Source: Gemmatimonadota bacterium
GTDB lineage: Bacteria; Gemmatimonadota; Gemmatimonadetes; Longimicrobiales; Gaopeijiaceae
Direction of reading: 5' to 3'
DNA: 51,707 nt
Assembly (NCBI GenBank): GCA_003567615.1
Contig: PWZC01000281.1
Coordinates: 1-51,707, forward strand
Shown: positions 1 to 51,707 of the stretch, one piece after another
How the letters are laid out: each line of letters starts with the position of its first letter
Numbering within the stretch: position 1 is the stretch's first letter
Notes under the pieces: generated by a model
Databases searched by the model: none
Told to the model about the DNA's origin: nothing
The model's input: the letters and a program-made list of their open reading frames with translations, nothing else
Made by a program: the position numbers and the translations under genes

Positions 1-672
1 CCCGGTGATCCCGGGAAGGACCCGTTGCCGGGATTCGTACCCGTTGATCTCCTTGCGGAGTTCCTGGAAGATTCCGGGCTGTTCGGGTCGCGGGCCTACG
101 AGGTTCATGTCGCCCCTGATGACATTGAAGAGCTGGGGAAGCTCGTCAAGCCGGAACTTCCGCAGGATGCGTCCGACGGAGGTGATGCGGGGGTCATCCT
201 GCGAGGCCCAAACTTCTTTCCGGACTTCGGGCGGCTGGTGCACCATCGTTCGGAACTTGTAGATCCGGAACACCTTTCCACCGATGTCCTCCTTCCGACG
301 GGGGTCTTCCGGGGCTCCCGGAACGTGTCGGCGTCGGTCGAGTCCGACACGCGGCTGCGTGAAGAGCACGGGTCCCGGCGAGGAGAGCCGGACCGCCAGG
401 GCCACGGCGAGCATGATGGGCGAGGCGAGGATCAGAAGCACTAGAGCGGCCATGACGTTGATGCTCCGGCGGACCCTCCCATTCCACAGGCTTCGTCGCT
501 GAACCGTCACGTACTGACAGAGAGGACCGACCCGCACCTCATCCAGCGCGAGGTCACTGCCGATACCAGTGGTCAGGATGGCCACTTCGGCGTTCCCGCG
601 GAAACGCCACATCTCCCCCTTGGAGTCAGGGACTTCCGTGCCGGAAGGAGATAGAGAAGTGGAAGCTGGCAT
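1..672 (-). CDS. Polyprenyl-phosphate sugar-1-phosphate transferase (bacterial sugar transferase family, WbaP/EpsE-like catalytic domain); 3' end runs off the window
   Basis: Not in the ORF track because there is no stop inside the window. Manual reverse-strand translation gives ...SINVMAALVLLILASPIMLAVALAVRLSSPGPVLFTQPRVG...KVFRIYKFRTM...DDPRITSVGRILRKFRLDELPQLFNVIRGDMNLVGPRPEQP...LPGITG. This contains the KFRTM and DELPQL.NV..GDM.LVGPRP hallmarks. The first ATG after the upstream in-frame TAA (700-702) is at 672; the ATG at 612 is an alternative start. Confidence 0.85.
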   Translation of the reverse strand, partial: MPASTSLSPSGTEVPDSKGEMWRFRGNAEVAILTTGIGSDLALDEVRVGPLCQYVTVQRRSLWNGRVRRSINVMAALVLLILASPIMLAVALAVRLSSPGPVLFTQPRVGLDRRRHVPGAPEDPRRKEDIGGKVFRIYKFRTMVHQPPEVRKEVWASQDDPRITSVGRILRKFRLDELPQLFNVIRGDMNLVGPRPEQPGIFQELRKEINGYESRQRVLPGITG

Positions 673-1101
673 CTCGGCGGTCCCGTTATTGAAGATAGGT
701 TAGGCGTTTCGGGTCTTCAGGCGAAGATGATGTCCCTCTCCGCTGGGAACACTAGTGTGCAAGCATCGTTCACTTGCAGGGCAGATGGGTGAATGTGTGG
801 CGTATCTCCATATCTGGCTTTGGTTTACGGAAATGTTTACCGCCGATCCCAAACTCCGTGCCGTTGGGATGGACCCAACGTGGTGTGGACCCGGCACTAC
901 ACGTCGTGGTTGGTTTCTTGCACGCGGGAGTCCGGGTTTGACGGGGGTGCCCAGCTTCTCCGCGCTCCGAGGGGGGCCTGAGGCGGGTCAGGGAGCCGCC
1001 GCGTCGTTGGGGGAGCCACGGCCCCGGGTCTGGTCCAGGTGCCGGTCTCGCGGGTTTGACCAGGCATCAGTCTTGCGTCAGCTTTCGGGTGTTCATCGCC
1101 C

Positions 1102-3660
1102 GTGCGAGCAGGACCCGGCCCTGACAGCGACAGAAGCCACCTCCGTGCCTGGCGTTCTTTCCTGGTCAACCTCAAGCCGCATCACGCGAGAAGGTGTCAG
1201 TTGACGAATTCGATTACCGGACCCGGTCGCGCTTCCGGGCCATCCGAAGGCCCGTTGACGCGAGGCGGTGACTCGACCTCCGAACTTCCATTCACTCCAT
1301 CGCCGAATTCTTCACCCCACGCCTACCCGGCGGCCGAACACTGGGGTGACGAAGCTGAGGGAGGGGCGGACTGGAGGCGTTATCTCAGTGCGGTCGTCCG
1401 TCACAAGTGGCTGGTGATCGGCGGCTTGGTCCTCGGCCTCCTGGCCGGGATCATGGCGTACCGATCGGTGGAGCCCACTTTCGAGGTAGCGTCCACGGTC
1501 TGGATCCAGACCGGGGGCAACAACCAGCAAGGGGACGTGAATCCCATCCGGCCCAGCCAGCTCCTGTCCGAGACCGGATGGATCGATCTGATCCAATCGT
1601 TTGCCGTGCTGGACCCGGTTGTCCGCGAACTCCGGCTCTTCGTGGAGCCTGCTGAGCCCGGGTACGGTCCGTTCTTCATGGACTTCCAGGTAGAGGACGA
1701 GGTCGAGGGGGGCACCTACACACTGGAGCGGACCAGCGACGGGGCCACCTTCGTCTTGATGGATGGCAACGGACGGGAGCGGGACCGGGCTGCGCCGGGA
1801 GAGCCTCTTGGCGCAGGTATGGGCTTCAGTTGGATTCCCCCGGAAGACACGCTCGAACCGGCGACGACTCTCCAGTTCCGGGTCATGCGACCTCGGGATA
1901 TGGCGCGAAACCTGAGAGAGTCCATGGTGGTACGCATCGACCGGGCCGGCACCTTCCTCCAGGTTTCCATGGCAGGCACGGACCCGGAACGGATCACCCG
2001 GACGGTCAATGGGATTGTCGAGCGCTTTGAGGTTGTGGCCGAGCAACTCAAGAGAGCCCAGCTTGACGAACTCACGGCCATTCTCGAGGAGCAGTTGGCT
2101 TACGCCGAGGCGAACCTGCGGACGGCAGAGTTGGAGCTGGAGAATTTCAAGGTTCAGACCATCAGTCTCCCCTCGGAACAGGGGGCACCCGTAGCCGCGG
2201 GGATTCAGCAGACCCAGGATCCGGCGTTCCAGAATTTCTTCAATCTCAGGCTCGAGCAGGAAGAACTCCAGCGAGACCGGCGCGCCATCGAGCGAGCCAT
2301 GGAGCGATCTCGGGAACAGGAGAGGTTGACTCTTGAAGCTCTCGAGATCATTCCAACCGTCCGAGAGTCCTCGGAACTCATGGGCGTGATTGCTTCCACT
2401 GCCGGCCAGCGCGCCGATCTCCGGGCCCTTCGTCTCCGTTACACCGACGAGCACCCGGCGGTGGTGGCCTTGCGACGCGACCTCGGTCAGGTGGAGACAG
2501 TGACGATTCCTGGCCTGCTGACCGATCTCCTCGACGAAGTGCAACAGAGGGAACAGGAGATCCAGGTTTTCCTGGATCGGGCATCGGCCGAACTGCGTCA
2601 GATCCCTCCTCGGGCGGTGGAAGAGACACGCCTCGAGCGAAGGTATGAATCCGCCGAGAACCTCTTCCGCGACCTGCAGGCTCGATATGAGTCGGCCCGG
2701 CTCGGTGCAGCCAGCACCATCCCTGACATCCGGGCGCTGGACCGGGCGCAGGTTCCGAACTTCCCGACGTCGGACAGGAGCATGAGATTCTTCGCCATGG
2801 CCCTCATGGCCGGACTCGGTCTTGGTCTCGGCGGAGCCATCCTGCGCGACATGATGGATCCTCGGGTGCGGCGCCCGGATCAGGTCACGAAGGAACTCGG
2901 CCTTCCCATCCTCGCGACGATTCCCCAGGGAAAGCGCCGAAACGGACGCCTGCGTGAAGACGATCAGTATGCCATGATCGAAGCCTTCCGGGGGCTCCGG
3001 ATGGCGGTTGCCTACGCCCACGGCGGGAGGTCTCCCCTGGTCACGGCCGTGTCGAGCCCCTCCCCCGGAGATGGGAAATCCTTTACGACCAGCAACCTGG
3101 GACTTGCATTCGCCGAGATGGGCGAGTCCACCCTCGTGATCGATGGAGACATCCGCCGAGGAACCCAGCACACGCTCTTTGATGTCGAGCGTAAGCCCGG
3201 TCTGACCGACTTCCTCTCCGGAGACATCTCCTACGAACAGGCCATTCAGGATACGGAGCACCCGTTGCTCAAGGTGATTGCATCCGGTTCTCGTTTCAGC
3301 GATGCCCCGGAACTCCTCGGCCTGCCGGCCATGACCGAGCTCATCTCACGAGCGCGCAGCGAGTTCGATGTGATCCTGGTGGACACCTCGCCGCTTGGAG
3401 CGGCCGTGGACCCCTACATCCTCGGTGCTGTCGCCGGGTCGCTCATTGTGCTGGTGAAGGAGGGAAGCACGGACCAGAACCTGGCGCAGACGCGCATCGA
3501 AGATCTGCGGCGTCTTCCGATCCACCTCCTGGGAGCGGTACTGAATGCCGTTCCCTCAAGTTCGGGGTATGGCTACTACTCCTATTCGCCCAGGTATCAA
3601 GTGCAAACCGAAGGGCGTTCAGATTCCCGACGCCGCCTGATCGGAGCGAATACCGGATGA
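1102..3660 (+). CDS. Polysaccharide co-polymerase / tyrosine autokinase (Wzc/GumC/EpsB-like: Wzz-type N-terminal domain, coiled coil, C-terminal BY-kinase)
   Basis: TM helix after WRRYLSAVVRHKWLVIGGLVLGLLAG. Long coiled-coil region. Second TM at FFAMALMAGLGLGLGGAIL. Walker A SPSPGDGKSFTTSNL, Walker A' LVIDGDIRRG, Walker B VILVDTSPL, and a C-terminal Tyr cluster SSGYGYYSYSPRY. The track start at 1102 is a GTG of the longest ORF; the true start is uncertain and may lie further downstream. Confidence 0.85.
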   Translation: MRAGPGPDSDRSHLRAWRSFLVNLKPHHARRCQLTNSITGPGRASGPSEGPLTRGGDSTSELPFTPSPNSSPHAYPAAEHWGDEAEGGADWRRYLSAVVRHKWLVIGGLVLGLLAGIMAYRSVEPTFEVASTVWIQTGGNNQQGDVNPIRPSQLLSETGWIDLIQSFAVLDPVVRELRLFVEPAEPGYGPFFMDFQVEDEVEGGTYTLERTSDGATFVLMDGNGRERDRAAPGEPLGAGMGFSWIPPEDTLEPATTLQFRVMRPRDMARNLRESMVVRIDRAGTFLQVSMAGTDPERITRTVNGIVERFEVVAEQLKRAQLDELTAILEEQLAYAEANLRTAELELENFKVQTISLPSEQGAPVAAGIQQTQDPAFQNFFNLRLEQEELQRDRRAIERAMERSREQERLTLEALEIIPTVRESSELMGVIASTAGQRADLRALRLRYTDEHPAVVALRRDLGQVETVTIPGLLTDLLDEVQQREQEIQVFLDRASAELRQIPPRAVEETRLERRYESAENLFRDLQARYESARLGAASTIPDIRALDRAQVPNFPTSDRSMRFFAMALMAGLGLGLGGAILRDMMDPRVRRPDQVTKELGLPILATIPQGKRRNGRLREDDQYAMIEAFRGLRMAVAYAHGGRSPLVTAVSSPSPGDGKSFTTSNLGLAFAEMGESTLVIDGDIRRGTQHTLFDVERKPGLTDFLSGDISYEQAIQDTEHPLLKVIASGSRFSDAPELLGLPAMTELISRARSEFDVILVDTSPLGAAVDPYILGAVAGSLIVLVKEGSTDQNLAQTRIEDLRRLPIHLLGAVLNAVPSSSGYGYYSYSPRYQVQTEGRSDSRRRLIGANTG

Positions 3661-4529
3661 ACTCGAACTCTTCGCAGGAGCACTGCTCCATGGCCACCCC
3701 CTCTCGAGGCACCCTTCGTCGGAGTCCTCGGTCAAGACTACTGCAATGGCCGCTCCTTTTCGTGCTCGGCCTCGTTCTGACGTGGACTGCAGAGCCGCTG
3801 GTGGCCCAGACCCCTGAGCAGTGGGATGCCGCCCGGGAGACCGTTACCCGTGCCGAGCTTCTGGATCTCGTGGAACGATTGGAGACTCAGGCCAACTCCA
3901 CCGCTTACAGCTCCCGCCTTCGTGCTCAGGCTCGCCAGAGCATCGAGGTCATCGAGCAGCGACTCCGGGAAGGTGACTTCCAGATCGGGGATCGTGTCGT
4001 CCTGGAGGTGGAAGGCGAGCCCGACCTCTCTGATACGCTCACCGTCCGGAGTGGTCCCGCAGTGAACGTGCCGGTGGTGGGGCCGCTCTCCCTGGCCGGG
4101 GTGTTGAGGTCCGAACTGCAGGAAGCGATGGAAACCCACATCGAGAGCTACATCCGCTCCCCTGTGATTCAGACCCAGTCCCTGATCCGTCTCTCCGTCA
4201 TCGGAGAGGTGGGAAGCCCCGGTTTCTATGTCGTGCCCGCAGACGTCCCCATCACTGAAATCCTCATGATGGCAGGCGGACCGGGCGGGAACGCGAACCT
4301 CACCCAGATGCGGGTGGAACGGGGCGATCGGCGGATCTGGGAGGGGGAAGCGATGGAACTTGCCGTCATTCGTGGGCGAACCCTTGACCAGATGAATGTG
4401 CAAGCCGGTGATCGGGTTGTGGTCCCGCCGGGAGGTGCTCAGCGAGACGGCTGGGAGCGGGTGCGTCTGGCGGCCACGGTGGTGGGTACCCTGAGTACTC
4501 TCACCTACGTCGTGCTGCGGGTATTCTGA
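3657..4529 (+). CDS. Polysaccharide export protein (Wza/GumB-like, Poly_export + SLBB-type domains) with N-terminal signal/TM segment
   Basis: Hydrophobic N-terminus LLQWPLLFVLGLVLTWTAEPLVAQ. Motif FQIGDRVVLEVEG...LTVRSGPAVNVPVVGPLSLAGVLRSELQEAMETHIESYIRSPVIQ is typical of Poly_export. A second beta-grasp-like block reads MNVQAGDRVVVP. The ATG overlaps the Wzc stop (ATGA at 3657-3660). Confidence 0.75.
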   Translation: MNSNSSQEHCSMATPSRGTLRRSPRSRLLQWPLLFVLGLVLTWTAEPLVAQTPEQWDAARETVTRAELLDLVERLETQANSTAYSSRLRAQARQSIEVIEQRLREGDFQIGDRVVLEVEGEPDLSDTLTVRSGPAVNVPVVGPLSLAGVLRSELQEAMETHIESYIRSPVIQTQSLIRLSVIGEVGSPGFYVVPADVPITEILMMAGGPGGNANLTQMRVERGDRRIWEGEAMELAVIRGRTLDQMNVQAGDRVVVPPGGAQRDGWERVRLAATVVGTLSTLTYVVLRVF

Positions 4530-4582
4530 CCGGCACGTCTCTGGCCTCCGAATCCTGCCCCGCATCTGCCAAGGTACAATGG

Positions 4583-6364
4583 ATGCCCCTCCTCGACCGC
4601 AAGACCTCACAGTTCTTTCGGTACTTCATGCGGGCCTACCCCGGTCGCAGTGCCGTGATGGTCGTGCTGCTGGCCCTGGCGGGGTTTCTCGAGGGCGTTG
4701 GTGTGGTCACCCTCCTTCCGCTGCTGGAATTGGTGGTCGGGGGTGGCAGCGGGGATGTGTCCGGGGTGAGTCGGGCGTTTGCCTCCGCTCTCGAGTCGGT
4801 GGGCCTGGAGGCTTCGCTAGGGATCCTGCTGACCATCATCGTCGGGGCCATGATGGCGAAGGCCGTCGCGTTGTGGCTGGCCATGCGGCAGGTGGGCTTC
4901 ACCGTTGCGCAGGTGACTACGGATCTCAGGATGTCCCTCCTGCGGTCGCTTCTGGCCGTCCGCTGGCGTCACTACGTGACTCAGTCGTCCGGCGCCATCG
5001 CCAACTCCATCAGCAGTGAAGCTCACAGGGCAGCGTCTGCCTACCGAGAGGGGTGTGCTCTCATCGCAGGCATCCTTCAGGTCTCTGTGTATGTGCTGGC
5101 AGCTCTTCTGATTTCATGGCGGATGGCCCTGGGCGCTGTGGTCATCGGTGCCGTTTTCCTCTTTCTGCTGAGGGGTCTGGTCCAGATCGCTCGTGAGGCC
5201 GGACAGGCGCAGACGGATCTGATGAGGTCCCTCATCAGCAGGCTGACCGATGCCCTTCGGGGCATCAAGCCGATCCGCGCCATGGGACGGGAAGATGAGC
5301 TCAGACCCCTCCTGGAGAGGGAGACGGAAGGCCTGAACGACGCATTGAAGCGTCAGGTTTGGGCAGCCGAGACGCTCAGGCTCTTCCACGAGCCTACCGT
5401 CGCGCTGCTTCTTGGTCTGGGTCTCTTCTTCGCCCTGGGCGTGGCTTCGTTTCCGTTTGCTTCCATCATGGTGCTGGCCTTCATCTTCTACCGTCTGATG
5501 ACCCACGCCAATACGCTCCAATCCCGCTACCAGGTACTCACTGTGGGCGAGAGCGCTTTTTGGTCTCTCAAAGAGCAGGTGTGGACCGCTGAGCGAGAAG
5601 CTGAGCCCGATTCGGGGACGAGACGGCCTCCTCCTCTCCTCGAAGGGATCCGGCTCACCAATGTCTTCTTTTCCTACGATCAGACTCCGGTCCTGCGAGG
5701 ACTCGATCTGGAGGTGGAGGCCCATTCGTTCGTGGCTCTCTACGGACCCTCGGGTACCGGTAAGACCACCATCGCCGATCTGATTATCGGCCTTCTCCAA
5801 CCCGATGGGGGAACCATTGAGATCGATGGCGTCTCACTTCCCGAAATCGATCGGAAGGCATGGAGACGGCAGATCGGGTACGTGCCCCAGGAGGTGTTTC
5901 TCTTCCACGACACCATCTACAGCAACGTGACGCTCGGGGACGAGTCGGTGTCTCGATCGGCGGTGGAAGAGGCCCTGAAGGCTGCAGATGCGTGGGCCTT
6001 CGTCGAGGAGCGAGAGGGCGGATTGGACGCAGTGATCGGGGAGGGCGGGTCAAAGCTGTCCGGTGGCCAGCGGCAGCGGATCTCCATTGCCCGAGCTTTG
6101 GTTCACAATCCCCGCCTTCTCATCCTGGACGAGGCCACCGCCGCCCTCGATCCGCTTACCGAGCGGGAGATCCTCGCCACGCTCCGCCGGCTGAGTCGGG
6201 ACGTCACCATCCTGGCCATCTCTCACCAACCTGCCTTGAGGGATGCTGCCGATGTGGTGTACTACCTTGAACATGGAAAGGTGTCGGCAGTGGAAAGAAA
6301 GAAGGAGGAGGTTTTCGCAATGCAACTGTCCGAGGCCCAGCAGATGGTCCTAGGTGAGTCATGA
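4583..6364 (+). CDS. Fused TMD-NBD ABC exporter (MsbA/PglK-like type I exporter), paralog 1
   Basis: N-terminal six-helix-type membrane domain. Walker A GPSGTGKTT, signature LSGGQRQRISIARAL, Walker B LLILDEAT. Long identical runs shared with the 22654-24471 gene. Confidence 0.9.
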   Translation: MPLLDRKTSQFFRYFMRAYPGRSAVMVVLLALAGFLEGVGVVTLLPLLELVVGGGSGDVSGVSRAFASALESVGLEASLGILLTIIVGAMMAKAVALWLAMRQVGFTVAQVTTDLRMSLLRSLLAVRWRHYVTQSSGAIANSISSEAHRAASAYREGCALIAGILQVSVYVLAALLISWRMALGAVVIGAVFLFLLRGLVQIAREAGQAQTDLMRSLISRLTDALRGIKPIRAMGREDELRPLLERETEGLNDALKRQVWAAETLRLFHEPTVALLLGLGLFFALGVASFPFASIMVLAFIFYRLMTHANTLQSRYQVLTVGESAFWSLKEQVWTAEREAEPDSGTRRPPPLLEGIRLTNVFFSYDQTPVLRGLDLEVEAHSFVALYGPSGTGKTTIADLIIGLLQPDGGTIEIDGVSLPEIDRKAWRRQIGYVPQEVFLFHDTIYSNVTLGDESVSRSAVEEALKAADAWAFVEEREGGLDAVIGEGGSKLSGGQRQRISIARALVHNPRLLILDEATAALDPLTEREILATLRRLSRDVTILAISHQPALRDAADVVYYLEHGKVSAVERKKEEVFAMQLSEAQQMVLGES

Positions 6365-7470
6365 CATCCCTCAAGACCGTTCTCCATGTCGTTGGGGCCC
6401 GTCCCAACTTCATGAAGATTGCGCCGATCCTGCGGGCCGCCGAGACCCGTGGCGAATGGCGGAATATGTTGGTCCACACCGGGCAGCATTACGACGCTGA
6501 AATGTCCGACGCCTTCTTCCGGGATCTGGAGATGCCGGCGCCGGACATCCACCTGGGAATCGGATCCGGTACACATGGGGCTCAGACCGCTCGGGTTCTG
6601 GAGGCCATGGAGCAGGTGCTTCTGACACATGCCCCGGATATGGTGGTGGTGGTGGGCGATGTGAACTCCACCCTTGCGGCAGCCCTGGCTGCGGCAAAGA
6701 TGCTCATCCCCGTGGCGCATGTCGAGGCCGGGCTCCGGAGCGGGGATCGGCGCATGCCGGAGGAGCTGAACCGGATCCTCACGGATCAACTCTCTTCCCT
6801 GTGCCTGATCCCGTCGAGGGATGCAGAGCCGAACCTTCGGCGAGAGGGGATTCCCGATGAGCGGATCCGATTCGTCGGCAACGTGATGATCGATTCGCTC
6901 CTCCACGCCATGGACCGAGCCCGTGCCCTGGATACCCTGGAGCGTTTCCAGCTCCAACCGAAGGGGTTCTTCCTGGCGACCCTCCACCGGCCCTCCAACG
7001 TCGATGACCGGGACCAACTGGAAGAAATCCTGTCGGGCCTGCGCACGCTGGCCGAGGAGACCCCCGTCGTACTCCCCCTCCATCCCCGGACCCGGGCACG
7101 AATCGAAGAGTTCTCGCTGGACACGAATGGTCTCCAGATCACGGAGCCCCTGGGGTACCATGAGATCCTTCAGCTCCAGGAGCAGGCTCGCCTGGTCCTC
7201 ACCGATTCGGGAGGAATCCAGGAAGAGACCACCGTGTTGGGCGTGCCGTGTCTGACCCTTCGTTCCAGTACGGAACGACCGATAACAGTGACAGATGGGA
7301 CAAATATGCTAGTGCCTGAGCGAAGTCGCTCCAAAATCCTCATGGCTGTGAATCTTCTCCTTTCGAATCTGTCCATTCCACGCCGTCCTGAGGGGTGGGA
7401 CGGGGTGGCGGCCGAGCGAATCGTGCGCGCCATTGCTGATTTCTTGAGCGAACGGGTCGGTAAAGCGTAG
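6361..7470 (+). CDS. wecB: UDP-N-acetylglucosamine 2-epimerase (non-hydrolysing)
   Basis: VVGARPNFMKIAPI, HTGQHYD..MSD.FF..L, GSG.HG.QTA, VVVGDVNSTLAAALAA, HVEAGLRS.DR.MPEE.NR: the classic WecB/MnaA motif series. The ATG overlaps the ABC stop (ATGA at 6361-6364). Confidence 0.93.
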   Translation: MTSLKTVLHVVGARPNFMKIAPILRAAETRGEWRNMLVHTGQHYDAEMSDAFFRDLEMPAPDIHLGIGSGTHGAQTARVLEAMEQVLLTHAPDMVVVVGDVNSTLAAALAAAKMLIPVAHVEAGLRSGDRRMPEELNRILTDQLSSLCLIPSRDAEPNLRREGIPDERIRFVGNVMIDSLLHAMDRARALDTLERFQLQPKGFFLATLHRPSNVDDRDQLEEILSGLRTLAEETPVVLPLHPRTRARIEEFSLDTNGLQITEPLGYHEILQLQEQARLVLTDSGGIQEETTVLGVPCLTLRSSTERPITVTDGTNMLVPERSRSKILMAVNLLLSNLSIPRRPEGWDGVAAERIVRAIADFLSERVGKA

Positions 7471-7779
7471 GCTGAAGCTCACTCATGGCGTTTGCTGAAG
7501 AGGACGTGGCGGAAGGAGGGCTTGAGGCCCACCGATTTCCTGCGGTCGCACGACATACGCCATGGTCTTTCTCCTTGGGGATCCTGCGACTGTCGTGTTG
7601 GTGGATACGGCAGGTTGACTTACCACATTGAACCATCGACACACATGAAAGCGGTACATATATCTCTTCTGAGGAGATTATTTCACGCATTGGCAACTCG
7701 CCCTTTGGACGTTTCACGCATGATGGTTCGTGGTTTGCTTCATCAAGCGTATGCAATAGGTGAGGGGCCAGACGGTGAT

Positions 7780-8601
7780 ATGCATTTGACCGAAGCTGAA
7801 AAGGCTGAGCAACTATACAAAATCATTAACGGTATAGTTGATGCTAATACACCCCTGCACCCCAAGAGTCACGGTCTATCTTCCCCACTGACAATCTCGT
7901 TGAAGTCTTATCCGCCATGATTTGCCACGCTACACCCAACACTACGGTGTCTGACCGCTCAAACGATGGTTCCGGACAACATCATTCTATGGGTGGCGTC
8001 CGGGGACGAAGGGAGACTTCCGAGCGAGATACGGGATCTAAGTCCGCTGATAGATGTGCGGACATGCGAGGATACTGGGCCTTACAAAAAGATAATCCCT
8101 GCCCTTGAAACGTTTCCTGACCATGTGATCATCACTGCAGATGACGACGCTTACTACTGGCCAAGCTGGCTGGAAGAACTCGTGCAATCATGGAGTGGGC
8201 GACGTACTGAGGTTGTTGGACATCTTCTTCACCGTATACAACTGAATAACGATAGATTACCTGCGCCGTATAGCAATTGGTCCTTGGATGATCCTGGTGC
8301 CACGGCGCCGTCTCGATTGAACTTTCCTGCCGGAGTTGGTGGGGTGCTGTATCCACCGGGTGTTTTTCATTCTGCTGTGTGTAATAGTTCGCTCTTCATG
8401 GATATCTGCCCTATGGCTGACGATGTCTGGCTTTACTGGATGGCAAGACTCAATCAGGCCAGTGCCAGAAGGACCAAGTCACAAAGGTCATTTGTGACAT
8501 GGCTTGAATCTCAAGGTAAAGCCTTGTGGAAGGACAATGTCTCGCATGGTAATGACAACGTCATAAAGGCCATGGTCGCCCATTTTGGTTTCCCCAATTA
8601 G
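7780..8601 (+). pseudogene. Glycosyltransferase (GT-A-like, ADDD motif) interrupted by an in-frame TGA at 7918-7920
   Basis: Track ORFs 7492-7920 and 7966-8601 are in the same frame. Reading through gives ...PLTISLKSYPP*FATLHPTLRCLTAQTMVPDNIILWVASGDEGRLP...IITADDDAYYWPSWLEEL. This is one continuous GT N-terminus (beta1 SL.SYP.RF, then ..Q...PD.IILW). TGA sits where Arg (CGA) is expected. The start at ATG 7780 is a guess. Confidence 0.55.
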
Positions 8602-8727
8602 CGCCGGTATTGGGACCGCTGGTGCTCGCGGCGGGCACACGCGTCGTCCTCCATATTTGCACTCATGTTCGTCGAGGCACCGAAATGGTCACTCCAGCAT
8701 ACCTACCATAAAGAGTGAAGAATTGCA

Positions 8728-9756
8728 ATGCCCGAAGTATCAGTAATCGTTCCCGCATACAATGCGAGCGCTTTGGTACCGAACGCCGTCAAAAGTATAC
8801 GGCAGCAGACCCTGCTCGATCTGGAGGTTCTGCTCGTTGATGATGGTTCTACTGATGCCACAGCCTCCGTTATGGACTTGCTCGCCAAGGAGGACCTGAG
8901 GATCCGAACGGTGAAAATGCCGGAAAACTCAGGTGTTTATGAAGCCAGGGCCACGGGCCTCGAGTTGGCGAGAGGAAAATGGGTAGGGTTCGTCGATTCT
9001 GATGACCTGGTAAAACCGGACATGTTTGAAATCATGGCGCGTGAGGGCGCAGATAGTGGCGCCGATATTGTCATTTGCGGCGTGGATATGTGCGACCAGG
9101 ATGGAAAGTTCCTACGTTACAGGGTGGAATTCCCTAGTACTCATACGGTCACTGAAGGGATTCTAGGACGATTTTGTGGATTCGGGTTTCAGACTGGCTC
9201 TCTTTGGAACAAGCTTTATCGGCGAGAGCTGATCACGAAATATCATGGGAAACCCCTCCGATGGCGACAAGATACCAACGAAGATGTCATCGTAAACATT
9301 GGGTGTTTTGCCGACGCTCTCCGGGTAAGAGTGGTAAAAGATAGTCTTTATAACAACCTCATCCGCACCGAGAGCGTGACACGGAGTCTTGATAACTCAC
9401 GTGCTTTCGTATCGCTGATTCGGGCTTACGCATTGGCCGTAGATCTGTACCACCATAGGGGTGAGGACGTGCTGGGGAATATCGATCGATTGTACCTACA
9501 TCAACTAGCATTCTCCTGCTATCGGGTCCGCTCTCTTGCCGAGTTGGAGCCGCACGCTGATCGATTCCGGGAGGCATTGACGATCCTGGCCAGGCTGCGG
9601 CCAGCCACCTTGTCCGCTTTCGCAAATCGAGGTCTATGGGAACCGGTAAGTCGGCAAAATACATTCGAGAGCAAATGGCGGGAGTGGCTATCCGCGTCCA
9701 AGCAACTGATCAAAAGTCTTGTCCCTCGCGTTCCCCGTGATGCAACACGAGAGTAG
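8728..9756 (+). CDS. Family 2 glycosyltransferase
   Basis: VSVIVPAYNASALVPNAVKSIRQQT, LEVLLVDDGSTD, VGFVDSDD (DxD). Low-GC codon usage. Confidence 0.88.
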   Translation: MPEVSVIVPAYNASALVPNAVKSIRQQTLLDLEVLLVDDGSTDATASVMDLLAKEDLRIRTVKMPENSGVYEARATGLELARGKWVGFVDSDDLVKPDMFEIMAREGADSGADIVICGVDMCDQDGKFLRYRVEFPSTHTVTEGILGRFCGFGFQTGSLWNKLYRRELITKYHGKPLRWRQDTNEDVIVNIGCFADALRVRVVKDSLYNNLIRTESVTRSLDNSRAFVSLIRAYALAVDLYHHRGEDVLGNIDRLYLHQLAFSCYRVRSLAELEPHADRFREALTILARLRPATLSAFANRGLWEPVSRQNTFESKWREWLSASKQLIKSLVPRVPRDATRE

Positions 9757-9788
9757 GTGGGTTTGGCGCGGGGCCTTGCGCCTGTCCA

Positions 9789-10607
9789 CTAATACTGTGC
9801 CAGCGTGCCCGCCCGCTTCGCGTACTTGAGCCCCACGCGAAATGTGGTGACTCCGACGGTGAGGAGGACCACGGTGAAGGTGAGGAGGATCATAAGGTCC
9901 GGGTAGATCGCTTCGATGGGTAGGCCCTGCAGGACACTCCGGCGGAGCCCACGGAGACCGTAGGTGAGGGGGACCACGAGGGCCAGAGGACGCACGATTT
10001 CAGGGATCACCGAAACAGAGTAGTAGACGCCCCCCAATAGCGTCGACACGGTCACTGTCGCGGCGATGAGCGGGCCTGAGGTGCGGAATACCAGGTGGAG
10101 CGCGGCACCCATGAGTCCCACCGCCAGGTAGCACAGAATGATGAGGCCAAGGATCAGAACGCCCAGGGGGAGTCCGGACCAGGCGATGGACTGCCCTGCA
10201 ATGGGGATGGCAGCCAGCATCAGCGCTGATCGGATCGTGTTCTGGACGAATCCGTACCCCACCAGCCCCGCGAGGAGGACTGGCAGGGACGTGGGTGTGG
10301 CAAAAAGGGCCTCCAGCGTTCCGGATGAGATCCCGGAGGCGATACCGTCGGTTACGCTCCGAATGGCAAAACCCACGTAGAGCGTCGCAATGAGGCCGAG
10401 AATGAGAAAACCGAAATACTGCTCTCCCTCGTCCTGAATGCTTGGGGATACGGTGGGCTGCAGCGCCTCGGCCACGAGAAAGAGGGGGACCAGTGAGACC
10501 AGTAGCCCGAAAAACGAGAAGACGATTCGAAGGCGGTAGCTTAGGGCCGTCAGGGCTGATGCCCGGACCAGGGCCAGGATCTTGGTCATCTCCCGGGTGA
10601 GTCTCAT
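9789..10607 (-). CDS. ABC-2 type transporter permease (putative lasso peptide export/immunity)
   Basis: Multi-TM protein, about six hydrophobic helices. Start trimmed to the ATG at 10607, which overlaps the ATPase stop (ATGA at 10604-10607). The longer track ORF (to 10799) has an Arg/Gly-rich N-terminus that overlaps the ATPase gene. Confidence 0.8.
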   Translation of the reverse strand: MRLTREMTKILALVRASALTALSYRLRIVFSFFGLLVSLVPLFLVAEALQPTVSPSIQDEGEQYFGFLILGLIATLYVGFAIRSVTDGIASGISSGTLEALFATPTSLPVLLAGLVGYGFVQNTIRSALMLAAIPIAGQSIAWSGLPLGVLILGLIILCYLAVGLMGAALHLVFRTSGPLIAATVTVSTLLGGVYYSVSVIPEIVRPLALVVPLTYGLRGLRRSVLQGLPIEAIYPDLMILLTFTVVLLTVGVTTFRVGLKYAKRAGTLAQY

Positions 10608-11668
10608 GCGCACCCCGCCACCACAGAAGAGGATTGAGCGGCGGGAATCGGATCGGCGGACAGGGTCTCTATGAATTCCGCCAGCGGCACTTCGCGGGGA
10701 CTCAGAAGAGCCACCTCGATCCCAAGCCCGGTGAGTTCCCGCACGAAGCGAGCGGCGGCGGCCCGCCCGCCGGGAATGTGGAGTCGGACGTGTTCCCACC
10801 CCTCACCGTCTCTGGCCTCCGGTAGGCCGTCCACCTCCAGATACGCCACTGAACCCAGTTGGCGGAGCGCCGCCTTCACTCGACCCCGGGCCACCAGTCG
10901 GTAGCGATTGTCCGCGACGGCCTCGAAGAGGTCGTCGGTGCGGCCATTCACCACAAGACGCCCATTCTCGAGAATCCCCACCCGGGGGCAGAGCTCCCGA
11001 ACCTCTTCCGCATCATGGGTGGCCAAGAGGATCGTGCACCCCTGTTCCCGGTTGATCCGGTCCCGAAGGAACACCCGGAGATTCCGGGCCGACACCGGGT
11101 CCAGGCTGCGGGTCGGTTCGTCCAGGAGCAGGACCGCCGGATCCGAAAGGAGCGCTCTGGCGACCAGAAGCCTTTGCTTCATCCCGGACGAAAAGAGACC
11201 CACCTGTTTCGTGCCCGTATCCCCAAGATCCACCACGTCCAGGACGTGGTCCACCCGCTTACGGGCCTCGACTCCGGAGAATCCCTGTAGCGATGCGTAG
11301 AGCTTGAGATTCTCTTCGGCATTCAACCGCCAGTAGAGCGACCGCTCATAGGGAATCACGGGGACGAGACGCCGCCGCACCGCCATGGGATCCTCGGCAA
11401 CGTCGATACCATCGACCCTGGCCGTTCCCGAGTCGGGGAGTACGAGTGTGGCCAGGATCTTGAAGAGCGTCGTCTTTCCGGCGCCGTTCTTCCCCAGAAG
11501 CCCAAAGAACTCCCCCTTACGTACGGAGATGGAGACGTCGTGAAGAGCTTCCTGATAGGAAGTGGATCGCGGGTGGAGGACGGTTTCCTTCCAGGAGCGT
11601 CGCACCGGAAATCGCTTGGAGACCGCCTTCACTTCGACCAGTCCGCCTGCGTCGACGGAGGGCGTCAT
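10604..11668 (-). CDS. ABC transporter ATP-binding protein (ABC-2 subfamily partner)
   Basis: Walker A GLLGKNGAGKTT, signature FSSGMKQRLLVARAL, Walker B LLLDEPTRSLD, H-loop LLATHD. The ATG overlaps the B2 stop (ATGA at 11665-11668). Confidence 0.92.
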   Translation of the reverse strand: MTPSVDAGGLVEVKAVSKRFPVRRSWKETVLHPRSTSYQEALHDVSISVRKGEFFGLLGKNGAGKTTLFKILATLVLPDSGTARVDGIDVAEDPMAVRRRLVPVIPYERSLYWRLNAEENLKLYASLQGFSGVEARKRVDHVLDVVDLGDTGTKQVGLFSSGMKQRLLVARALLSDPAVLLLDEPTRSLDPVSARNLRVFLRDRINREQGCTILLATHDAEEVRELCPRVGILENGRLVVNGRTDDLFEAVADNRYRLVARGRVKAALRQLGSVAYLEVDGLPEARDGEGWEHVRLHIPGGRAAAARFVRELTGLGIEVALLSPREVPLAEFIETLSADPIPAAQSSSVVAGCA

Positions 11669-12168
11669 GCGATGGAGTCCGGGAGGTCTACCGAGAAAAC
11701 CTCGGGCAGCTTGCGAAACGAATGGATGTGGGCGGGATCATCTCCGATCACTACGGCGTCCAGCTCCACCCAGGCGTGGGCCTGGAAGTCACCGTCCAGC
11801 TTTCTGACCCCCACCTCCACCCGGCAGGGGCCGAGACCCTCTCGGCGCAGAAGATCCCGGAGGGCCAGAGATCGCACGAGGCACTGGGGTCGGCCCGGAC
11901 CGAAGCGGGCCGCCTGGTGCACCGCCCAGGCCAGGTCCGACGCCCTGCGCCTCTTCTCCAGGGAAAGGGAGACCAGACCGTCGGCCTTCAGTCCGGCATG
12001 CCCCCCGGTCTCGTCGAGCCTGGCGGCTGTAAGGAAGCGGCCCCTGGGAATCGTGGCCTTCCGAACGCCCCAGCGCATGAGCGCTACCTGCGCGCGGCCC
12101 AGATCAGCCCAGCCGCGTGGGCCGATGGAGGCGAGCGTCTGTAGGCGTCCCAGTGTTCTGGAGAGCAC
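11665..12168 (-). CDS. Lasso peptide leader peptidase, B2 protein (transglutaminase-core cysteine protease, McjB C-terminal-domain type)
   Basis: Signature RPQCLVRSLALRDLLRREGL...VGV......FQAHAWVELD, the Cys/His/Asp core typical of lasso B2 proteins. Size about 167 aa. GTG start at 12168. Confidence 0.88.
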   Translation of the reverse strand: MLSRTLGRLQTLASIGPRGWADLGRAQVALMRWGVRKATIPRGRFLTAARLDETGGHAGLKADGLVSLSLEKRRRASDLAWAVHQAARFGPGRPQCLVRSLALRDLLRREGLGPCRVEVGVRKLDGDFQAHAWVELDAVVIGDDPAHIHSFRKLPEVFSVDLPDSIA

Positions 12169-12203
12169 AGTAGGTTCAATTCCTGGGTAGATGACGGATC
12201 AGA

Positions 12204-12225
12204 CCCCGGTTGTGGTCAGCCGGGG
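12204..12225 (-). promoter_or_regulatory. GC-rich hairpin about 43 nt downstream of the precursor A1 stop (possible intra-operon attenuator or RNA stabiliser)
   Basis: ccccggttg/tggt/cagccgggg: 9 bp stem (one G-U pair) with a 4-nt loop. No U-tract follows on the transcribed strand. Confidence 0.35.
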
Positions 12226-12267
12226 AAGACTGCGACCCCTCGACTCTCCCGTACCCAGACCCCTCGG

Positions 12268-12447
12268 TCAGGAGGGGGTGGGGGTGCAGAACTTGTCGCT
12301 CCGTATGCTCGGAGTGCACCGGCCCCACCCGAAGGCCTCCCAGCCCTCATACGCATCAAAATCGGCGATACCGAGTCCCTCACCACCCCTGGTGAGTTCA
12401 CGGAAGGTACCGAGGCAGGTGAGTCGAGGCGTCTCATACATGGGCAT
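12268..12447 (-). CDS. Lasso peptide precursor A1 (59 aa): MPMYETPRLTCLGTFRELTR | GGEGLGIADFDAYEGWEAFGWGRCTPSIRSDKFCTPTPS
   Basis: Internal ATG of track ORF 12268-12507, preceded by GGAG 4 nt upstream (ctgcGGAGccgtATG). The leader has the lasso motif Y-x-x-P-x-L-x3-G-x5-T with Thr at -2. The core starts with Gly1 and has Asp9, suitable for a 9-residue macrolactam. It lies between the cyclase and B2 genes. Confidence 0.85.
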   Translation of the reverse strand: MPMYETPRLTCLGTFRELTRGGEGLGIADFDAYEGWEAFGWGRCTPSIRSDKFCTPTPS

Positions 12448-12508
12448 ACGGCTCCGCAGCAGGTGAGTCCGGAACAACGGCCAAATGAACTGTTGAACAT
12501 GGCACAAC

Positions 12509-14440
12509 TCATGCCAACCTAGCCTTCAACCACCTTTCGCTGGAAATTGCCCTGAGCAGGGAGGCCCAACCTCCGGAATCCAGGTCTGCCTTGGACTGAA
12601 GGAGGACTCTGAGCGGGTCGCGGCGAATGAGTCCCATCTCCTCCGTCAACCACTCTTCGGGTCGAGCCAGTTCCACGTCGGCCTGTCTCAACAGTTCGGG
12701 AACGTAGATCTCTCGCATGAGACCTTGGGCCGTTCCGGTCCGAAGGCCACGGTTTCGAATCTCCAGGAACGTGTGCGGAAGGTACGGTCTCATGGCGTCC
12801 CGTAACAGGGCTTTCGGTTCGAGGGGACGGTACATCCAGGACGGCGGAAAGCTGCGGATCAGTCGCGCAAGTCGAAGGTCCAGTAGTGGGGATCGCAGTT
12901 CCACTCCCCTGAAGCGCAGGTCGTCGAAGAGGGCGGCACCAAATCGACTAAATCGATAGTTCAGGAGCGCCCAGGCGCGCCATCCTTCGAAGGGTGAGTC
13001 CGCCGTCTCCATCCGGAGGGAATCGAAGCTCTCCTGGTCAACCAAGAGGATCTCCTGCGCCTCCTCTGTGGAGGTTCGGATCCACTCCGGCAGGGACCGG
13101 CCCGCCGGGCGGGGAATGATGGTCCTTCCCAGGATATGTTCCAGCCTCCGACCGAGATCCGGGTGTAGGTTGATCCGGACAGATGTGTCGATGGCTCGCC
13201 ATATGGGGATGGGGCGATGAGCCCAGAGCAGGCGGGCAGACACGATGGGCCTGAAGCGCCGGAAATGCTCGGCCAAAACCATGCTCGGGGAGGTGGAAAA
13301 CTGATTGTCGCCTCCACGGCCGGTCAAGAGCACCCGATGGCCCTCCTGGATGGCTCGGGTGGCCAGCGCCTGCTGCACACCGTTGAAGGGATACCGGCCG
13401 GGGTGGGAGTGATGGTCCTGAGGCCGATCCAGCCATTGCTCCGTCCGGATCGCATCGTACCCCACCCACTGAACGTCCAGGCTGAAGTGTCGGGCTGCGG
13501 ACTCGATCCACGGTCGCTCGAACCCGGGGTCCCCCTCGGGATAGTCGATGGAGAGGAGGGCGAGATCCCGCTGCCGGGCCGTCGAACCGGCCCCCTTCAA
13601 GCCGGCGAGAACGGCGGACGAATCCTGACCACCACTGAGCGCCAGGGAAGCGCCCACGCTGGGGGACCGTTCCGCCACACTGGCAAGGATCTGCCGGCCG
13701 ACAACCCCTGCCGCTTCTTCCCGCGGCGGCCTGGTGGTCGCCCACAACTCGGGCTGGCCAGCGAACCGGTGCACGCGAAGGTCGCCCCGACCCGCTGTGA
13801 CGAAGTGACCGGCAGGGAGTTCCAGGATCCCCTTCCAGGCGGTCCGGGAGCCATCTCCGGGGATTCCCGAGAGAGCGCTGAAAACCCCGGCTTCGTCGAA
13901 AGCCGGATATGGGGCAGGCGCACCCGCCGGACCCGCGCCCGCCAGGACAGTGGCAGACGAGTGCATGAGGATGGTGGAGCCCAGGGTCCGATAGAATAGC
14001 GACCGGGTGCCAAATACATCCCTGGCCGCAAAGAGCGTGCTGTCCGAGGTGTTCCACGCACAGAAGGCGTAGTCCCCCTCCAGGTGCAGCACACACGCCT
14101 CTCCGTAGGCCAGATAGGCGGCAGCAATGAGGTCGGCCGGACTCAACGACACAGGAGGATGCCCGATCTTCTTCAGCTTTTCCAGCAGATCGCTTCGGAA
14201 GTAGAGGCTCGCATCGCAGCCGACCACAACGGGGCCTGCCCGACCCATGAGGACCGGGCTCGCCACGTCATCCTCCATTTCCCACCGATCCCGGGCCACT
14301 CCGAGGAAGCCCCCCGAGTCGAACCTCTTGACCTCCACCTGCTCGGAGCCACGCCATGCTGCGCCCCGCAGGAGGGCTCGAACCCGTTCTTCGGGCCATG
14401 CATCCGGATGCGGGTCGACCCCGGCTGAGAGACATGTCAC
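12509..14440 (-). CDS. Lasso peptide cyclase C1 (asparagine synthetase B-fold, ATP-dependent macrolactam synthetase)
   Basis: PP-loop LALSGGQDSSAVLAGL. The AsnB-like N-domain lacks the Met-Cys glutaminase start (it begins V/M-T-C-L-S-A-G from GTG 14440). The N-terminus is colinear with the second cyclase. Adjacent to the precursor and B2. Confidence 0.85.
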   Translation of the reverse strand: MTCLSAGVDPHPDAWPEERVRALLRGAAWRGSEQVEVKRFDSGGFLGVARDRWEMEDDVASPVLMGRAGPVVVGCDASLYFRSDLLEKLKKIGHPPVSLSPADLIAAAYLAYGEACVLHLEGDYAFCAWNTSDSTLFAARDVFGTRSLFYRTLGSTILMHSSATVLAGAGPAGAPAPYPAFDEAGVFSALSGIPGDGSRTAWKGILELPAGHFVTAGRGDLRVHRFAGQPELWATTRPPREEAAGVVGRQILASVAERSPSVGASLALSGGQDSSAVLAGLKGAGSTARQRDLALLSIDYPEGDPGFERPWIESAARHFSLDVQWVGYDAIRTEQWLDRPQDHHSHPGRYPFNGVQQALATRAIQEGHRVLLTGRGGDNQFSTSPSMVLAEHFRRFRPIVSARLLWAHRPIPIWRAIDTSVRINLHPDLGRRLEHILGRTIIPRPAGRSLPEWIRTSTEEAQEILLVDQESFDSLRMETADSPFEGWRAWALLNYRFSRFGAALFDDLRFRGVELRSPLLDLRLARLIRSFPPSWMYRPLEPKALLRDAMRPYLPHTFLEIRNRGLRTGTAQGLMREIYVPELLRQADVELARPEEWLTEEMGLIRRDPLRVLLQSKADLDSGGWASLLRAISSERWLKARLA

Positions 14441-14614
14441 GGTCCGATTCCGTCCCCGTTCTTCATCCCGTGATCCTCTCAGGTTTCTTCATGGGCATGG
14501 CACGCAACGTGCACCCCCATGGCTTCGCTCAGCCGACCCTCCTGCCTGGAATGCGATGGACCCTTCCAGGCTTCATCACCGCTCTTTCGTCCGGTTTCCG
14601 GTCTGGATCATCTC
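14441..14614. promoter_or_regulatory. Divergent intergenic region between the C1 operon (-) and the B1-kinase operon (+); presumed bidirectional promoter region
   Basis: Inferred only from gene arrangement. I could not recognise clear -35/-10 elements. Confidence 0.3.
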
Positions 14615-14923
14615 ATGATCAAGCTTCCGAATCGAGGTCCCAACGTCATCTTCCAGGAGATGGACGACGAGGCTGTTCTGTTCTGTACCCAGTCCGAAGT
14701 CTACTTCGGGCTGAATTCAGTCGGCAAGACGATCTGGGAATTGTTGGGGGATGGAGTTACCCGCTTCGACAAATTGATTGCGCTCCTGTCACAGCGATAT
14801 CCAGAGGTCGAGGAACGTGTTCTGCAAGAGGATGCCGCAGAATTCCTCGAGCAACTTCACGAGAACGGCTTGGTCACAGCCCCGGCGGCCGACCCTCAGC
14901 AGGACGATGCCGGGCATGGATGA
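14615..14923 (+). CDS. PqqD-family RiPP recognition element, lasso B1 protein
   Basis: MIKLPNRGPNVIFQEMDDEAVLFCTQSEVYFGLNSVGKTIWELLGDG...LIALLSQRYPEV...EDAAEFLEQLHENGLV: a typical PqqD/RRE pattern of about 100 aa. An upstream in-frame start at 14519 is possible, but it would add a non-homologous 32-aa extension. Confidence 0.82.
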   Translation: MIKLPNRGPNVIFQEMDDEAVLFCTQSEVYFGLNSVGKTIWELLGDGVTRFDKLIALLSQRYPEVEERVLQEDAAEFLEQLHENGLVTAPAADPQQDDAGHG

Positions 14924-15947
14924 CCTCGGCCATGCCACCGCAACCGGAGAGCATCCCGGATCCACGAAGACTCGGGAGCTCGGGTTCACCTATGCCCTGT
15001 TCGGTGGAGTGATTCACTCGTCGATACCGCTCCCGGAGTTACGTCCCGTCGATTCGGACGTCTGGGATTGGCACTTCGAGGTGGTGGATGAGCTGGAGCC
15101 GGCTCGAGAGGTGAGGACCATGGGATCGATGCAAATGTATGCGGAGATCTACAGTCGGACGTACGCTCACGCCGCTGGGTACCGCGTAGAGGTCGACGAT
15201 ACAGGGGTCTTCGATGTTTCTGCCGATGGGACGTTCATCCGACACCGGCCCCGTGCGGACCCATGGTGGGACTTCGGACGAGCTCATCTGCTCGGTCAGG
15301 TCATGGCCATCTCCCTTCAGATCCGCAGCGTCATCACACTGCACGCCAGCGCCGTGGAAACCCGTGATGGGGTCATCGGATTCCTGGCACCCAAGCACTT
15401 CGGGAAGACCACCCTGTCCCTGATCTTGACCCGGGAGGGAGCTCGGTTCGTGACGGACGACACGCTTCCCGTGCAACTCGGCGACCCACCTCTGGCTCTC
15501 CCCGGCGTCCAGAGTCTTCGAGTCCTTGCGGACAACGAGGAGGCGAAGGAGTTGATTCGAGGCGCCTTCGGTGCCCCGGTCCGACTCGAATCAGCGAATC
15601 GGGATGGAAAGATCCGGACCCCCCCACTGCCATTGCCCAGGATTCTCTCTCGCGCCCGGAAGCTGGAGGCGCTCTATCTCCTCCAGCCGGTTCGAGCCGG
15701 GGATGGTGGAGAGTCGGTGGAAAGGCTTCCCACCCACGGACCGGAGGCAGTTGCCAATGTTCTCGGTCAAACCAAGATCGGTGGGGTCCTTGGACCTGGT
15801 TTCGTGCCGGACCTCCTTCGCCAGGTATCCGGCATCGCCCGCCAGGTGCCCGTCTACCGACTTCGGATCGTCCGGGACCTGGAGCGGCTCCCCGAAGTGG
15901 CTGAACGGCTGCTCTCCTGGCATGGGACACCCGGAGAGGTGACCTGA
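14907..15947 (+). CDS. HPr kinase/phosphorylase-like serine kinase (paeninodin-type lasso precursor kinase)
   Basis: LHASAVETRDGVIGFLAPKHFGKTTLSLIL (P-loop [AG]x4GK[ST]) followed by FVTDD. Same layout as the HprK C-terminal kinase domain. Start is ATG 14907 or ATG 14916; both overlap the B1 stop (ATGGATGA at 14916-14923). Confidence 0.72.
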   Translation: MPGMDDLGHATATGEHPGSTKTRELGFTYALFGGVIHSSIPLPELRPVDSDVWDWHFEVVDELEPAREVRTMGSMQMYAEIYSRTYAHAAGYRVEVDDTGVFDVSADGTFIRHRPRADPWWDFGRAHLLGQVMAISLQIRSVITLHASAVETRDGVIGFLAPKHFGKTTLSLILTREGARFVTDDTLPVQLGDPPLALPGVQSLRVLADNEEAKELIRGAFGAPVRLESANRDGKIRTPPLPLPRILSRARKLEALYLLQPVRAGDGGESVERLPTHGPEAVANVLGQTKIGGVLGPGFVPDLLRQVSGIARQVPVYRLRIVRDLERLPEVAERLLSWHGTPGEVT

Positions 15948-15957
15948 GCTCGAAATC

Positions 15958-17202
15958 TCATTTCCCCAGGAGACCCCGCACGTAGGCGGTGGTCTCCACA
16001 ACCCGATCCAGACGTCGTCGGACCGGACTGGGAGGCGTCAGTGAGTCCGGAGCCGAGGAGTCTGCCGGCGAATCCTCCCCCACTTTCGTCTCGATTCCCG
16101 CCGACTTCCACGCGTCAGTCCGCGCCCACGGTCGAATCGTGCCGTGCTCTGAGCGACCCGGTCGGAGGGCTGCCTCCCAGATCAGTTGCCGGATCTTCAC
16201 GGGTGGCCGGGGCGCCCGCGAGGGGGGAGCGAACATCTGGGCATAGTGCTTTCTGACCAGGGCGATGATGGGCTTTGGCGTCGGTGCCTCCAGCGTCTCC
16301 AACCAGTCCGGGTCCACGGGAACATTGCCCCATTCTGTGGCCAGATGAAGTGTCCACCAGAGAGTGGATTCCGCTTTGGCCTGTCGGGCCGTACGGACGA
16401 CCTGATCCCACTGAAGCTCGGGGCGGGTGACGAGCAGACCGGTATCTCGAAGCGCCTTCCACGTGCCAGACTCGAGTGCATGGGACCAGGCGAAGTGGAT
16501 TGAGTTGTGGATGAGCATGTGCTCCCACGATGGCCTCAGGGTTCCCGGTAGGGCGCCGATGGGTACGGCCTCCCGCCACAGGTCCCGCGCAGCGAAGTGG
16601 AACGGATTCTCCTTCTGGAAGATCTCCGTGTGGATCTCCAGTCCGAGGAAAAGGCCGCTGCCATCTACGAGGGGTGGAAGATGGTGATGCTCTTCGTAGA
16701 CCTCTTCCTGGACCGAGTTGGCCCGATGGGCCCAATCGAGACCGCGCGCAATTTCCCATACTGCAGAAGAGTGCTCGGGATGGACAAGAAGGTCCACATC
16801 CCACATGGGGCGGTCGATCACCGGGAGATCCAGGGCGTGGACCAGGCCGCTCCCCTTCAGCAGAACCAAGGGGATCGAAGCCGACTCGCACTCCGCGGCA
16901 AGACGACGAAGTTTGCGCTGCATTTCTCCGAGCCTGAGGGCGTGGGTGAGCCGAAGACGCTGCATGGCCTTCAGGCCGTCGTCATCGATGTCCAGTCCCG
17001 GGTGGGATCGTCTCGTCGCGGTGAGGGCATGGACGAGAGCGGGTAGCGCCGACTCCCGTTGCGCAAGATAGATCAGGAGGGGCCAGTCAACGGACCCGTC
17101 CCACCCGGCATCGGTGAGCTCTCGCAGTACATGGGAGCCCTCGGGCCTTCGATGCGCTGTGGCCAGGACAAGCCGTGATTCCCACAAGAGCGAATCTTTC
17201 AT
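15958..17202 (-). CDS. Nucleotidyltransferase-fold family protein (uncharacterised NTP_transf_5-like), putative lasso tailoring enzyme
   Basis: PLVLLKGSGL...PMWDVDLLV (G-S ... D-x-D nucleotidyltransferase core) followed by a helical C-terminal region. Start trimmed to ATG 17202, preceded by AGGAAG (AGGAAGCTCATG). The track ORF to 17349 would overlap the cyclase C2 3' end. Confidence 0.6.
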   Translation of the reverse strand: MKDSLLWESRLVLATAHRRPEGSHVLRELTDAGWDGSVDWPLLIYLAQRESALPALVHALTATRRSHPGLDIDDDGLKAMQRLRLTHALRLGEMQRKLRRLAAECESASIPLVLLKGSGLVHALDLPVIDRPMWDVDLLVHPEHSSAVWEIARGLDWAHRANSVQEEVYEEHHHLPPLVDGSGLFLGLEIHTEIFQKENPFHFAARDLWREAVPIGALPGTLRPSWEHMLIHNSIHFAWSHALESGTWKALRDTGLLVTRPELQWDQVVRTARQAKAESTLWWTLHLATEWGNVPVDPDWLETLEAPTPKPIIALVRKHYAQMFAPPSRAPRPPVKIRQLIWEAALRPGRSEHGTIRPWARTDAWKSAGIETKVGEDSPADSSAPDSLTPPSPVRRRLDRVVETTAYVRGLLGK

Positions 17203-17276
17203 GAGCTTCCTGAGGGTGGCTGAAGCGGCGGGTCCAAGTGGACACCGCTCCTGGGGGACAGGGAGAAAGTGTGCGG

Positions 17277-19214
17277 TCAGGATCGAGGCGGTGCGTGCGC
17301 TTGCAGCCACTCTTCGACGGCAACCATGGCCACGATGAACGCATCCCACTCCAGCCTCCCCTCGAGAGCCCGATCGACGCTGCGGCGGAACCGATCCGGA
17401 GAGACCAATCCCATCCTGACAGACTCCCAGGGCGTGCGCAACCGCGATATCTTCTCCTGGATCTCAGATTCAAGCCGACGATGGAAGTAGTGTTCAAATG
17501 TGCCCGTCTTGCCCCGCCCACCGAGACGGGGCGCCAGGATTTCCTCGGGAAGTCTGCCCCTCATGGAGTCGCGGAGCAGGGGCTTCAGTTCTCCCGGGCG
17601 ATGCATCTCCTCGAATGGGCGGCTCAGGGCGAAAGACAGGACGCGTCGATCGTAGAAGGGCGAGCGGAGTTCCACGCCCTCACTTCTGAGGACCGCGAAG
17701 AGGGTCGCGCACACCCGGGAGAAGCGGGAATCCGACGCGGCCCATACCCGGAAGCGGGAATCGACGGAACGATGACGGGCCAGGACCCTCTTTGCATACG
17801 CGGTGCGATTGCCCTCCCGGATCTTGCTCACTTCGAGGACTTCGCCATTGAGCCAGGGGGGCACCGGCCACTCAAAGGGGCGGGAATCGATGGGACGGCG
17901 GAGAACCAGCTCGAGAAGGTCGAACATGGGATAGGGAATGGACGGCTTTATGACCCAACGTTTGATGTGCCCGAGTTTCGGTCGGCGGCCTTCGGGCAGA
18001 AGACGAAAAAGTTGTAGCCACCGCCCGCTACGAAAGAGATCAGCGAGAAAATAGGGCGGAACGAAAAAGAGATTATCACCACCATTCCCGCTGAGGAGGA
18101 CGCGCACGCCGAGGTCACGGGCTGTCCGACCAAGGGCCCGGTTCAGGCTTTCGTGGAGGTGACCTTCCGGATAGGCACGCTCAGCAACCTGGGAAGGATC
18201 GCGGTTCAACAATCGGATACCGTCGGTATCAACCCAGTTTATTGGGAGCCCAAAGGATTCCGCAGCTATCGAAAGATAACGATCTTCATTTGCATGTTCT
18301 TCCGGAGGTAGCCTGTATGAGAGAAGGTGGAACGGAATGTCTTCCGGGAAGGTCTCAGTCCCTCTGTAGAGTGCGCCCAGTAGAGCCGTCGAGTCATAAC
18401 CTCCACTTATGGCCAGGCCTGCCCCTGACTCGGGTACTCGCCCGCGGACGGATTTCGAAAGGATGGCCGCCAATGCCTCCGGCGCTTCCCGGCCCCAGGA
18501 TACCTGAGCTGCTGGATCTGACCCGGGCTTCCACGATTCACTGATTCGAAAGCTGACGCCTTCGGCATTGTCCTCATGCACCCAGGCATCCAGATGATGG
18601 CCCGGTGGGAGTTCCTCGATCCCTTCCCAGGCGGACGCCTGACCCACTCCACCGTGGAAGAGGAGTGACCTGAGCGTCGCAACCGGGTTGAACGATGGGG
18701 GACGTTCGAACAGCGAGACGAGGGGATGTGGAGTGGAGGCGAGCAGCAATCCCCCATCCACCTGCCGGAAGAAGAGGCTTCGCGATCCGAAGGGGTCCCG
18801 GGCTGCAAGGAGAGTTCGCTTCTCCGGATCCCAGGCGACAAAGGCGAAGTCCCCGAAGAGGTGATTCGGGCAGTTCCCACCCCACGCTCGATAGGAGGCG
18901 GCGATGAGATCCGAGGGAGACTTTGATCGGGGTGGCCATCCTGAGACGCTGAGATGTCCGCTCAGCGCCTTCCGGTCGTAGAGCGCAGCGTCTGAACAGA
19001 CAAGGGCCGACTCGCAAGTTCCAATGCGAGCCGGCCCTGCAATGTCGTCGGGTTCTTCCCAATCGTCCCGGATGACCCCCAACATCGCCCCGTCCGAGCG
19101 AATCACATCAAGCTTTTCCGAGCCTCTGCCTGGAATGGCCCGCAGCAACCGAGCGAATCCATCATGGTCAAGCCGCTGTGCAGCCGGTCCCAGGAATGCA
19201 ATGATTCCACTCAT
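17277..19214 (-). CDS. Lasso peptide cyclase C2 (asparagine synthetase B-fold)
   Basis: Starts MSGIIAF, with no Cys nucleophile. PP-loop LAISGGYDSTALLGAL. Colinear with C1 (e.g. GDFAFVAWDPEKRTLLAARDPFGSRSLFF versus GDYAFCAWNTSDSTLFAARDVFGTRSLFY). Precursor A2 lies immediately upstream. Confidence 0.85.
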   Translation of the reverse strand: MSGIIAFLGPAAQRLDHDGFARLLRAIPGRGSEKLDVIRSDGAMLGVIRDDWEEPDDIAGPARIGTCESALVCSDAALYDRKALSGHLSVSGWPPRSKSPSDLIAASYRAWGGNCPNHLFGDFAFVAWDPEKRTLLAARDPFGSRSLFFRQVDGGLLLASTPHPLVSLFERPPSFNPVATLRSLLFHGGVGQASAWEGIEELPPGHHLDAWVHEDNAEGVSFRISESWKPGSDPAAQVSWGREAPEALAAILSKSVRGRVPESGAGLAISGGYDSTALLGALYRGTETFPEDIPFHLLSYRLPPEEHANEDRYLSIAAESFGLPINWVDTDGIRLLNRDPSQVAERAYPEGHLHESLNRALGRTARDLGVRVLLSGNGGDNLFFVPPYFLADLFRSGRWLQLFRLLPEGRRPKLGHIKRWVIKPSIPYPMFDLLELVLRRPIDSRPFEWPVPPWLNGEVLEVSKIREGNRTAYAKRVLARHRSVDSRFRVWAASDSRFSRVCATLFAVLRSEGVELRSPFYDRRVLSFALSRPFEEMHRPGELKPLLRDSMRGRLPEEILAPRLGGRGKTGTFEHYFHRRLESEIQEKISRLRTPWESVRMGLVSPDRFRRSVDRALEGRLEWDAFIVAMVAVEEWLQAHAPPRS

Positions 19215-19270
19215 GTCAACATTGGCTGAACCCTGCCAAGCAGCCGAATGTGGAGCAAGGTAAGCTCGAA

Positions 19271-19288
19271 ACGGGGGGATTTCCCCGT
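19271..19288 (-). promoter_or_regulatory. GC-rich hairpin about 53 nt downstream of the precursor A2 stop, between A2 and C2
   Basis: acgggg-ggattt-ccccgt: 6 bp G/C stem (7 bp with a G-U pair) and a 4-6 nt loop. Only UU follows on the transcript. Confidence 0.35.
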
Positions 19289-19340
19289 CTACTCCCCAAA
19301 ATCAGAGGTTCGCCGACTTAGAGCAGGTCGAACCTACCGA

Positions 19341-19502
19341 TTAACAACCCGAGCAGGAGATTTCCACGGTCGAAGAGACGAAGTCGCCAATCCCCGAGGA
19401 GTACCCATTGGCAGGGTCTCCGCCGTTCACGGTCGTTCCGGAAAGGGTCAGCTCGCGCAGGGTACCGAACCTCTGGAGGGAGGGCTTCTCGTACACAGGC
19501 AT
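19341..19502 (-). CDS. Lasso peptide precursor A2 (53 aa): MPVYEKPSLQRFGTLRELTL | SGTTVNGGDPANGYSSGIGDFVSSTVEISCSGC
   Basis: Absent from the ORF track because it is under 60 aa; found by manual translation of the reverse strand. ATG at 19502, TAA at 19343-19341, GAGG just upstream (agtGAGGtATG). The leader motif matches A1, with Thr at -2. Core has Ser1 and Asp9. Confidence 0.8.
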   Translation of the reverse strand: MPVYEKPSLQRFGTLRELTLSGTTVNGGDPANGYSSGIGDFVSSTVEISCSGC

Positions 19503-19801
19503 ACCTCACTGAAAAAGAGTGGATGAAGTGGTCCCCCTCGCTTGAGGAGGAACCTAAGGAACGGACGCCCTCATCAAATGCATGTTTAGTGCCATGACAT
19601 CTTTACTGCCGAACAAAGGGAAACGCAAGTCCTCTGCGTCCAGCCTGCGTCGTCCTCCCCACCATGGCCGGGCGCCGAGGTCCCAGGAGAAGTGCCCTTC
19701 CCTCTGGATCGCCAGGGACCCGTTCAGTACTTTTCCACACATGGCGCGAGTTCCCCGCTGGAAGCGCGGCCTTCAGACTCCAAAACCCGAAGTGTCCCCA
19801 T

Positions 19802-21367
19802 ATGGCTTCCGATCCCCAGCTCGACCTTTCCTTCCTGACCCGCCTCGGCGTGGACGGCACCCACCTCTCGGGCACCTCCACCGGACGGCATACCCTGGAC
19901 CCGGCCACCGACGCCGACAGTCCGGCCTCTCTCCGAAGCACCACACCGGTGGATGGGAGCCTCATTGCCACCGTGGCGAGCACCGATCGTAGTCAGTACG
20001 AAGAGGTTGTGGCCCGAGCCCAGGAGGCGTTCCGGTTCTGGCGCGAGGTGCCGGCCCCTCGACGGGGTGAGGTCGTTCGGCAGATCGGCGACGAACTCCG
20101 GGCCCACAAGGACGATCTCGGCCGGCTGGTGGCCTATGAAATGGGCAAGATCACCGAGGAAGGGAAGGGCGAAGTTCAGGAGATGATCGACATCTGCGAC
20201 TTCGCCGTGGGTCAGTCCAGGATGCTCTACGGGAAGACCATGCCCTCAGAGCGCCCCGAGCACCGCCTCTACGAGCAGTGGCACCCCCTGGGACCGGTGG
20301 CGGTGATCACGGCCTTCAACTTCCCGGTGGACGTCTGGGCCTGGAACGCCATGATCGCCGCAGTTTGCGGCGATGTCATCATCTGGAAGCCATCGGAGAA
20401 GACGCCGCTGTGCGCCATGGCGGTGCAGGGGATCGTGGCCCGGGTTCTGGAGCGGAACGAACTCCCCGAGGGGATCTTCTCCGTCGTTCAGGGAGGGCGC
20501 GAGGTGGGCGAGTTCCTCACCACCGACGAGCGCATTCCCCTGGTTTCGGCCACCGGGTCAATCCGCATGGGGCGTGAGGTGGGCCGCACGGTAGCGGTGC
20601 GTCTCGGCCGCACTCTGTTGGAGTTGGGCGGCAACAACGCCATCATCGTCTCGAGCCAGGCCGACCTGGACCTGGCCGTTCGGGCCATCGTCTTCGGCGC
20701 TGCGGGCACGGCGGGACAGCGGTGCACCACAACCCGTCGTCTCATCGTCCATGAGGATGTCTTCGACGAGCTGAGGGAGCGCCTGATCCGGGCTTACTCC
20801 GGGCTTCGTATCGGCAGTCCCCTGGATCCGGAGACGCTGGTTGGGCCCCTGGTGGATGCCGACGCCGCTCGGGCCATGCAGGAGGCGCTGGAGCAGCTCA
20901 AGGCCTCGGGGGGTGAGGTCCTCTTCGGGGGCGAGATTCTGGATGGGGAGGGATTCGAGGCGGGGAACTATGTCCGCCCGGCCATCTGCCTGGCCGAGAA
21001 CGACTTTCCCATCGTTCAGGAAGAGACCTTCGCACCCATCCTCTATCTCATGCGCTACCGGGAGCTGAATGAGGCCATCGACCTCCAGAACGGAGTCCGG
21101 CAGGGGCTCAGCTCGTCCATCTTCACCAACGACGTTCGGGAAGCTGAAGCTTTTCTCAGCGCGCGCGGGTCCGACTGTGGGATCGCCAACGTGAACATCG
21201 GCACCAGCGGCGCCGAGATCGGGGGTGCCTTCGGCGGGGAGAAGGACACCGGAGGCGGGCGCGAGTCGGGCTCCGATTCCTGGAAGGTCTACATGCGCCG
21301 CCAGACCAACACCATCAACTGGGGGCGGACGCTCCCCCTCGCCCAGGGGATCGAATTCGACGTGTGA
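19802..21367 (+). CDS. Aldehyde dehydrogenase, ALDH7/antiquitin-like (alpha-aminoadipic semialdehyde / piperideine-6-carboxylate dehydrogenase type)
   Basis: LELGGNNAIIV, catalytic GQRCTTTRRL, EETFAPILY, and the ALDH7-typical C-terminus GSDCGIANVNIGTSGAEIGGAFGGEKDTGGGRESGSDSWKVYMRRQTNTINW. Start trimmed to ATG 19802 (MASDPQL...). Confidence 0.88.
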   Translation: MASDPQLDLSFLTRLGVDGTHLSGTSTGRHTLDPATDADSPASLRSTTPVDGSLIATVASTDRSQYEEVVARAQEAFRFWREVPAPRRGEVVRQIGDELRAHKDDLGRLVAYEMGKITEEGKGEVQEMIDICDFAVGQSRMLYGKTMPSERPEHRLYEQWHPLGPVAVITAFNFPVDVWAWNAMIAAVCGDVIIWKPSEKTPLCAMAVQGIVARVLERNELPEGIFSVVQGGREVGEFLTTDERIPLVSATGSIRMGREVGRTVAVRLGRTLLELGGNNAIIVSSQADLDLAVRAIVFGAAGTAGQRCTTTRRLIVHEDVFDELRERLIRAYSGLRIGSPLDPETLVGPLVDADAARAMQEALEQLKASGGEVLFGGEILDGEGFEAGNYVRPAICLAENDFPIVQEETFAPILYLMRYRELNEAIDLQNGVRQGLSSSIFTNDVREAEAFLSARGSDCGIANVNIGTSGAEIGGAFGGEKDTGGGRESGSDSWKVYMRRQTNTINWGRTLPLAQGIEFDV

Positions 21368-21411
21368 GGGACGACTCGCGCTCACCGCCGCACGACGGGT
21401 AGGTTGGAGAG

Positions 21412-22551
21412 ATGAAACTCCTGAAGCTCCTCCTTCACTTCGCCGTCGGTGCCCTGGTGGGCATGGGCGTCGGCTACCTCCTGGTGGCGACCGGATGGGC
21501 GTCGGAGGTGCTGGAGCTGGTGGGTCGGGTGGAGCTGGGGCCGGGTGGGTTTGCTCTCTTCCTGGCGGGCATACCCGTCCTCCTCTTCTTCCTTGTGCTG
21601 ATCCACGAATTGGGCCATTTGACGGGCGGGCGCCTCGCGGACTTCCGGGCCTACCTCCTTCTTGTGGGGCCGCTCCGGGTGGAACGGATCCGGGGAAGGT
21701 GGACGATGGGGCTGAATCCGCGTATCGCCACCTGGGGGGGGCTTGCCGCCAGCGCCCCCGATGACGCCCGAAGCCTTCGGGGGCGCATGGCGCTCTATGC
21801 GGCGTCTGGACCGGGCGCGAACCTCCTCACCGGAGGGCTTGCCCTGGCGCTGCTGGTGACGGCCGCCGGAACCCTGCCGCCGGTTCTCCACGCCTGGGTC
21901 ATGGCCTTCCTCCTGGGCTCCTTCCTCCTGGGAATCCTGACCCTCATACCGGGCCAGGCTGCAGGGATGTATACGGACGGAGGCCGGCTCCTGCGGCTTC
22001 TCCGGACCGGGCCGGAACTCGAGGGGGAGTTGGCGCTCATCGCCCTTACCGGACTTTCCTTGGCCGGCCGGCGGCCCCGTACATGGCCGGAGGCGCTGGT
22101 CGGCCAGGCCCTCACACTGCCGCCCGATTCCCTCATGGGAGTCTTCGCGCGCCAGGTGGCCTACCTTCGAACCCTGGATCTGGGCGATGTCGAAGGGGCC
22201 CAGGGGTACCTGGACGAGGCCCTGGCCCACCGGGACGCCGTGGGAAAGCGGGGCGGTGCCACCATTCGACTACACGGTGCGTTCTTCTACGCGGTTCACG
22301 GGGGCGACCCAATGCGCGCCCGTGCGCTCCTAGACGAGGCCCGTGAGTCGCCTCTCGAGGCCCGTCACCTCCGCCCCATGGCGGAAGCGGCCGTGCGCAT
22401 GGCCGAGGGGGACGAGGCAGGGGGGCGGGCTAAGCTGGACGAGGCTCTGATCCTCGCAGGAGCATCCATGGACAGGGGAAGTTCCGGGGCCGAGGAAGAG
22501 TGGCTGAACCTCCTTCAGCGAAAGGTCGGACACCAGCGGGCTCGGGTGTAG
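21412..22551 (+). CDS. Membrane metalloprotease, M50 (site-2 protease)-like, with a soluble helical C-terminal domain
   Basis: HELGH zinc motif embedded in TM helices (LFFLVLIHELGHLTGG). Several further TM segments. Ala/Leu/Arg-rich helical C-terminal half. Confidence 0.7.
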   Translation: MKLLKLLLHFAVGALVGMGVGYLLVATGWASEVLELVGRVELGPGGFALFLAGIPVLLFFLVLIHELGHLTGGRLADFRAYLLLVGPLRVERIRGRWTMGLNPRIATWGGLAASAPDDARSLRGRMALYAASGPGANLLTGGLALALLVTAAGTLPPVLHAWVMAFLLGSFLLGILTLIPGQAAGMYTDGGRLLRLLRTGPELEGELALIALTGLSLAGRRPRTWPEALVGQALTLPPDSLMGVFARQVAYLRTLDLGDVEGAQGYLDEALAHRDAVGKRGGATIRLHGAFFYAVHGGDPMRARALLDEARESPLEARHLRPMAEAAVRMAEGDEAGGRAKLDEALILAGASMDRGSSGAEEEWLNLLQRKVGHQRARV

Positions 22552-22653
22552 CAAGAGATCCGACCTAGCCTGGCACACGGCTTGCGATCTCAAGAAAGGT
22601 GCCTTCCCTGGCCCACCGCAGCTCCGGCCTTCCATTCCCTCCGAACAACGCCG

Positions 22654-24471
22654 ATGCCGCTCCTCGAGCCGCGCACCGTAGACTTCGCCAAGTACTTCAT
22701 GAGAGCCTATCCCATGCGGAGTGCGCTCATGGTAGGGCTCCTGATCCTGGCGGGTCTGGTGGAGGGCATCGGTGTCATCACCCTGCTTCCCGTCCTGGAA
22801 CTCATAACCGCGCCGGCGGCGGAGGAGGTCTCGGCCCTGGGCCGGGCCGTGGAAGACGGACTGGCCCTCATCGGCCTCGAGCCAACCCTGGTCCTCCTCC
22901 TGGCTATCATCGTGGTGGCCATGACCGCAAAGGCCGTCTTTCTCTGGCTTGCCATGCGGCAGGTGGGCTTCACCGTGGCTCGGGTGACCACGGACCTCCG
23001 GATGGCCCTTCTGAGGGCTCTGATGAAGGCCCAGTGGCGGTATTACACGTCACAATCCACAGGGCGACTCGCCAATGCCATCAGCAGTGAGGCCCACCGG
23101 GCTTCCGCCGCATACCAGCAGGGCTGCAATATGCTGGCCGGTGGGTTCCAGATTCTGGTCTATCTCGCCATTGCCTTCCTGGTCTCGTGGCCCATCGCCC
23201 TGGGCACCATGGTCATCGGCGCCCTCTTTCTCCTCCTCCTGCGGGGTTTCGTGCGCATGGCCCGAGAGGCTGGACAGGAAGAGACCAACCTGATGCAGTC
23301 CCTGGTGGGCCGCCTCACCGACGCGCTCCGCGGGATCAAGCCCATTCGGGCCATGGGGCGGGAGGGTGACCTCCAACCCCTGCTGGAGGAAGAGGCGGAG
23401 GGGCTGAACCGGGCGTTGCGGCGACAAGTTTCCGCCCAGGAAGGCCTGTACCTCTTCCAGGAGCCCACCCTGGTCCTCCTCCTGTCGGCGGGGCTCCTCG
23501 GGGCTTTCGCCCTGGGCGGAGAGCCCTTTGCGTCGGTGCTTGTCCTGGCCTTCATCTTCTACCGGCTGATGAGGCAGGTCAATCATGTCCAAGCGCGCTA
23601 TCAGGTCCTCACCATTGGAGAGAGCGCCTTCTGGTCCATTCGGACCAAGATCGATGAGGCCGAGGCTCATCGGGAGACCTCCACCGGATCGAAGCCTCCA
23701 CCCCCCCTGACGGAAGCGATCCGACTGCGGGATGTGAGTTTCTCCCACGACGACGTGCCGTTGCTCCAGGGCGTGTCCATGGACATCCCGGCGGGCCGCT
23801 TCGTGGCCCTCCACGGTCCCTCCGGTGCAGGAAAGACCACAATCGCCGACCTCATCATCGGATTCCATCGCGCCGACTCGGGACGGGTGGAGGTGGACGG
23901 GATGTCGGTGGAGGAGTTCGATCTGGTGAGCTGGCGACGCAGGGTGGGGTACGTCCCCCAGGAGGTCTTCCTGTTTCACGATTCCATATACCGCAACGTG
24001 ACCTTGGGTGACGAGTCGATCCCTCGCGAGGAGGCAGAGGCGGCCCTCCGCTCCGCCGGCGCCTGGGGATTTGTATCCACCCGTCCCCAAGGCATGGACA
24101 CGCCCATCGGGGAGGCGGGATCCAAGCTTTCCGGTGGCCAGCGGCAGCGCATTTCCATCGCCCGGGCTCTCGTGCACGGCCCACGCCTGCTGATCCTGGA
24201 CGAAGCTACCACCGGCCTGGATTCCGTCACCGAGCAGGGGATCGTACGGACCCTTCGGAGTCTTCGGGATCGGGTCACGGTTCTGGCCATCTCGCACCAG
24301 CCGACCCTTCGTGACGCCGCCGATCTGGTCTACACCCTGGAGAACGGTGGGGTTACCCGGGTTGCCAATGCTGGAGACCCGTCGGAGGAAGGCGGACGGT
24401 GGCCCATGCCGGAGTCGCGTACCTTTCGGGGCGCCTTGGCACAGGCGCCGCTGGACGGGGGGCAGTCATGA
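22654..24471 (+). CDS. Fused TMD-NBD ABC exporter, paralog 2
   Basis: Start trimmed to ATG 22654 (MPLLEPRTVDFAKYFMRAYP..., which aligns with MPLLDRKTSQFFRYFMRAYP... of paralog 1). Walker A GPSGAGKTT, LSGGQRQRISIARAL, LLILDEAT. Confidence 0.9.
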   Translation: MPLLEPRTVDFAKYFMRAYPMRSALMVGLLILAGLVEGIGVITLLPVLELITAPAAEEVSALGRAVEDGLALIGLEPTLVLLLAIIVVAMTAKAVFLWLAMRQVGFTVARVTTDLRMALLRALMKAQWRYYTSQSTGRLANAISSEAHRASAAYQQGCNMLAGGFQILVYLAIAFLVSWPIALGTMVIGALFLLLLRGFVRMAREAGQEETNLMQSLVGRLTDALRGIKPIRAMGREGDLQPLLEEEAEGLNRALRRQVSAQEGLYLFQEPTLVLLLSAGLLGAFALGGEPFASVLVLAFIFYRLMRQVNHVQARYQVLTIGESAFWSIRTKIDEAEAHRETSTGSKPPPPLTEAIRLRDVSFSHDDVPLLQGVSMDIPAGRFVALHGPSGAGKTTIADLIIGFHRADSGRVEVDGMSVEEFDLVSWRRRVGYVPQEVFLFHDSIYRNVTLGDESIPREEAEAALRSAGAWGFVSTRPQGMDTPIGEAGSKLSGGQRQRISIARALVHGPRLLILDEATTGLDSVTEQGIVRTLRSLRDRVTVLAISHQPTLRDAADLVYTLENGGVTRVANAGDPSEEGGRWPMPESRTFRGALAQAPLDGGQS

Positions 24472-25604
24472 CGCCTGTGATCCTGCAGCGGTGCGACAAG
24501 TTCGTCGGGCGCACCATGAACTGGATGTATGATCACCTTCGGTGGCTGCCCCGCTACAAACCTCTGGTGCTGGCCGACCACCTGGTGAACCGGGACGAGT
24601 TTCCGGAACTGGAAGCCTGGAGGTGGAACGCCGAGACCTTGCCCCGCAGGGTGTGGCGGAAAATCAGGGGGGGGCGCCCGTTCCCCGTGGACCTCCACCA
24701 GCTCCGGAAGCAGCGGCCCCTGGTGCTGCACAGTCACTTCGGGTGGGTTGCCACCGGCGACCACGACCTTCGGCAGGCCCTGGATCTCCCCTGGGTGGTC
24801 GGGTTCTACGGTGCCGATGTCTATGAACTGCCCCACTTGGAGGAATGGTCCCATCGCCTGGAAAGGATCTTCGCCGATGCCACCCGCGTTCTACCGCTGG
24901 GGCCTCGCATGGGTCGGCGGTTGAAGGAGCTGGGCTGCCCTTCCCACAAGATCGTGGTCCACAATCTGGGGGTGGACGTGGATGCCCTGGGGTATCAGGA
25001 GCGGGTCCGGGAGCCGGACGAACCGTTGCGGCTCCTCTTCGCCGGCACGTTCCGCGAGAAGAAGGGCGTCCCGGACCTCATCGAGGCGTTGCATCTCCTT
25101 CGGAGCGACGGACAACCCGTCCACCTGGATCTTGTGGGCGAGGCCGCCGCGAAGCCCGGTGACGCCGAGACGGAGGCGGAGATCCTGGAAGGAATTCGAA
25201 GGTGGAAGCTGGATCCGGTGATCACGGCCCACCCCTTTCTCCCCTTCCAGGAGCTGGTTGCGTTGGCTCGCCGTTGTCATGTGCTCGTGACTCCCAGCGT
25301 CACGGCCTCCTCGGGAGACTCGGAGGGAACGGTGTTCATCATTCAGCAGATGATGGCCACCGGGATGCCGGTGGTGGCGACCCGACACGCCGACATTCCC
25401 TACACGTTCGGCGATCTGGCCGGGGCCCTGGTTCCGGAGCGCAACCCGGAAGCGTTGGCCACCGCGATCCGTCGGTACCTGGACGAACCGAGCGCCTTGG
25501 TCGAGGATGGTCTACGGTTTCGGCGCCACGCCGAGGAAAATCTGGATATCCGTTCCTCGGCGGAGGCCCTGGCCGGGATCTACGATCAGGTGCTCGCTCA
25601 GTAG
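24468..25604 (+). CDS. Family 4 (GT-B) glycosyltransferase
   Basis: LLFAGTFREKKGV, and an E-x7-E-like region GDSEGTVFIIQQMMATGMPVVATRH. The ATG overlaps the ABC stop (ATGA at 24468-24471). Confidence 0.82.
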   Translation: MTPVILQRCDKFVGRTMNWMYDHLRWLPRYKPLVLADHLVNRDEFPELEAWRWNAETLPRRVWRKIRGGRPFPVDLHQLRKQRPLVLHSHFGWVATGDHDLRQALDLPWVVGFYGADVYELPHLEEWSHRLERIFADATRVLPLGPRMGRRLKELGCPSHKIVVHNLGVDVDALGYQERVREPDEPLRLLFAGTFREKKGVPDLIEALHLLRSDGQPVHLDLVGEAAAKPGDAETEAEILEGIRRWKLDPVITAHPFLPFQELVALARRCHVLVTPSVTASSGDSEGTVFIIQQMMATGMPVVATRHADIPYTFGDLAGALVPERNPEALATAIRRYLDEPSALVEDGLRFRRHAEENLDIRSSAEALAGIYDQVLAQ

Positions 25605-25708
25605 TGGGAAGATCCCCGTCCTGACCAGGGAGGACACAAGGCCGTGGTCGCTGGGATGGGTGGCCCTGTGGGATGGGGTGGCCCTGAGGGGACCGTGACC
25701 CCTGGTCG

Positions 25709-27370
25709 CTAGACGGGAATGTCGTCGCACTCCGGCACGGGCGGCGTAAAGCCGTCGCCGTGATCCCATTCGAAGGCGTGTATCCTGCGGCCGGGGTCCA
25801 GGACGATCGCTTCGGTCAGCGACTCGATGACATCCGCTGATTCAGGGGATACCGACCAGGGTCGGCGCCAATGGTTGTCTTCCACCAGGATCAGCCCCGA
25901 AGGTCGGCATTGCACCACGAGCTTGATGGATGACGGGTGAGCCACCATGGGTCGATCGGTCTTCCAGTTGCGGCTGAAGGCCTCCCGGGGTAACCCGTCC
26001 TGGCTCCTTCCAAGATAATTGGCCGAGACGATCAGGTCGTTGCGTCCCAGGAAATAGACTGCCTTCAACTCGGTGGAGGTAAGGACCACCGAGACCGCTT
26101 CGATCCGGTCACCAAGGTCATGGGACACGCCCCGCCAGTCGGCTTCTCCCCGGTAACGAATGTCGAAAGGCCAGTCGGCATCGTCACCCGCCACCATTCT
26201 CGCCGTGTAGGACGAGGCCGGGTTTCCCCAGGCGGCGAAGGCCACACCGAAAAGGAGGGCCACTCCGCCCACGAGGGTGGCGGCCCGGGCTTGCAGCCAG
26301 GGCTGGAAGAAAGCTTGGAACTCGGTGAGCAGACGGCGAAGGAGGGGGCCCACCACCACTCCGGTGATGGCAAAGAAGAAGGGGAGAGCGTAGAAGACGT
26401 AGCGGGTCGCGTTCTGGGGGGCCAGGGTGTGCACACCCATCACAAGCACGAAGATCGTGAGCCACAGGGAGACAGGCCGAGCGTTTCGCCGCAGCGCCAC
26501 GACGGCCACCAGGGGAAAGGGGGCCCAGAGCAGGGGGAAGTGTGAGAGGAGGTAGTAATGATAGAATCTCAGGTTCGCCTCCTGTCCTTCTGCCCATACA
26601 TCCACGTGCTGGAATGCATCCCTCGCCCCTCGCAGGGTACCGGACATCTGGAGCCAGACCAGGGCCCCCAGCCCCGCCAGTGCTATGACAAAGACGGGGA
26701 CCCGATAGGTGCGAAGGGGACGACCGCTTCCCAGGGCTTGCCAACCGAGCAGGATCAGGAGCCAGGCGGCGATTCCCGAAAGCCCCACCAGCGAGCTGAT
26801 CTGTACATTCATGGCTGCCGCCCCCAGCACCACCGCCCCCCCTGCCAGGAACCAGCCCCTCGGACGATGCCATGGCCGCGCCGGACCCGTCACCAGCGCG
26901 TAGGCGCACCAGGCGGCCCCTACGACGCAGAGGGCCTGGACGGAGTAGAAACGGGCAAGCTGGGAGTGATAGATCGCCTGGGGTGCCAGCAGGAGAAGCA
27001 GACCGGCCGTCCACCCTTCCCAACGCCCTGCCGCTGTGCGGACCCAGAGGAAGGTGATCACGACCAGGAGGGTGCCGGCTACCACCGCCGGTATGCGGGC
27101 CGCGACGAGGCTTTCACCGAATGCCAGGTAGGAGGCGGCCACCATCCAGGTGAAGAGGGGGGCCCGGGTGTATTCGTGGGCGCTGTCGATGAGGGGGGCG
27201 CCCTGGCTCAGGAGCGAGGAGGCGGCCATCACGTGGTTCAGCTCGTCCACATACGAAGTGTGGTCGAGGTTCAACAGGCGGAGGATCAGTGCCACTATCG
27301 CAAGAAGCCCGGCCTCCAGTATCAGCCGACGACGGCCGGTCCCCGTCTCCTCGTTCTTCACCGCCCTCAT
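25709..27370 (-). CDS. GT-C fold membrane glycosyltransferase (ArnT / PMT_2 family-like, polyprenyl-phosphate-sugar dependent)
   Basis: More than 10 predicted TM helices. First-loop acidic motif SYVDELNH. Soluble C-terminal domain. Start trimmed to ATG 27370, overlapping the upstream stop (ATGA at 27367-27370). The remainder of the 754-aa track ORF is a Gly/Arg/Pro-rich artefact overlapping the upstream gene. Confidence 0.78.
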   Translation of the reverse strand: MRAVKNEETGTGRRRLILEAGLLAIVALILRLLNLDHTSYVDELNHVMAASSLLSQGAPLIDSAHEYTRAPLFTWMVAASYLAFGESLVAARIPAVVAGTLLVVITFLWVRTAAGRWEGWTAGLLLLLAPQAIYHSQLARFYSVQALCVVGAAWCAYALVTGPARPWHRPRGWFLAGGAVVLGAAAMNVQISSLVGLSGIAAWLLILLGWQALGSGRPLRTYRVPVFVIALAGLGALVWLQMSGTLRGARDAFQHVDVWAEGQEANLRFYHYYLLSHFPLLWAPFPLVAVVALRRNARPVSLWLTIFVLVMGVHTLAPQNATRYVFYALPFFFAITGVVVGPLLRRLLTEFQAFFQPWLQARAATLVGGVALLFGVAFAAWGNPASSYTARMVAGDDADWPFDIRYRGEADWRGVSHDLGDRIEAVSVVLTSTELKAVYFLGRNDLIVSANYLGRSQDGLPREAFSRNWKTDRPMVAHPSSIKLVVQCRPSGLILVEDNHWRRPWSVSPESADVIESLTEAIVLDPGRRIHAFEWDHGDGFTPPVPECDDIPV

Positions 27371-28440
27371 GGCTTCCAATCCGAATCCGGATCCAACGGG
27401 GGGTACCCGACGCGTTCGGGTTCCTGGGCCGTCGACCGATCCCGGCTCCGCTCCCTGGCCGGTGCGTTCACATGGACGATGACCTCGCCCACCAGCCCCA
27501 GGGCGATGGCCTGGACGCCCAGGATCACCAGGAGTGTGCCGAGCAGGAGCAAGGGGCGGTCTGCGATGGCCTGTCCGCCGATCCGTTGGACGGCCAGGAC
27601 CACCAGGATGGCACCGCCAAGGAGGATCCCCCCGCTCCCCACCAGGCCGAAGAATCGGAGCGGTTTGTCGGTGAAGCGCATGAGGAAGTAGAGACCGAGG
27701 ACATCCAGCACCCGGCGGAGGTACACGCCGGGTCCATAGATCCGTGGCTGCCGGTCGCCGGGATGCTGAGCGGCCTCCACCTCCACCACCTCGAATCCGG
27801 CCCGAAGTGCCAGGAGGGGGAGAAACCGATGGAAGTCGCCATAGAAGGGGAGAACGTCGAAGACCTCCCGGTGGATGGCCCGGACCCCGCACGCCACATC
27901 CTTGATCTGGCCCCCACTCCCCACCGATGTCAGGAGCAGGTGGAAGACACGGTTCTGAAGTCGATTCAGCCACGAGTCCCGACGGGGCCAGCGCCTGGCC
28001 ACCGCCATGGGCTTGCCCTCCAGGACCGGTGCCAACAATGCAGGGAGTCGGTCCGGCTCAATCCGGGGGTAGGGTGGAAGGGTCAACAGAATGCTGTGGT
28101 TTGCCCGTTCCGCCCCCGCCCGGATCAACCCTGTGTCGCCGATGGGATGACTCGTCTGTAGCACCTGGATCGGTTCCCCTTCCTTTCGCAGCTCTTCCAG
28201 GGGAAGGGTCAACTCCTGGAATTTCGGCTCTACGATGAAGATGAATTCAAAGGTGAGGGACTCCTGCCTCAGTGGTGCCGAGTACTCTGCGTAGATCCAC
28301 TCGAGCGCCGAGGGACGCTCACTCACCGGGACGAGGACCGAGATGGCCGGTTTGTGCCGGGCGGTGGGTTCTGCCCCTTCCCGGCTCTGGCCGGACCCGG
28401 CGGCTTCCCCGTTGAGAGCACGTGTCCCGGTGGGCTTCAT
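27367..28440 (-). CDS. GT2-like membrane-anchored protein related to polyprenyl-phosphate glycosyltransferases, but with degenerate catalytic motifs
   Basis: ISVLVPVSERPS (beta1) and C-terminal TM helices (FFGLVGSGGILLGGAILVVLAV, LLLLGTLLVILGVQAIALGLVGEV), as in GtrB/ArnC. However IFIVEPKF replaces the DDGS block and LLTLPPYPRIE replaces the D-x-D block. Confidence 0.65.
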   Translation of the reverse strand: MKPTGTRALNGEAAGSGQSREGAEPTARHKPAISVLVPVSERPSALEWIYAEYSAPLRQESLTFEFIFIVEPKFQELTLPLEELRKEGEPIQVLQTSHPIGDTGLIRAGAERANHSILLTLPPYPRIEPDRLPALLAPVLEGKPMAVARRWPRRDSWLNRLQNRVFHLLLTSVGSGGQIKDVACGVRAIHREVFDVLPFYGDFHRFLPLLALRAGFEVVEVEAAQHPGDRQPRIYGPGVYLRRVLDVLGLYFLMRFTDKPLRFFGLVGSGGILLGGAILVVLAVQRIGGQAIADRPLLLLGTLLVILGVQAIALGLVGEVIVHVNAPARERSRDRSTAQEPERVGYPPLDPDSDWKP

Positions 28441-29408
28441 TGAGATCGCTCCCCAGGACCCTCAGGTGCACCAGCCGGTCGGAGGAGGTACGATGTTGCC
28501 GGCATACGCTCCCGAGCGTGGAATACCGCCGCCTCTGCCAGTAGCCCCAGCATGACCAGGTACGCTGCCAGTCCCGTCAGCAGGGCTGTGACGGTGGGAA
28601 AGACCATGGAGAGTTGGCCCATTTCGATAGCGGTGAGGGCAGAGCGGACCCCGAAGGCCGCAGCTAGGGCGAAGGTCAGGAGTGCGGCGGAGACGTAGGG
28701 AACCAGGGGACGTTCCCGGAACGAACGGATCATGGTGAGGACAAGCAGATCCGAGACAACCTTCCAGGTGCGGGAGAGTCCGTACTTGCTCCGGCCCGAC
28801 CTCCGGGCATGATGTCGGACCGGAACCTCGGTGACCCTTGCCCCTGCCGTCGATACCGCCAGCGCGGGGATGAAGCGGGGGAAGTCCGCGTACAGATAGA
28901 GCCGGTCCACGAGCTCCCGCCGATACGCCTTCAGCGAGCACCCATTGTCCCGGATGGAGACGCCGGTGATCCACCGAATGATCCGGTTGGCCACCACTGA
29001 GGGGATCCGCCGGGTGATCATGGGATCCTTCCGCTCCTCTCGGAAGCCGGTTACCAGATCGAATCCCTCGTACAAGGTTCGCACCAGCCGAGGGATGTCG
29101 GCCGGATCGTTCTGGAGATCTCCGTCCATGGTCACCACTGCATCGCCTCGGGCCTCCCGAAGTCCGGTCCGAAGCGCCGCCGTCTGCCCCCGGTTCCGGG
29201 GGAGGATGATGGCGCGGATTCGGTCATCGTCGCCGGCGGCCCGTTCCAGCTCCTCCCGGGTCCCGTCGGTGCTCCCATCGTCCACCACGATCAGCTCCCA
29301 GGGGCCTTCCGGTTCCAGCGCCAACCGAACCGCCTCAACCACGGGGCGCACGTTTCCCACCTCGTTGTACATGGGAACGACCACGGAGAGCAGGTTGGGC
29401 CAGATCAT
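28437..29408 (-). CDS. Polyprenyl-phosphate glycosyltransferase (GT2; GtrB/ArnC/DPM1-like)
   Basis: LSVVVPMYNE, LIVVDDGSTDGT, RNRGQTAAL..G, VVTMDGDLQNDP, two C-terminal TM helices. Start trimmed to ATG 29408, overlapping the AsnB stop (ATGA at 29405-29408). Confidence 0.88.
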   Translation of the reverse strand: MIWPNLLSVVVPMYNEVGNVRPVVEAVRLALEPEGPWELIVVDDGSTDGTREELERAAGDDDRIRAIILPRNRGQTAALRTGLREARGDAVVTMDGDLQNDPADIPRLVRTLYEGFDLVTGFREERKDPMITRRIPSVVANRIIRWITGVSIRDNGCSLKAYRRELVDRLYLYADFPRFIPALAVSTAGARVTEVPVRHHARRSGRSKYGLSRTWKVVSDLLVLTMIRSFRERPLVPYVSAALLTFALAAAFGVRSALTAIEMGQLSMVFPTVTALLTGLAAYLVMLGLLAEAAVFHARERMPATSYLLRPAGAPEGPGERSQ

Positions 29409-31441
29409 GGCGTTGGGTCCGGGGAGAGGGACTCGGACGTGTCCGCATCTCGGGTGCAGAAAGTGGACCAGCCGGACGCGGCACCCCGCTCCAGATGCCG
29501 AAGCGAGAGCTCCAGGCTCATGAGGCACCAGAGCCGATGAGCGTGGTTGTGGAGCCCATTGAGGTGTTGCCGCCGCAGTACCGCCCCCTCGCGCCCATCA
29601 AACCAGCCTCGCTGGAGCACCCCTTCGAGGAGGTCGTCCATGAGCGGGCGCAGGGGACCCCGCAGCCAGTTCTTCATGGGAATGCTGAAGCCTTCCTTCC
29701 CCTTTCGGATCGTCTCGGGGGGGAGCAAACCTCGCATGGCTTCCCTCAGGATCCACTTGGGCTGACGGGCACCCAGCTTCCAGGCGTCGGGGAGGGCCAT
29801 GGCGAACTCCACAAACCGGTGGTCCAGAAAGGGGACCCGGGCCTCGAGGGAAACCGCCATGGACATCCGGTCCACCTTGGTGAGGATGTCGTCAGGTAGG
29901 TAACCGGACAGGTCGCTGTGGAGCCGGGCCGCCAGGCCGGCGAACCCCCGGTCTCGGGCCTGGTCCAGGAGGCCGCGATAATGGGCGAAGCAGTCCCGAC
30001 CTCGGAGGGCTTCGGCCAGCTCACCCGCGATGAGGGCTCGCCGCTGGGACAGGTCCCAGAATACCCACCAGCGAGCATGCTCCAGGTCCGACGGTCGAGC
30101 GGCTCCCTCCGCAAAGCGCTTGGCCAGGTTCACCGGTCCCTTCTTGCGGGGCGACGGTGGTATCCGGGTCAGCAACCGGTCCGCAAACTGCCATCCCCAG
30201 CGTCCACCCAGCCAGCGCAGTCGGCGCTGCCACTGGTGCGCGCGGTAGCAGTCGTAGCCGGCGAAGAGCTCATCGCCCCCGTCTCCGGAGAGGGCCACCG
30301 TCACCTCGGTCCGTGCCAGCTTCGAGAGGAGAAAGGTTGGGAACGCGGAGACGTCGGCGAAGGGTTCGTCGAAGAGACCCGCCAGGTCGCCGGCGAGCTC
30401 CGAGATCTCCGGTCCCACCTCTCCTTCCCGGTGCCAGGTGCCGACGTGGTCGGCCACCAGCCTAGCCCACGGCCGTTCATCCCACGAGGGTTCAGCGAAT
30501 CCCAGGGCGAAGGTCCGAAGTGGGCTCCCCTCATGGGAGGCGCCCGGCGGGCCTGGTTGGCGGAGGTGCCCCCCAAGGTGCCCCTGCATGAGGGCCACGA
30601 TGGAGCTGGAGTCGATTCCCCCCGAGAGGAATGCCCCCAGGGGGACGTCCGCCTCCATCCGGAGCCGCACGGCATCATCCAGTCGGCTCCGGAGCGCCTC
30701 CGCACCGGCCCGGGGTGAGGCCAGGGCGGCCCTCACCTCAGCCGGATCCCCCATCCCGGCCTCCAGCCGCCAGAAGTGGGACTCCTCGCGGGTCCCTGGA
30801 CGGTCCCGGTCCAGTGCGACCCGGGAGCCGGCCCGGAGCTTCTCCACCCCCTGCACCACGGTGGAGGGAGTAGGCACGTACTCGTAGGTCAGGAAGTCGT
30901 CCACGGCCTCCAGGTTCCACTTCAGGGGGACCAGCCCCGACGCCATGACGGCCTTCAACTCAGAGCCGAAGACGATCCCCTCCCGCCCCTCGAAGAGGTA
31001 AAGGGGCTTGATTCCCAGACGGTCCCGGGCCAGGAACATCCGGCCTCGGCGGCGGTCATAGAGGGCCAGGGCAAACATCCCGTTCAGTCGCTGGGGAAGG
31101 TCCTCGGCCCACTCTTCCCAGCCGTGGACCAAAACCTCGGTGTCGGAGTCGGTGCGGAAGCGGTGTCCCCGATCCTGCAGCTCCCTGCGTAGCTCCCCAT
31201 GGTTGTAGATCTCCCCGTTGAAGACCACATGGACTGACCCGTCCTCGTTGGTCATGGGCTGGGAACCGCCGGCGGGATCGATGACCCGGAGGCGCCGTAT
31301 GCCCAGCCCTACCGGTCCATCGAGATGGAATCCCTCTTCGTCGGGCCCCCGGTGGATGAGCGTCGAGATCATCCGCCGAAGGGTGTTCAGCTTCGCAGGG
31401 CGGCCCGAACGGAGGTGCCAGAAACCTGCGATCCCGCACAT
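29405..31441 (-). CDS. Asparagine synthetase B-family glutamine amidotransferase (canonical, polysaccharide-locus associated)
   Basis: MCGIAGFWH (Cys2 nucleophile), HRGPDEEG, FNGEIYNH.ELR.EL, PP-loop AFLSGGIDSSSIVALM. Start trimmed to ATG 31441, which follows the upstream stop by 1 nt (TGAAATG). Confidence 0.9.
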   Translation of the reverse strand: MCGIAGFWHLRSGRPAKLNTLRRMISTLIHRGPDEEGFHLDGPVGLGIRRLRVIDPAGGSQPMTNEDGSVHVVFNGEIYNHGELRRELQDRGHRFRTDSDTEVLVHGWEEWAEDLPQRLNGMFALALYDRRRGRMFLARDRLGIKPLYLFEGREGIVFGSELKAVMASGLVPLKWNLEAVDDFLTYEYVPTPSTVVQGVEKLRAGSRVALDRDRPGTREESHFWRLEAGMGDPAEVRAALASPRAGAEALRSRLDDAVRLRMEADVPLGAFLSGGIDSSSIVALMQGHLGGHLRQPGPPGASHEGSPLRTFALGFAEPSWDERPWARLVADHVGTWHREGEVGPEISELAGDLAGLFDEPFADVSAFPTFLLSKLARTEVTVALSGDGGDELFAGYDCYRAHQWQRRLRWLGGRWGWQFADRLLTRIPPSPRKKGPVNLAKRFAEGAARPSDLEHARWWVFWDLSQRRALIAGELAEALRGRDCFAHYRGLLDQARDRGFAGLAARLHSDLSGYLPDDILTKVDRMSMAVSLEARVPFLDHRFVEFAMALPDAWKLGARQPKWILREAMRGLLPPETIRKGKEGFSIPMKNWLRGPLRPLMDDLLEGVLQRGWFDGREGAVLRRQHLNGLHNHAHRLWCLMSLELSLRHLERGAASGWSTFCTRDADTSESLSPDPTP

Positions 31442-31442
31442 T

Positions 31443-32645
31443 TCAGCCCACCTCCTGCCGAAGTCGCGTGCCGGCCACCGCTGCGACGACGCGCTGAACC
31501 CGTGTGTGGTATCGGAGGTCACCGTACTGCTCCCGGGCGACCTCTTCGGCGGTCTCCGCCAGCATCCGGGCCCGCTCGGGGTCGGCGAGGACGGCCTCGA
31601 TCCCCTCCGCAATGGCTTCCGGGGTAGGATCGACCAGTTGGGCCGAGGAGTCATCCAGGACCTGGGTGTGCGACGGGATCCGGGTGGCCACGATGGGCCG
31701 GCCGGCCCTTAGGTACTGGTAGATTTTGAGTGGGGTGTTGGTCCCCCGACTCCGGGTCGTGATCAGGATATCGGCGAGCTGCTGGTGAAGGGGAACGCCC
31801 CGGGGGGGAACCGCGGGAATGGCGACCAGTGCCTCCTCGAGTCCACGCGTCCTGGCCTGGCCGGCGAGCCGTGCGCTCTGCTCGGCGGTGCCGCCCACCA
31901 CGAGGATCCGGAGCCCGGGATGCCTGCTGCAGGCGAGCTCCGCCGCCGCGAGGAGGAGGTCCAGTCCCTGGTAGTGTTCCAGCGAGCCGGTGTAAGCCAC
32001 CACGGGCCCGGAGCCCAGCCCCAACTCCTGACGGCGGTCCCGGATATCGCCTTCCCGGAGTGGGGGAGAGGGGAGCTCCAGCGTGTTTTCGATGATCTCC
32101 AGCGGTCCCGAGTAGCCTACCTCCCGGGCCCGGTCTCCCAGAGCGGGGCAGATGGCAATCACTCCGTCCGCGCCTTCCAGGGTGTAGCGCTCGAGCCGTT
32201 CAAAGGTGCGTACCACCGGCGCCAGATCGTAGCGGCCGAAGTTGCGGAACTGCTGCGGGAGGCTTGAGTGCATATCGTAGAGGTGGGGAAGCCCGAGCCG
32301 TCGGCGCATGGCCGCTCCCCACGCTCCGGCCTCCTCATGGGTGTGTACCAGATCGTAGCCCCCGGTGCGAGCCATCCGCCAGGCCCGGACGAGGAGCGGT
32401 ACGTCCAGCGCCAGTTTGGCTGGCGAGGGGCCGATGCGCACGTCGTGAACCCCGGGAGGACGGCGAGCCCTCACGATCCGGAGGCCGTCCAACTCCACAT
32501 CCTCGCCGAAGGGATAGGTGACCAGATCAACCTGGTGTCCCCCGTGACCCACCAGGGAACGGATCCGGTGAAGAACGCTGAAGGGTGTGCCCCGGGGCCG
32601 GAGAAAGGGCTGGGGCGCCACCATGAGGATTCGGAGCGGTCTCAT
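31443..32645 (-). CDS. Family 4 (GT-B) glycosyltransferase
   Basis: MRPLRILMVAPQPF..PRGTPFSV; VAYTGSLEHYQGLDLLL; TNTPLKIYQYLRAGRPIVATR. Start trimmed to ATG 32645 (ATGA overlap with the upstream stop at 32642). Confidence 0.82.
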   Translation of the reverse strand: MRPLRILMVAPQPFLRPRGTPFSVLHRIRSLVGHGGHQVDLVTYPFGEDVELDGLRIVRARRPPGVHDVRIGPSPAKLALDVPLLVRAWRMARTGGYDLVHTHEEAGAWGAAMRRRLGLPHLYDMHSSLPQQFRNFGRYDLAPVVRTFERLERYTLEGADGVIAICPALGDRAREVGYSGPLEIIENTLELPSPPLREGDIRDRRQELGLGSGPVVAYTGSLEHYQGLDLLLAAAELACSRHPGLRILVVGGTAEQSARLAGQARTRGLEEALVAIPAVPPRGVPLHQQLADILITTRSRGTNTPLKIYQYLRAGRPIVATRIPSHTQVLDDSSAQLVDPTPEAIAEGIEAVLADPERARMLAETAEEVAREQYGDLRYHTRVQRVVAAVAGTRLRQEVG

Positions 32646-35206
32646 CCTTCCGCTCCTGATTCGTCCCGGACCGGGTTCGCCGGGGTCACGTGCGCGGCCG
32701 GGGCTTCCTGGTGGTAGCCGCTGCCCGTCGACCGCCTGCGCCTGACCTGCATGCCCACCTGATCCCGGAGGGCCCCGTGCCACGGGGTGCCCGATCCGAA
32801 GGCAGGTGGGCTTGCCCGGAGTGTCCTGAGTGTCCACCCGACAGAGGCCAGCGGGGACTCGGGGTCCAGGGGACCGGTGAGGAAGAAGCCCGACGAGGCC
32901 ACCCTGTCCGCGTGCCGGGGGAAGGGGAGGGGGTCGCTGCCGGCGAGGACCGGGAGCCCGGACTCCTCCCCCTTTCGCAGGATGACGGGACGCCGGGTCC
33001 AGGTGGGCCGGTTGCCGTTGTCGCCCAGGAAGACGGGCGGGTCCTCCAGGGGGGGGCGCACGGTGCTCGGGACTCCGAGGCGTTCCACCATCTCCCGCAC
33101 CAGGCGCCCGCGTCGGCCCCACCACTTCCCGAATCCCCATGGGAGAACGGGAATCCCACCGGCGGAGCGGATGTCCTGGATGGTTTCGGAGAGCGGACGG
33201 CCATCAAGCTCGGCGTGCGTTTGCCGGCTACAGAGCGCCAGGACCTCGACCCCTTCAGCAGTCACCACTTGTCTGCCGTCCACAAGCAGGATCGGAAGGC
33301 CCTTCCCCTCGGGTGTGATCCGGACTGATGCCTCTTCACCTGTCCGCTCGATTCTCCAACCGGGGGGAAGGAGCTCCCGGGCTGCCGATTCGTCCCGGAG
33401 GCGCTCCACCGCCGTGCTCCCGGTCACCTCCGCCAGGAGGAGGCAGGCGGCCGCCAAGGGCCGGGCGGAGTTCGACTCGGCCCGGGCCAGGTTGCCGGTG
33501 ACGGCGGTGAGCACATCTCCCCAGTTGAAGAAGGGGTGAACGTGGACGTGAGCGTCCACGAGCCAGGTGACCAGGGAGCCTCCGGCACCTTCGTCCGGTC
33601 CTGACGTCGTCTCGTCCGGTCCCACGGACGACCGGCTCATCCGGGCTAACTCCCGCGCGGCTGCCGCATGAGCCTCCTCGGGAAGCGGACCCGAATACCC
33701 CAGCCCCATCCGACGATGCAGAAGGTCCTGGACGGTGCAGGCCATCTCGCTTGCGGCCCCGTGCCGAAGCTGGGCCCCGATTGCCGGTACCTCGGGAGCG
33801 ATCCTCCGGGCGGCCTCCGGATCCCCTTCCAGATGGGCCATCACCTCGGGGTAGGCGGCACCGTACGTCCGTGCGAGGCGGGTGGGGATTCCCTCCGGAA
33901 GCGCCTCGCCCCAGTCCCGACGGGCTGTGGCCTCCAGCGTTGAGAGCTGGGCGGCGGGTGCCCCGGGGAGGACGGTTTCCTTTGTGAGCGAGGGGGGTGG
34001 GCTGCGGTCCAGCACCGAGAAGATGCGGTCCGTCAAGGACTCGGCCACCAGCCGGGCAAGGGTCAGGTTGAGGGTCTCGGCTTCGATGACGGGTGTCCCC
34101 TCCCCGCCCTCCAGGACGCGGATCCGGGAACGTCGGGTGAGTCGTACCGGCCCACCTCGGTCCCGGGCTCCGGTGGGTCGGGCCGGTAGGAGGCCGGCGT
34201 GGACCGCCAGCACGTGGGCCGGACTCACCGGCGGTCCCGGCCAGGCGGCGTTGAAATGGCTCAGGAGCTCCGCCACCGCCGAATGGTCCGGTGACGACGG
34301 AAGGGAGCTTGGGGTACCGCTCAGGTGGAGTGTCCCCACCAGCACCCGGTCCTGCCAGGGAACCCGGAGAAGTCGCCGGCCTCCGGCGTCCAGGGCCAGG
34401 GCCGTGGTAGTCCCGTCGCCGGGGAGAACCAGGTTCAGCGCCAGCGATGGGATGGATCCGCGTGCCACCGGCCGGCCCGTGAGCCGTTGGGACAGATCGT
34501 GAGCGGCAGGGCCGGCACAGTTCGCGATGACCCGTCCCCGCACCTCCAGCCTGTCACCTGAAAGCTGGTCCCGGGCCACGATACCGACTCGGCGCCCATT
34601 TTCGGTGAGGGGACCCCGGCAGCTCACATGGTTCGCCGCTACTGCACCGGCCTGGACCGCTGCCTTCACCACCTCCAGGACCATGCGCTCCGGCGAGCGG
34701 ACGGTGGTGTCGTGGAATAGAATGCCTCCGGCCGGCGGCTGCCCCTCCAGTTGGGGGATCCGGGCCACACACTCCCGGGGATCCAGGAGGCGGGCCGGCG
34801 GCAGGGCCAGCATCCCCGGTACGTCCCGATTCCGGTCCCAGGAGAGGGCGTTGGCCACAGCCACGGAGCCCTTGCGGAATAGATCTCTCGCCAGTCCGCG
34901 GCGGGCGAAGGGGACGAGGACCGGCAGGGGCTCCACCAGGTGGGGCGCAATGCGGAGCCACGCTGCCCTCTCGCCCAGCGATGCGCGCATTCGGGGCAGG
35001 TCCAGTCGCGGAAGGTAGCGAAGTCCCCCGTGCACGATGCGCAGCGAGTTGGAGGTTGTGGCTCCCCCGAAGTCCTCTCCTTCCACCAGGGCGACAGCGA
35101 GGCCCCGGAGCGCTGAATCCCAGGCCGTGAAGGCGCCCAGTACCCCGCCTCCCACGATGATGACGTCGAATGAACGAACTTCGAGATCGGCGGGGCGACG
35201 GATCAC
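32642..35206 (-). CDS. Fusion protein: N-terminal FAD-dependent oxidoreductase (GlpD/glycerol-3-phosphate dehydrogenase-like) plus a C-terminal domain of about 330 aa, unknown function, with an HxH metal-type motif
   Basis: FDVIIVGGGVLGAFTAWDSALRGLAVALVEGEDFGGATTSNSLRIVHGGLRYL (FAD dinucleotide fold with the GlpD signature). The C-terminal part begins LVTWLVDAHVHVHPFFNW. GTG start at 35206 overlaps the upstream stop (GTGA). Confidence 0.75.
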   Translation of the reverse strand: MIRRPADLEVRSFDVIIVGGGVLGAFTAWDSALRGLAVALVEGEDFGGATTSNSLRIVHGGLRYLPRLDLPRMRASLGERAAWLRIAPHLVEPLPVLVPFARRGLARDLFRKGSVAVANALSWDRNRDVPGMLALPPARLLDPRECVARIPQLEGQPPAGGILFHDTTVRSPERMVLEVVKAAVQAGAVAANHVSCRGPLTENGRRVGIVARDQLSGDRLEVRGRVIANCAGPAAHDLSQRLTGRPVARGSIPSLALNLVLPGDGTTTALALDAGGRRLLRVPWQDRVLVGTLHLSGTPSSLPSSPDHSAVAELLSHFNAAWPGPPVSPAHVLAVHAGLLPARPTGARDRGGPVRLTRRSRIRVLEGGEGTPVIEAETLNLTLARLVAESLTDRIFSVLDRSPPPSLTKETVLPGAPAAQLSTLEATARRDWGEALPEGIPTRLARTYGAAYPEVMAHLEGDPEAARRIAPEVPAIGAQLRHGAASEMACTVQDLLHRRMGLGYSGPLPEEAHAAAARELARMSRSSVGPDETTSGPDEGAGGSLVTWLVDAHVHVHPFFNWGDVLTAVTGNLARAESNSARPLAAACLLLAEVTGSTAVERLRDESAARELLPPGWRIERTGEEASVRITPEGKGLPILLVDGRQVVTAEGVEVLALCSRQTHAELDGRPLSETIQDIRSAGGIPVLPWGFGKWWGRRGRLVREMVERLGVPSTVRPPLEDPPVFLGDNGNRPTWTRRPVILRKGEESGLPVLAGSDPLPFPRHADRVASSGFFLTGPLDPESPLASVGWTLRTLRASPPAFGSGTPWHGALRDQVGMQVRRRRSTGSGYHQEAPAAHVTPANPVRDESGAEG

Positions 35207-36129
35207 GAAAGGCCCTCTTCACTCAGATGGATGGGCACCGTCCTCCCGGCTCCAAGTCGTCGCCGAACGCTTCGGAGCCCCCGGAGCAGGCGGGCTCCCC
35301 GGGGGTGCCTAAGGGCCCAGAGTTCGGTGCGGATGGTTCGTTCCAGCCGCGGATCCCGAACTCCCAAGTCCCGGGCATAGGTCCGCACCCAGAGCAGGAA
35401 CCCCTCCCTCCACCGGGCTTCGTCCGCCGGTTCGGGATTGCTGGTCATCGCCCTGCTGTGTTGTCTGTACCGATCCAACACTTCTTCGGTGGCCACAGCG
35501 GGCTCGGCCAGGAGCATTCTCGCGTAGAACGCCTGGTCCTCGGTGGGCCACGGGAACGACTCTACGAAGCCATTCACGCGTCGGACCGCTCCGGTACGAC
35601 AGGTGATTGACGTAGGGCAGGGAACAGCGACAGCCCCGGAGATCAGATGAACAAGCAGTGCCCGGGGGGACAGGAGGGTGCGCGTGGGCACTCCCAGGGC
35701 CGGTGTGAAATCGGGGGTGTCACTTCCGTCCCAGCTCCTCCAGTAGAGGCTTGCGCCGAAGGCCATGGCGGCTCCTGGACGTCCGTCCAGCAGTTCCAGG
35801 TGGGTCTCGAGGCGCTGGGGGAGCCACACGTCATCCGCGTCCAGAAAGGCCACGATCTCTCCCTTCGCGCGTTCCAGCCCCCGATTCCGTGTCGCGGGCA
35901 CACCCCGGTTCCCGCCACCGGGATGCCCGAAGACCTGGATGCGGTCCGGGTCCCGGGCCGCCCACTTCTCGGCTTCCCGGGTAGCCTCCGGGCCGGACCC
36001 GTCGTTCACCAGCAGGAGCTCCCAGGCGGGGAAGCTCTGCGCCAGCACGCTTTCCACCGCCTCAGCCAGGAATCGGGGATCCGGATCCAGGAAGGGGATG
36101 ATGACGGAAACCCGGGGTGAATCGCTCAC
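35203..36129 (-). CDS. Family 2 glycosyltransferase
   Basis: VSVIIPFLD, LLLVNDGSGPE, VAFLDADD. Start placed at GTG 36129, overlapping the deacetylase stop (GTGA at 36126-36129). The track start at 36225 would overlap the upstream gene by about 100 nt. Confidence 0.82.
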   Translation of the reverse strand: MSDSPRVSVIIPFLDPDPRFLAEAVESVLAQSFPAWELLLVNDGSGPEATREAEKWAARDPDRIQVFGHPGGGNRGVPATRNRGLERAKGEIVAFLDADDVWLPQRLETHLELLDGRPGAAMAFGASLYWRSWDGSDTPDFTPALGVPTRTLLSPRALLVHLISGAVAVPCPTSITCRTGAVRRVNGFVESFPWPTEDQAFYARMLLAEPAVATEEVLDRYRQHSRAMTSNPEPADEARWREGFLLWVRTYARDLGVRDPRLERTIRTELWALRHPRGARLLRGLRSVRRRLGAGRTVPIHLSEEGLS

Positions 36130-36995
36130 GGTCCGGCCCTCTCGGTCGGAGTGGCAGTCGCCATTGAGCTGGCTCCACCTCCCCTCGCACCCCCCGGGCG
36201 GATTCCCGTCCAGGAGGCGAGCCAACGTTCAAAGGCCGGACCCGGGACGTCAGGGGGCCAGAGCCGCGGGAGCCGGAGGGGGTCACTGGATTCGGTGATG
36301 AGGCCCGGTCTGGAAGCGCATGCCAGCCGGCAGCCAGATTCCCGCACCGCTCGCTGCACCCGTTCGTTCACCCCGCCGTGGGGGTAGGAGAAGCTCGTCA
36401 CAGGCCGGTTGAGCAGGGCCTCCAATCGATCCCGCCCTTCCACCACCTCGCGGCGAACCTCACGCGGCGCAAGGGTGGTCAGGTCGGGATGACTCAGTGT
36501 GTGGGCGCCGATCTCCACCAGGGGATGGTCGGCGAGCTCACGAAGCTCCGCGGTGGTAAGGGGCCTACCGTCAAAGCCGTCCCGGTCCCGGTCCCAGCGG
36601 AAACGGTCGGTTCCCACAGCGCCGGCCACCACGAAGACCGTCAACGGCATGGCAACGTCCTCGACAAGGGGAAGGGCCGCTCCCATGACATCGGCATATC
36701 CGTCGTCGAAAGTGAGGGCCAGGGCACGCCGAGCCTTGCCGAGCTCGAGGCCATTGGAGGGGGGTTCGGGGGCAGCGTCCGATCTACCCAGGAGGTCAGC
36801 CGGGCGCACCACCTGGAAGTGGCGCGAGATCACCTGCAGGTGGTCCCGGAAGTGTGACGGGTGCACGCAGAGGACGTGGGGGTCGTCCCGGTCCTCGGCA
36901 ACCCGGTGGTAGCCCAGGATCACTCCCCCTCCCAGGAGCCGGCCCCGCCAGTACCATCCGTGGCGCTGCAGCGTCTTGCCCCCCGGGATCCTCAC
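36126..36995 (-). CDS. Polysaccharide deacetylase (CE4 / NodB homology domain)
   Basis: LALTFDDGY (motif 1), IGAHTLSHPDL (motif 2), SFSYPHG (motif 3). GTG start overlaps the methyltransferase stop (GTGA at 36992-36995). Confidence 0.85.
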   Translation of the reverse strand: MRIPGGKTLQRHGWYWRGRLLGGGVILGYHRVAEDRDDPHVLCVHPSHFRDHLQVISRHFQVVRPADLLGRSDAAPEPPSNGLELGKARRALALTFDDGYADVMGAALPLVEDVAMPLTVFVVAGAVGTDRFRWDRDRDGFDGRPLTTAELRELADHPLVEIGAHTLSHPDLTTLAPREVRREVVEGRDRLEALLNRPVTSFSYPHGGVNERVQRAVRESGCRLACASRPGLITESSDPLRLPRLWPPDVPGPAFERWLASWTGIRPGGARGGGASSMATATPTERAGP

Positions 36996-37834
36996 GGTGC
37001 GCCGGACCCTTCTGCATCGGCGGTGCCGCTGGAGTGGCCCTTCCGGGTCGCCCTCACCATCACCAGGAGTTCGTAGTCCGGATCGTGATGGGCCAGTTCC
37101 CTCTCGGTCAGCTCCTCCGCGGCCAACCCCTGGAGGAAGGCGGTGGCAGTCAGCACGTTCCCCACCGACTGCACATGGACCTCTCCCCCCGGGAAGGCGT
37201 CACCGAATAGGCGCGCGGCCGAGTGCCGGGTAAGCGCCCAGTGGGATCCCCAGGAGCCGTCCGCGGCGCCGGTAAGTCGGCTGAGGCCAGGAAATGTCAC
37301 CAGCGCGCTTCCTCCCGGACGCAGGATGCGGTGCAGGGTGCGCACCGCCCCCTGAATATCGAACACAAAATGGAGCGTCTGGGTCACAATCAGGCAGTCG
37401 AAGGCGACTTCCGGTATTCCCTCGCCCGTGGCCAGATCTCCGAGGAGCGTTACCCCCGGCAGACGATCCGACAGGTGGAGGACATCGCTGCGATGCACCT
37501 GGTCACCCCCGAAGCGGCGGGTGTAGTCGCTGGTATCGATCTCCAGCACTCGGCCCCGGATTCGTCCACGCTCCGCCTCCAGGAATCCTTCGATGTAGTG
37601 ACGATCGATGGGAACCCCCCGATCGAAGCCCCAGTCGGAGCTGATGGGATCCAGGCGGCGGAGGGAGCCGAAGCGCACGGCCCCGATGGGAGGGTTCTGA
37701 AGGGTCCGGGTAGCGACCTGTGCCAAGCCGCGACGCACCCTGCGTGGGAGGAGGGTCCGCATGAGCCGGCGAAGGGGACCTCCGGGGTATTCGGTGGTTC
37801 CCGCCGAGAGATTCGACTCGTCCGGTGTCTCCAT
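36992..37834 (-). CDS. Class I SAM-dependent methyltransferase
   Basis: VLEID.S (motif I-like), FDCLIVTQTLHFVFD, LRPGGSALVTFPG. First gene of the long minus-strand operon. Confidence 0.7.
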   Translation of the reverse strand: METPDESNLSAGTTEYPGGPLRRLMRTLLPRRVRRGLAQVATRTLQNPPIGAVRFGSLRRLDPISSDWGFDRGVPIDRHYIEGFLEAERGRIRGRVLEIDTSDYTRRFGGDQVHRSDVLHLSDRLPGVTLLGDLATGEGIPEVAFDCLIVTQTLHFVFDIQGAVRTLHRILRPGGSALVTFPGLSRLTGAADGSWGSHWALTRHSAARLFGDAFPGGEVHVQSVGNVLTATAFLQGLAAEELTERELAHHDPDYELLVMVRATRKGHSSGTADAEGSGAP

Positions 37835-38099
37835 GTAGCTCGTCTGTGTCGAGGTTCGGTGCGGGGATGCGGAGGGTGGGACCCGGTCTGCGCGAAGTCT
37901 TCAGGGGCTGGAAATAGCAACCTTCATGCCCCTGTAATCATAGCCACACGGTGCGTCGGCCGCAGGGCACAAGTCTTGCTACCCGTCGAGCGCAAGGAAG
38001 GAAACAGTCATCCAGGACACCCGTCTCTCCCATTCCCTCATTTCTCGGCCATACTATCCTTTCGGTTCGGTCCACCTACCCCGCTTCCATGGCCTTTCC

Positions 38100-38975
38100 A
38101 TGACCAGTCAGCCGTCCTCTCCCGTGAACGTTGCCGGAGCCGGCGGTTCCTTGGCGCCGTATGGTGGGGGGCAGCCCCGCCCCTGGGCCCTGGAACTCTT
38201 CGACCACTCCCTGAAGAAGCGACTCAAGGTGGAGCTTCTGGCCAAGCTGGCCGGAGAGCTGGGGGGTCAACGCTGCCTCCTGATAACGTGCGGAGACAAT
38301 CCGGGGGCCATAAACTGGCACCTAAGGGACCGGGGGGGTGACTGGAGCTGGGCCGAGATGGAAGCGGCCCGCATTCCGGCCATGGAGGAGCTGCTTGGCG
38401 AGCCGGTGGTCGACGCCGCGCCTCACCTGCTCCCCTTCGACGACGGGGCCTTCGACCTGGTGATGACAATCGACGTGCACGAGCACTTGGACGAAACCGA
38501 CCCGTTGAACCGGGAGTTGGCCCGGATCCTGGCAGCCGGAGGGCGCGCCCTGGTGACCACACCGAACGGAGATCCACGCATGCCACTGGCCCGGGTGAAA
38601 CGCCTTCTGGCGATGTCCCCGGAGGTCTACGGCCACAGGGTGCAGGGCTACACGGCGAAGGAGCTGGAGGGGATGCTTACGGCAGTGGGGCTGGTTCCCG
38701 AGGACCAGGGCGCCTATTCGCGGTTCTTCACCGAGGGGATCGAGCTTGCCATCAACCTGGCCTACGTCAAGGTGCTGGGGCGGTCCCCGGATGGCGCGGC
38801 GCCCAGGGAGGGGGAGATCGCACCGTCCTCCAGCGGAGAGCTGAAGCGACTGAGCGGCCCCTACCGGATCTATCGAGCGGTCTACCCTCTGCTTCGTGCT
38901 GTCTCCCGTCTGGACGGGCTGATTCCGGGGTCCGGAGGCTACGCCGTCGCCGTCCTGGCCCGTAAGCCTACATGA
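38100..38975 (+). CDS. Class I SAM-dependent methyltransferase
   Basis: FDLVMTIDVHEHLDE, LARILAAGGRALVTTPNG. Motif I is weak (CLLITCGDNPG). Confidence 0.65.
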   Translation: MTSQPSSPVNVAGAGGSLAPYGGGQPRPWALELFDHSLKKRLKVELLAKLAGELGGQRCLLITCGDNPGAINWHLRDRGGDWSWAEMEAARIPAMEELLGEPVVDAAPHLLPFDDGAFDLVMTIDVHEHLDETDPLNRELARILAAGGRALVTTPNGDPRMPLARVKRLLAMSPEVYGHRVQGYTAKELEGMLTAVGLVPEDQGAYSRFFTEGIELAINLAYVKVLGRSPDGAAPREGEIAPSSSGELKRLSGPYRIYRAVYPLLRAVSRLDGLIPGSGGYAVAVLARKPT

Positions 38976-40021
38976 GGGGCCCGGCGACACCCACCGAGCG
39001 GGGAAATCCGGCAACGGGTGTCGCGGGGTCGCATCGTCCAGGCGGGACTCGCGTTGCCGCGGTCAGCGGCTCGCAGGGGTTCATCGGGCGACACCTTGTC
39101 CGAAGGCTAGGTAGAGCGGGGTGGAGTGTGCGAGCGTTGGACCTTGCGGGTCCGGATCAGCCGGCGGATGACGGTGTCGTCCATCACCGTGTGGACATCC
39201 GGGATCGAGAGGCGATGGAGGCGGTCCTGGACGGTGTCGAGGTCTTCTTCCACCTGGCCAGCGCCCACCTCGAACACGGTGCTCCCTCCGACTGGTACCA
39301 TTCAGTGAACGTGGAGGGGGCGGGTTTCGTGGCACAGGCCTCGGCCCGGATGGGTGTGCGACGGCTGGTCCACACCAGCAGTGTGGGGATCTACGGTGAT
39401 GTGGGGAAGAAACCGGTGGACGAGGAGGCCCCGAAGCACCCCTCCAATCTCTATGAGCGGACCAAGCTCATGGGAGAGGAGGCCGTGCTGGAAGGAGCCG
39501 CCGGCCAGGGCCTTGAGGTCATCATCCTGCGCCCTGGCTGGGTGTACGGCCCTGGCTGTCGACGGACCGAGAAGCTTCTCCGATCCGTGCGCCGCCGCCG
39601 ATTCGCCTACGTCGGGGACGGTTCGAACCTCCGGCACCCGCTGCACATCTCCGACATGCTGGACGCCTTCCTGCTCGCTGCCGACGCCCCGGCCTCCGCT
39701 GTGGGCCGGGCGTACTTGGTGGTGGGGCCCCGCCCCGTCACCGTCCGTGAGCTGGTGGCCACCTGCGCCCGGGTCCAGAAGGTCGGGGAGCCGAGCCTTC
39801 GCCTCCCCCGCTTCCTGGTGAGCGCAGGTCTCCACACCCTGGAGACGGCCTTTTCCGTCCTGGGTCGGACACCTCCCGTATCTCGACGATCCCTCGCCTT
39901 CTTCGAGAACGACAATGCCTTCTCCGGACGGGCGGCGGCGGAGGCGTTGGACTTCCATCCCCGAACGGAGCTGGAGGAGGGCCTTCGCGCCACCCTCCAG
40001 GCGCAGGGGGGGGCGGGCTGA
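38972..40021 (+). CDS. NAD-dependent sugar-nucleotide epimerase/dehydratase (extended SDR)
   Basis: VSGSQGFIGRHLVRRL (GxxGxxG), SS..IYG, catalytic Y-x3-K in NLYERTKLMGE. The ATG overlaps the upstream stop (ATGA at 38972-38975). The roughly 28-aa N-terminal extension makes the start uncertain. Confidence 0.82.
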   Translation: MRGPATPTERGNPATGVAGSHRPGGTRVAAVSGSQGFIGRHLVRRLGRAGWSVRALDLAGPDQPADDGVVHHRVDIRDREAMEAVLDGVEVFFHLASAHLEHGAPSDWYHSVNVEGAGFVAQASARMGVRRLVHTSSVGIYGDVGKKPVDEEAPKHPSNLYERTKLMGEEAVLEGAAGQGLEVIILRPGWVYGPGCRRTEKLLRSVRRRRFAYVGDGSNLRHPLHISDMLDAFLLAADAPASAVGRAYLVVGPRPVTVRELVATCARVQKVGEPSLRLPRFLVSAGLHTLETAFSVLGRTPPVSRRSLAFFENDNAFSGRAAAEALDFHPRTELEEGLRATLQAQGGAG

Positions 40022-41961
40022 TGTGCGGGATCACCGGCGTCGTCGGCGGAGATCCCGCCCGGGAACTCGAGGCCGTGCGGACCATGACGGCCACCCTCGC
40101 CCATCGAGGACCCGACGACGGGGGGGTCGAGCAGGCCGGAGCAGCCATACTGGGCAATCGCCGGTTGGCCATAATGGACCCCGGCGCTCCGGGCCAGCCT
40201 ATGACAACGGATGACGGACGCTTCGTCATCACCTTCAATGGGGAGATCTACAACCATGTGGAACTCCGCCGCGAACTGGAGGCGGCCGGGCACCGATTCA
40301 GGACCCGCACGGACACCGAGGTCGTCCTGCGTCTTTTCGCCGAGAGGGGAGCCCAGTGCCTGACCATGCTCCGGGGCATGTTCGCCTGCGCCATCTGGGA
40401 CCGGAGGCGGGAACGGCTTTTCGCGGCCCGGGACCCGTTCGGACAGAAGCCCTTCCACTACGCCGTGGTTGGGGGACGCTTCATCTTTGCCTCGGAGATC
40501 AAGGCGCTCCTGGCCCATCCGGCCATCTCCGCGGAGCCAGAGCTGGAGGCGGTAGATCACTACCTGACCCAGCGCTTCGTGCCCCCGCCCCTCACCATGC
40601 TTCGGGGCGTGCGGAAGCTGCCTGCCGGACACCACCTCCTGTGGGAAAACGGAGCACTTCAGGTTGCCCCTTGGTGGGAACTCGATTTTCGTCATGAGGA
40701 GGACCGACCGGACGAGGAGTGGATTGCCGAGCTGGAGAGGCGGGTCGACCTGGCGGTGCGACGGCATCTGGTGAGCGACGTCCCCATGGGCGCTCTCCTG
40801 TCGGGGGGGCTCGACTCCAGCGCCGTAGTGGCAGCCATGGCTCGGGCCATGGATGAGCCGTTCCCGACGTTCTGTGTGGGAACCGAGGTTGCGTCGCTGG
40901 ATGAGCGGCCCTTTGCCCGGATGGTGGCGGAGCACCTGGGGACCATCCACCACGAAAGACGGGTCGGTGACGAAGTGCTCGGGGGCATTCCGGACCTGGT
41001 CCGATGCCTGGACGAACCCTCGGATCCCATTGCCGCCTGCACCTGGGAAGCGGCTCGCCTGGCCGCCACGCAGGTCAAGGTGGTCCTGGGCGGGGACGGC
41101 GGTGACGAGCTCTTTGGAGGCTTCGACCGGTATGCCGCCTTCCCCTGGGCGGAGCTCTATGCCCGGGTGCCTGCAGGGATTCGCCGAAGGCTGGCCGGTC
41201 CGATGGCGAAGGCGCTGCCGGGGGCCGGGAGATACAAGAGCTTCGGACAGAAGGCGCGTTGGCTGAACGACCTGAACGGGCGCCGGGGCGGCGCCCTCTA
41301 CGCCCGAATGACCAGCGTATTCCGTTTTGGACCCGACGAGAAGCAGTGGTGCTACGGTCCACGTCTGGCCGGAGCTGCCACCGGGGCGGCCGAGACCCTC
41401 ATCGAACGGGCCTTCGACGAAGCTCCGGCTCGGGACGATCTCCACCGGATGCTCGCCGCCGACGTGGCCACCCGCCTTCCCGAGCACTCCCTCCTTCTGG
41501 CGGACCGCCTCAGCATGGCCCACGGACTGGAGTTGCGCAGCCCGTTGCTGGACGTGGACCTGGCGGCCTTCTGCGCCCGGATGCCCAGCCGGCTAAAGGT
41601 CCGACGGAACCTCACGAAGGTGGCGCTTCGGCGGGCCTTCGACGCACGACTCCCCACCGACATCTCCAAGCGACCCAAGCAGGGCTTCATGCTGCCCGTG
41701 GCATACTGGTTGCGAGGGTCATCGCTGGACCGGGTCCGGGACACACTGGAGGCGGGTCCACTGGTACGGGAAGGATGGATCGCCTCGGGCGCAGCGAGCC
41801 GTCTCGCCGGTGAGCACGCGCGGGGGCGGGCCGACCACCACGTGCGGCTGTGGATGCTCATCAATCTGGACGTGTGGGTGCGCCTGTATCTCAAGCTGGG
41901 AGGAAGCGGGGAATGGCCGGACGAGCAGATGTCCTCGACAATGGTGCGGACGGTCCGGTGA
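40021..41961 (+). CDS. Asparagine synthetase B-family glutamine amidotransferase (canonical)
   Basis: MCGITGVVG (Cys2), HRGPDDGG, FNGEIYNHVELRRELE, PP-loop ALLSGGLDSSAVVAAM. The start overlaps the SDR stop by 1 nt (TGATG). Confidence 0.9.
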   Translation: MCGITGVVGGDPARELEAVRTMTATLAHRGPDDGGVEQAGAAILGNRRLAIMDPGAPGQPMTTDDGRFVITFNGEIYNHVELRRELEAAGHRFRTRTDTEVVLRLFAERGAQCLTMLRGMFACAIWDRRRERLFAARDPFGQKPFHYAVVGGRFIFASEIKALLAHPAISAEPELEAVDHYLTQRFVPPPLTMLRGVRKLPAGHHLLWENGALQVAPWWELDFRHEEDRPDEEWIAELERRVDLAVRRHLVSDVPMGALLSGGLDSSAVVAAMARAMDEPFPTFCVGTEVASLDERPFARMVAEHLGTIHHERRVGDEVLGGIPDLVRCLDEPSDPIAACTWEAARLAATQVKVVLGGDGGDELFGGFDRYAAFPWAELYARVPAGIRRRLAGPMAKALPGAGRYKSFGQKARWLNDLNGRRGGALYARMTSVFRFGPDEKQWCYGPRLAGAATGAAETLIERAFDEAPARDDLHRMLAADVATRLPEHSLLLADRLSMAHGLELRSPLLDVDLAAFCARMPSRLKVRRNLTKVALRRAFDARLPTDISKRPKQGFMLPVAYWLRGSSLDRVRDTLEAGPLVREGWIASGAASRLAGEHARGRADHHVRLWMLINLDVWVRLYLKLGGSGEWPDEQMSSTMVRTVR

Positions 41962-42812
41962 GGGGGCTGGGTGGATCGACCCCGTTACGCACTCCCGACG
42001 ACGGGATCTCGTCGACCAGGGGAGAGCCCGCCGAACCGGGGTCCGTACTTCGAGTGGGAGCCGGACGTTCACCCCTGCGGGCCTATCAGGACCTGGTGGT
42101 GGGGAGCCGCTCCTGGCTCCGCCTGGTGCACTACGAAATCGCGGCGTGGGCGGCCTATTGCCCGGGGGCGCTGGGGGTGTTGCTCCGAAAGCTCCTGGTG
42201 CCCGGACTCCTGTCCGTCAGTGGCCGTGGCACGGTCTGGGGCCACGGCGTCGTGCTTCGCCACCCGGGGAAGATGCGTATCGGGAAGGGCGTCGTGGTGG
42301 ACGATCTGGCCTACTTCGACGCGAAGGGGTGTGTCGAGGGGGAATTCGAGATCGGCGACGACGTCTTCGTGAGCCGGGGTTGCATCGTGAGCGGCAAGGA
42401 CGGACCTCTGCGGCTGGGTCCCCGGGTGAACCTGGGGGAAGGTTGCACACTCTACGCCTCCACTGGTCTGGAGATCGGGGCAGACACCCTGCTCGCGGCC
42501 AAGTGCTACGTCGGCGGGGGGCGCTACGATCCCCACGGTGGCCGCGACCGACCCCTGGCTCAGCAACCCCTTCCCCGGAAGGGCGTGCGCATCGGCGCGG
42601 ACTGTTGGCTCGGAGCGGGCGTCACCGTTGTGGACGGGGTGACTGTTGGCCGGGGGGCGGTCATCGGAGCGGGGGCGGTGGTTACCGACGACATTCCCCC
42701 CTTTTGCATCGCGGCCGGGATCCCCGCGAGAAGGATTGGAACACGAGGCGAGGGTAACCAACCCGAACAAGCCGGTTCAAGCGACCGGACAGGGGAGAGC
42801 GATCATGTCTGA
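41958..42812 (+). CDS. Left-handed beta-helix (hexapeptide repeat) O-acetyltransferase with N-terminal hydrophobic segment
   Basis: Hexapeptide repeats IGKGVVVDD..., IGDDVFVSRGCIV, LGPRVNLGEGCTL, IGADCWLGAGVTVVDGVTVGRGAVIGAGAVV. Start placed at GTG 41958, overlapping the AsnB stop (GTGA). Confidence 0.82.
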   Translation: MRGLGGSTPLRTPDDGISSTRGEPAEPGSVLRVGAGRSPLRAYQDLVVGSRSWLRLVHYEIAAWAAYCPGALGVLLRKLLVPGLLSVSGRGTVWGHGVVLRHPGKMRIGKGVVVDDLAYFDAKGCVEGEFEIGDDVFVSRGCIVSGKDGPLRLGPRVNLGEGCTLYASTGLEIGADTLLAAKCYVGGGRYDPHGGRDRPLAQQPLPRKGVRIGADCWLGAGVTVVDGVTVGRGAVIGAGAVVTDDIPPFCIAAGIPARRIGTRGEGNQPEQAGSSDRTGESDHV

Positions 42813-43644
42813 AGAGGAGCGATCCGTCGATAGGGGCCTCGATCCCGGGGCCCGCGAGATGGTCGATGAGATCCGTGACTACTGGGACGCCCGGACGCTG
42901 GGAGTCCAGTACGTGAAGGACGGCTCCCTGGAGCGGGGCTCGCCGGAGTACTTTGCTCACATCCGGCCCTGGATGAACCCGTACAAGTTCCCATGGATCA
43001 TGGAGCGGATCGACAGCGAGGCCCGACGGCTCCAGGGTGGCCACCTCCTGGAGGTGGGATGCGGCATGGGCTTTGACAGCCTGGAGTTCCTGAAGAGGGG
43101 GGTGCGGGTGACCGCCACGGATCTGACCCCCGCGGCCGTGGCTACCACCCGCCGCCACTTCGAGGTGGAGGGCTTCGTGGCCGAGGAGGTCCGGGAAGCC
43201 AACGCCCTGGATCTGCCCTTTGCCGATGCCAGCTTCGATGCCGTCTGGGCCAACGGGGTACTCCACGCGACCGGCGATACGGACAGAGCGATCCAGGAGG
43301 TGCATCGGGTCCTGAAACCGGGAGGGCGGGCCATCATCTCGCACTTCTACCGCAAGCCGTCCTGGATGTACACCGTATCGCGGCTCGGGAGGGAGAACAT
43401 CGAACACTCGGACCGTGACCCACCGGTGAACGAGTTCTACACCGATGAAGAGATCCTGGCCATGTTCCGGAACTTCCGGGTCGAGGAGGTGGCACGGGAG
43501 CACCACCGGGCCCTTCCGGTGGCCAAGACCGGGGTGAAGGCGGCCCTGTACCGCTGGGGTTTCCGCCCCTTCTACAACCTGATCCCCGAGAAGATCGCCC
43601 TTCGCTTCGCCTACAAGCTTTCCGTGACAGCGGTGAAACCCTGA
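42805..43644 (+). CDS. Class I SAM-dependent methyltransferase
   Basis: LLEVGCGMGFDSLEFLKRG (motif I), FDAVWANGVLHA, LKPGGRAII. ATG 42805 overlaps the upstream stop (ATGTCTGA). Confidence 0.85.
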   Translation: MSEEERSVDRGLDPGAREMVDEIRDYWDARTLGVQYVKDGSLERGSPEYFAHIRPWMNPYKFPWIMERIDSEARRLQGGHLLEVGCGMGFDSLEFLKRGVRVTATDLTPAAVATTRRHFEVEGFVAEEVREANALDLPFADASFDAVWANGVLHATGDTDRAIQEVHRVLKPGGRAIISHFYRKPSWMYTVSRLGRENIEHSDRDPPVNEFYTDEEILAMFRNFRVEEVAREHHRALPVAKTGVKAALYRWGFRPFYNLIPEKIALRFAYKLSVTAVKP

Positions 43645-43662
43645 AACCGGAAGGACGTGACC

Positions 43663-44784
43663 ATGCGCATCGGAATCATGCTTCGGGCCCTGGAAGAGAA
43701 GGGGGGCGTCGCGGTCTACACCCGGTACATCACCGAGGAGCTGCTGCGGATTGACCATGAGAACGAATACGTGCTCTTCTACCGGAGCGATGAGAACCTG
43801 GGGCGCTACGCCCACCACCCCAGGGTGGAGGAGCACCTGCTTCCCGGGCGCTCCAAGCCCCTCTGGGATCAGGTCAGCGTGCCCCTGGCGTGCCGGCGCC
43901 ACAACATCGACGTCCTCTTCCACCCGAAATTCACCGTTCCCCTCCTTTCGCCCTGTCCCACCGTCATGACCGTCCATGGTGCCGACTGGTTCATTCCCGA
44001 GCACGCTCGATTCTACGGGAAGGTGGACGTGGCCTATATCCGGATGGTCATGCCCCGGTACTTCCGGAAGGCCGCAGCCGTCCTGTCGGTTTCACAGATC
44101 ACCACCGACAACTTCAATCGGATCCTGAACCTTCCCCCGGGAAAGGTGACGACGACCTTCCTGGCTCCGGGAAAGCACTTTGCCAGGGAGGATGACCCCG
44201 AGGTGCTGGACGCCGTCCGGGCCCGCTACAAACTTCCGGAGCGGTTCATCCTCACCCTCTCGAAGGTGGGAGGGGGTGAACGGAAGAATGCGCGTGGAGT
44301 CTTCGAGGCCTATCGGCGGGTGCACGGTAGGGTTCCGCATGCCCTCGTGGTGGGGGGGAGGGGATGTGAGGTCTTCCGTGAGGAGTACGACCTGCCGGAT
44401 GGGGGCTGGGGAGCGGACATCCACTTCCCAGGGTGGATGGACCAGGCCGACCTTCCGGCGGTCTATTCCCTCGCCGATCTCTACCTCTATCCGTCGAACC
44501 TGGAGGCGTTTCCAATCCCCGTTGCCGAGGCCATGGCGTGCGGGGTTCCCATCGTGACCTCGAAGGCGAACGGGCTGGAAGAGATCGCCGGCGAGGGCGC
44601 CCTCCTGGTGGACCCGACTGATCCGGACGAGATCGCCGAAGCCGTCGCGCAGCTTCTCACAGACGACGAGCTCCATGCTCGGACCGGCGCTGCTGGGCTT
44701 GACCGCTCGAAGCGCTACAGTTGGGAACGGTGTGCCACCGAGACGTTGGAGGTGCTGGAGCGGGTCGCTGCCGCGCCAGCGTGA
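43663..44784 (+). CDS. Family 4 (GT-B) glycosyltransferase
   Basis: MRIGIMLRALEEKGGV; E-x7-E region YPSNLEAFPIPVAEAMACGVPIVTS. ATG 43663 lies 7 nt after GGAAGGA. The track start at 43657 is a GTG two codons upstream. Confidence 0.85.
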   Translation: MRIGIMLRALEEKGGVAVYTRYITEELLRIDHENEYVLFYRSDENLGRYAHHPRVEEHLLPGRSKPLWDQVSVPLACRRHNIDVLFHPKFTVPLLSPCPTVMTVHGADWFIPEHARFYGKVDVAYIRMVMPRYFRKAAAVLSVSQITTDNFNRILNLPPGKVTTTFLAPGKHFAREDDPEVLDAVRARYKLPERFILTLSKVGGGERKNARGVFEAYRRVHGRVPHALVVGGRGCEVFREEYDLPDGGWGADIHFPGWMDQADLPAVYSLADLYLYPSNLEAFPIPVAEAMACGVPIVTSKANGLEEIAGEGALLVDPTDPDEIAEAVAQLLTDDELHARTGAAGLDRSKRYSWERCATETLEVLERVAAAPA

Positions 44785-44802
44785 GCCAGGCGTGATGCTG
44801 AG

Positions 44803-45639
44803 ATGACCGTCCCCGTGGGGTCCGTGCACCCCGACCGTGACCTGCCCGGCCACCTCGTGGTGGTGGCACCTCACATGGACGATGAACTCATCGGGTGTGG
44901 GGCCCTTCTGGCCTCCCTCGCCGACGGGGCGCGGGCATCGGTGGTGTACGTGACGGATGGATCCCGATCCCCGGAGCCTCCCGCTCCATGGCACTCCGTC
45001 GACCGGGAGGCTTTGGCGCGCACGCGGCGGCGCGAAGCACTCGCGGGCCTCGACGTCGTCGGGGTGCCGTCAGCCAATGCCCATTTTCTGGAGCTTCCCG
45101 ATGGTGAACTCAGGAAGCAGGGGGACCGACTCCAGCGCGCGCTGGGGGATGCGCTGACGAACCTGGAGCCCTGCCGGGTCATGATCCCCTTCCGTATGGA
45201 CCGGCATCCGGATCACGTTGCGGTGCATCGAGCCGTCCTCGATCTGGTGGAGAACGGAGGCCTCCATTCGGAGATCCACGAATACTTCGTGTACAGCCAG
45301 TGGAAGCTCCTCCCCGGGGGTGACATCCGGTCGTGGGTCCGGTCCACCCTGCTCCGCTCACTGGTCCCCACGGAAGAGGCCCGTTTGGCAAAGCGGCGGG
45401 CGCTGGACCTCCATCGGAGCCAGAGCAGTTGCCACTTTGACTGGCAGCGTCGTCCCAACCTGACCCCGGCGTTCCTGGACCGGGTCTCATGGGAGCCCGA
45501 GATCTTCCTGGACACCTCCAGGGCTCCGGCGGGAGCTGCGGTGTTTCCCAGGGGGAAGCTTCGCATTCGGATGACGCACCGCCTGGAGCCGGCCCTCAAG
45601 CACGCCAAGGACCGGGTCCTGGCCCTGGTCAGGGGGTGA
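44803..45639 (+). CDS. PIG-L/LmbE-family N-acetylglucosaminyl deacetylase
   Basis: LVVVAPHMDDELIGCG (P-H-x-D-D-E zinc motif), VYVTDG, HPDH. Confidence 0.85.
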   Translation: MTVPVGSVHPDRDLPGHLVVVAPHMDDELIGCGALLASLADGARASVVYVTDGSRSPEPPAPWHSVDREALARTRRREALAGLDVVGVPSANAHFLELPDGELRKQGDRLQRALGDALTNLEPCRVMIPFRMDRHPDHVAVHRAVLDLVENGGLHSEIHEYFVYSQWKLLPGGDIRSWVRSTLLRSLVPTEEARLAKRRALDLHRSQSSCHFDWQRRPNLTPAFLDRVSWEPEIFLDTSRAPAGAAVFPRGKLRIRMTHRLEPALKHAKDRVLALVRG

Positions 45640-45647
45640 TTCCGTCC

Positions 45648-47792
45648 ATGTCCGGGCCGGAACCGTTTCCCAAGGCTCCGCTGGGGAGGCCCATCCGGGT
45701 GCTTCTCATCTGCGGCCCCGCCCTGGAGCGGGGACCGGTCCGCTTCAGTGTGCTGCTGGATCGACATCCGCAGGTGGAGTTGGTGGGCGGGATCTGCGAG
45801 ACGGCGGGCCTGTCGGCGGGAAAACGGATTTCGGACCTGGTGCGCCGACGGAGGATCCTGGCTCCGGCGGTGCTGGCGGCAGGCCTCCTGACAGCGGCCC
45901 TGCGGACCGCCACCTCCCCTGTACAGGAGCTCCGGTGGCAAAGGGAGCGCCGGGCGCTGGCCCAGCGGCTGTTGATCACTCCCGACCTGCACCAACCCGA
46001 GGTACTGGAGTGGGTCCGGGACACGGACCCTGATCTGGCGCTGAGCTACGGGGGGCCGATCCTGAGACCCGAACTTTTCCGGATCCCCCGATTCGGGACG
46101 TTGGGAATCCACCACGGACGCCTCCCCGACTACCGGGGGAAGAAGACGACCTTCTGGGCCCTCCTGAACGATGAGGAACGGGCCGGAGTCACGATCCAGA
46201 AGATCACCGAGGGGCTGGACGCGGGTCCTGTGGTGAAGAGCGGCGAGGTTCTGGCCCGTGGTCGGAGCCGTGGCAGGGTCTTCCGGCAGCTCGAGGATCT
46301 GGGACTGGACCTCTACCTCCAGGCCGTCCTGGCGGTGGCCTCCGGCACGGCTCGCACCCGGCAGGTGGCAGGGCTCCCGGGACCCCTCTACCGGGATCCG
46401 GGACCGGTAGACCTCCTCCGCTATGGGGCGAAGCGGTGTCGGGAGCTGGCATCCTCCGTCCGGTCGGACCCCGGACCGACGCTGGGCGGGAGAGCTGGCC
46501 TCCTGCTGCTCACCGAGAGTTACCACCCCATGGTCGGCGGAGGGGAGACCCAGGCCCGCGCACTGGCTGCGGAGCTCTCCCGGCGAGGCGTCCCCGTGGT
46601 GGCCGCCACCCGTCGGTGGGAGCCCCATGCGCCGTCTCTGGGAGCCGTGGACGGCACCCTCGTCCACCGGCTCGCCCCCTCGGGGCAGGGACACCTCAAG
46701 AAGTGGGGACTGGTCCTGACGGTCCCCCGTGTCATTCGTCGTCACCGCGCGAGCCATCCCATCGTCTTCGTGCAGGGTTTCCGCATACTGGGCATCCCGG
46801 CCATGCTCACTCCAGGACGGCGACGGCGGCAGGTGATCCTCAAAGCCGACAGCATGGGGGAGATGTCCGGGGCATTCTTCGCTCCGGGCCTGCGCCGACT
46901 GGGGCTCTCGACCCGCTTCCTGCCCGTTCGTCTCGCCCTCCGCCTCCGCAACCGGACCCTGAGGAGGGCTGACGCCTTCGTGGCCATCTCAAGCGCGGTC
47001 GCAGATGAACTGGTCGAGTGCGGCGTGCCCCGGGAACGGATCCACCGGATTCCCAACGGGATCGATCTGCAGCGCTTCCGACCCCCACGGACCGGGGAGA
47101 AGGTGGCCGAACGTCGCTTCCTGGAACTCCCCGAGGCGGCCCGTATCGTCCTCTACACCGGGCGGCTGGTTTCGTACAAGGGACTCCCTCTCCTGCTGGA
47201 TGTCTGGAGTCGCCTGGCCGGCCGTCATCCTAGGGCCCATCTGGTGCTGGTGGGCGAAGGGGGCGCCGACATCCACAGTTGCGAGGCCGAACTACGGGCA
47301 CGGGTGGAAGGGGGTCCGGGGCGAGCTCCCATCCCCAGGGTTCACTTCGCCGGAGCCGTCCAGGAGGTGGAGCGCTTCCTGAAGGTTGCCGACATCTTCG
47401 TCTTCCCGTCGGAATCGGAGTCCTTCGGTATCTCCGTGGCGGAAGCTATGGCGGCCGGCCTGCCGGTGGTAGCAACCCGGGCGGGTGGGCTCGCCGACCT
47501 GGTGTCCGATGAATGGGGTGGCATTCCCGTTCCGGTGGGTGATGGCCAGGCGCTGGAGGAAGCGCTTCATCGTCTCCTGTCCGAGCCGGAGCTGGCGGTG
47601 GAGTTGGGCCGCAGGGGAGTCAGGACGGCACGGGCCCGCTTCGGGATGGAGGCGGTGGGGGCGGCGTACATGGACCTTCTCGCCGTGCTCATGCCGTCGT
47701 TCGGGTCGCCATCCTCCTTGAGCCGGGATGGGGGTCCCAGCCGGATCGGTGTGCCGGGCGGGTCGACCGGATCCGACTTCCGCTCATCATGA
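45648..47792 (+). CDS. Two-domain fusion: N-terminal formyltransferase-like domain (Fmt/ArnA-N type) plus C-terminal GT4 glycosyltransferase
   Basis: N-domain: IRVLLICGP..., PDLALSYGGPILRPELF, GTLGIHHGRLPDYRGKKTTFWALLNDEERAGVTIQKITEGLDAGPVV (H-x-x-L-P-x-x-R-G and x-D-x-G motifs). C-domain: LLLLTESYHPMVGGGETQ, VFPSESESFGISVAEAMAAGLPVVATRAGG. Start trimmed to ATG 45648. Confidence 0.78.
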   Translation: MSGPEPFPKAPLGRPIRVLLICGPALERGPVRFSVLLDRHPQVELVGGICETAGLSAGKRISDLVRRRRILAPAVLAAGLLTAALRTATSPVQELRWQRERRALAQRLLITPDLHQPEVLEWVRDTDPDLALSYGGPILRPELFRIPRFGTLGIHHGRLPDYRGKKTTFWALLNDEERAGVTIQKITEGLDAGPVVKSGEVLARGRSRGRVFRQLEDLGLDLYLQAVLAVASGTARTRQVAGLPGPLYRDPGPVDLLRYGAKRCRELASSVRSDPGPTLGGRAGLLLLTESYHPMVGGGETQARALAAELSRRGVPVVAATRRWEPHAPSLGAVDGTLVHRLAPSGQGHLKKWGLVLTVPRVIRRHRASHPIVFVQGFRILGIPAMLTPGRRRRQVILKADSMGEMSGAFFAPGLRRLGLSTRFLPVRLALRLRNRTLRRADAFVAISSAVADELVECGVPRERIHRIPNGIDLQRFRPPRTGEKVAERRFLELPEAARIVLYTGRLVSYKGLPLLLDVWSRLAGRHPRAHLVLVGEGGADIHSCEAELRARVEGGPGRAPIPRVHFAGAVQEVERFLKVADIFVFPSESESFGISVAEAMAAGLPVVATRAGGLADLVSDEWGGIPVPVGDGQALEEALHRLLSEPELAVELGRRGVRTARARFGMEAVGAAYMDLLAVLMPSFGSPSSLSRDGGPSRIGVPGGSTGSDFRSS

Positions 47793-48688
47793 AAGGCTCC
47801 GTGTCGTCCGAGATTTCGGTGGTGATTCCCACACTGGGTCGCCCGATCCTGGCCCGTGCCCTGCAAGGATTGGCTGACGGAACCCGCCGGCCGGCCCATG
47901 TACTGGTGGTGGATCAGGGGCGTTCGCCCCAGGTCGCCCGGATCGTCCGGAAGTTCAGAGAGACTGGCTTCCCGGTGGAGCATCGCCCCAGCGAAGGGAG
48001 AGGACGGGCGGTGGGGGTGAATGAGGGCATTCGTCAGGTGCGCACCCGGTTCGTCCTGGTTACGGATGACGACTGCATTGTCGAACCGGAGTGGGTCGAG
48101 TCCATGGCTGGTGCACTATCCCGGCATCCGGACGCTCTGGTCACCGGTCGGATCGAGGCATGGGAAGATGGACGTGTGCCTGTGGTGGTGACGGCCCGCG
48201 AGGGATTCGTGCAGCGGCGCCCTCGGCTCACCTTCGACTCCCTCTCCGGAGGCAACATGGGAGGGTCCAGAGACCTGATCGTGGCGCTGGGCGGGCTGGA
48301 CGGGGATCCCCTTTCGGCAACGGCCGAAGATGCGGAGTTTGCCTACCGGGCGCTGAGGGCCGGGGTACCCCTGGTGTATGAACCCGCCTCCGGAGTCGCT
48401 CACATCGACTGGCGTCAGGGAGAGGAGCGGAAGGCTCAGGTCCGGTCCTACGCCCGGAGCCACGGTGCCTTCTATGGCAAGTATCTCCGACGGGGCGACC
48501 TGTTCATCGGGGCGCGCTTCGCCTTGCACATGATCCGCGCCGCTCGCCGGTGGACCCAGGGGGTCGTCCGTGGCGACACCGAGCTGGCGGCCAATGGCCG
48601 GGCCTATGTGACCCGCCTTCCAGGAGGGGTCTACTGCGGATTCCGAAGCCCACGGGGCGTGGTTCGGCCCATCCAGGGAGACGAATGA
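47789..48688 (+). CDS. Family 2 glycosyltransferase
   Basis: ISVVIPTLGRP, VLVVDQG, VLVTDDD. ATGA overlap with the upstream stop. Confidence 0.85.
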   Translation: MKGSVSSEISVVIPTLGRPILARALQGLADGTRRPAHVLVVDQGRSPQVARIVRKFRETGFPVEHRPSEGRGRAVGVNEGIRQVRTRFVLVTDDDCIVEPEWVESMAGALSRHPDALVTGRIEAWEDGRVPVVVTAREGFVQRRPRLTFDSLSGGNMGGSRDLIVALGGLDGDPLSATAEDAEFAYRALRAGVPLVYEPASGVAHIDWRQGEERKAQVRSYARSHGAFYGKYLRRGDLFIGARFALHMIRAARRWTQGVVRGDTELAANGRAYVTRLPGGVYCGFRSPRGVVRPIQGDE

Positions 48689-49593
48689 GGGAGGTTGACG
48701 AAGCTCGGGTGGCTGTGCTGATCCTCACGCTGGATCAGTGGGAGAGTACCACGAGAACCCTGGAGAGCCTCGCCCAGGAGCGGGGTCCGGAAGTCGACGT
48801 GGTGGTCTGGGACAATGGCTCCACGGACGGCACAGCCGCAGTGGTTCGGGAGCGGTTTCCGTGGGTGGTGGTCCACCGCTCCCAGCGTAACCTGGGGGTG
48901 GCCGGTGGCCGCAACGCCGCTGCCCGGTTTGCTCGACAGCAGTTCGGATCGACCCACTTTCTCTTCCTGGACAACGACATGGTCGTCACCCCGGGATTCG
49001 TCGAAGGCCTCCTGGCACCATTCCGGGAAGATCCCGGTCTGGGGCAGACCCAGGCCAAGCTTCGTTTCATCGCCGAGCCCGACGTCCTGAATGACGGGGG
49101 CGGGTTTCGCGTGACGTGGTGGCTCGCCCGGACCGAGCCCTTGGGATTTCGCGAGCCCGACCGCGGGCAGCGAGATCAGGTCAAGCCCTGCCTCCCCTGT
49201 GGCGGTGCCACCATGGTGCGTGCCGATCTCTTCTTCGAGCTGGGAGGGTTCGACGAAGTGTTCAACCCCTTCGGCCCGGAAGATCTGGATTTTTCGTTGA
49301 GGATGAAGCAGGCGGGGCACCGGGCGCTCTACATTCCCCAGGCCATGGCGTACCATGCGGTCACGTCCACCTTTGAAGGGGGGCGGTACACCGAGAATTA
49401 TGCCCGACACAAGGCCCGAAACTGGCTCACGCTCATGAGGCGCCATGCCCCGCTGCATCAGCGGGTCGCCTTCTACCTGCTTGGAGCCCCCTACCTGATG
49501 ATGCGAATGCTCTTCCGTCAGGGGCCTCGGCAGGGAATCTCGGCCCTTCGTGGTTGGTTTGCCGGTTCACTCAAGTCCGGCTCCCCGAACTAG
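48685..49593 (+). CDS. Family 2 glycosyltransferase
   Basis: VAVLILTLDQWE, VVVWDNGSTDGT, LFLDNDMVV, CGGATMVR. Start trimmed to ATG 48685 (ATGA overlap). Confidence 0.85.
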   Translation: MREVDEARVAVLILTLDQWESTTRTLESLAQERGPEVDVVVWDNGSTDGTAAVVRERFPWVVVHRSQRNLGVAGGRNAAARFARQQFGSTHFLFLDNDMVVTPGFVEGLLAPFREDPGLGQTQAKLRFIAEPDVLNDGGGFRVTWWLARTEPLGFREPDRGQRDQVKPCLPCGGATMVRADLFFELGGFDEVFNPFGPEDLDFSLRMKQAGHRALYIPQAMAYHAVTSTFEGGRYTENYARHKARNWLTLMRRHAPLHQRVAFYLLGAPYLMMRMLFRQGPRQGISALRGWFAGSLKSGSPN

Positions 49594-49604
49594 GGTATCC
49601 CAGC

Positions 49605-50633
49605 ATGTCCGCTGCGCGCCTGGAAGTTTCAGCGATCCTCCTCACCTACAACTGTGTCGACTTCGCGGCCGCAGCCCTCGAAAGCGTTCTCTCCCAGGAC
49701 TGCGAACCCATGGAGATCCTCGTCTCCGACGACGCGTCGTCGGACGGCACCTTCGAGGTCATCCGGAGAGAGGTGGAAAACTATTCCGGATCCCACCGGG
49801 TGAGGGTTCGTCGACGAGGGTCCACCTCCGGGAGCAAGAGCGCTCACCTGAACGAGGTCATCCCCATGACTTCAGGCCATGTCCTGGTCTCGTTCGATGG
49901 TGACGACGTGTCGGTGCCCGGCAGGGTCCGAACCCTTACCGATGCATTTCTTCGGAATCCTGAGGTCCAGGCGGTCTATTCGGGGTACAGCCTGATTGAC
50001 GAGAAGGGCCGCCATCGGGGTTCCGGGCGGGTGCCCCATCCCGACCCTGGGTCGACCCCGGCCCGTTGGTTCGCCAGGGTGGATGCCTTTGCCGCAGGAG
50101 CGACCCTGGCGTTACGGCGGGAGGTCGTGGACGTGTTCGGCCCCCTGGACCCTCGCATTCACGAGGACGTGGTCCTTCCCTTCCGGGCCAGTCTAATGGG
50201 GGACGTGTCCTTCATCGACGAGGATCTGGTGAAGGTACGTCGCTGGGGCGGGAGCCTCACGGCCGACCGGGCGCGCTTCCAATCCCTGGCCGGCTATCGA
50301 ACATGGATGCTGACGGGTATCGACAAGGCCCGAAGGCAGTTCCGGAGTCGCCTCGCGGACTTCGACACGGCGGAGCGCCTCATGCTCCCCCGTGCCCCCG
50401 ACTTGGAGGGACTCCGGAAGGTTGCCCGCGATTCCCTTGCCGAAGCCGAGGCCAGCGCCGGGCTCGTGGACCCGTCTCCATGGACGCGGTGGCGGTGCTT
50501 TCTGCGCTTGTGGAGGTCGGGCAGTTCCGCGTACGAGATTCTGCAGAACGCAGCCCTGGCGTTCTTCCCCCGACTCTACCTCTTCTACAAGCGGAAGACT
50601 CTGGGTACGGGAAGCGAACCAGGCCCACTTTAG
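49605..50633 (+). CDS. Family 2 glycosyltransferase
   Basis: VSAILLTYNCVDF, ILVSDDASSDGT, VSFDGDDV. Start trimmed to ATG 49605. Confidence 0.85.
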   Translation: MSAARLEVSAILLTYNCVDFAAAALESVLSQDCEPMEILVSDDASSDGTFEVIRREVENYSGSHRVRVRRRGSTSGSKSAHLNEVIPMTSGHVLVSFDGDDVSVPGRVRTLTDAFLRNPEVQAVYSGYSLIDEKGRHRGSGRVPHPDPGSTPARWFARVDAFAAGATLALRREVVDVFGPLDPRIHEDVVLPFRASLMGDVSFIDEDLVKVRRWGGSLTADRARFQSLAGYRTWMLTGIDKARRQFRSRLADFDTAERLMLPRAPDLEGLRKVARDSLAEAEASAGLVDPSPWTRWRCFLRLWRSGSSAYEILQNAALAFFPRLYLFYKRKTLGTGSEPGPL

Positions 50634-50637
50634 CCGC

Positions 50638-51585
50638 ATGGCACCGGTGGGATACAACATCCGTCTCCAAGGAGGGCTCGCCATGAGGGGGTCGAAGGAA
50701 CATATCCACAAGACCATGGACCGGGACGACCTGCTCCAACCGGAGGGAGCGGCGTTGGTCCGGCGGCTCGACAATCTGGCCCGGGAAATGGAAGCTCGCC
50801 GGCTTCCTGTCACGTCCTGGTATGGAGGCCTTCCGCATCGTGGCTTCGAACTGTCTGCGGGAGGTCTTCGGGCCCTGGGCAGACGGGTGCTGGGCCGGGA
50901 CCGTCGGGTTGGGGCCACTGCGGAGGTAAACCGGGGGGGGCTCTCCTACGAGCCGGTGCCGGGGATCACCGACGATAGGCGACACCCATGGTTCCTCTAC
51001 TGGGAGGCCTTCTGGGCAACCACCCGCGGGCCCCGGATCCGCACCTCCTCCCGGGTCCTGGACGCCGGGGGTACGGCGTCGCTGTTCAGCAGCTATCTGG
51101 CCTCGCTGGGAGCCGAGACCCACTCCATCGACCTGAACGAACGGCTGGTGGCCGCCGGGGACGAAACAACAAAAGCCATGGGATGGAACATGCAATCGTA
51201 TTGCATGGACATGACCGACCTCCGGTTCGAAGACGAATGGTTCGATCACGCCTACTCCATCTGCGTGTTCGAGCACCTCGATGCCGGACTTCGACGCCGG
51301 GCACTCCAGGAGATCGGGAGGGTCCTCAAACCCGGGGGCGTGCTGTCCATCACCTTCGACTACGGGGCGCCCGGGGTATACCTGGCGGGCTCGGGTGTCG
51401 ACACCCGACCGGAGAACCTGATTCGGACCCCGGAGGACGTCGCACGCCATTTCTGGTCCTGTGACGAGTTCGAACCGGTGGGCGGCGCCCATTTCATGGA
51501 CAATGGAAAACGTTATCTGGCCTGGCCCGATGACCCGAGCCTGCGATATACGTTCGGTGCCGTGTTCCTTCGAAAGAAAGGGTGA
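50638..51585 (+). CDS. Class I SAM-dependent methyltransferase
   Basis: VLDAGGTASLFSSYLASLG (motif I), FDHAYSICVFEHL, LKPGGVLSITFDY. Start trimmed to ATG 50638, just after the upstream stop. Confidence 0.78.
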   Translation: MAPVGYNIRLQGGLAMRGSKEHIHKTMDRDDLLQPEGAALVRRLDNLAREMEARRLPVTSWYGGLPHRGFELSAGGLRALGRRVLGRDRRVGATAEVNRGGLSYEPVPGITDDRRHPWFLYWEAFWATTRGPRIRTSSRVLDAGGTASLFSSYLASLGAETHSIDLNERLVAAGDETTKAMGWNMQSYCMDMTDLRFEDEWFDHAYSICVFEHLDAGLRRRALQEIGRVLKPGGVLSITFDYGAPGVYLAGSGVDTRPENLIRTPEDVARHFWSCDEFEPVGGAHFMDNGKRYLAWPDDPSLRYTFGAVFLRKKG

Positions 51586-51592
51586 ACCCCCC

Positions 51593-51707
51593 CTACGGAT
51601 CCGAGCAGTCCCGCTGGTACCCGCACTGGAGGCAGAGGAGCTTGCAGTGGCGGTTCAGCATGGGGGCGCCGCAGAGGTCGCAGTGGAAGGCCTCCGCTTC
51701 CTCCACC
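51593..51707 (-). CDS. C-terminal fragment of a small Cys-rich (zinc-ribbon-like) protein; 5' end lies outside the window
   Basis: Manual reverse translation gives VEEAEAFHCDLCGAPMLNRHCKLLCLQCGYQRDCSDP*, with CxxC ... CxxxxCxxC spacing. Only 37 codons are visible. Confidence 0.35.
   Translation of the reverse strand, partial: VEEAEAFHCDLCGAPMLNRHCKLLCLQCGYQRDCSDP

Follow-up and report, generated by a model that had tools for sequence, protein, structure and literature searches.

A probable kinase/NTase-tailored lasso-peptide gene cluster with two precursor/cyclase pairs in an uncultured Gemmatimonadota bacterium

Introduction

A stretch of 51,707 nt from an uncultured Gemmatimonadota bacterium (contig PWZC01000281.1 of GCA_003567615.1, hereafter the window) raises the question of whether two different lasso cyclases, each beside its own precursor gene, are served by a single set of leader-processing, tailoring and export genes. 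An earlier note had claimed such a layout, and all of the components were found where it had placed them. Judged by its sequence, the locus is a genuine lasso-peptide gene cluster. It is probably a kinase/NTase-tailored cluster, similar to those of paeninodin and pseudomycoidin and belonging to a family found widely among Gemmatimonadota, with two precursor/cyclase modules and one copy of the rest. The literature searched yielded no description of a lasso peptide that had been characterised from Gemmatimonadota.

Gene content and organization

The genes of the cluster, and other genes of the window referred to below, are as follows.

9789..10607, minus strand: ABC-2 type permease, exporter subunit (272 aa; PF01061 ABC2_membrane, 39.1 bits)
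10604..11668, minus strand: ABC transporter ATPase, DrrA-like (354 aa; PF00005 ABC_tran, 107 bits)
11665..12168, minus strand: B2 leader peptidase, transglutaminase-core cysteine protease (PF13471, 79.5 bits; NF033537, 74.4 bits)
12268..12447, minus strand: precursor A1 (59 aa; NF033521 lasso leader, 26.3 bits)
12509..14440, minus strand: predicted cyclase C1, AsnB-fold macrolactam synthetase (643 aa; Asn_synthase, 76.9 bits; GATase_7, 51.8 bits)
14615..14923, plus strand: B1, PqqD-like RiPP recognition element (102 aa; PF05402, 58.9 bits)
14907..15947, plus strand: predicted HPr-kinase-like peptide kinase, K (346 aa; family profile, motif and predicted fold)
15958..17202, minus strand: NTP_transf_5 nucleotidyltransferase-fold protein, NTase or N (414 aa; PF14907, 102 bits)
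17277..19214, minus strand: predicted cyclase C2, AsnB-fold macrolactam synthetase (645 aa; Asn_synthase, 85.3 bits; GATase_7, 64.4 bits)
19215..19340, minus strand: A2-C2 spacer with a stable stem-loop (folding energy against shuffles)
19341..19502, minus strand: precursor A2 (53 aa; NF033521, 25.4 bits)
29405-31654, minus strand, and 40021-41961, plus strand: true AsnB genes outside the lasso cluster (M-C-G start; Asn_synthase, 314 and 289 bits)
4583-6364 and 22582-24471: fused ABC proteins of the polysaccharide context (the latter with the HepA family as its best match)

The lasso genes form three transcription units: C1-A1-B2-ATPase-permease, the B1-K unit divergent from it, and A2-C2-N, which is convergent with B1-K. 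The start of the permease gene overlaps the stop of the ATPase gene by 4 nt, the overlap at the ATPase/B2 stop is likewise 4 nt, and the kinase start overlaps the end of B1 by 17 nt. Two contigs that were assembled separately (ENA ERZ27301262 and Logan SRR490129) have the identical gene order. A tblastn search of the whole 51.7 kb found B1, B2, kinase and NTase in one copy each.

Precursors and cyclases

The strict pattern Y..P.L...G.....T. has exactly two matches in the six frames of the window, each beside an AsnB-like cyclase, where a mean of 0.03-0.055 would be expected by chance (shuffled sequence). The leaders of A1 (MPMYETPRLTCLGTFRELTR) and A2 (MPVYEKPSLQRFGTLRELTL) both contain the recognition motif with its penultimate Thr and both pass the lasso-leader model NF033521 (26.3 and 25.4 bits; cut-off 19 bits), which bears out the earlier note's short leader-motif ORFs next to both cyclases. 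The predicted 39-aa core of A1, GGEGLGIADFDAYEGWEAFGWGRCTPSIRSDKFCTPTPS, has Gly1, Asp9, two cysteines and a C-terminal Ser (...TPTPS), and the predicted 33-aa core of A2, SGTTVNGGDPANGYSSGIGDFVSSTVEISCSGC, has Ser1, Asp9 and a CSGC C-terminus (...SCSGC) without a terminal Ser. The macrolactam ring of lasso peptides comprises 7-9 residues (PMC8498205). Both cores place a potential ring-closing acidic residue (Asp/Glu) within positions 7-9, namely Asp9 of GGEGLGIAD in A1 and of SGTTVNGGD in A2. To our knowledge, both cores (39 and 33 residues) seem long beside the lasso peptides characterised to date, and threading is therefore not assured; in related loci, predicted cores reach about 50 residues. 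The spacer between A2 and C2 can form a stem-loop (MFE -50.5 kcal/mol, z -3.15) that none of 200 shuffles matches in folding, possibly an attenuator or an mRNA stabiliser following the precursor gene.

C1 has the PP-loop SGGQDS and the N-terminus M-T-C-L, with no Met-Cys start, and C2 has SGGYDS and M-S-G-I; the Cys nucleophile that directly follows Met in AsnB proper is absent from both. The earlier note had contrasted these proteins, which keep SGGxDS without Met-Cys, with true AsnBs that retain that start, and the observed termini (M-T-C and M-S-G against M-C-G) agree. On PF00733 (Asn_synthase), C1 and C2 score 77-85 bits, as opposed to 289-314 bits for the true AsnB genes. The lasso cyclase model NF033535 is among the top NCBIfam matches of both (103 bits for C1, 152.7 bits for C2), far under the 525-bit cut-off of this exception-level model, which was built from other phyla, and C2 scores 127 bits on NF033561. 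The AsnB architecture, the PP-loop, the missing N-terminal Cys and the genomic context support C1 and C2 as putative lasso cyclases. Neither ORF is truncated, both PP-loops are intact, and the two proteins are 35% identical over their full length and fall in separate clades.

The predicted pairing of A1 with C1 and of A2 with C2 is supported by these separate clades and by two related loci. In L013, the C1 orthologue (P0122, 57% identical) adjoins an A1 orthologue with 31 of 39 core residues identical and with 19 synonymous and 15 non-synonymous codon differences. In L015, the nearest C2 homologue (49%) is preceded by a Ser1...Asp9 precursor, SGQTAGVGD.... L013 also holds a further, Cys-terminated precursor adjoining a C2-clade cyclase, and the A2 type therefore recurs.

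Leader-processing proteins and exporter

The earlier note's PqqD/RRE protein of about 100 aa was confirmed as a 102-aa B1 that passes PF05402 (PqqD; 58.9 bits, cut-off 23.4). It scores 49.5 bits on NF033536, and the NCBIfam lasso PqqD models match below their exception-level cut-offs. Among PDB structures, the lasso RRE TbiB1 matches best (5v1u, E 6.9e-8), and 9x90_B and TfuB1 also match. B2, which the earlier note had recognised as a transglutaminase-core peptidase, carries the motif QCLVRS...AHAWVELD and exceeds the cut-offs of both Transglut_core3 (PF13471, 79.5 against 26 bits) and lasso_biosyn_B2 (NF033537, 74.4 against 33 bits). Its start may be GTG 12168 (167 aa, the long ORF) or the gene caller's ATG 12078 (137 aa); in the 167-aa form the HMM match starts at residue 28, which speaks for this longer one. 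As the 51.7-kb window holds no second set, one B1 and one B2 would serve both modules.

Export would fall to a separate ATPase and ABC-2 permease rather than to a McjD-type fusion of ABC_membrane and ABC_tran in one polypeptide. The ATPase scores 220 bits on TIGR01188 (drrA), under the cut-off, and permease orthologues (42-58% identity) come after the ATPase in related loci. The two fused ABC proteins of the window were rejected as lasso exporters since they lie in a polysaccharide context and neither is conserved with lasso genes in relatives.

Kinase and nucleotidyltransferase

The window kinase has no Pfam match and only weak NCBIfam HprK-related matches (E 0.004-0.006). In an alignment of 33 family members, however, H146, K167, D184 and D185 are invariant, and 31 of the 33 weakly match Hpr_kinase_C (PF07475). 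In the P-loop and DD region, the family profile matches the HPrK/P structures 1ko7, 1jb1 and 2qmh (E ~1e-3), and an AF2 model (pLDDT 91.8) matches PEPCK and HPrK/P folds. From family profile, conserved motif and predicted fold, the protein is assigned as a putative HPr-kinase-like peptide kinase. The His-Lys-Asp-Asp motif is reported to be essential in lasso kinases (PMC9266682), and PadeK, ThcoK, SyanK and PsmK phosphorylate their precursors at the C-terminal Ser (PMC9266682, PMC8498205). That terminal Ser is found in all but one of ~30 related precursors. The earlier note overlooked that this kinase-target residue ends A1 and not A2.

The NTase exceeds the PF14907 (NTP_transf_5) cut-off of 31.2 bits and carries a KGSG...DVD motif (G-S...D-x-D); no PDB relative was found by sequence. 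An NTP_transf_5 protein is present in nearly all related loci. Of the HMM checks that the earlier note had suggested, those for PqqD, Transglut_core3 and NTP_transf_5 gave the expected families, whereas the kinase lacks a Pfam match and the cyclases fall under the NF033535 cut-off.

Related Gemmatimonadota loci

About 25 related loci, all from Gemmatimonadota where named, share a package of C, A, B1, B2, HPrK-like kinase, ABC ATPase, ABC-2 permease and NTP_transf_5. Because this package is conserved, the window is ordinary for the clade in gene order, in type of exporter and in its tailoring pair. The earlier note's lasso identification holds, but its novelty was overstated, as four of its five "unusual points" are present and ordinary. 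An A gene downstream of C, as with A1 between C1 and B2, is standard in the ~25 loci, and so is the two-gene ABC-2 exporter, multi-gene exporters being known from actinobacteria (PMC6856326, PMC9266682). The kinase and NTase are equally standard there and are known from the literature on paeninodin and pseudomycoidin (PMC9266682, PMC6993621, PMC8498205), and the polysaccharide-locus setting is also seen in L016. The remaining point, two A/C pairs with a single B1 and a single B2, does prove uncommon, with no second set in 51.7 kb: two-cyclase loci number three of ~25, that is, two besides the window, and the A1/C1 pair is kept in one of these (L013).

Single-cyclase loci (e.g. L004, L005, L014, L016, L030) resemble the window in the eight-gene package, with proteins 30-58% identical, and in leader motif, C-terminal Ser and ABC-2 exporter. 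However, their one cyclase is at times flanked by two precursors (L017, L026, L028, L039), whereas the window has two cyclases of different clades, and in the window B1-K is split off as a divergent operon. The rare feature here is the predicted combination of two cyclases, each with its own precursor, and one B1, B2, kinase, NTase and exporter. Apart from the second A/C pair, the locus adds one more example to a class of kinase/NTase-tailored clusters that has been described before.

The lasso genes differ in order and orientation between the window, L013, L015, L016 and L042. The ALDH next to A2, by contrast, is 83-90% identical across L013, L015, L016, L020 and L042, in loci whose lasso proteins share only 35-57%. 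By such comparisons, the lasso genes make up a variable island, evolving fast, about a conserved backbone (piperideine-6-carboxylate dehydrogenase and M50-like genes) in an exopolysaccharide locus, and A/C modules are proposed to have been duplicated or moved in this island more than once. The earlier note did not recognise that the flanking ALDH belongs to the conserved backbone and that the lasso genes are rearranged about it.

The ALDH could alternatively be a tailoring enzyme of the cluster. It adjoins a cyclase in six loci and is divergent from A2 in the window; in L013, L015 (on both sides), L016 and L042, a gap of just ~10-20 nt separates it from the directly abutting cyclase gene. Such a role is nevertheless highly improbable for an equivalog of the primary lysine-catabolic L-piperidine-6-carboxylate dehydrogenase (826 bits, cut-off 730) that is far better conserved than the lasso proteins, is missing from every lasso locus outside this sub-lineage and has a likewise syntenic partner in the M50-like gene.

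Recombination in a hypervariable island might also have left a single functional module, the other being a recently acquired or decaying copy. The shuffling of lasso genes at this site between the related genomes, the rarity of two-cyclase loci and the loss of the family-typical terminal Ser from A2 are consistent with such a copy. Set against these are cyclase ORFs that are full length with intact PP-loops, intact precursors that both pass the leader model, the conservation of A1/C1 in L013 with more synonymous than non-synonymous changes in A1, and the recurrence there of a Cys-terminated precursor by a C2-clade cyclase, and a decaying module appears improbable.

Proposed biosynthesis

If both modules are functional, homology with known systems suggests that the shared leader Y-x-x-P-x-L...T-x of A1 and A2 would be bound by B1 through its RRE and cut by B2 after the residue next to the conserved Thr. 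C1 would close a Gly1-Asp9 macrolactam in the A1 core, and C2 a Ser1-Asp9 macrolactam in that of A2. The C-terminal Ser of linear A1 would be phosphorylated by the HPrK-like kinase and the phosphate then decorated by the NTP_transf_5 protein, by analogy with PsmK and PsmN. A2 probably escapes this tailoring because its C-terminal residue is Cys, and a Cys-x-x-Cys disulfide may form instead; the NTase gene lies in the A2-C2-N operon although A2 is without the Ser that the PsmN analogy needs. The products would be exported by the ATPase and ABC-2 permease pair.

It is also conceivable that A2/C2, perhaps with N, is a separate, self-sufficient unit beside the A1 cluster, with its B proteins encoded elsewhere or not needed. 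In vivo, psmA and psmC suffice for pseudomycoidin production, and one cluster from a cyanobacterium has no B genes (PMC6993621), so A2/C2 might not use B. A2-C2-N is a transcription unit of its own, convergent with B1-K, and C2-clade cyclases always have the backbone ALDH gene as a neighbour, lying away from the other cluster genes in L016 and L042. Yet L016 has a complete A-B1-B2-K-D-D-N set with no cyclase other than the ALDH-adjacent one, which argues that C2-clade cyclases work with the shared set; moreover, the B1/B2 recognition motif is complete in the A2 leader, down to the penultimate Thr, and no other B1/B2 was found in 51.7 kb. An independent A2/C2 unit is thus unlikely.

Under the preferred reading of one cluster with two modules, it may be suggested, with slightly less than even confidence, that A/C pairs are exchangeable cassettes in the hypervariable island. 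Two specificity-matched cyclases would then share one recognition, protease, tailoring and export set and yield two distinct products, a phospho(glyco)-lasso with an unusually long, strongly conserved 39-residue core and a Cys-terminated lasso that escapes the kinase.

Comparison with known systems

The multi-precursor clusters of the caulosegnins and similar peptides presumably combine several precursors and one leader-processing machinery, with one B and one C. Caulosegnin-type clusters use a single cyclase for all precursors, whereas the window has a divergent cyclase per precursor (35% identity).

The paeninodin cluster (padeC-A-K-B1-B2-D, Paenibacillus dendritiformis) and the ThcoK and SyanK systems share with the window a split B1/B2 and an HPr-kinase-like tailoring kinase with His-Lys-Asp-Asp, a likeness of motif and fold and not of kinase alignment. 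In these systems the linear precursor is phosphorylated at a conserved C-terminal Ser (PMC9266682, PMC8498205), a residue with which A1 and nearly every precursor of the family also terminate. However, their hosts are Firmicutes or Proteobacteria rather than Gemmatimonadota, and the window differs in its two-gene ATPase and ABC-2 exporter, its much longer predicted cores (39 and 33 aa) and its second A/C pair, whose precursor lacks the terminal Ser.

The pseudomycoidin cluster (psmC-A-K-B1-B2-N-D, Bacillus pseudomycoides) encodes a kinase and an "uncharacterised NTP transferase", comparable to the kinase and NTP_transf_5 protein of the window. PsmN glycosylates the phosphorylated terminal Ser with one or two hexoses (PMC6993621), and the window NTase is likened to it by that paper's description and not by alignment. 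The N gene of the window, in contrast, lies in the A2-C2-N operon and not beside the A1 operon, and there are two cyclases as against one in psm. Separately encoded ABC exporters, as opposed to fused McjD-type proteins, are known from the actinobacterial leepeptin (leeDF) and sviceucin (sviD1-D4) clusters (PMC6856326, PMC9266682); these belong to another phylum and have no kinase/NTase tailoring, and the likeness drawn here is that of separate encoding.

Significance

If both modules do use one B1/B2, the locus would be a natural example of one leader-processing set for two different cyclases, which would bear on lasso-peptide engineering, e.g. mix-and-match cyclases under one leader. The long cores (33-39 residues here and up to about 50 in relatives) would test the tolerance of the lasso fold for such tails. 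Sharing of this kind, if true, would also bear on how RiPP clusters diversify, with A/C cassettes being swapped rather than whole clusters.

Gene content of the lasso cluster

The genes between 9789 and 19502 were placed from an ORF listing and from the gene calls of the source contig, and their families were assigned with Pfam and NCBIfam. All parts of the lasso peptide cluster that the earlier note had described were located in this stretch with family support:

9789-10607, minus strand: permease of the two-gene ABC-2 exporter (ABC2_membrane match)
10604-11668, minus strand: ATPase of the same exporter (ABC_tran match)
11665-12168, minus strand: B2, the transglutaminase-core leader peptidase (Transglut_core3, 79.5 bits; NCBIfam lasso B2 model, 74.4 bits, cut-off 33)
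12268-12447, minus strand: A1, lasso precursor (lasso leader model NF033521, 26.3 bits, cut-off 19)
12509-14440, minus strand: C1, AsnB-fold cyclase (Asn_synthase and GATase_7; start M-T-C)
14615-14923, plus strand: B1, the PqqD-like RRE (PqqD, 58.9 bits)
14907-15947, plus strand: HPr-kinase-like kinase (family alignment, profile and AlphaFold model)
15958-17202, minus strand: nucleotidyltransferase (NTase; NTP_transf_5, 102 bits)
17277-19214, minus strand: C2, AsnB-fold cyclase (Asn_synthase and GATase_7; start M-S-G)
19341-19502, minus strand: A2, lasso precursor (NF033521, 25.4 bits, cut-off 19)

The PqqD, Transglut_core3 and NTP_transf_5 assignments, initially made by eye, are thus all recovered by the corresponding profiles. 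Among proteins of solved structure, B1 is closest to TbiB1, a lasso RRE (E 6.9e-8); PDB sequence searches with the NTase and B2 gave nothing useful. A six-frame scan of the 51.7-kb window gives exactly two matches to the strict leader pattern, both adjoining cyclase genes; shuffled sequence gives 0.03-0.055 matches. The cyclases score 77-85 bits against Asn_synthase, versus 289-314 bits for the two true AsnB proteins of the window (29405-31654, minus strand, and 40021-41961, plus strand), and the reported distinction at the N-terminus also holds, with both AsnB proteins starting M-C-G and neither cyclase having a Met-Cys start. An assembly chimera is unlikely, because the identical arrangement was recovered in two separately assembled contigs.

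A stable stem-loop (z -3.15) lies 3' of A2 and may set the ratio of precursor to enzyme. No significant RNA structure was found in the A1-B2 spacer, and terminator and promoter scans gave counts not above those of shuffled sequence.

Related loci in the Gemmatimonadota

About 25 informative loci were obtained from kinase scans of species-representative genomes and metagenomes and from contig look-ups for cyclase homologues, and all those with a named taxon are from Gemmatimonadota. These loci share one package, consisting of cyclase (C), precursor (A), B1, B2, kinase (K), ABC ATPase and ABC-2 permease (D-D) and NTP_transf_5 protein (N), in the order C-A-B1-B2-K-D-D-N or A-B1-B2-C-K-D-D-N. Because of this shared package, a precursor 3' of its cyclase, a two-gene ABC-2 exporter and a kinase/NTase pair are the norm of the clade and not oddities of the window. 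Four of the five points that the earlier note listed as unusual prove to be standard in the clade or have been published before; multi-gene ABC exporters, for instance, have been described for lasso clusters (PMC6856326, PMC9266682). In the open literature searched, Gemmatimonadota lasso clusters appear only as antiSMASH counts (PMC11316326), and nothing relevant linking PF14907 to lasso peptides was found in open-access literature.

Several loci depart from the common package. In L017, L039 and L040 (e.g. L017, 9467-16844), two precursors flank one cyclase, followed by B2, kinase, ATPase, permease and NTase, and a B1/PqqD gene was not detected (tblastn E<0.01; no Pfam call). L011 has two kinase genes (2706-3650 and 9679-10909), the second of which has its own precursor upstream, and this points to a further, partial cluster some 3 kb beyond the first. 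L008 (1-13973) has precursor, B1, B2, kinase and NTase, with no cyclase detectable anywhere on the 14-kb contig; its predicted core, NGFQTSLSCYSCS, is without Asp or Glu, and its product may be a phosphorylated linear peptide and not a lasso. The first of two precursors in L028 (713-853; core QQAGGAPTSPTWIAINPVMPVLYGVPTAS) also lacks an acidic residue, making the usual macrolactam impossible, and keeps its terminal Ser.

Two cyclases and one probably shared set of enzymes

C1 and C2 are full-length paralogues with 35% identity. In a neighbour-joining tree, C1 is joined only by its 57% orthologue from L013, and C2 clusters with the cyclases of L013, L015 and L016 that adjoin an aldehyde dehydrogenase (ALDH) gene. 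In L013, the C1 orthologue is followed by an A1 orthologue, with 31 of 39 core residues identical, including Gly1, Asp9, both Cys and the terminal Ser; codon differences between the two precursors are 19 synonymous and 15 non-synonymous. The closest C2 homologue (49%, in L015) has a Ser1...Asp9 precursor upstream, as C2 has A2. This co-conservation of precursor/cyclase pairs in L013 and L015 supports the view that each cyclase acts on the precursor next to it. The leader of the L013 A1 orthologue (6351-6524; MYEASRLTRFGGFRDLTQ) has Ser where the Y-x-x-P recognition motif has Pro.

The presence of two such pairs with a single B1 and B2, listed in the earlier note, is indeed uncommon. Among the loci examined, two cyclases were seen only in the window, L013 and L015, and the other loci with a visible cyclase gene have one, accompanied in L017, L026, L028 and L039 by two flanking precursors. 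L015 (1-6367) is arranged A-C-ALDH-C-A on one strand, with both cyclases in the C2 clade and both precursors Ser-terminated, and represents a second duplication of an A/C module, apparently an independent one. A tblastn search for a second B1 or B2 hidden elsewhere in the window found none, nor a second kinase or NTase. On the simplest reading, both modules thus draw on one and the same B1, B2, kinase and NTase; the recognition motif is kept in both leaders. Searches of the open literature gave no account of a single split B serving two lasso cyclases, an absence that is not proof of novelty and is weak evidence for it.

Kinase, tailoring target and proposed pathway

The window kinase alone has no Pfam match and only marginal matches to HprK-related NCBIfam models; at the family level, 31 of 33 members give weak Hpr_kinase_C matches. 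H146, K167, D184 and D185 are invariant in the 33-member alignment of the large kinase family, and lasso-tailoring kinases are reported to conserve and to require a His-Lys-Asp-Asp motif (PMC9266682). Across the P-loop and DD segment, structures of HPr kinase/phosphatase are matched by the family profile, and the confident AlphaFold model (pLDDT 91.8) resembles PEP carboxykinase and HPrK/P folds.

PadeK, ThcoK, SyanK and PsmK phosphorylate the terminal Ser of the linear precursor (PMC9266682, PMC8498205). Among about 30 predicted precursors of the related loci, all but one end in Ser, the exception being the second L013 precursor (...CSGPDSNC). A1 (...TPTPS) fits this pattern, and A2 (...SCSGC) falls outside it. 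The system probably works like those of paeninodin and pseudomycoidin: its kinase has the expected motif and fold, A1 ends in Ser, and an NTase-family protein, a candidate counterpart of PsmN, is encoded in the cluster.

In the proposed pathway, both leaders would be bound by B1 and cut by B2 after the residue next to the conserved Thr. To form the rings, C1 would then link Gly1 to Asp9 in the A1 core, and C2 would link Ser1 to Asp9 in the A2 core; lasso rings have 7-9 residues (PMC8498205). The terminal Ser of A1 would be phosphorylated by the kinase and the phosphate decorated by the NTP_transf_5 protein, much as PsmN decorates phosphate with hexose (PMC6993621). A2 would escape this tailoring, with a CxxC disulfide possible, and the ABC-2 pair would export the products. 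The calculated monoisotopic masses for the A1 core are 4179.873 (linear), 4161.863 (lasso), 4159.847 (one disulfide), 4239.813 (phosphate added) and 4401.866 (one hexose added); those for the A2 core are 3124.324 (linear), 3106.313 (lasso) and 3104.298 (disulfide).

Genomic setting

As the earlier note had it, the cluster is set within a polysaccharide locus. The window is an exopolysaccharide locus, and its genes include a GNVR/AAA_31 chain-length regulator, Poly_export, UDP-GlcNAc 2-epimerase, many glycosyltransferases, two HepA/MsbA-like fused ABC exporters and the two AsnB genes. The features around the lasso genes are:

4583-6364 and 22582-24471, plus strand: fused ABC_membrane and ABC_tran exporters, flanking the lasso island
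7966-8601, plus strand: 211-aa ORF between the epimerase and a GT2 gene, predicted as a gene in each of the two assemblies
19802-21367, plus strand: ALDH, L-piperidine-6-carboxylate dehydrogenase (equivalog, 826 bits, cut-off 730)
21412-22551, plus strand: M50-like membrane protein, syntenic neighbour of ALDH

The fused transporters were considered as McjD-type exporters, but they are HepA/MsbA-like (that at 22582-24471 is closest to HepA-family polysaccharide exporters) and are not conserved with the lasso genes, and they probably belong to the polysaccharide locus. The 211-aa ORF has no Pfam or NCBIfam match. G+C content falls to 52-55% at 7000-10000, compared with 62-70% elsewhere in the window. 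This dip takes in the 211-aa ORF, the GT2 gene and the last part of the permease gene, and may reflect horizontal acquisition of sugar-modification genes that border the lasso island.

ALDH adjoins A2 in the window and lies beside cyclases also in L013, L015, L016, L020 and L042, six loci in all, and was accordingly considered as a tailoring enzyme. This role was rejected because it scores as a piperideine-6-carboxylate dehydrogenase equivalog, is highly conserved (83-90% identity across these loci, versus 35-57% for the lasso proteins), has the M50-like gene alongside it in synteny and does not occur in the remaining lasso loci. The ALDH and M50-like genes form a conserved backbone pair. In L013, L016 and L042 a cyclase is inserted between them, accompanied by a precursor in two of the three (L013 and L042), and in the window the A2-C2-NTase unit lies on the other side of the pair. 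We interpret the site as fixed in the chromosome and the lasso genes there as an island that evolves fast.

Follow-up and report, generated by a model that had tools for sequence, protein, structure and literature searches.

Introduction

Lasso peptides are valued as ultra-stable scaffolds and as antibiotics, and the Gemmatimonadota are an abundant, seldom cultured phylum. Lasso gene clusters in metagenome-assembled genomes (MAGs) of this phylum have already been counted by antiSMASH-type surveys (PMC11316326), and all solved lasso structures come from three phyla (PMC12214591). In the literature we found no characterised lasso peptide from the Gemmatimonadota and no product from any of their clusters, RODEO and LassoPred tables aside.

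Several described lasso peptides carry a modified C-terminus. In the case of paeninodin (Paenibacillus dendritiformis C454) and of ThcoA and SyanA, the C-terminal serine of the linear precursor is phosphorylated before it is processed by B2 and C (PMC9266682). The kinases PadeK, ThcoK, SyanK and PsmK all phosphorylate this serine on the linear precursor (PMC9266682, PMC6993621), and lasso-tailoring kinases act before B2 and C and sometimes phosphorylate several times (PMC9266682, PMC6993621, PMC8498205). A His-Lys-Asp-Asp motif is essential for the paeninodin-type enzymes, as mutagenesis has demonstrated (PMC9266682), and clusters of this kinase type have been described only for Bacillota and Pseudomonadota (PMC8498205). 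In pseudomycoidin, the serine is (poly)phosphorylated by the kinase, while the attachment of one or two hexoses to this phosphate depends on PsmN, an "uncharacterised nucleotidyltransferase" whose catalytic pair is D134/D136 (PMC6993621).

Other described lasso peptides stand out by their length or by a disulfide. Characterised members have 14-33 aa, and achromonodin-1 has 30 aa (PMC13352647, PMC12214591). The longest of them is pandonodin, with 33 aa and the longest tail, 18 aa (PMC13352647), while genome mining has already predicted lasso cores of 12-160 aa (PMC12214591). Class IV peptides contain tail-tail disulfides, which form without dedicated enzymes (PMC9266682). In the literature we found no description of a lasso peptide with both a disulfide and a phosphorylated C-terminus. 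Here we compare with these systems a precursor gene, A1, and its surroundings in the window, by which we mean the whole stretch of Gemmatimonadota DNA that was analysed (51,707 nucleotides).

The gene cluster around A1

A1 is located 61 nt downstream of a lasso cyclase gene, C1, within the following set of genes (positions are those of the window).

9789 to 10607, minus strand: ABC-2 type permease, 272 aa as called
10604 to 11668, minus strand: ABC transporter ATP-binding subunit, DrrA-like
11665 to 12168, minus strand: B2 leader peptidase, transglutaminase-like Cys protease, 137 aa (from 12078) or 167 aa (from 12168)
12268 to 12447, minus strand: precursor gene A1, 59 aa, or 57 aa if started at 12441
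12447 to 12388, minus strand: predicted A1 leader, 20 aa, ending ...RELTR
12387 to 12271, minus strand: predicted A1 core, 39 aa, GGEG...TPTPS
12270 to 12268, minus strand: A1 stop codon, TGA
12509 to 14440, minus strand: cyclase C1, 643 aa, asparagine-synthetase-like, with an SGGQDS PP-loop; PF00733 and GATase_7
14615 to 14923, plus strand: B1 (RiPP recognition element), PqqD-like, 102 aa; PF05402 at 3.2e-16
14907 to 15947, plus strand: HPr-kinase-like protein, putative kinase, 346 aa, with His146, Lys167, Asp184 and Asp185
15958 to 17202, minus strand: PF14907 "uncharacterised nucleotidyltransferase", 414 aa as called; PF14907 at 4.5e-29, GS...DVD motif
17277 to 19214, minus strand: second cyclase C2, 645 aa
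19341 to 19502, minus strand: second precursor A2, 53 aa; NF033521 at 25.4 bits

The lasso set of C, B1 and B2 is thus complete and co-located with A1. On the minus strand the order, from high to low positions, is A2, C2, the PF14907 nucleotidyltransferase, C1, A1, B2, the ABC ATPase and the ABC-2 permease, and B1, the sole B1 gene of the cluster, is transcribed divergently from C1. The B2 protein matches PF13471 at 2.4e-22 and NF033537 (lasso_biosyn_B2) at 74 bits (cutoff 33), and C1 has sub-cutoff matches to NF033535 and NF033561. The homologues of C1 each have a precursor gene directly after them. Because C1 and A1 are adjacent, and this adjacency is kept in the related locus L005, we presume that C1 is the macrolactam synthetase acting on A1; the ABC transporter is presumed to be an exporter or an immunity protein. 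When all six frames of the window were scanned for the leader motif, A2 was the only lasso-leader ORF found besides A1. Its core, SGTTVNGGDPANGYSSGIGDFVSSTVEISCSGC, has 33 aa, Asp9 and two Cys, and its last residue is Cys, not Ser; the L005 counterpart of A2 likewise ends in Cys.

The precursor gene A1

The A1 frame is translated in silico to MPMYETPRLTCLGTFRELTR/GGEGLGIADFDAYEGWEAFGWGRCTPSIRSDKFCTPTPS (leader/core). Its first ATG is at 12447-12445, and a GGAG at 12455-12452 precedes it by 4 nt. Re-translation reproduced exactly the start codon, the GGAG and the peptide given in a preliminary description of this DNA, whose numbering of G1, D9, W16, F19, W21, C24, C34 and S39 also proved correct. 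A second in-frame ATG lies at 12441, 10 nt from the GGAG. Since the homologues in L005, L006, L007 and L055 begin at the equivalent of this second ATG (MYE/MYQ), and no in-frame upstream ATG is present in L005, the real start may be the one at 12441. The core is unchanged whichever ATG is used. Independent gene callers picked the A1 frame, as 59 or 57 aa, on about 12 metagenome contigs. One contig carrying A1 belongs to the JGI sample named SL_9KL_010_SED.

With a window G+C content of 64.8%, open frames by themselves are weak proof of a gene, and independent evidence is required. Firstly, the NCBIfam model NF033521 ("lasso RiPP family leader peptide-containing protein") matches A1 at 26.3 bits, the curated cutoff being 19. 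Secondly, the L005 contig has MYEASRLTRFGGFRDLTQ/GGEGAGIADFDAYDGWEAIGWGRCTPSIRKDKYCNPIVS at the A1-equivalent position; between this contig and the window the A1 ORF is about 80% identical, whereas the flanking DNA cannot be aligned. At 74% identity to A1 (57% for the L005 cyclase and C1), the L005 precursor retains the 39-residue core together with D9, W16, W21, C24, C34 and S39. Thirdly, the differences between A1 and its L005 homologue fall on codon positions 1/2/3 in the proportion 11/9/28, and the change is synonymous only in 20 codons and non-synonymous in 15. The dN/dS of 0.10 for the whole ORF and 0.12 for the core comes from this single pair, there being only one close homologue. The third-position bias, the low dN/dS and the unaligned flanks argue that the A1 peptide is translated in this frame and that it is under purifying selection over the whole core, down to the last residue. 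Judged by its sequence, A1 is a genuine lasso peptide precursor gene.

A longer ORF starting from TTG 12507 was considered as the gene and rejected: it is not conserved, and the upstream DNA cannot be aligned between the window and L005. The weak match of this long ORF to Pfam DUF5972 (E 0.008, under the cutoff) was disregarded.

The core sequence of A1 itself appears to be rare. A word-indexed protein search with A1 gave no match except A1 itself, and an exhaustive phmmer search of 1.84 billion representatives returned one true relative (P0025, of the L005 type). Two long repetitive proteins with phmmer E values of about 4e-4 were judged to be chance matches. So was L083, the only locus returned when metagenomes were scanned with an alignment of A1 and L005; its match lies inside a larger unrelated ORF.

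We also looked for a promoter-like site around A1, and found none. One terminator-like hairpin was detected, inside the A1 ORF, which is at chance level (0.4 expected), and the 197-nt spacer between A1 and B2 folds no better than shuffled sequences (z = 0.05). From these searches we claim no regulatory element around A1.

Relatives across the Gemmatimonadota

A scan based on a cyclase alignment, with one genome per species, gave 75 loci, nearly all of them in Gemmatimonadota MAGs (Gemmatimonadaceae, Gemmatimonadales and Longimicrobiales). As determined by tblastn with the window proteins, the usual layout is B1-B2-C-A-K-ABC-permease-N. The tblastn gene counts over 78 loci are minima, many contigs being truncated: the kinase and B1 each have a match in at least 68 loci, B2 in at least 65, the ABC ATPase in at least 58, the ABC-2 permease in at least 57 and the nucleotidyltransferase in at least 54.

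Scanning the related loci for the leader motif gave 78 distinct cores with a median length of 34.5 aa. Forty of the 78 are longer than 33 aa and 32 have at least 39 aa; one core of 137 aa among these 32 is clearly a read-through artefact. The last residue is Ser in 59 of the 78 cores. Two Cys, always in the tail, are present in 48 cores and three in 17, so that 65 of the 78 have at least two. Asp stands at position 8 in 57 cores and at position 9 in 17. This survey indicates that the three striking features of A1, namely its long core, its pair of tail Cys and its terminal Ser, are traits of a phylum-wide family and not oddities.

Ring, plug, cysteines and terminal serine of the core

The A1 leader carries the motif Y..P.L...G..RELT., and in an alignment of six precursors (those of the window and of L005-L007) Tyr-17, Gly-8, Arg-5, Thr-2 and Asp+9 are invariant. 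The invariance of Thr-2 and Asp+9 points to cleavage after Thr-Arg and to Asp9 as the ring acceptor. This agrees with the preliminary description, which had proposed a 9-membered macrolactam from Thr at -2, Gly at +1 and Asp at +9, all of which are present. A1 thus has both a small residue at core position 1 (Gly1) and an acidic residue within positions 7-9 (Asp9). Glu3, too near residue 1, was rejected as a ring acceptor, as were Asp11 and Glu14, which lie past the positions 7-9 known for such rings. Unlike Asp9, these three residues are not kept in the homologues.

The earlier statement that a core of 39 aa is beyond the characterised lasso peptides holds, since the longest of these has 33 aa, although the range it gave for them, roughly 14-26 aa, was too low. 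It had left the choice between a long tail and C-terminal trimming; the tail is under purifying selection up to and including the last Ser, which favours a long tail and disfavours trimming. Likewise, W16, F19 and W21 had all been named as plausible plugs. W16 and W21 are kept in L005, whereas F19 is replaced there by Ile, so that W16 and W21 would be better plug candidates than F19.

A1 contains exactly two Cys, both in the tail. Cys24 and Cys34, to which the preliminary description had drawn attention, are invariant between A1 and L005 while adjacent residues vary, and the family counts given above bear out a tail with at least two Cys. The C-terminal Ser noted there is kept not only in L005 but also in L006, L007 and L055, in line with its frequency in the family.

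Some relatives have short cores of 24-27 aa, such as GGSRSGNFDTSASNWIEFFFTGSPSTS in L006 and AG..LGFGDTAGVW.F.LT.PSTS in L007 and L055. Like A1, they have the ring, aromatic residues clustered 5-12 positions past Asp9, and a P-x-x-S end. In global alignments, which have low scores, the short cores show a single gap, 12-13 residues long, opposite the Cys-containing segment of A1; against L006 the stretch of A1 facing the gap is exactly RCTPSIRSDKFC, and against L007 and L055 it is GWGRCTPSIRSDK, which overlaps the former. We infer that A1 may be a short-type lasso core into which a Cys-bounded loop has been inserted.

The kinase and the nucleotidyltransferase

Searched alone, the window kinase gives weak matches to TIGR04352 and TIGR04355 (E about 3e-3 for TIGR04352) and no match in Pfam or PDB. 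Its relationship to HPr kinase is visible only with a profile built from 31 family members, which matches the HPr kinases 1ko7 (3.6e-5) and 1jb1 (1.3e-4) across the catalytic core, that is, the LHG...GxGKS...DD segment. All 31 members match TIGR04352, and their alignment shows no variation at His146, Asp184 and Asp185 and at least 90% conservation of Lys167. The link between HPr-kinase-like enzymes and a terminal Ser, which had been drawn from the peptide before, is therefore matched by the gene content: the cluster has a gene for an HPr-kinase-like protein in which the His-Lys-Asp-Asp motif is present. We presume that this 346-aa protein is the kinase for the C-terminal Ser of A1. By position and annotation, the PF14907 protein may be the counterpart of PsmN, which is described in the same terms.

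Of the two precursors in the window, A1 alone has a terminal Ser. There are two reasons to assign the tailoring genes to A1 and not to A2: A2 and its L005 counterpart both end in Cys, and in L005 the nucleotidyltransferase gene stands directly after the A1 homologue. Some family members that have a kinase gene lack a terminal Ser (VGFNG...SPVSIG), which shows that the link between the Ser and the kinase is not absolute.

Proposed maturation and alternative readings

We consider it likely that A1 encodes a Gly1-Asp9 lasso precursor of the paeninodin/pseudomycoidin type with a phospho-modified terminal Ser and, probably, a class-IV-like tail disulfide. Maturation would begin with the single PqqD-like B1 binding the conserved motif of the A1 leader. 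The kinase would modify Ser39, and the PF14907 nucleotidyltransferase homologue may extend the resulting phosphate, for example with a hexose as in pseudomycoidin. B2 would cleave after Thr-Arg, with Thr at -2, and C1 would join the amine of Gly1 to the side chain of Asp9, giving a 9-residue macrolactam around a tail that is probably held by the conserved W16 and W21. The DrrAB-like ABC transporter would export the product, after which Cys24 and Cys34 would probably oxidise, forming an 11-residue disulfide loop in the tail and hence a class-IV-like topology. Most likely, all 39 residues remain in the mature product. The neutral monoisotopic mass calculated for this lasso is 4161.8625 Da in the reduced state and 4159.8469 Da with the disulfide; a phosphate in addition would give 4239.8132 Da ([M+3H]3+ 1414.278), and one or two hexoses on top of it 4401.866 or 4563.919 Da. 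Here we infer the chemical steps, the threading and the choice of cyclase, as we would any biological activity. The most complete form of this proposal is a full-length 39-mer lasso with a Gly1-Asp9 ring, a tail of at least some 18 residues that contains a disulfide loop, and a phospho(glycosyl)ated Ser at its end; this combination is put forward tentatively, as one that could hold without being what we would expect.

It is possible, though in our view unlikely, that the cysteines of A1 are reduced, metal-binding or otherwise cross-linked, in which case the product would be of class II, with free thiols. Redox state is not readable from sequence, no oxidoreductase gene is present among the called genes of the cluster, and three Cys are found in 17 of the 78 family cores. 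However, no dedicated enzyme is needed for class IV disulfides (PMC9266682), A1 and L005 agree at both Cys although the residues around them vary, and the 48 family cores with exactly two Cys always have them in the tail. These points argue for the disulfide loop.

A further alternative is that the mature peptide is much shorter, its tail being trimmed by proteases after cyclisation, with the 39-residue core as an intermediate. This we regard as rather improbable. The whole tail is conserved with L005, including C24, C34 and the last Ser, at a core dN/dS of 0.12, and the terminal Ser found in 59 of the 78 family cores is accompanied by a kinase gene. Exoproteases would, moreover, be impeded by a phospho(glyco)-Ser as well as by a disulfide loop, and the called genes of the cluster include no dedicated protease. 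What speaks for trimming is that carboxypeptidase truncation of lasso tails is common during expression (PMC13352647), that the characterised lasso peptides all have 33 aa or less, and that there is no known structure for the family of A1.

The product could also be branched-cyclic, that is, unthreaded, or it could be locked only via a bulky C-terminal modification or the disulfide loop. Pseudomycoidin made without the kinase and the nucleotidyltransferase is not a threaded lasso, and a phospho-hexose was proposed as its lock (PMC6993621). Threading is not readable from sequence and, given the behaviour of unmodified pseudomycoidin, is not to be assumed for A1. On the other hand, the cyclase/B1/B2 set is canonical, and all members of the Asp9 group have aromatics 5-12 residues past Asp9 (W16 and W21 in A1, W/F clusters in L006, L007 and L055), which are typical plug candidates; with these features an unthreaded product seems a poor prospect, and a threaded lasso is the reading we prefer.

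Finally, that A1 is a chance or decaying, untranslated ORF, or that the true gene is the longer ORF starting at TTG 12507, is very improbable: a high-GC genome yields many spurious ORFs and three other frames are also open across the region, but A1 has an above-cutoff match to the NF033521 leader, a third-position bias against L005 with dN/dS 0.10, and about 80% identity to L005 between unaligned flanks, gene callers chose the 57/59-aa ORF, and the same gene position is filled in more than 70 related loci.

Significance

A1 and its more than 75 relatives constitute an unstudied Gemmatimonadota family in which cores of 35-49 residues, tail Cys pairs and terminal-Ser kinases appear to be the norm. 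A1 bears on the upper size of a threaded peptide that the lasso machinery can make, on whether one lasso peptide can carry a disulfide together with a phospho-glycosyl modification, and on the role of C-terminal phosphorylation. If the full-length reading is true, A1 would be the largest known lasso peptide, with three features never seen together, and the first member of a family of "giant" lasso peptides, with cores of up to 49 aa, that spans the Gemmatimonadota. The tail loop and the C-terminal modification may then act as extra mechanical locks, or form a small folded domain, and a single RRE, protease, kinase and nucleotidyltransferase would serve both cyclase/precursor pairs of the window. 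If, on the other hand, A1 behaves like its known cousins, it would be one more lasso peptide, from a new phylum. To a lasso specialist the cluster is unsurprising in principle, yet it is an attractive target.

Comparison with known lasso peptide systems

The closest known system differs according to the feature that is compared: it is pseudomycoidin by gene content, paeninodin/SyanA by kinase chemistry and pandonodin by peptide shape. Two of these precedents, pseudomycoidin with its kinase and nucleotidyltransferase and the class IV peptides with their tail-tail disulfide, are absent from the preliminary description. The pseudomycoidin cluster of Bacillus pseudomycoides DSM 12442 (psmC-A-K-B1-B2-N-D) has a split B1/B2, a cyclase and an ABC exporter, as does the window. 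Both also have genes for an HPr-kinase-like kinase and for an "uncharacterised nucleotidyltransferase", the latter being likened to PsmN by description only, and both the pseudomycoidin precursor and A1 end in Ser. However, pseudomycoidin comes from the Bacillota and the window from the Gemmatimonadota, gene order and orientation differ, and the window has two cyclase/precursor pairs and a two-gene DrrAB-like exporter. Pseudomycoidin has a mass of about 2.6 kDa (m/z 2618) and no reported disulfide, whereas the A1 core has 39 aa and two tail Cys.

The kinases of paeninodin, ThcoA and SyanA are HPr-kinase homologues with His-Lys-Asp-Asp, to which H146/K167/D184/D185 of the window kinase correspond. 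The A1 core has no sequence similarity to the cores of these three peptides, which belong to class II and lack Cys, whereas A1 has two; paeninodin has about 23 aa, and A1 is much longer. In paeninodin-type peptides the ring links residue 1 with an inner Asp (PMC6993621), as we propose for Gly1 and Asp9 of A1, and these systems are confined to Bacillota and Pseudomonadota (PMC8498205).

With the class IV peptides pandonodin, LP2006 and the felipeptins, which have one disulfide wholly within the tail, A1 shares two conserved tail Cys. These peptides come from Pseudomonadota and Actinomycetota, and their clusters consist of A-D genes only, with no kinase or nucleotidyltransferase (PMC9266682), whereas the A1 cluster has genes for terminal-Ser modification. 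With 30 residues after the ring, the A1 core is 6 residues longer than pandonodin. Its predicted size, the combination of modifications and the two A/C pairs served by one set of accessory enzymes would be variant-like features within a kind of system that is already known.

Lasso cluster type in the Gemmatimonadota

The loci L008-L082, from metagenome-assembled genomes of Gemmatimonadota, define a lasso cluster type that is found across the phylum, with the gene order B1-B2-C-A-K-ABC-permease-N. The core peptides of this type reach 49 aa, and their first residue is frequently Val, Ile, Leu or Trp. Several loci, among them L026, L027, L032, L047, L053 and L078, have two or three precursors. 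The HPr-kinase-like protein (K) of this cluster type, whose sole annotation in public records is "hypothetical protein", falls into no fewer than 1230 clusters when grouped at 90% identity.

The precursors of the form VGFNGTTDG...GSPVSIG (L013, L022, L028, L037, L080 and others) constitute one sub-family, with three cysteines per precursor. In this sub-family, the terminal Ser is often replaced by -SIG, -SVG or -SIT, despite the presence of a kinase gene in the locus, while close relatives stop exactly at ...SPVS. Either the target of the kinase is not strictly C-terminal, or the final residues are cut off.

Precursors and cyclases of the window

The precursor A1 has in-frame ATG codons at 12447 and 12441, 6 nt apart, and is called as 59 aa or 57 aa depending on the ATG that the gene caller chooses. 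Comparison with homologous sequences supports the second ATG (12441).

A second lasso precursor adjoins a second cyclase:

19341-19502, - strand: precursor A2
17277-19214, - strand: cyclase C2

The A2 core, SGTTVNGGDPANGYSSGIGDFVSSTVEISCSGC, has 33 aa, with Asp9 and two cysteines, and its last residue is Cys, not Ser. The cluster contains two cyclase/precursor pairs, as against a single B1, B2, kinase and nucleotidyltransferase. The related locus L005 contains a comparable second pair, with the core GWEPHANADSINSAGVLELGTGSPTCSGPDSNC.

Flanking genes

An aldehyde dehydrogenase gene directly adjoins the lasso genes, and has counterparts beside those of L005 and L006:

19802-21367, + strand: aldehyde dehydrogenase, 521 aa
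L005, 2623-4188: counterpart
L006, 2468-4033: counterpart

This gene, common to the three loci (897-920 bits), was not found in the remaining 75 of the 78 related loci compared, many of whose contigs end early. It could reflect mere synteny among close relatives, or be an accessory gene of the sub-clade.

On the other side, the ABC permease gene of the lasso cluster borders, in convergent orientation, on a further group of genes:

1102-9756, + strand: polysaccharide-export and glycosylation genes
within 1102-9756, + strand: GNVR/AAA_31 chain-length regulator
within 1102-9756, + strand: Poly_export gene
within 1102-9756, + strand: ABC exporter
6361-7470, + strand: UDP-GlcNAc 2-epimerase-like gene
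8728-9756, + strand: GT2 glycosyltransferase

This set is probably unrelated to the lasso cluster. The GT2 glycosyltransferase nevertheless deserves attention, because it adjoins a lasso cluster that has hexosylated relatives.

Follow-up and report, generated by a model that had tools for sequence, protein, structure and literature searches.

The question raised by this locus is whether a short reading frame directly upstream of a lasso cyclase gene encodes a second lasso-peptide precursor and, if it does, what is to be made of its C-terminal cysteine. The frame, A2, lies in a window of 51,707 nucleotides (the whole stretch of DNA that was analysed), a metagenome contig (ENA ERZ27301261) from a Gemmatimonadota bacterium. 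A sequence-only reading had proposed that A2 is the second lasso precursor of its cluster, with a Ser1-Asp9 ring, and that it is paired with the adjoining cyclase C2. This proposal is supported by a match of the leader to a curated HMM, by the residues invariant among homologues, by the gene set of the cluster, and by synteny with C2 orthologues. We consider it highly probable that A2 is a genuine lasso-peptide precursor, belonging to a large, nearly all-Gemmatimonadota family and maturing through the enzymes of the cluster. The literature searched yielded no report of a lasso peptide isolated from Gemmatimonadota; the papers located give only counts of biosynthetic gene clusters.

The A2 reading frame

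Retranslation of positions 19341-19502 on the minus strand gives MPVYEKPSLQRFGTLRELTLSGTTVNGGDPANGYSSGIGDFVSSTVEISCSGC, ending at a TAA codon (19343-19341), which exactly matches the earlier translation from ATG 19502. Thr(-2), Ser(+1) and Asp(+9) lie where that reading had placed them, and A2 is indeed directly upstream of C2, with a gap of 126 nt to the start of C2 at 19214. The out-of-frame 63-aa ORF noted earlier (19318-19509, minus strand) is present in the ORF list, as is a 92-aa ORF on the plus strand (19248-19526) that also overlaps A2. The description of A2 as hidden was mistaken: gene callers have predicted it, so that it figures in the protein sets of JGI, ENA, Logan and NCBI and is absent only from the earlier ORF track. 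An exact look-up retrieves the 53-aa form in JGI, Logan and ENA, and a 51-aa form with a GTG start (P0001) in NCBI and ENA; the gene calls are P0001 and P0002.

The choice of ATG 19502 as the start codon is probably wrong. A GAGG motif is spaced 7 nt from GTG 19496, versus 1 nt from the ATG; the homologues all begin with M-Y-x-K-P, and in two of their loci (L004 and L006) a GGAG precedes the M-Y start by 5-6 nt; the NCBI and ENA calls, in turn, use the GTG. Thus, A2 probably starts at GTG 19496 (51 aa, MYEKPSLQ...). The core is unchanged by the choice of start codon.

A2 matches the NCBIfam model NF033521 (lasso_leader_L3) over residues 4-22 with 25.4 bits, relative to a curated cutoff of 19 (E 9.8e-6). 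A1, the other precursor of the cluster, scores 27.1 bits and is also above the cutoff. The two leaders are identical at 13 of 22 positions; the A2 core is unlike that of A1, in agreement with the sequence-only reading. An alignment of 11 sequences contains invariant Tyr, Pro, Gly, Arg, Thr(-2), Gly(+2) and Asp(+9) residues, all of which are found in A2 (the leader columns being Y4, P7, G13, R16 and T19). With a small residue, Ser, at core position 1 and Asp at position 9, A2 also fits the rule for lasso precursors, i.e., a small first residue and Asp or Glu at positions 7-9. A complete set of maturation genes is at hand, with C2 adjoining and B1 (PqqD) and B2 within 8 kb.

We also assessed whether A2 might be a chance open frame, the real feature being one of the two overlapping ORFs (63 aa, minus strand; 92 aa, plus strand) or a leader region of C2 that does not code for protein. 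The A2 ORF is short, and the codon-usage log-likelihood, computed over 55 codons, does not separate its frame (3.0) from its rivals (2.1 and -0.5), the value of 2.1 for the plus-strand frame being nearly equal. The case for A2 as a coding sequence rests on homology and GC3. The latter is 0.76 in the A2 frame and 0.65-0.84 in the neighbouring genes, versus 0.58 and 0.51 in the two overlapping ORFs. The curated HMM match above cutoff, the orthologues found in the same position in other genomes along with hundreds of family members, and the lack of any Rfam match in the whole window likewise speak against a chance frame, and we regard this explanation as effectively refuted.

A scan for promoters and terminators returned nothing specific at A2; no sigma-70-like promoter was found there by a promoter scan that does not cover the host phylum. 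A word-indexed search with A2 alone recovered only A2 itself. An exhaustive phmmer search against 1.84 billion representatives gave 11 matches, including P0001, which is A2's own cluster representative; only P0094, P0097 and P0098 are real relatives. P0092 was rejected as a repeat protein, and the other matches spread over multiple stretches, which are to much longer proteins, were judged spurious without inspection.

The precursor family and its synteny with C2

To place A2 among its relatives, a profile built from 11 precursors was used to collect 574 candidates, with which the results of a leader-pattern genome scan were pooled. The pattern RFG[TS][FL]RE[LVI]T[RL] occurs at 74 loci, about 70 of them in Gemmatimonadota. 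This set documents a large and coherent Gemmatimonadota family, with at least 177 unique cores among the matches listed, about one third of which have two Cys in the tail. The family leader reads Y-x-K-P-x-L-Q-R-F-G-T-[FL]-R-E-[LV]-T-x. The statistics that follow refer to the 175 unique cores listed, with A2 and the A2 strain variant left out.

Core position 1 is Gly in 90 of these 175 listed cores, Ala in 33, Ile, Leu or Val in 28, and Ser in 14, which bears out the earlier remark that Ser(+1) is less common than Gly. The ring acceptor is Asp9 in 112 cores and Asp8 in 58. Exactly two Cys are found in 54, and 43 of those 54 still end in Ser. The cores are mostly shorter than that of A2 (median 26 aa among the matches listed, versus 33 aa), with 41 of at least 33 aa. 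They also differ from A2 at their end: while A2 terminates in CSGC, its relatives end in Ser (TS or HRS), a C-terminal Ser being present in 158 of the 175 and a C-terminal Cys in none. The CxxC spacing, too, is found in none of the 175 listed cores; the minimum Cys-Cys spacing is 3 residues, and the last Cys is always at least one residue from the end. The Ser1, the Asp9, the long core and the Cys pair in the tail are thus ordinary for the family, from which A2 stands apart only by its terminal Cys and its C-x2-C spacing. That is, judged by its sequence, A2 is an ordinary member of a large and already annotated family, save for its Cys end. The A2 ring resembles that of a 17-aa group, 'GGGPxNGGDATNxYHRS', and the tail that of a different group; its ancestry is therefore mosaic or uncertain.

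The sequence-only reading had suggested that the small ORF be sought upstream of homologous cyclases, and it is present directly upstream of the two closest C2 orthologues, both from other Gemmatimonadota MAGs (L003 and L008). In a set of 5.8 billion proteins, the closest homologue of C2 is P0007 (49% identity), encoded on contig L003 of the Gemmatimonadales MAG GCA_007695195.1. A 41-aa ORF, MYQKPTLQRFGTFRELTR/SGQTAGVGDSAAFWSFPQSARTS, ends 21 nt upstream of this cyclase, and the genes that come after this precursor encode an aldehyde dehydrogenase, another cyclase and another precursor. Both small ORFs of this contig (P0122, the one upstream of P0007, and P0120) are named 'lasso RiPP family leader peptide-containing protein' by NCBI; the Gemmatimonadota family to which they belong has in common with A2 the leader, the [S/G/A]-G-x6-D ring, and the place beside a C2-type cyclase. 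In L008, a cyclase shares 51% identity with C2 over its full length; it is preceded, at a distance of 68 nt, by MYEKPSLQRFGTFRDLTR/AGLTAGTGDPSSSWAFTEPQMS, before which there is another cyclase. The two-cyclase architecture of the A2 cluster thus recurs in both loci, and both upstream ORFs share the leader and the Asp9 of A2 and begin their cores with [S/A]-G. The occurrence of A2-type ORFs upstream of C2 orthologues indicates that the small ORF is conserved, and supports the Ser1-Asp9 reading.

C2 aligns with its orthologues from residue 1, end to end. It groups with those cyclases of L003 and L008 that are preceded by a precursor gene, whereas C1 is the outlier, with 33-35% identity to all of them. 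Members of the same precursor family also adjoin remoter relatives of C2, which share 37-42% identity with it (L004-L006). The named relatives of C2 and A2 are from Gemmatimonadales, Gemmatimonadaceae or Longimicrobiales MAGs. When genome contigs were scanned with the single C2 sequence, no relatives came up; a later scan with the precursor alignment succeeded. A 39-aa ORF adjoining the L008 NTase was considered as a precursor and rejected.

Gene content of the cluster and proposed maturation

The cluster comprises one B1, one B2, two cyclases and two precursors (Table 1), and a six-frame motif scan of the window found no third precursor. With A2 recognised, the annotation of this lasso cluster, with its two precursors and two cyclases, is complete. 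The best NCBIfam match of C2 is the lasso cyclase model NF033535, but at a score under that model's exception-level cutoff. The genes for the putative kinase and for the NTP_transf_5 protein sit between the two precursor/cyclase modules. The kinase matches TIGR04352 and TIGR04355 weakly (E ~0.004, far under cutoff), and searches of Pfam and of PDB sequences returned no match to it. His188, Lys210 (in GKTT, from residue 209) and Asp227-Asp228 (in TDDT, from residue 226) are present nonetheless and are conserved in homologues from other lasso clusters, which occupy the kinase position in those related clusters.

Table 1. Features of the A2 locus and the surrounding lasso cluster; coordinates are positions in the window.
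Feature	Position	Strand	Details
A2 precursor ORF	19341..19502	-	53 aa from ATG 19502 or 51 aa from GTG 19496; NF033521 match
A2 leader, (M-P-V-)YEKPSLQRFGTLRELTL	19443..19502	-	motif Y-x-x-P-x-L-x3-G-x5-T; Thr(-2) at 19448-19446; HMM residues 4-22
A2 core, SGTTVNGGDPANGYSSGIGDFVSSTVEISCSGC	19344..19442	-	33 aa; Ser1 19442-19440, Asp9 19418-19416, Cys30 19355-19353, Cys33 19346-19344
Shine-Dalgarno-like GAGG	19504..19507	-	spacer of 7 nt to GTG 19496, of 1 nt to ATG 19502
A2-C2 intergenic region	19215..19340	-	nested hairpins; RNA fold -53.9 kcal/mol, z = -2.57 vs shuffles
C2, Asn-synthetase-like lasso cyclase	17277..19214	-	645 aa; PP-loop SGGYDS; Pfam Asn_synthase + GATase_7
NTP_transf_5 (PsmN-like)	15958..17349	-	gene callers 15958-17202; PF14907 102 bits, cutoff 31
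Putative HPr-kinase-like lasso tailoring kinase	14916..15947	+	343-389 aa; weak TIGR04352/TIGR04355
B1, PqqD-like RRE leader-binding protein	14615..14923	+	sole cluster copy; NF033536 + NF033530; PF05402 in the L001 call
C1, second, more divergent lasso cyclase	12509..14440	-	33-35% identical to C2 and both L003 cyclases
A1 precursor	12268..12447	-	39-aa core, two Cys, C-terminal Ser; NF033521 27.1 bits
B2, transglutaminase-like leader peptidase	11665..12168	-	sole cluster copy; NF033537 74 bits, cutoff 33; PF13471
ABC exporter	9789..11668	-	ATPase 10604-11668 + ABC-2 permease 9789-10607; same pair in L004-L006, L009

With its putative kinase counted in, this gene set is the same as that of the paeninodin (PadeA) and pseudomycoidin (PsmA) clusters of Firmicutes, i.e., a precursor, an Asn-synthetase-like cyclase, split B1 (PqqD) and B2 proteins, an ABC exporter, an NTP_transf_5 protein and an HPr-kinase-like kinase (PMC6993621, PMC9266682). 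A2 shares with these two precursors the logic of the leader (Y-x-x-P...T at -2) and, by prediction, a ring of nine residues that closes on an acidic residue at position 9. It differs from them in having no site for phosphorylation and glycosylation at a C-terminal Ser, and in its first ring residue, which is Ser in A2 and Ala1 in the cited texts on paeninodin and pseudomycoidin. The cluster, for its part, differs in being from Gemmatimonadota, in having two cyclases and two unrelated cores, and in a kinase too divergent for Pfam and PDB. In terms of gene content, the A2 cluster appears to belong to the paeninodin/pseudomycoidin type, with kinase and NTP-transferase, the putative kinase being assigned by its weak HprK matches and its motif; A2 itself is devoid of the defining Ser. 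A 9-residue ring between Ser1 and Asp9, as predicted for A2, is reportedly found in streptomonomicin from Streptomonospora alba (Metelev et al. 2015). The gene cluster of this actinobacterial peptide is reportedly of the lariatin type and contains neither a kinase nor an NTP-transferase; the leader and core of streptomonomicin are unrelated to those of A2, and the peptide reportedly has no Cys.

From lasso systems that have been characterised, we infer the following enzymatic steps. The A2 peptide (51-53 aa) would be bound via its leader by the single PqqD-like B1; B1 proteins are known to bind the leader and to be required for cleavage by B2 (PMC5067487). The single B2 cysteine protease would then cut after Leu(-1), guided by Thr(-2); Thr at the penultimate position of the leader is described as a recognition element (PMC10368454). 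C2 would activate the side chain of Asp9 and join it to the amine of Ser1, yielding a 9-residue ring through which the 24-residue tail would be threaded, and the ABC transporter would export the product. That C2 rather than C1 is the cyclase of A2 is presumed from adjacency and conserved synteny.

The nested hairpins between A2 and C2 were not flagged by a terminator scan and are without a proper U-tract. A structured gap of this type is absent in L003, where the two genes are separated by only 21 nt. In the A2 cluster, the modeled structure may stabilise the mRNA or act as an attenuator, and thereby set the ratio of precursor to enzyme.

Probable origin of the cysteine terminus and its bearing on tailoring

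The 3' end of A2 reads ...TCC TGC TCG GGT TGT TAA TCG GTA GGT. Removal of one T from TGT-TAA yields GGT TGT AAT CGG TAG, i.e., G-C-N-R-stop. This is close to the ends of relatives that terminate in ...DGC-x3-GC-N-R-S, namely L030 (GGC TGC AAC CGG TCG TGA), L043 (GGC TGC AAC CGT TCC TGA) and L051 (GGC TGT AAC CGT TCC TGA); besides synonymous third positions, the repaired A2 differs from these GCNRS ends only in having TAG for TCG. The A2 tail, FVSSTVEISCSGC, moreover aligns with the subgroup I[IV]AS[VI]TDGC..GC (...ASVTDGCxxGCNRS), and a tblastn search with A2 residues 3-53 matched those same loci. An N-R-[S/stop] in the shifted frame after a stop triplet occurs in 6 of 1734 cases in the window and in 0.23% of cases in random sequence, so the probability of such a match by chance is 0.2-0.35%.

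Since none of the 175 listed cores ends in Cys, and since removal of one T restores G-C-N-R-stop, the Cys end is probably a truncation. In this model, the ancestral end was ...G-C-N-R-S, and a 1-nt insertion, most likely a recent one, brought a stop codon into frame immediately behind its Cys. We lean towards this recent truncation of a GC-NRS end by a 1-nt insertion as the origin of the terminus, on an argument from sequence that is post hoc. The model also needs a second change, from TCG to TAG. The TGTTAA at the end of A2 is identical in three assemblies. Read-through of the TAA was considered as well, and would add S-V-G-S-T-C-S-K-S-A-N-L-stop, which by eye is like no ending in the family; the 1-nt insertion is therefore preferred. 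The one unusual feature of A2, its Cys end, is thus probably accidental, and A2 would be a family member whose site of C-terminal tailoring was removed, probably by a single-base insertion.

Does such a truncation imply that A2 is a decaying, non-productive copy, i.e., that the frameshift cost it the N-R-S, left it a poor substrate, and set it drifting towards a pseudogene? The C-terminus is unique and probably derived from a frameshift, and the variation between strains is suggestive at first sight. Contig L002, from a near-identical strain in a different sample, departs from the window sequence at 6 of 1463 nt; the 3 differences within the 162-nt A2 ORF are all non-synonymous (G17P and F21S, in the tail of the core), compared with 2 synonymous differences and A62T among the 3 in C2. 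RiPP cores are typically hypervariable, and changes confined to the core of A2 therefore fit diversification as well as they fit decay; counts of 2-3 events are too few to separate diversifying selection on the A2 core from relaxed constraint. Against decay, the leader, Thr(-2), Gly(+2) and Asp(+9) of A2 are all intact, the ORF is kept in at least three assemblies from different samples, and C2 is full length, with an intact PP-loop and an alignment to its orthologues that extends from end to end. We consider decay of A2 unlikely.

Kinases of the PadeK/PsmK type phosphorylate the C-terminal Ser of the precursor (PMC9266682, PMC6993621), and PsmN, an NTP_transf_5 protein, adds a hexose to the phosphate (PMC6993621, PMC9266682). 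A1 ends in Ser and A2 in Cys, so that the C-terminal Ser characteristic of kinase-tailored lasso peptides is lacking in A2. Without it, A2 is probably spared tailoring by the kinase and the NTP-transferase; as the sequence-only reading had anticipated for the case of a kinase specific to a C-terminal Ser, it probably escapes C-terminal phosphorylation, and the two enzymes would most likely decorate the C-terminal Ser of A1. A homologue of the kinase (33% identity) belongs to cluster L010, where the one precursor that can be seen ends in ...CYE; the presence of the kinase is therefore no strict predictor of a substrate with a C-terminal Ser. A2 and A1 form a matched pair with which to test whether folding, export or activity depends on modification by the kinase and the NTP-transferase; they are also suited to testing the specificity of each cyclase for its neighbouring precursor. 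Aside from these points, A2 is a case of routine RiPP genome mining.

Alternatively, the terminal Cys might itself be functional, either as a target of the kinase and NTP-transferase, through S-phosphorylation or S-glycosylation, or as part of a metal-binding CxxC. Cys is isosteric with Ser, and a single-base change converts TCT to TGT; the last residue is the tailored Ser in 158 of the 175 listed relatives, and the genes of both tailoring enzymes lie between the two precursor/cyclase modules. Such tailoring of Cys, however, has no precedent in the literature searched, and a terminal Cys is found in no other family member among the matches listed. Furthermore, the DNA match to the GC-NRS ends favours truncation over a Ser-to-Cys substitution. 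A functional terminal Cys of this kind is, in our assessment, most unlikely.

A2 has exactly two Cys (Cys30 and Cys33), both in the tail and none in the ring. The sequence-only reading had described the CSGC as a possible vicinal disulfide or metal-binding site; the word vicinal is a misnomer, because in C-S-G-C, a CxxC, the two Cys are not adjacent. In class IV lasso peptides, tail-to-tail disulfides form probably spontaneously, with no dedicated enzymes (PMC9266682); a loop between Cys30 and Cys33 is therefore plausible in A2. As with class IV peptides, no dedicated oxidoreductase is evident among the neighbouring genes surveyed. The two Cys may close a small C-terminal CxxC disulfide loop, in the manner of class IV. 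In pseudomycoidin, the phospho-hexose cap is proposed to lock the threaded fold. The terminal CxxC of A2, as a disulfide loop or in a sulfur-modified form, might functionally replace this cap, which we consider unlikely. If this were true, the cluster would make two products, namely a tailored A1 and an untailored, disulfide-capped A2 with a private cyclase, C2.

Like the class IV peptides LP2006, pandonodin and the felipeptins, A2 has both Cys in the tail and a long core (33 aa); it differs from them in that its C-x2-C is at the very C-terminus and its disulfide is a possible one. The core of pandonodin is reportedly also 33 aa in length.

Cyclases of the two-cyclase loci

Two cyclases per locus are found in three Gemmatimonadota loci, namely the window and L003 and L008, the contigs with the closest orthologues of C2, the cyclase adjoining the Cys-ended lasso precursor A2 (see the table). 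The window cluster, which alone of the three is covered in full, combines its two cyclases with a single PqqD-like protein, B1, and a single leader peptidase, B2. C1, the more divergent cyclase of the window, shares 33-35% identity with all other cyclases of these loci, and the first cyclase of L008 is 31% identical to C2. As judged by these identities, the second cyclases of the three loci are not simple orthologues of each other.

The public gene call of C2 (P0006) is 602 amino acids long, and the open reading frame in the window encodes 645. The C2 start in the public gene calls is placed 43 codons too late: alignments with C2 orthologues begin at Met1 (MSGI...) of the longer frame, and so does the match to the lasso cyclase HMM.

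Coordinates of the features discussed
Feature	Contig	Position	Strand	Remark
Cyclase pair C1, C2	window	12509-14440 and 17277-19214	-	
Cyclase pair	L003	163-2175 and 3869-5902		
Cyclase pair	L008	2305-4143 and 4459-6405		
Precursor A1	window	12268-12447	-	
A2-C2 intergenic region	window	19215-19340	-	
62-aa ORF	window	19554-19742	-	between A2 and dehydrogenase; public call L001 9755-9943
L-piperidine-6-carboxylate dehydrogenase	window	19802-21367	+	divergent from A2; NF050084
M50-family peptidase	window	21412-22551	+	weak match; 3' of dehydrogenase
ABC_membrane + ABC_tran half-transporter	window	22582-24471	+	best NCBIfam match HepA-family, below cutoff
Genuine AsnB-type asparagine synthase	window	29405-31654	-	within surrounding glycosyltransferase/EPS region
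Aldehyde dehydrogenase	L003	2296-3861		between both cyclases
Aldehyde dehydrogenase	L004	6173-7993		immediately 5' of C2-type cyclase
Homologue of putative tailoring kinase	L010 (also L011)	2693-3945 (L010)		
Ile/Leu/Val +1 precursor ORFs	L021, L025, L030, L033-L035, L039, L043, L044, L050, L051, L056, L063, L070 and others	near 3004		

Variation of A2 and the A2-C2 intergenic region

Compared over its entire length with window 18238-19645, the near-identical strain contig L002 shows 6 differences in 1463 nt, and three of the six fall within the 162 nt of A2. All three are non-synonymous and they include an adjacent double change, GG to CC; the strain-level differences are thus concentrated in the A2 core. 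The intergenic RNA between A2 and C2 is predicted to form nested hairpins (-53.9 kcal/mol, z = -2.57), in which no canonical U-tract was found. In L003, precursor and cyclase are separated by 21 nt, and this hairpin region is missing.

Precursor cores

A1, the other precursor of the cluster, is located downstream of its own cyclase, C1. Its core of 39 residues ends in Ser and contains two cysteines (C24 and C34; spacing 9), and its leader carries an additional one (LTCLG). The tails of both A1 and A2 contain exactly two cysteines; those of the orthologous precursors of L003 and L008 contain none.

A bulky aliphatic residue is unusual in the first place of a lasso ring. In 28 of the 175 unique cores of the pooled family (A2 and its strain variant left aside), Thr(-2)-Leu(-1) is followed by Ile, Leu or Val as the predicted residue +1, with Asp at +8, as in TL|IGLGADGDGG.... 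The true cleavage in these precursors may lie one residue further, i.e., with a Gly1-Asp7 ring and Thr at -3.

A homologue of the putative tailoring kinase (33% identity, E 2e-37) is encoded after a precursor ending in ...DERCYE, i.e., one without a C-terminal Ser, whose core recurs identically in L069. In this clade, kinase and C-terminal Ser may not always go together.

Genes flanking A2

The 62-aa frame next to A2, although publicly called, is probably spurious, since it has no family match on record and no evident homology. The dehydrogenase beyond it matches NF050084 at the equivalog level (826 bits, cutoff 730). A dehydrogenase near C2-type lasso clusters could be a tailoring enzyme, or it could simply reflect conserved synteny. 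Aldehyde dehydrogenase genes of the same Pfam family, a family-level assignment, also occur in L003 and L004; among the C2-type relatives compared (L003-L006), none was found in the lasso clusters of L005 or L006. Further out, the M50 peptidase and the ABC half-transporter could constitute a second exporter of the cluster, or else belong to the neighbouring glycosyltransferase/EPS region.
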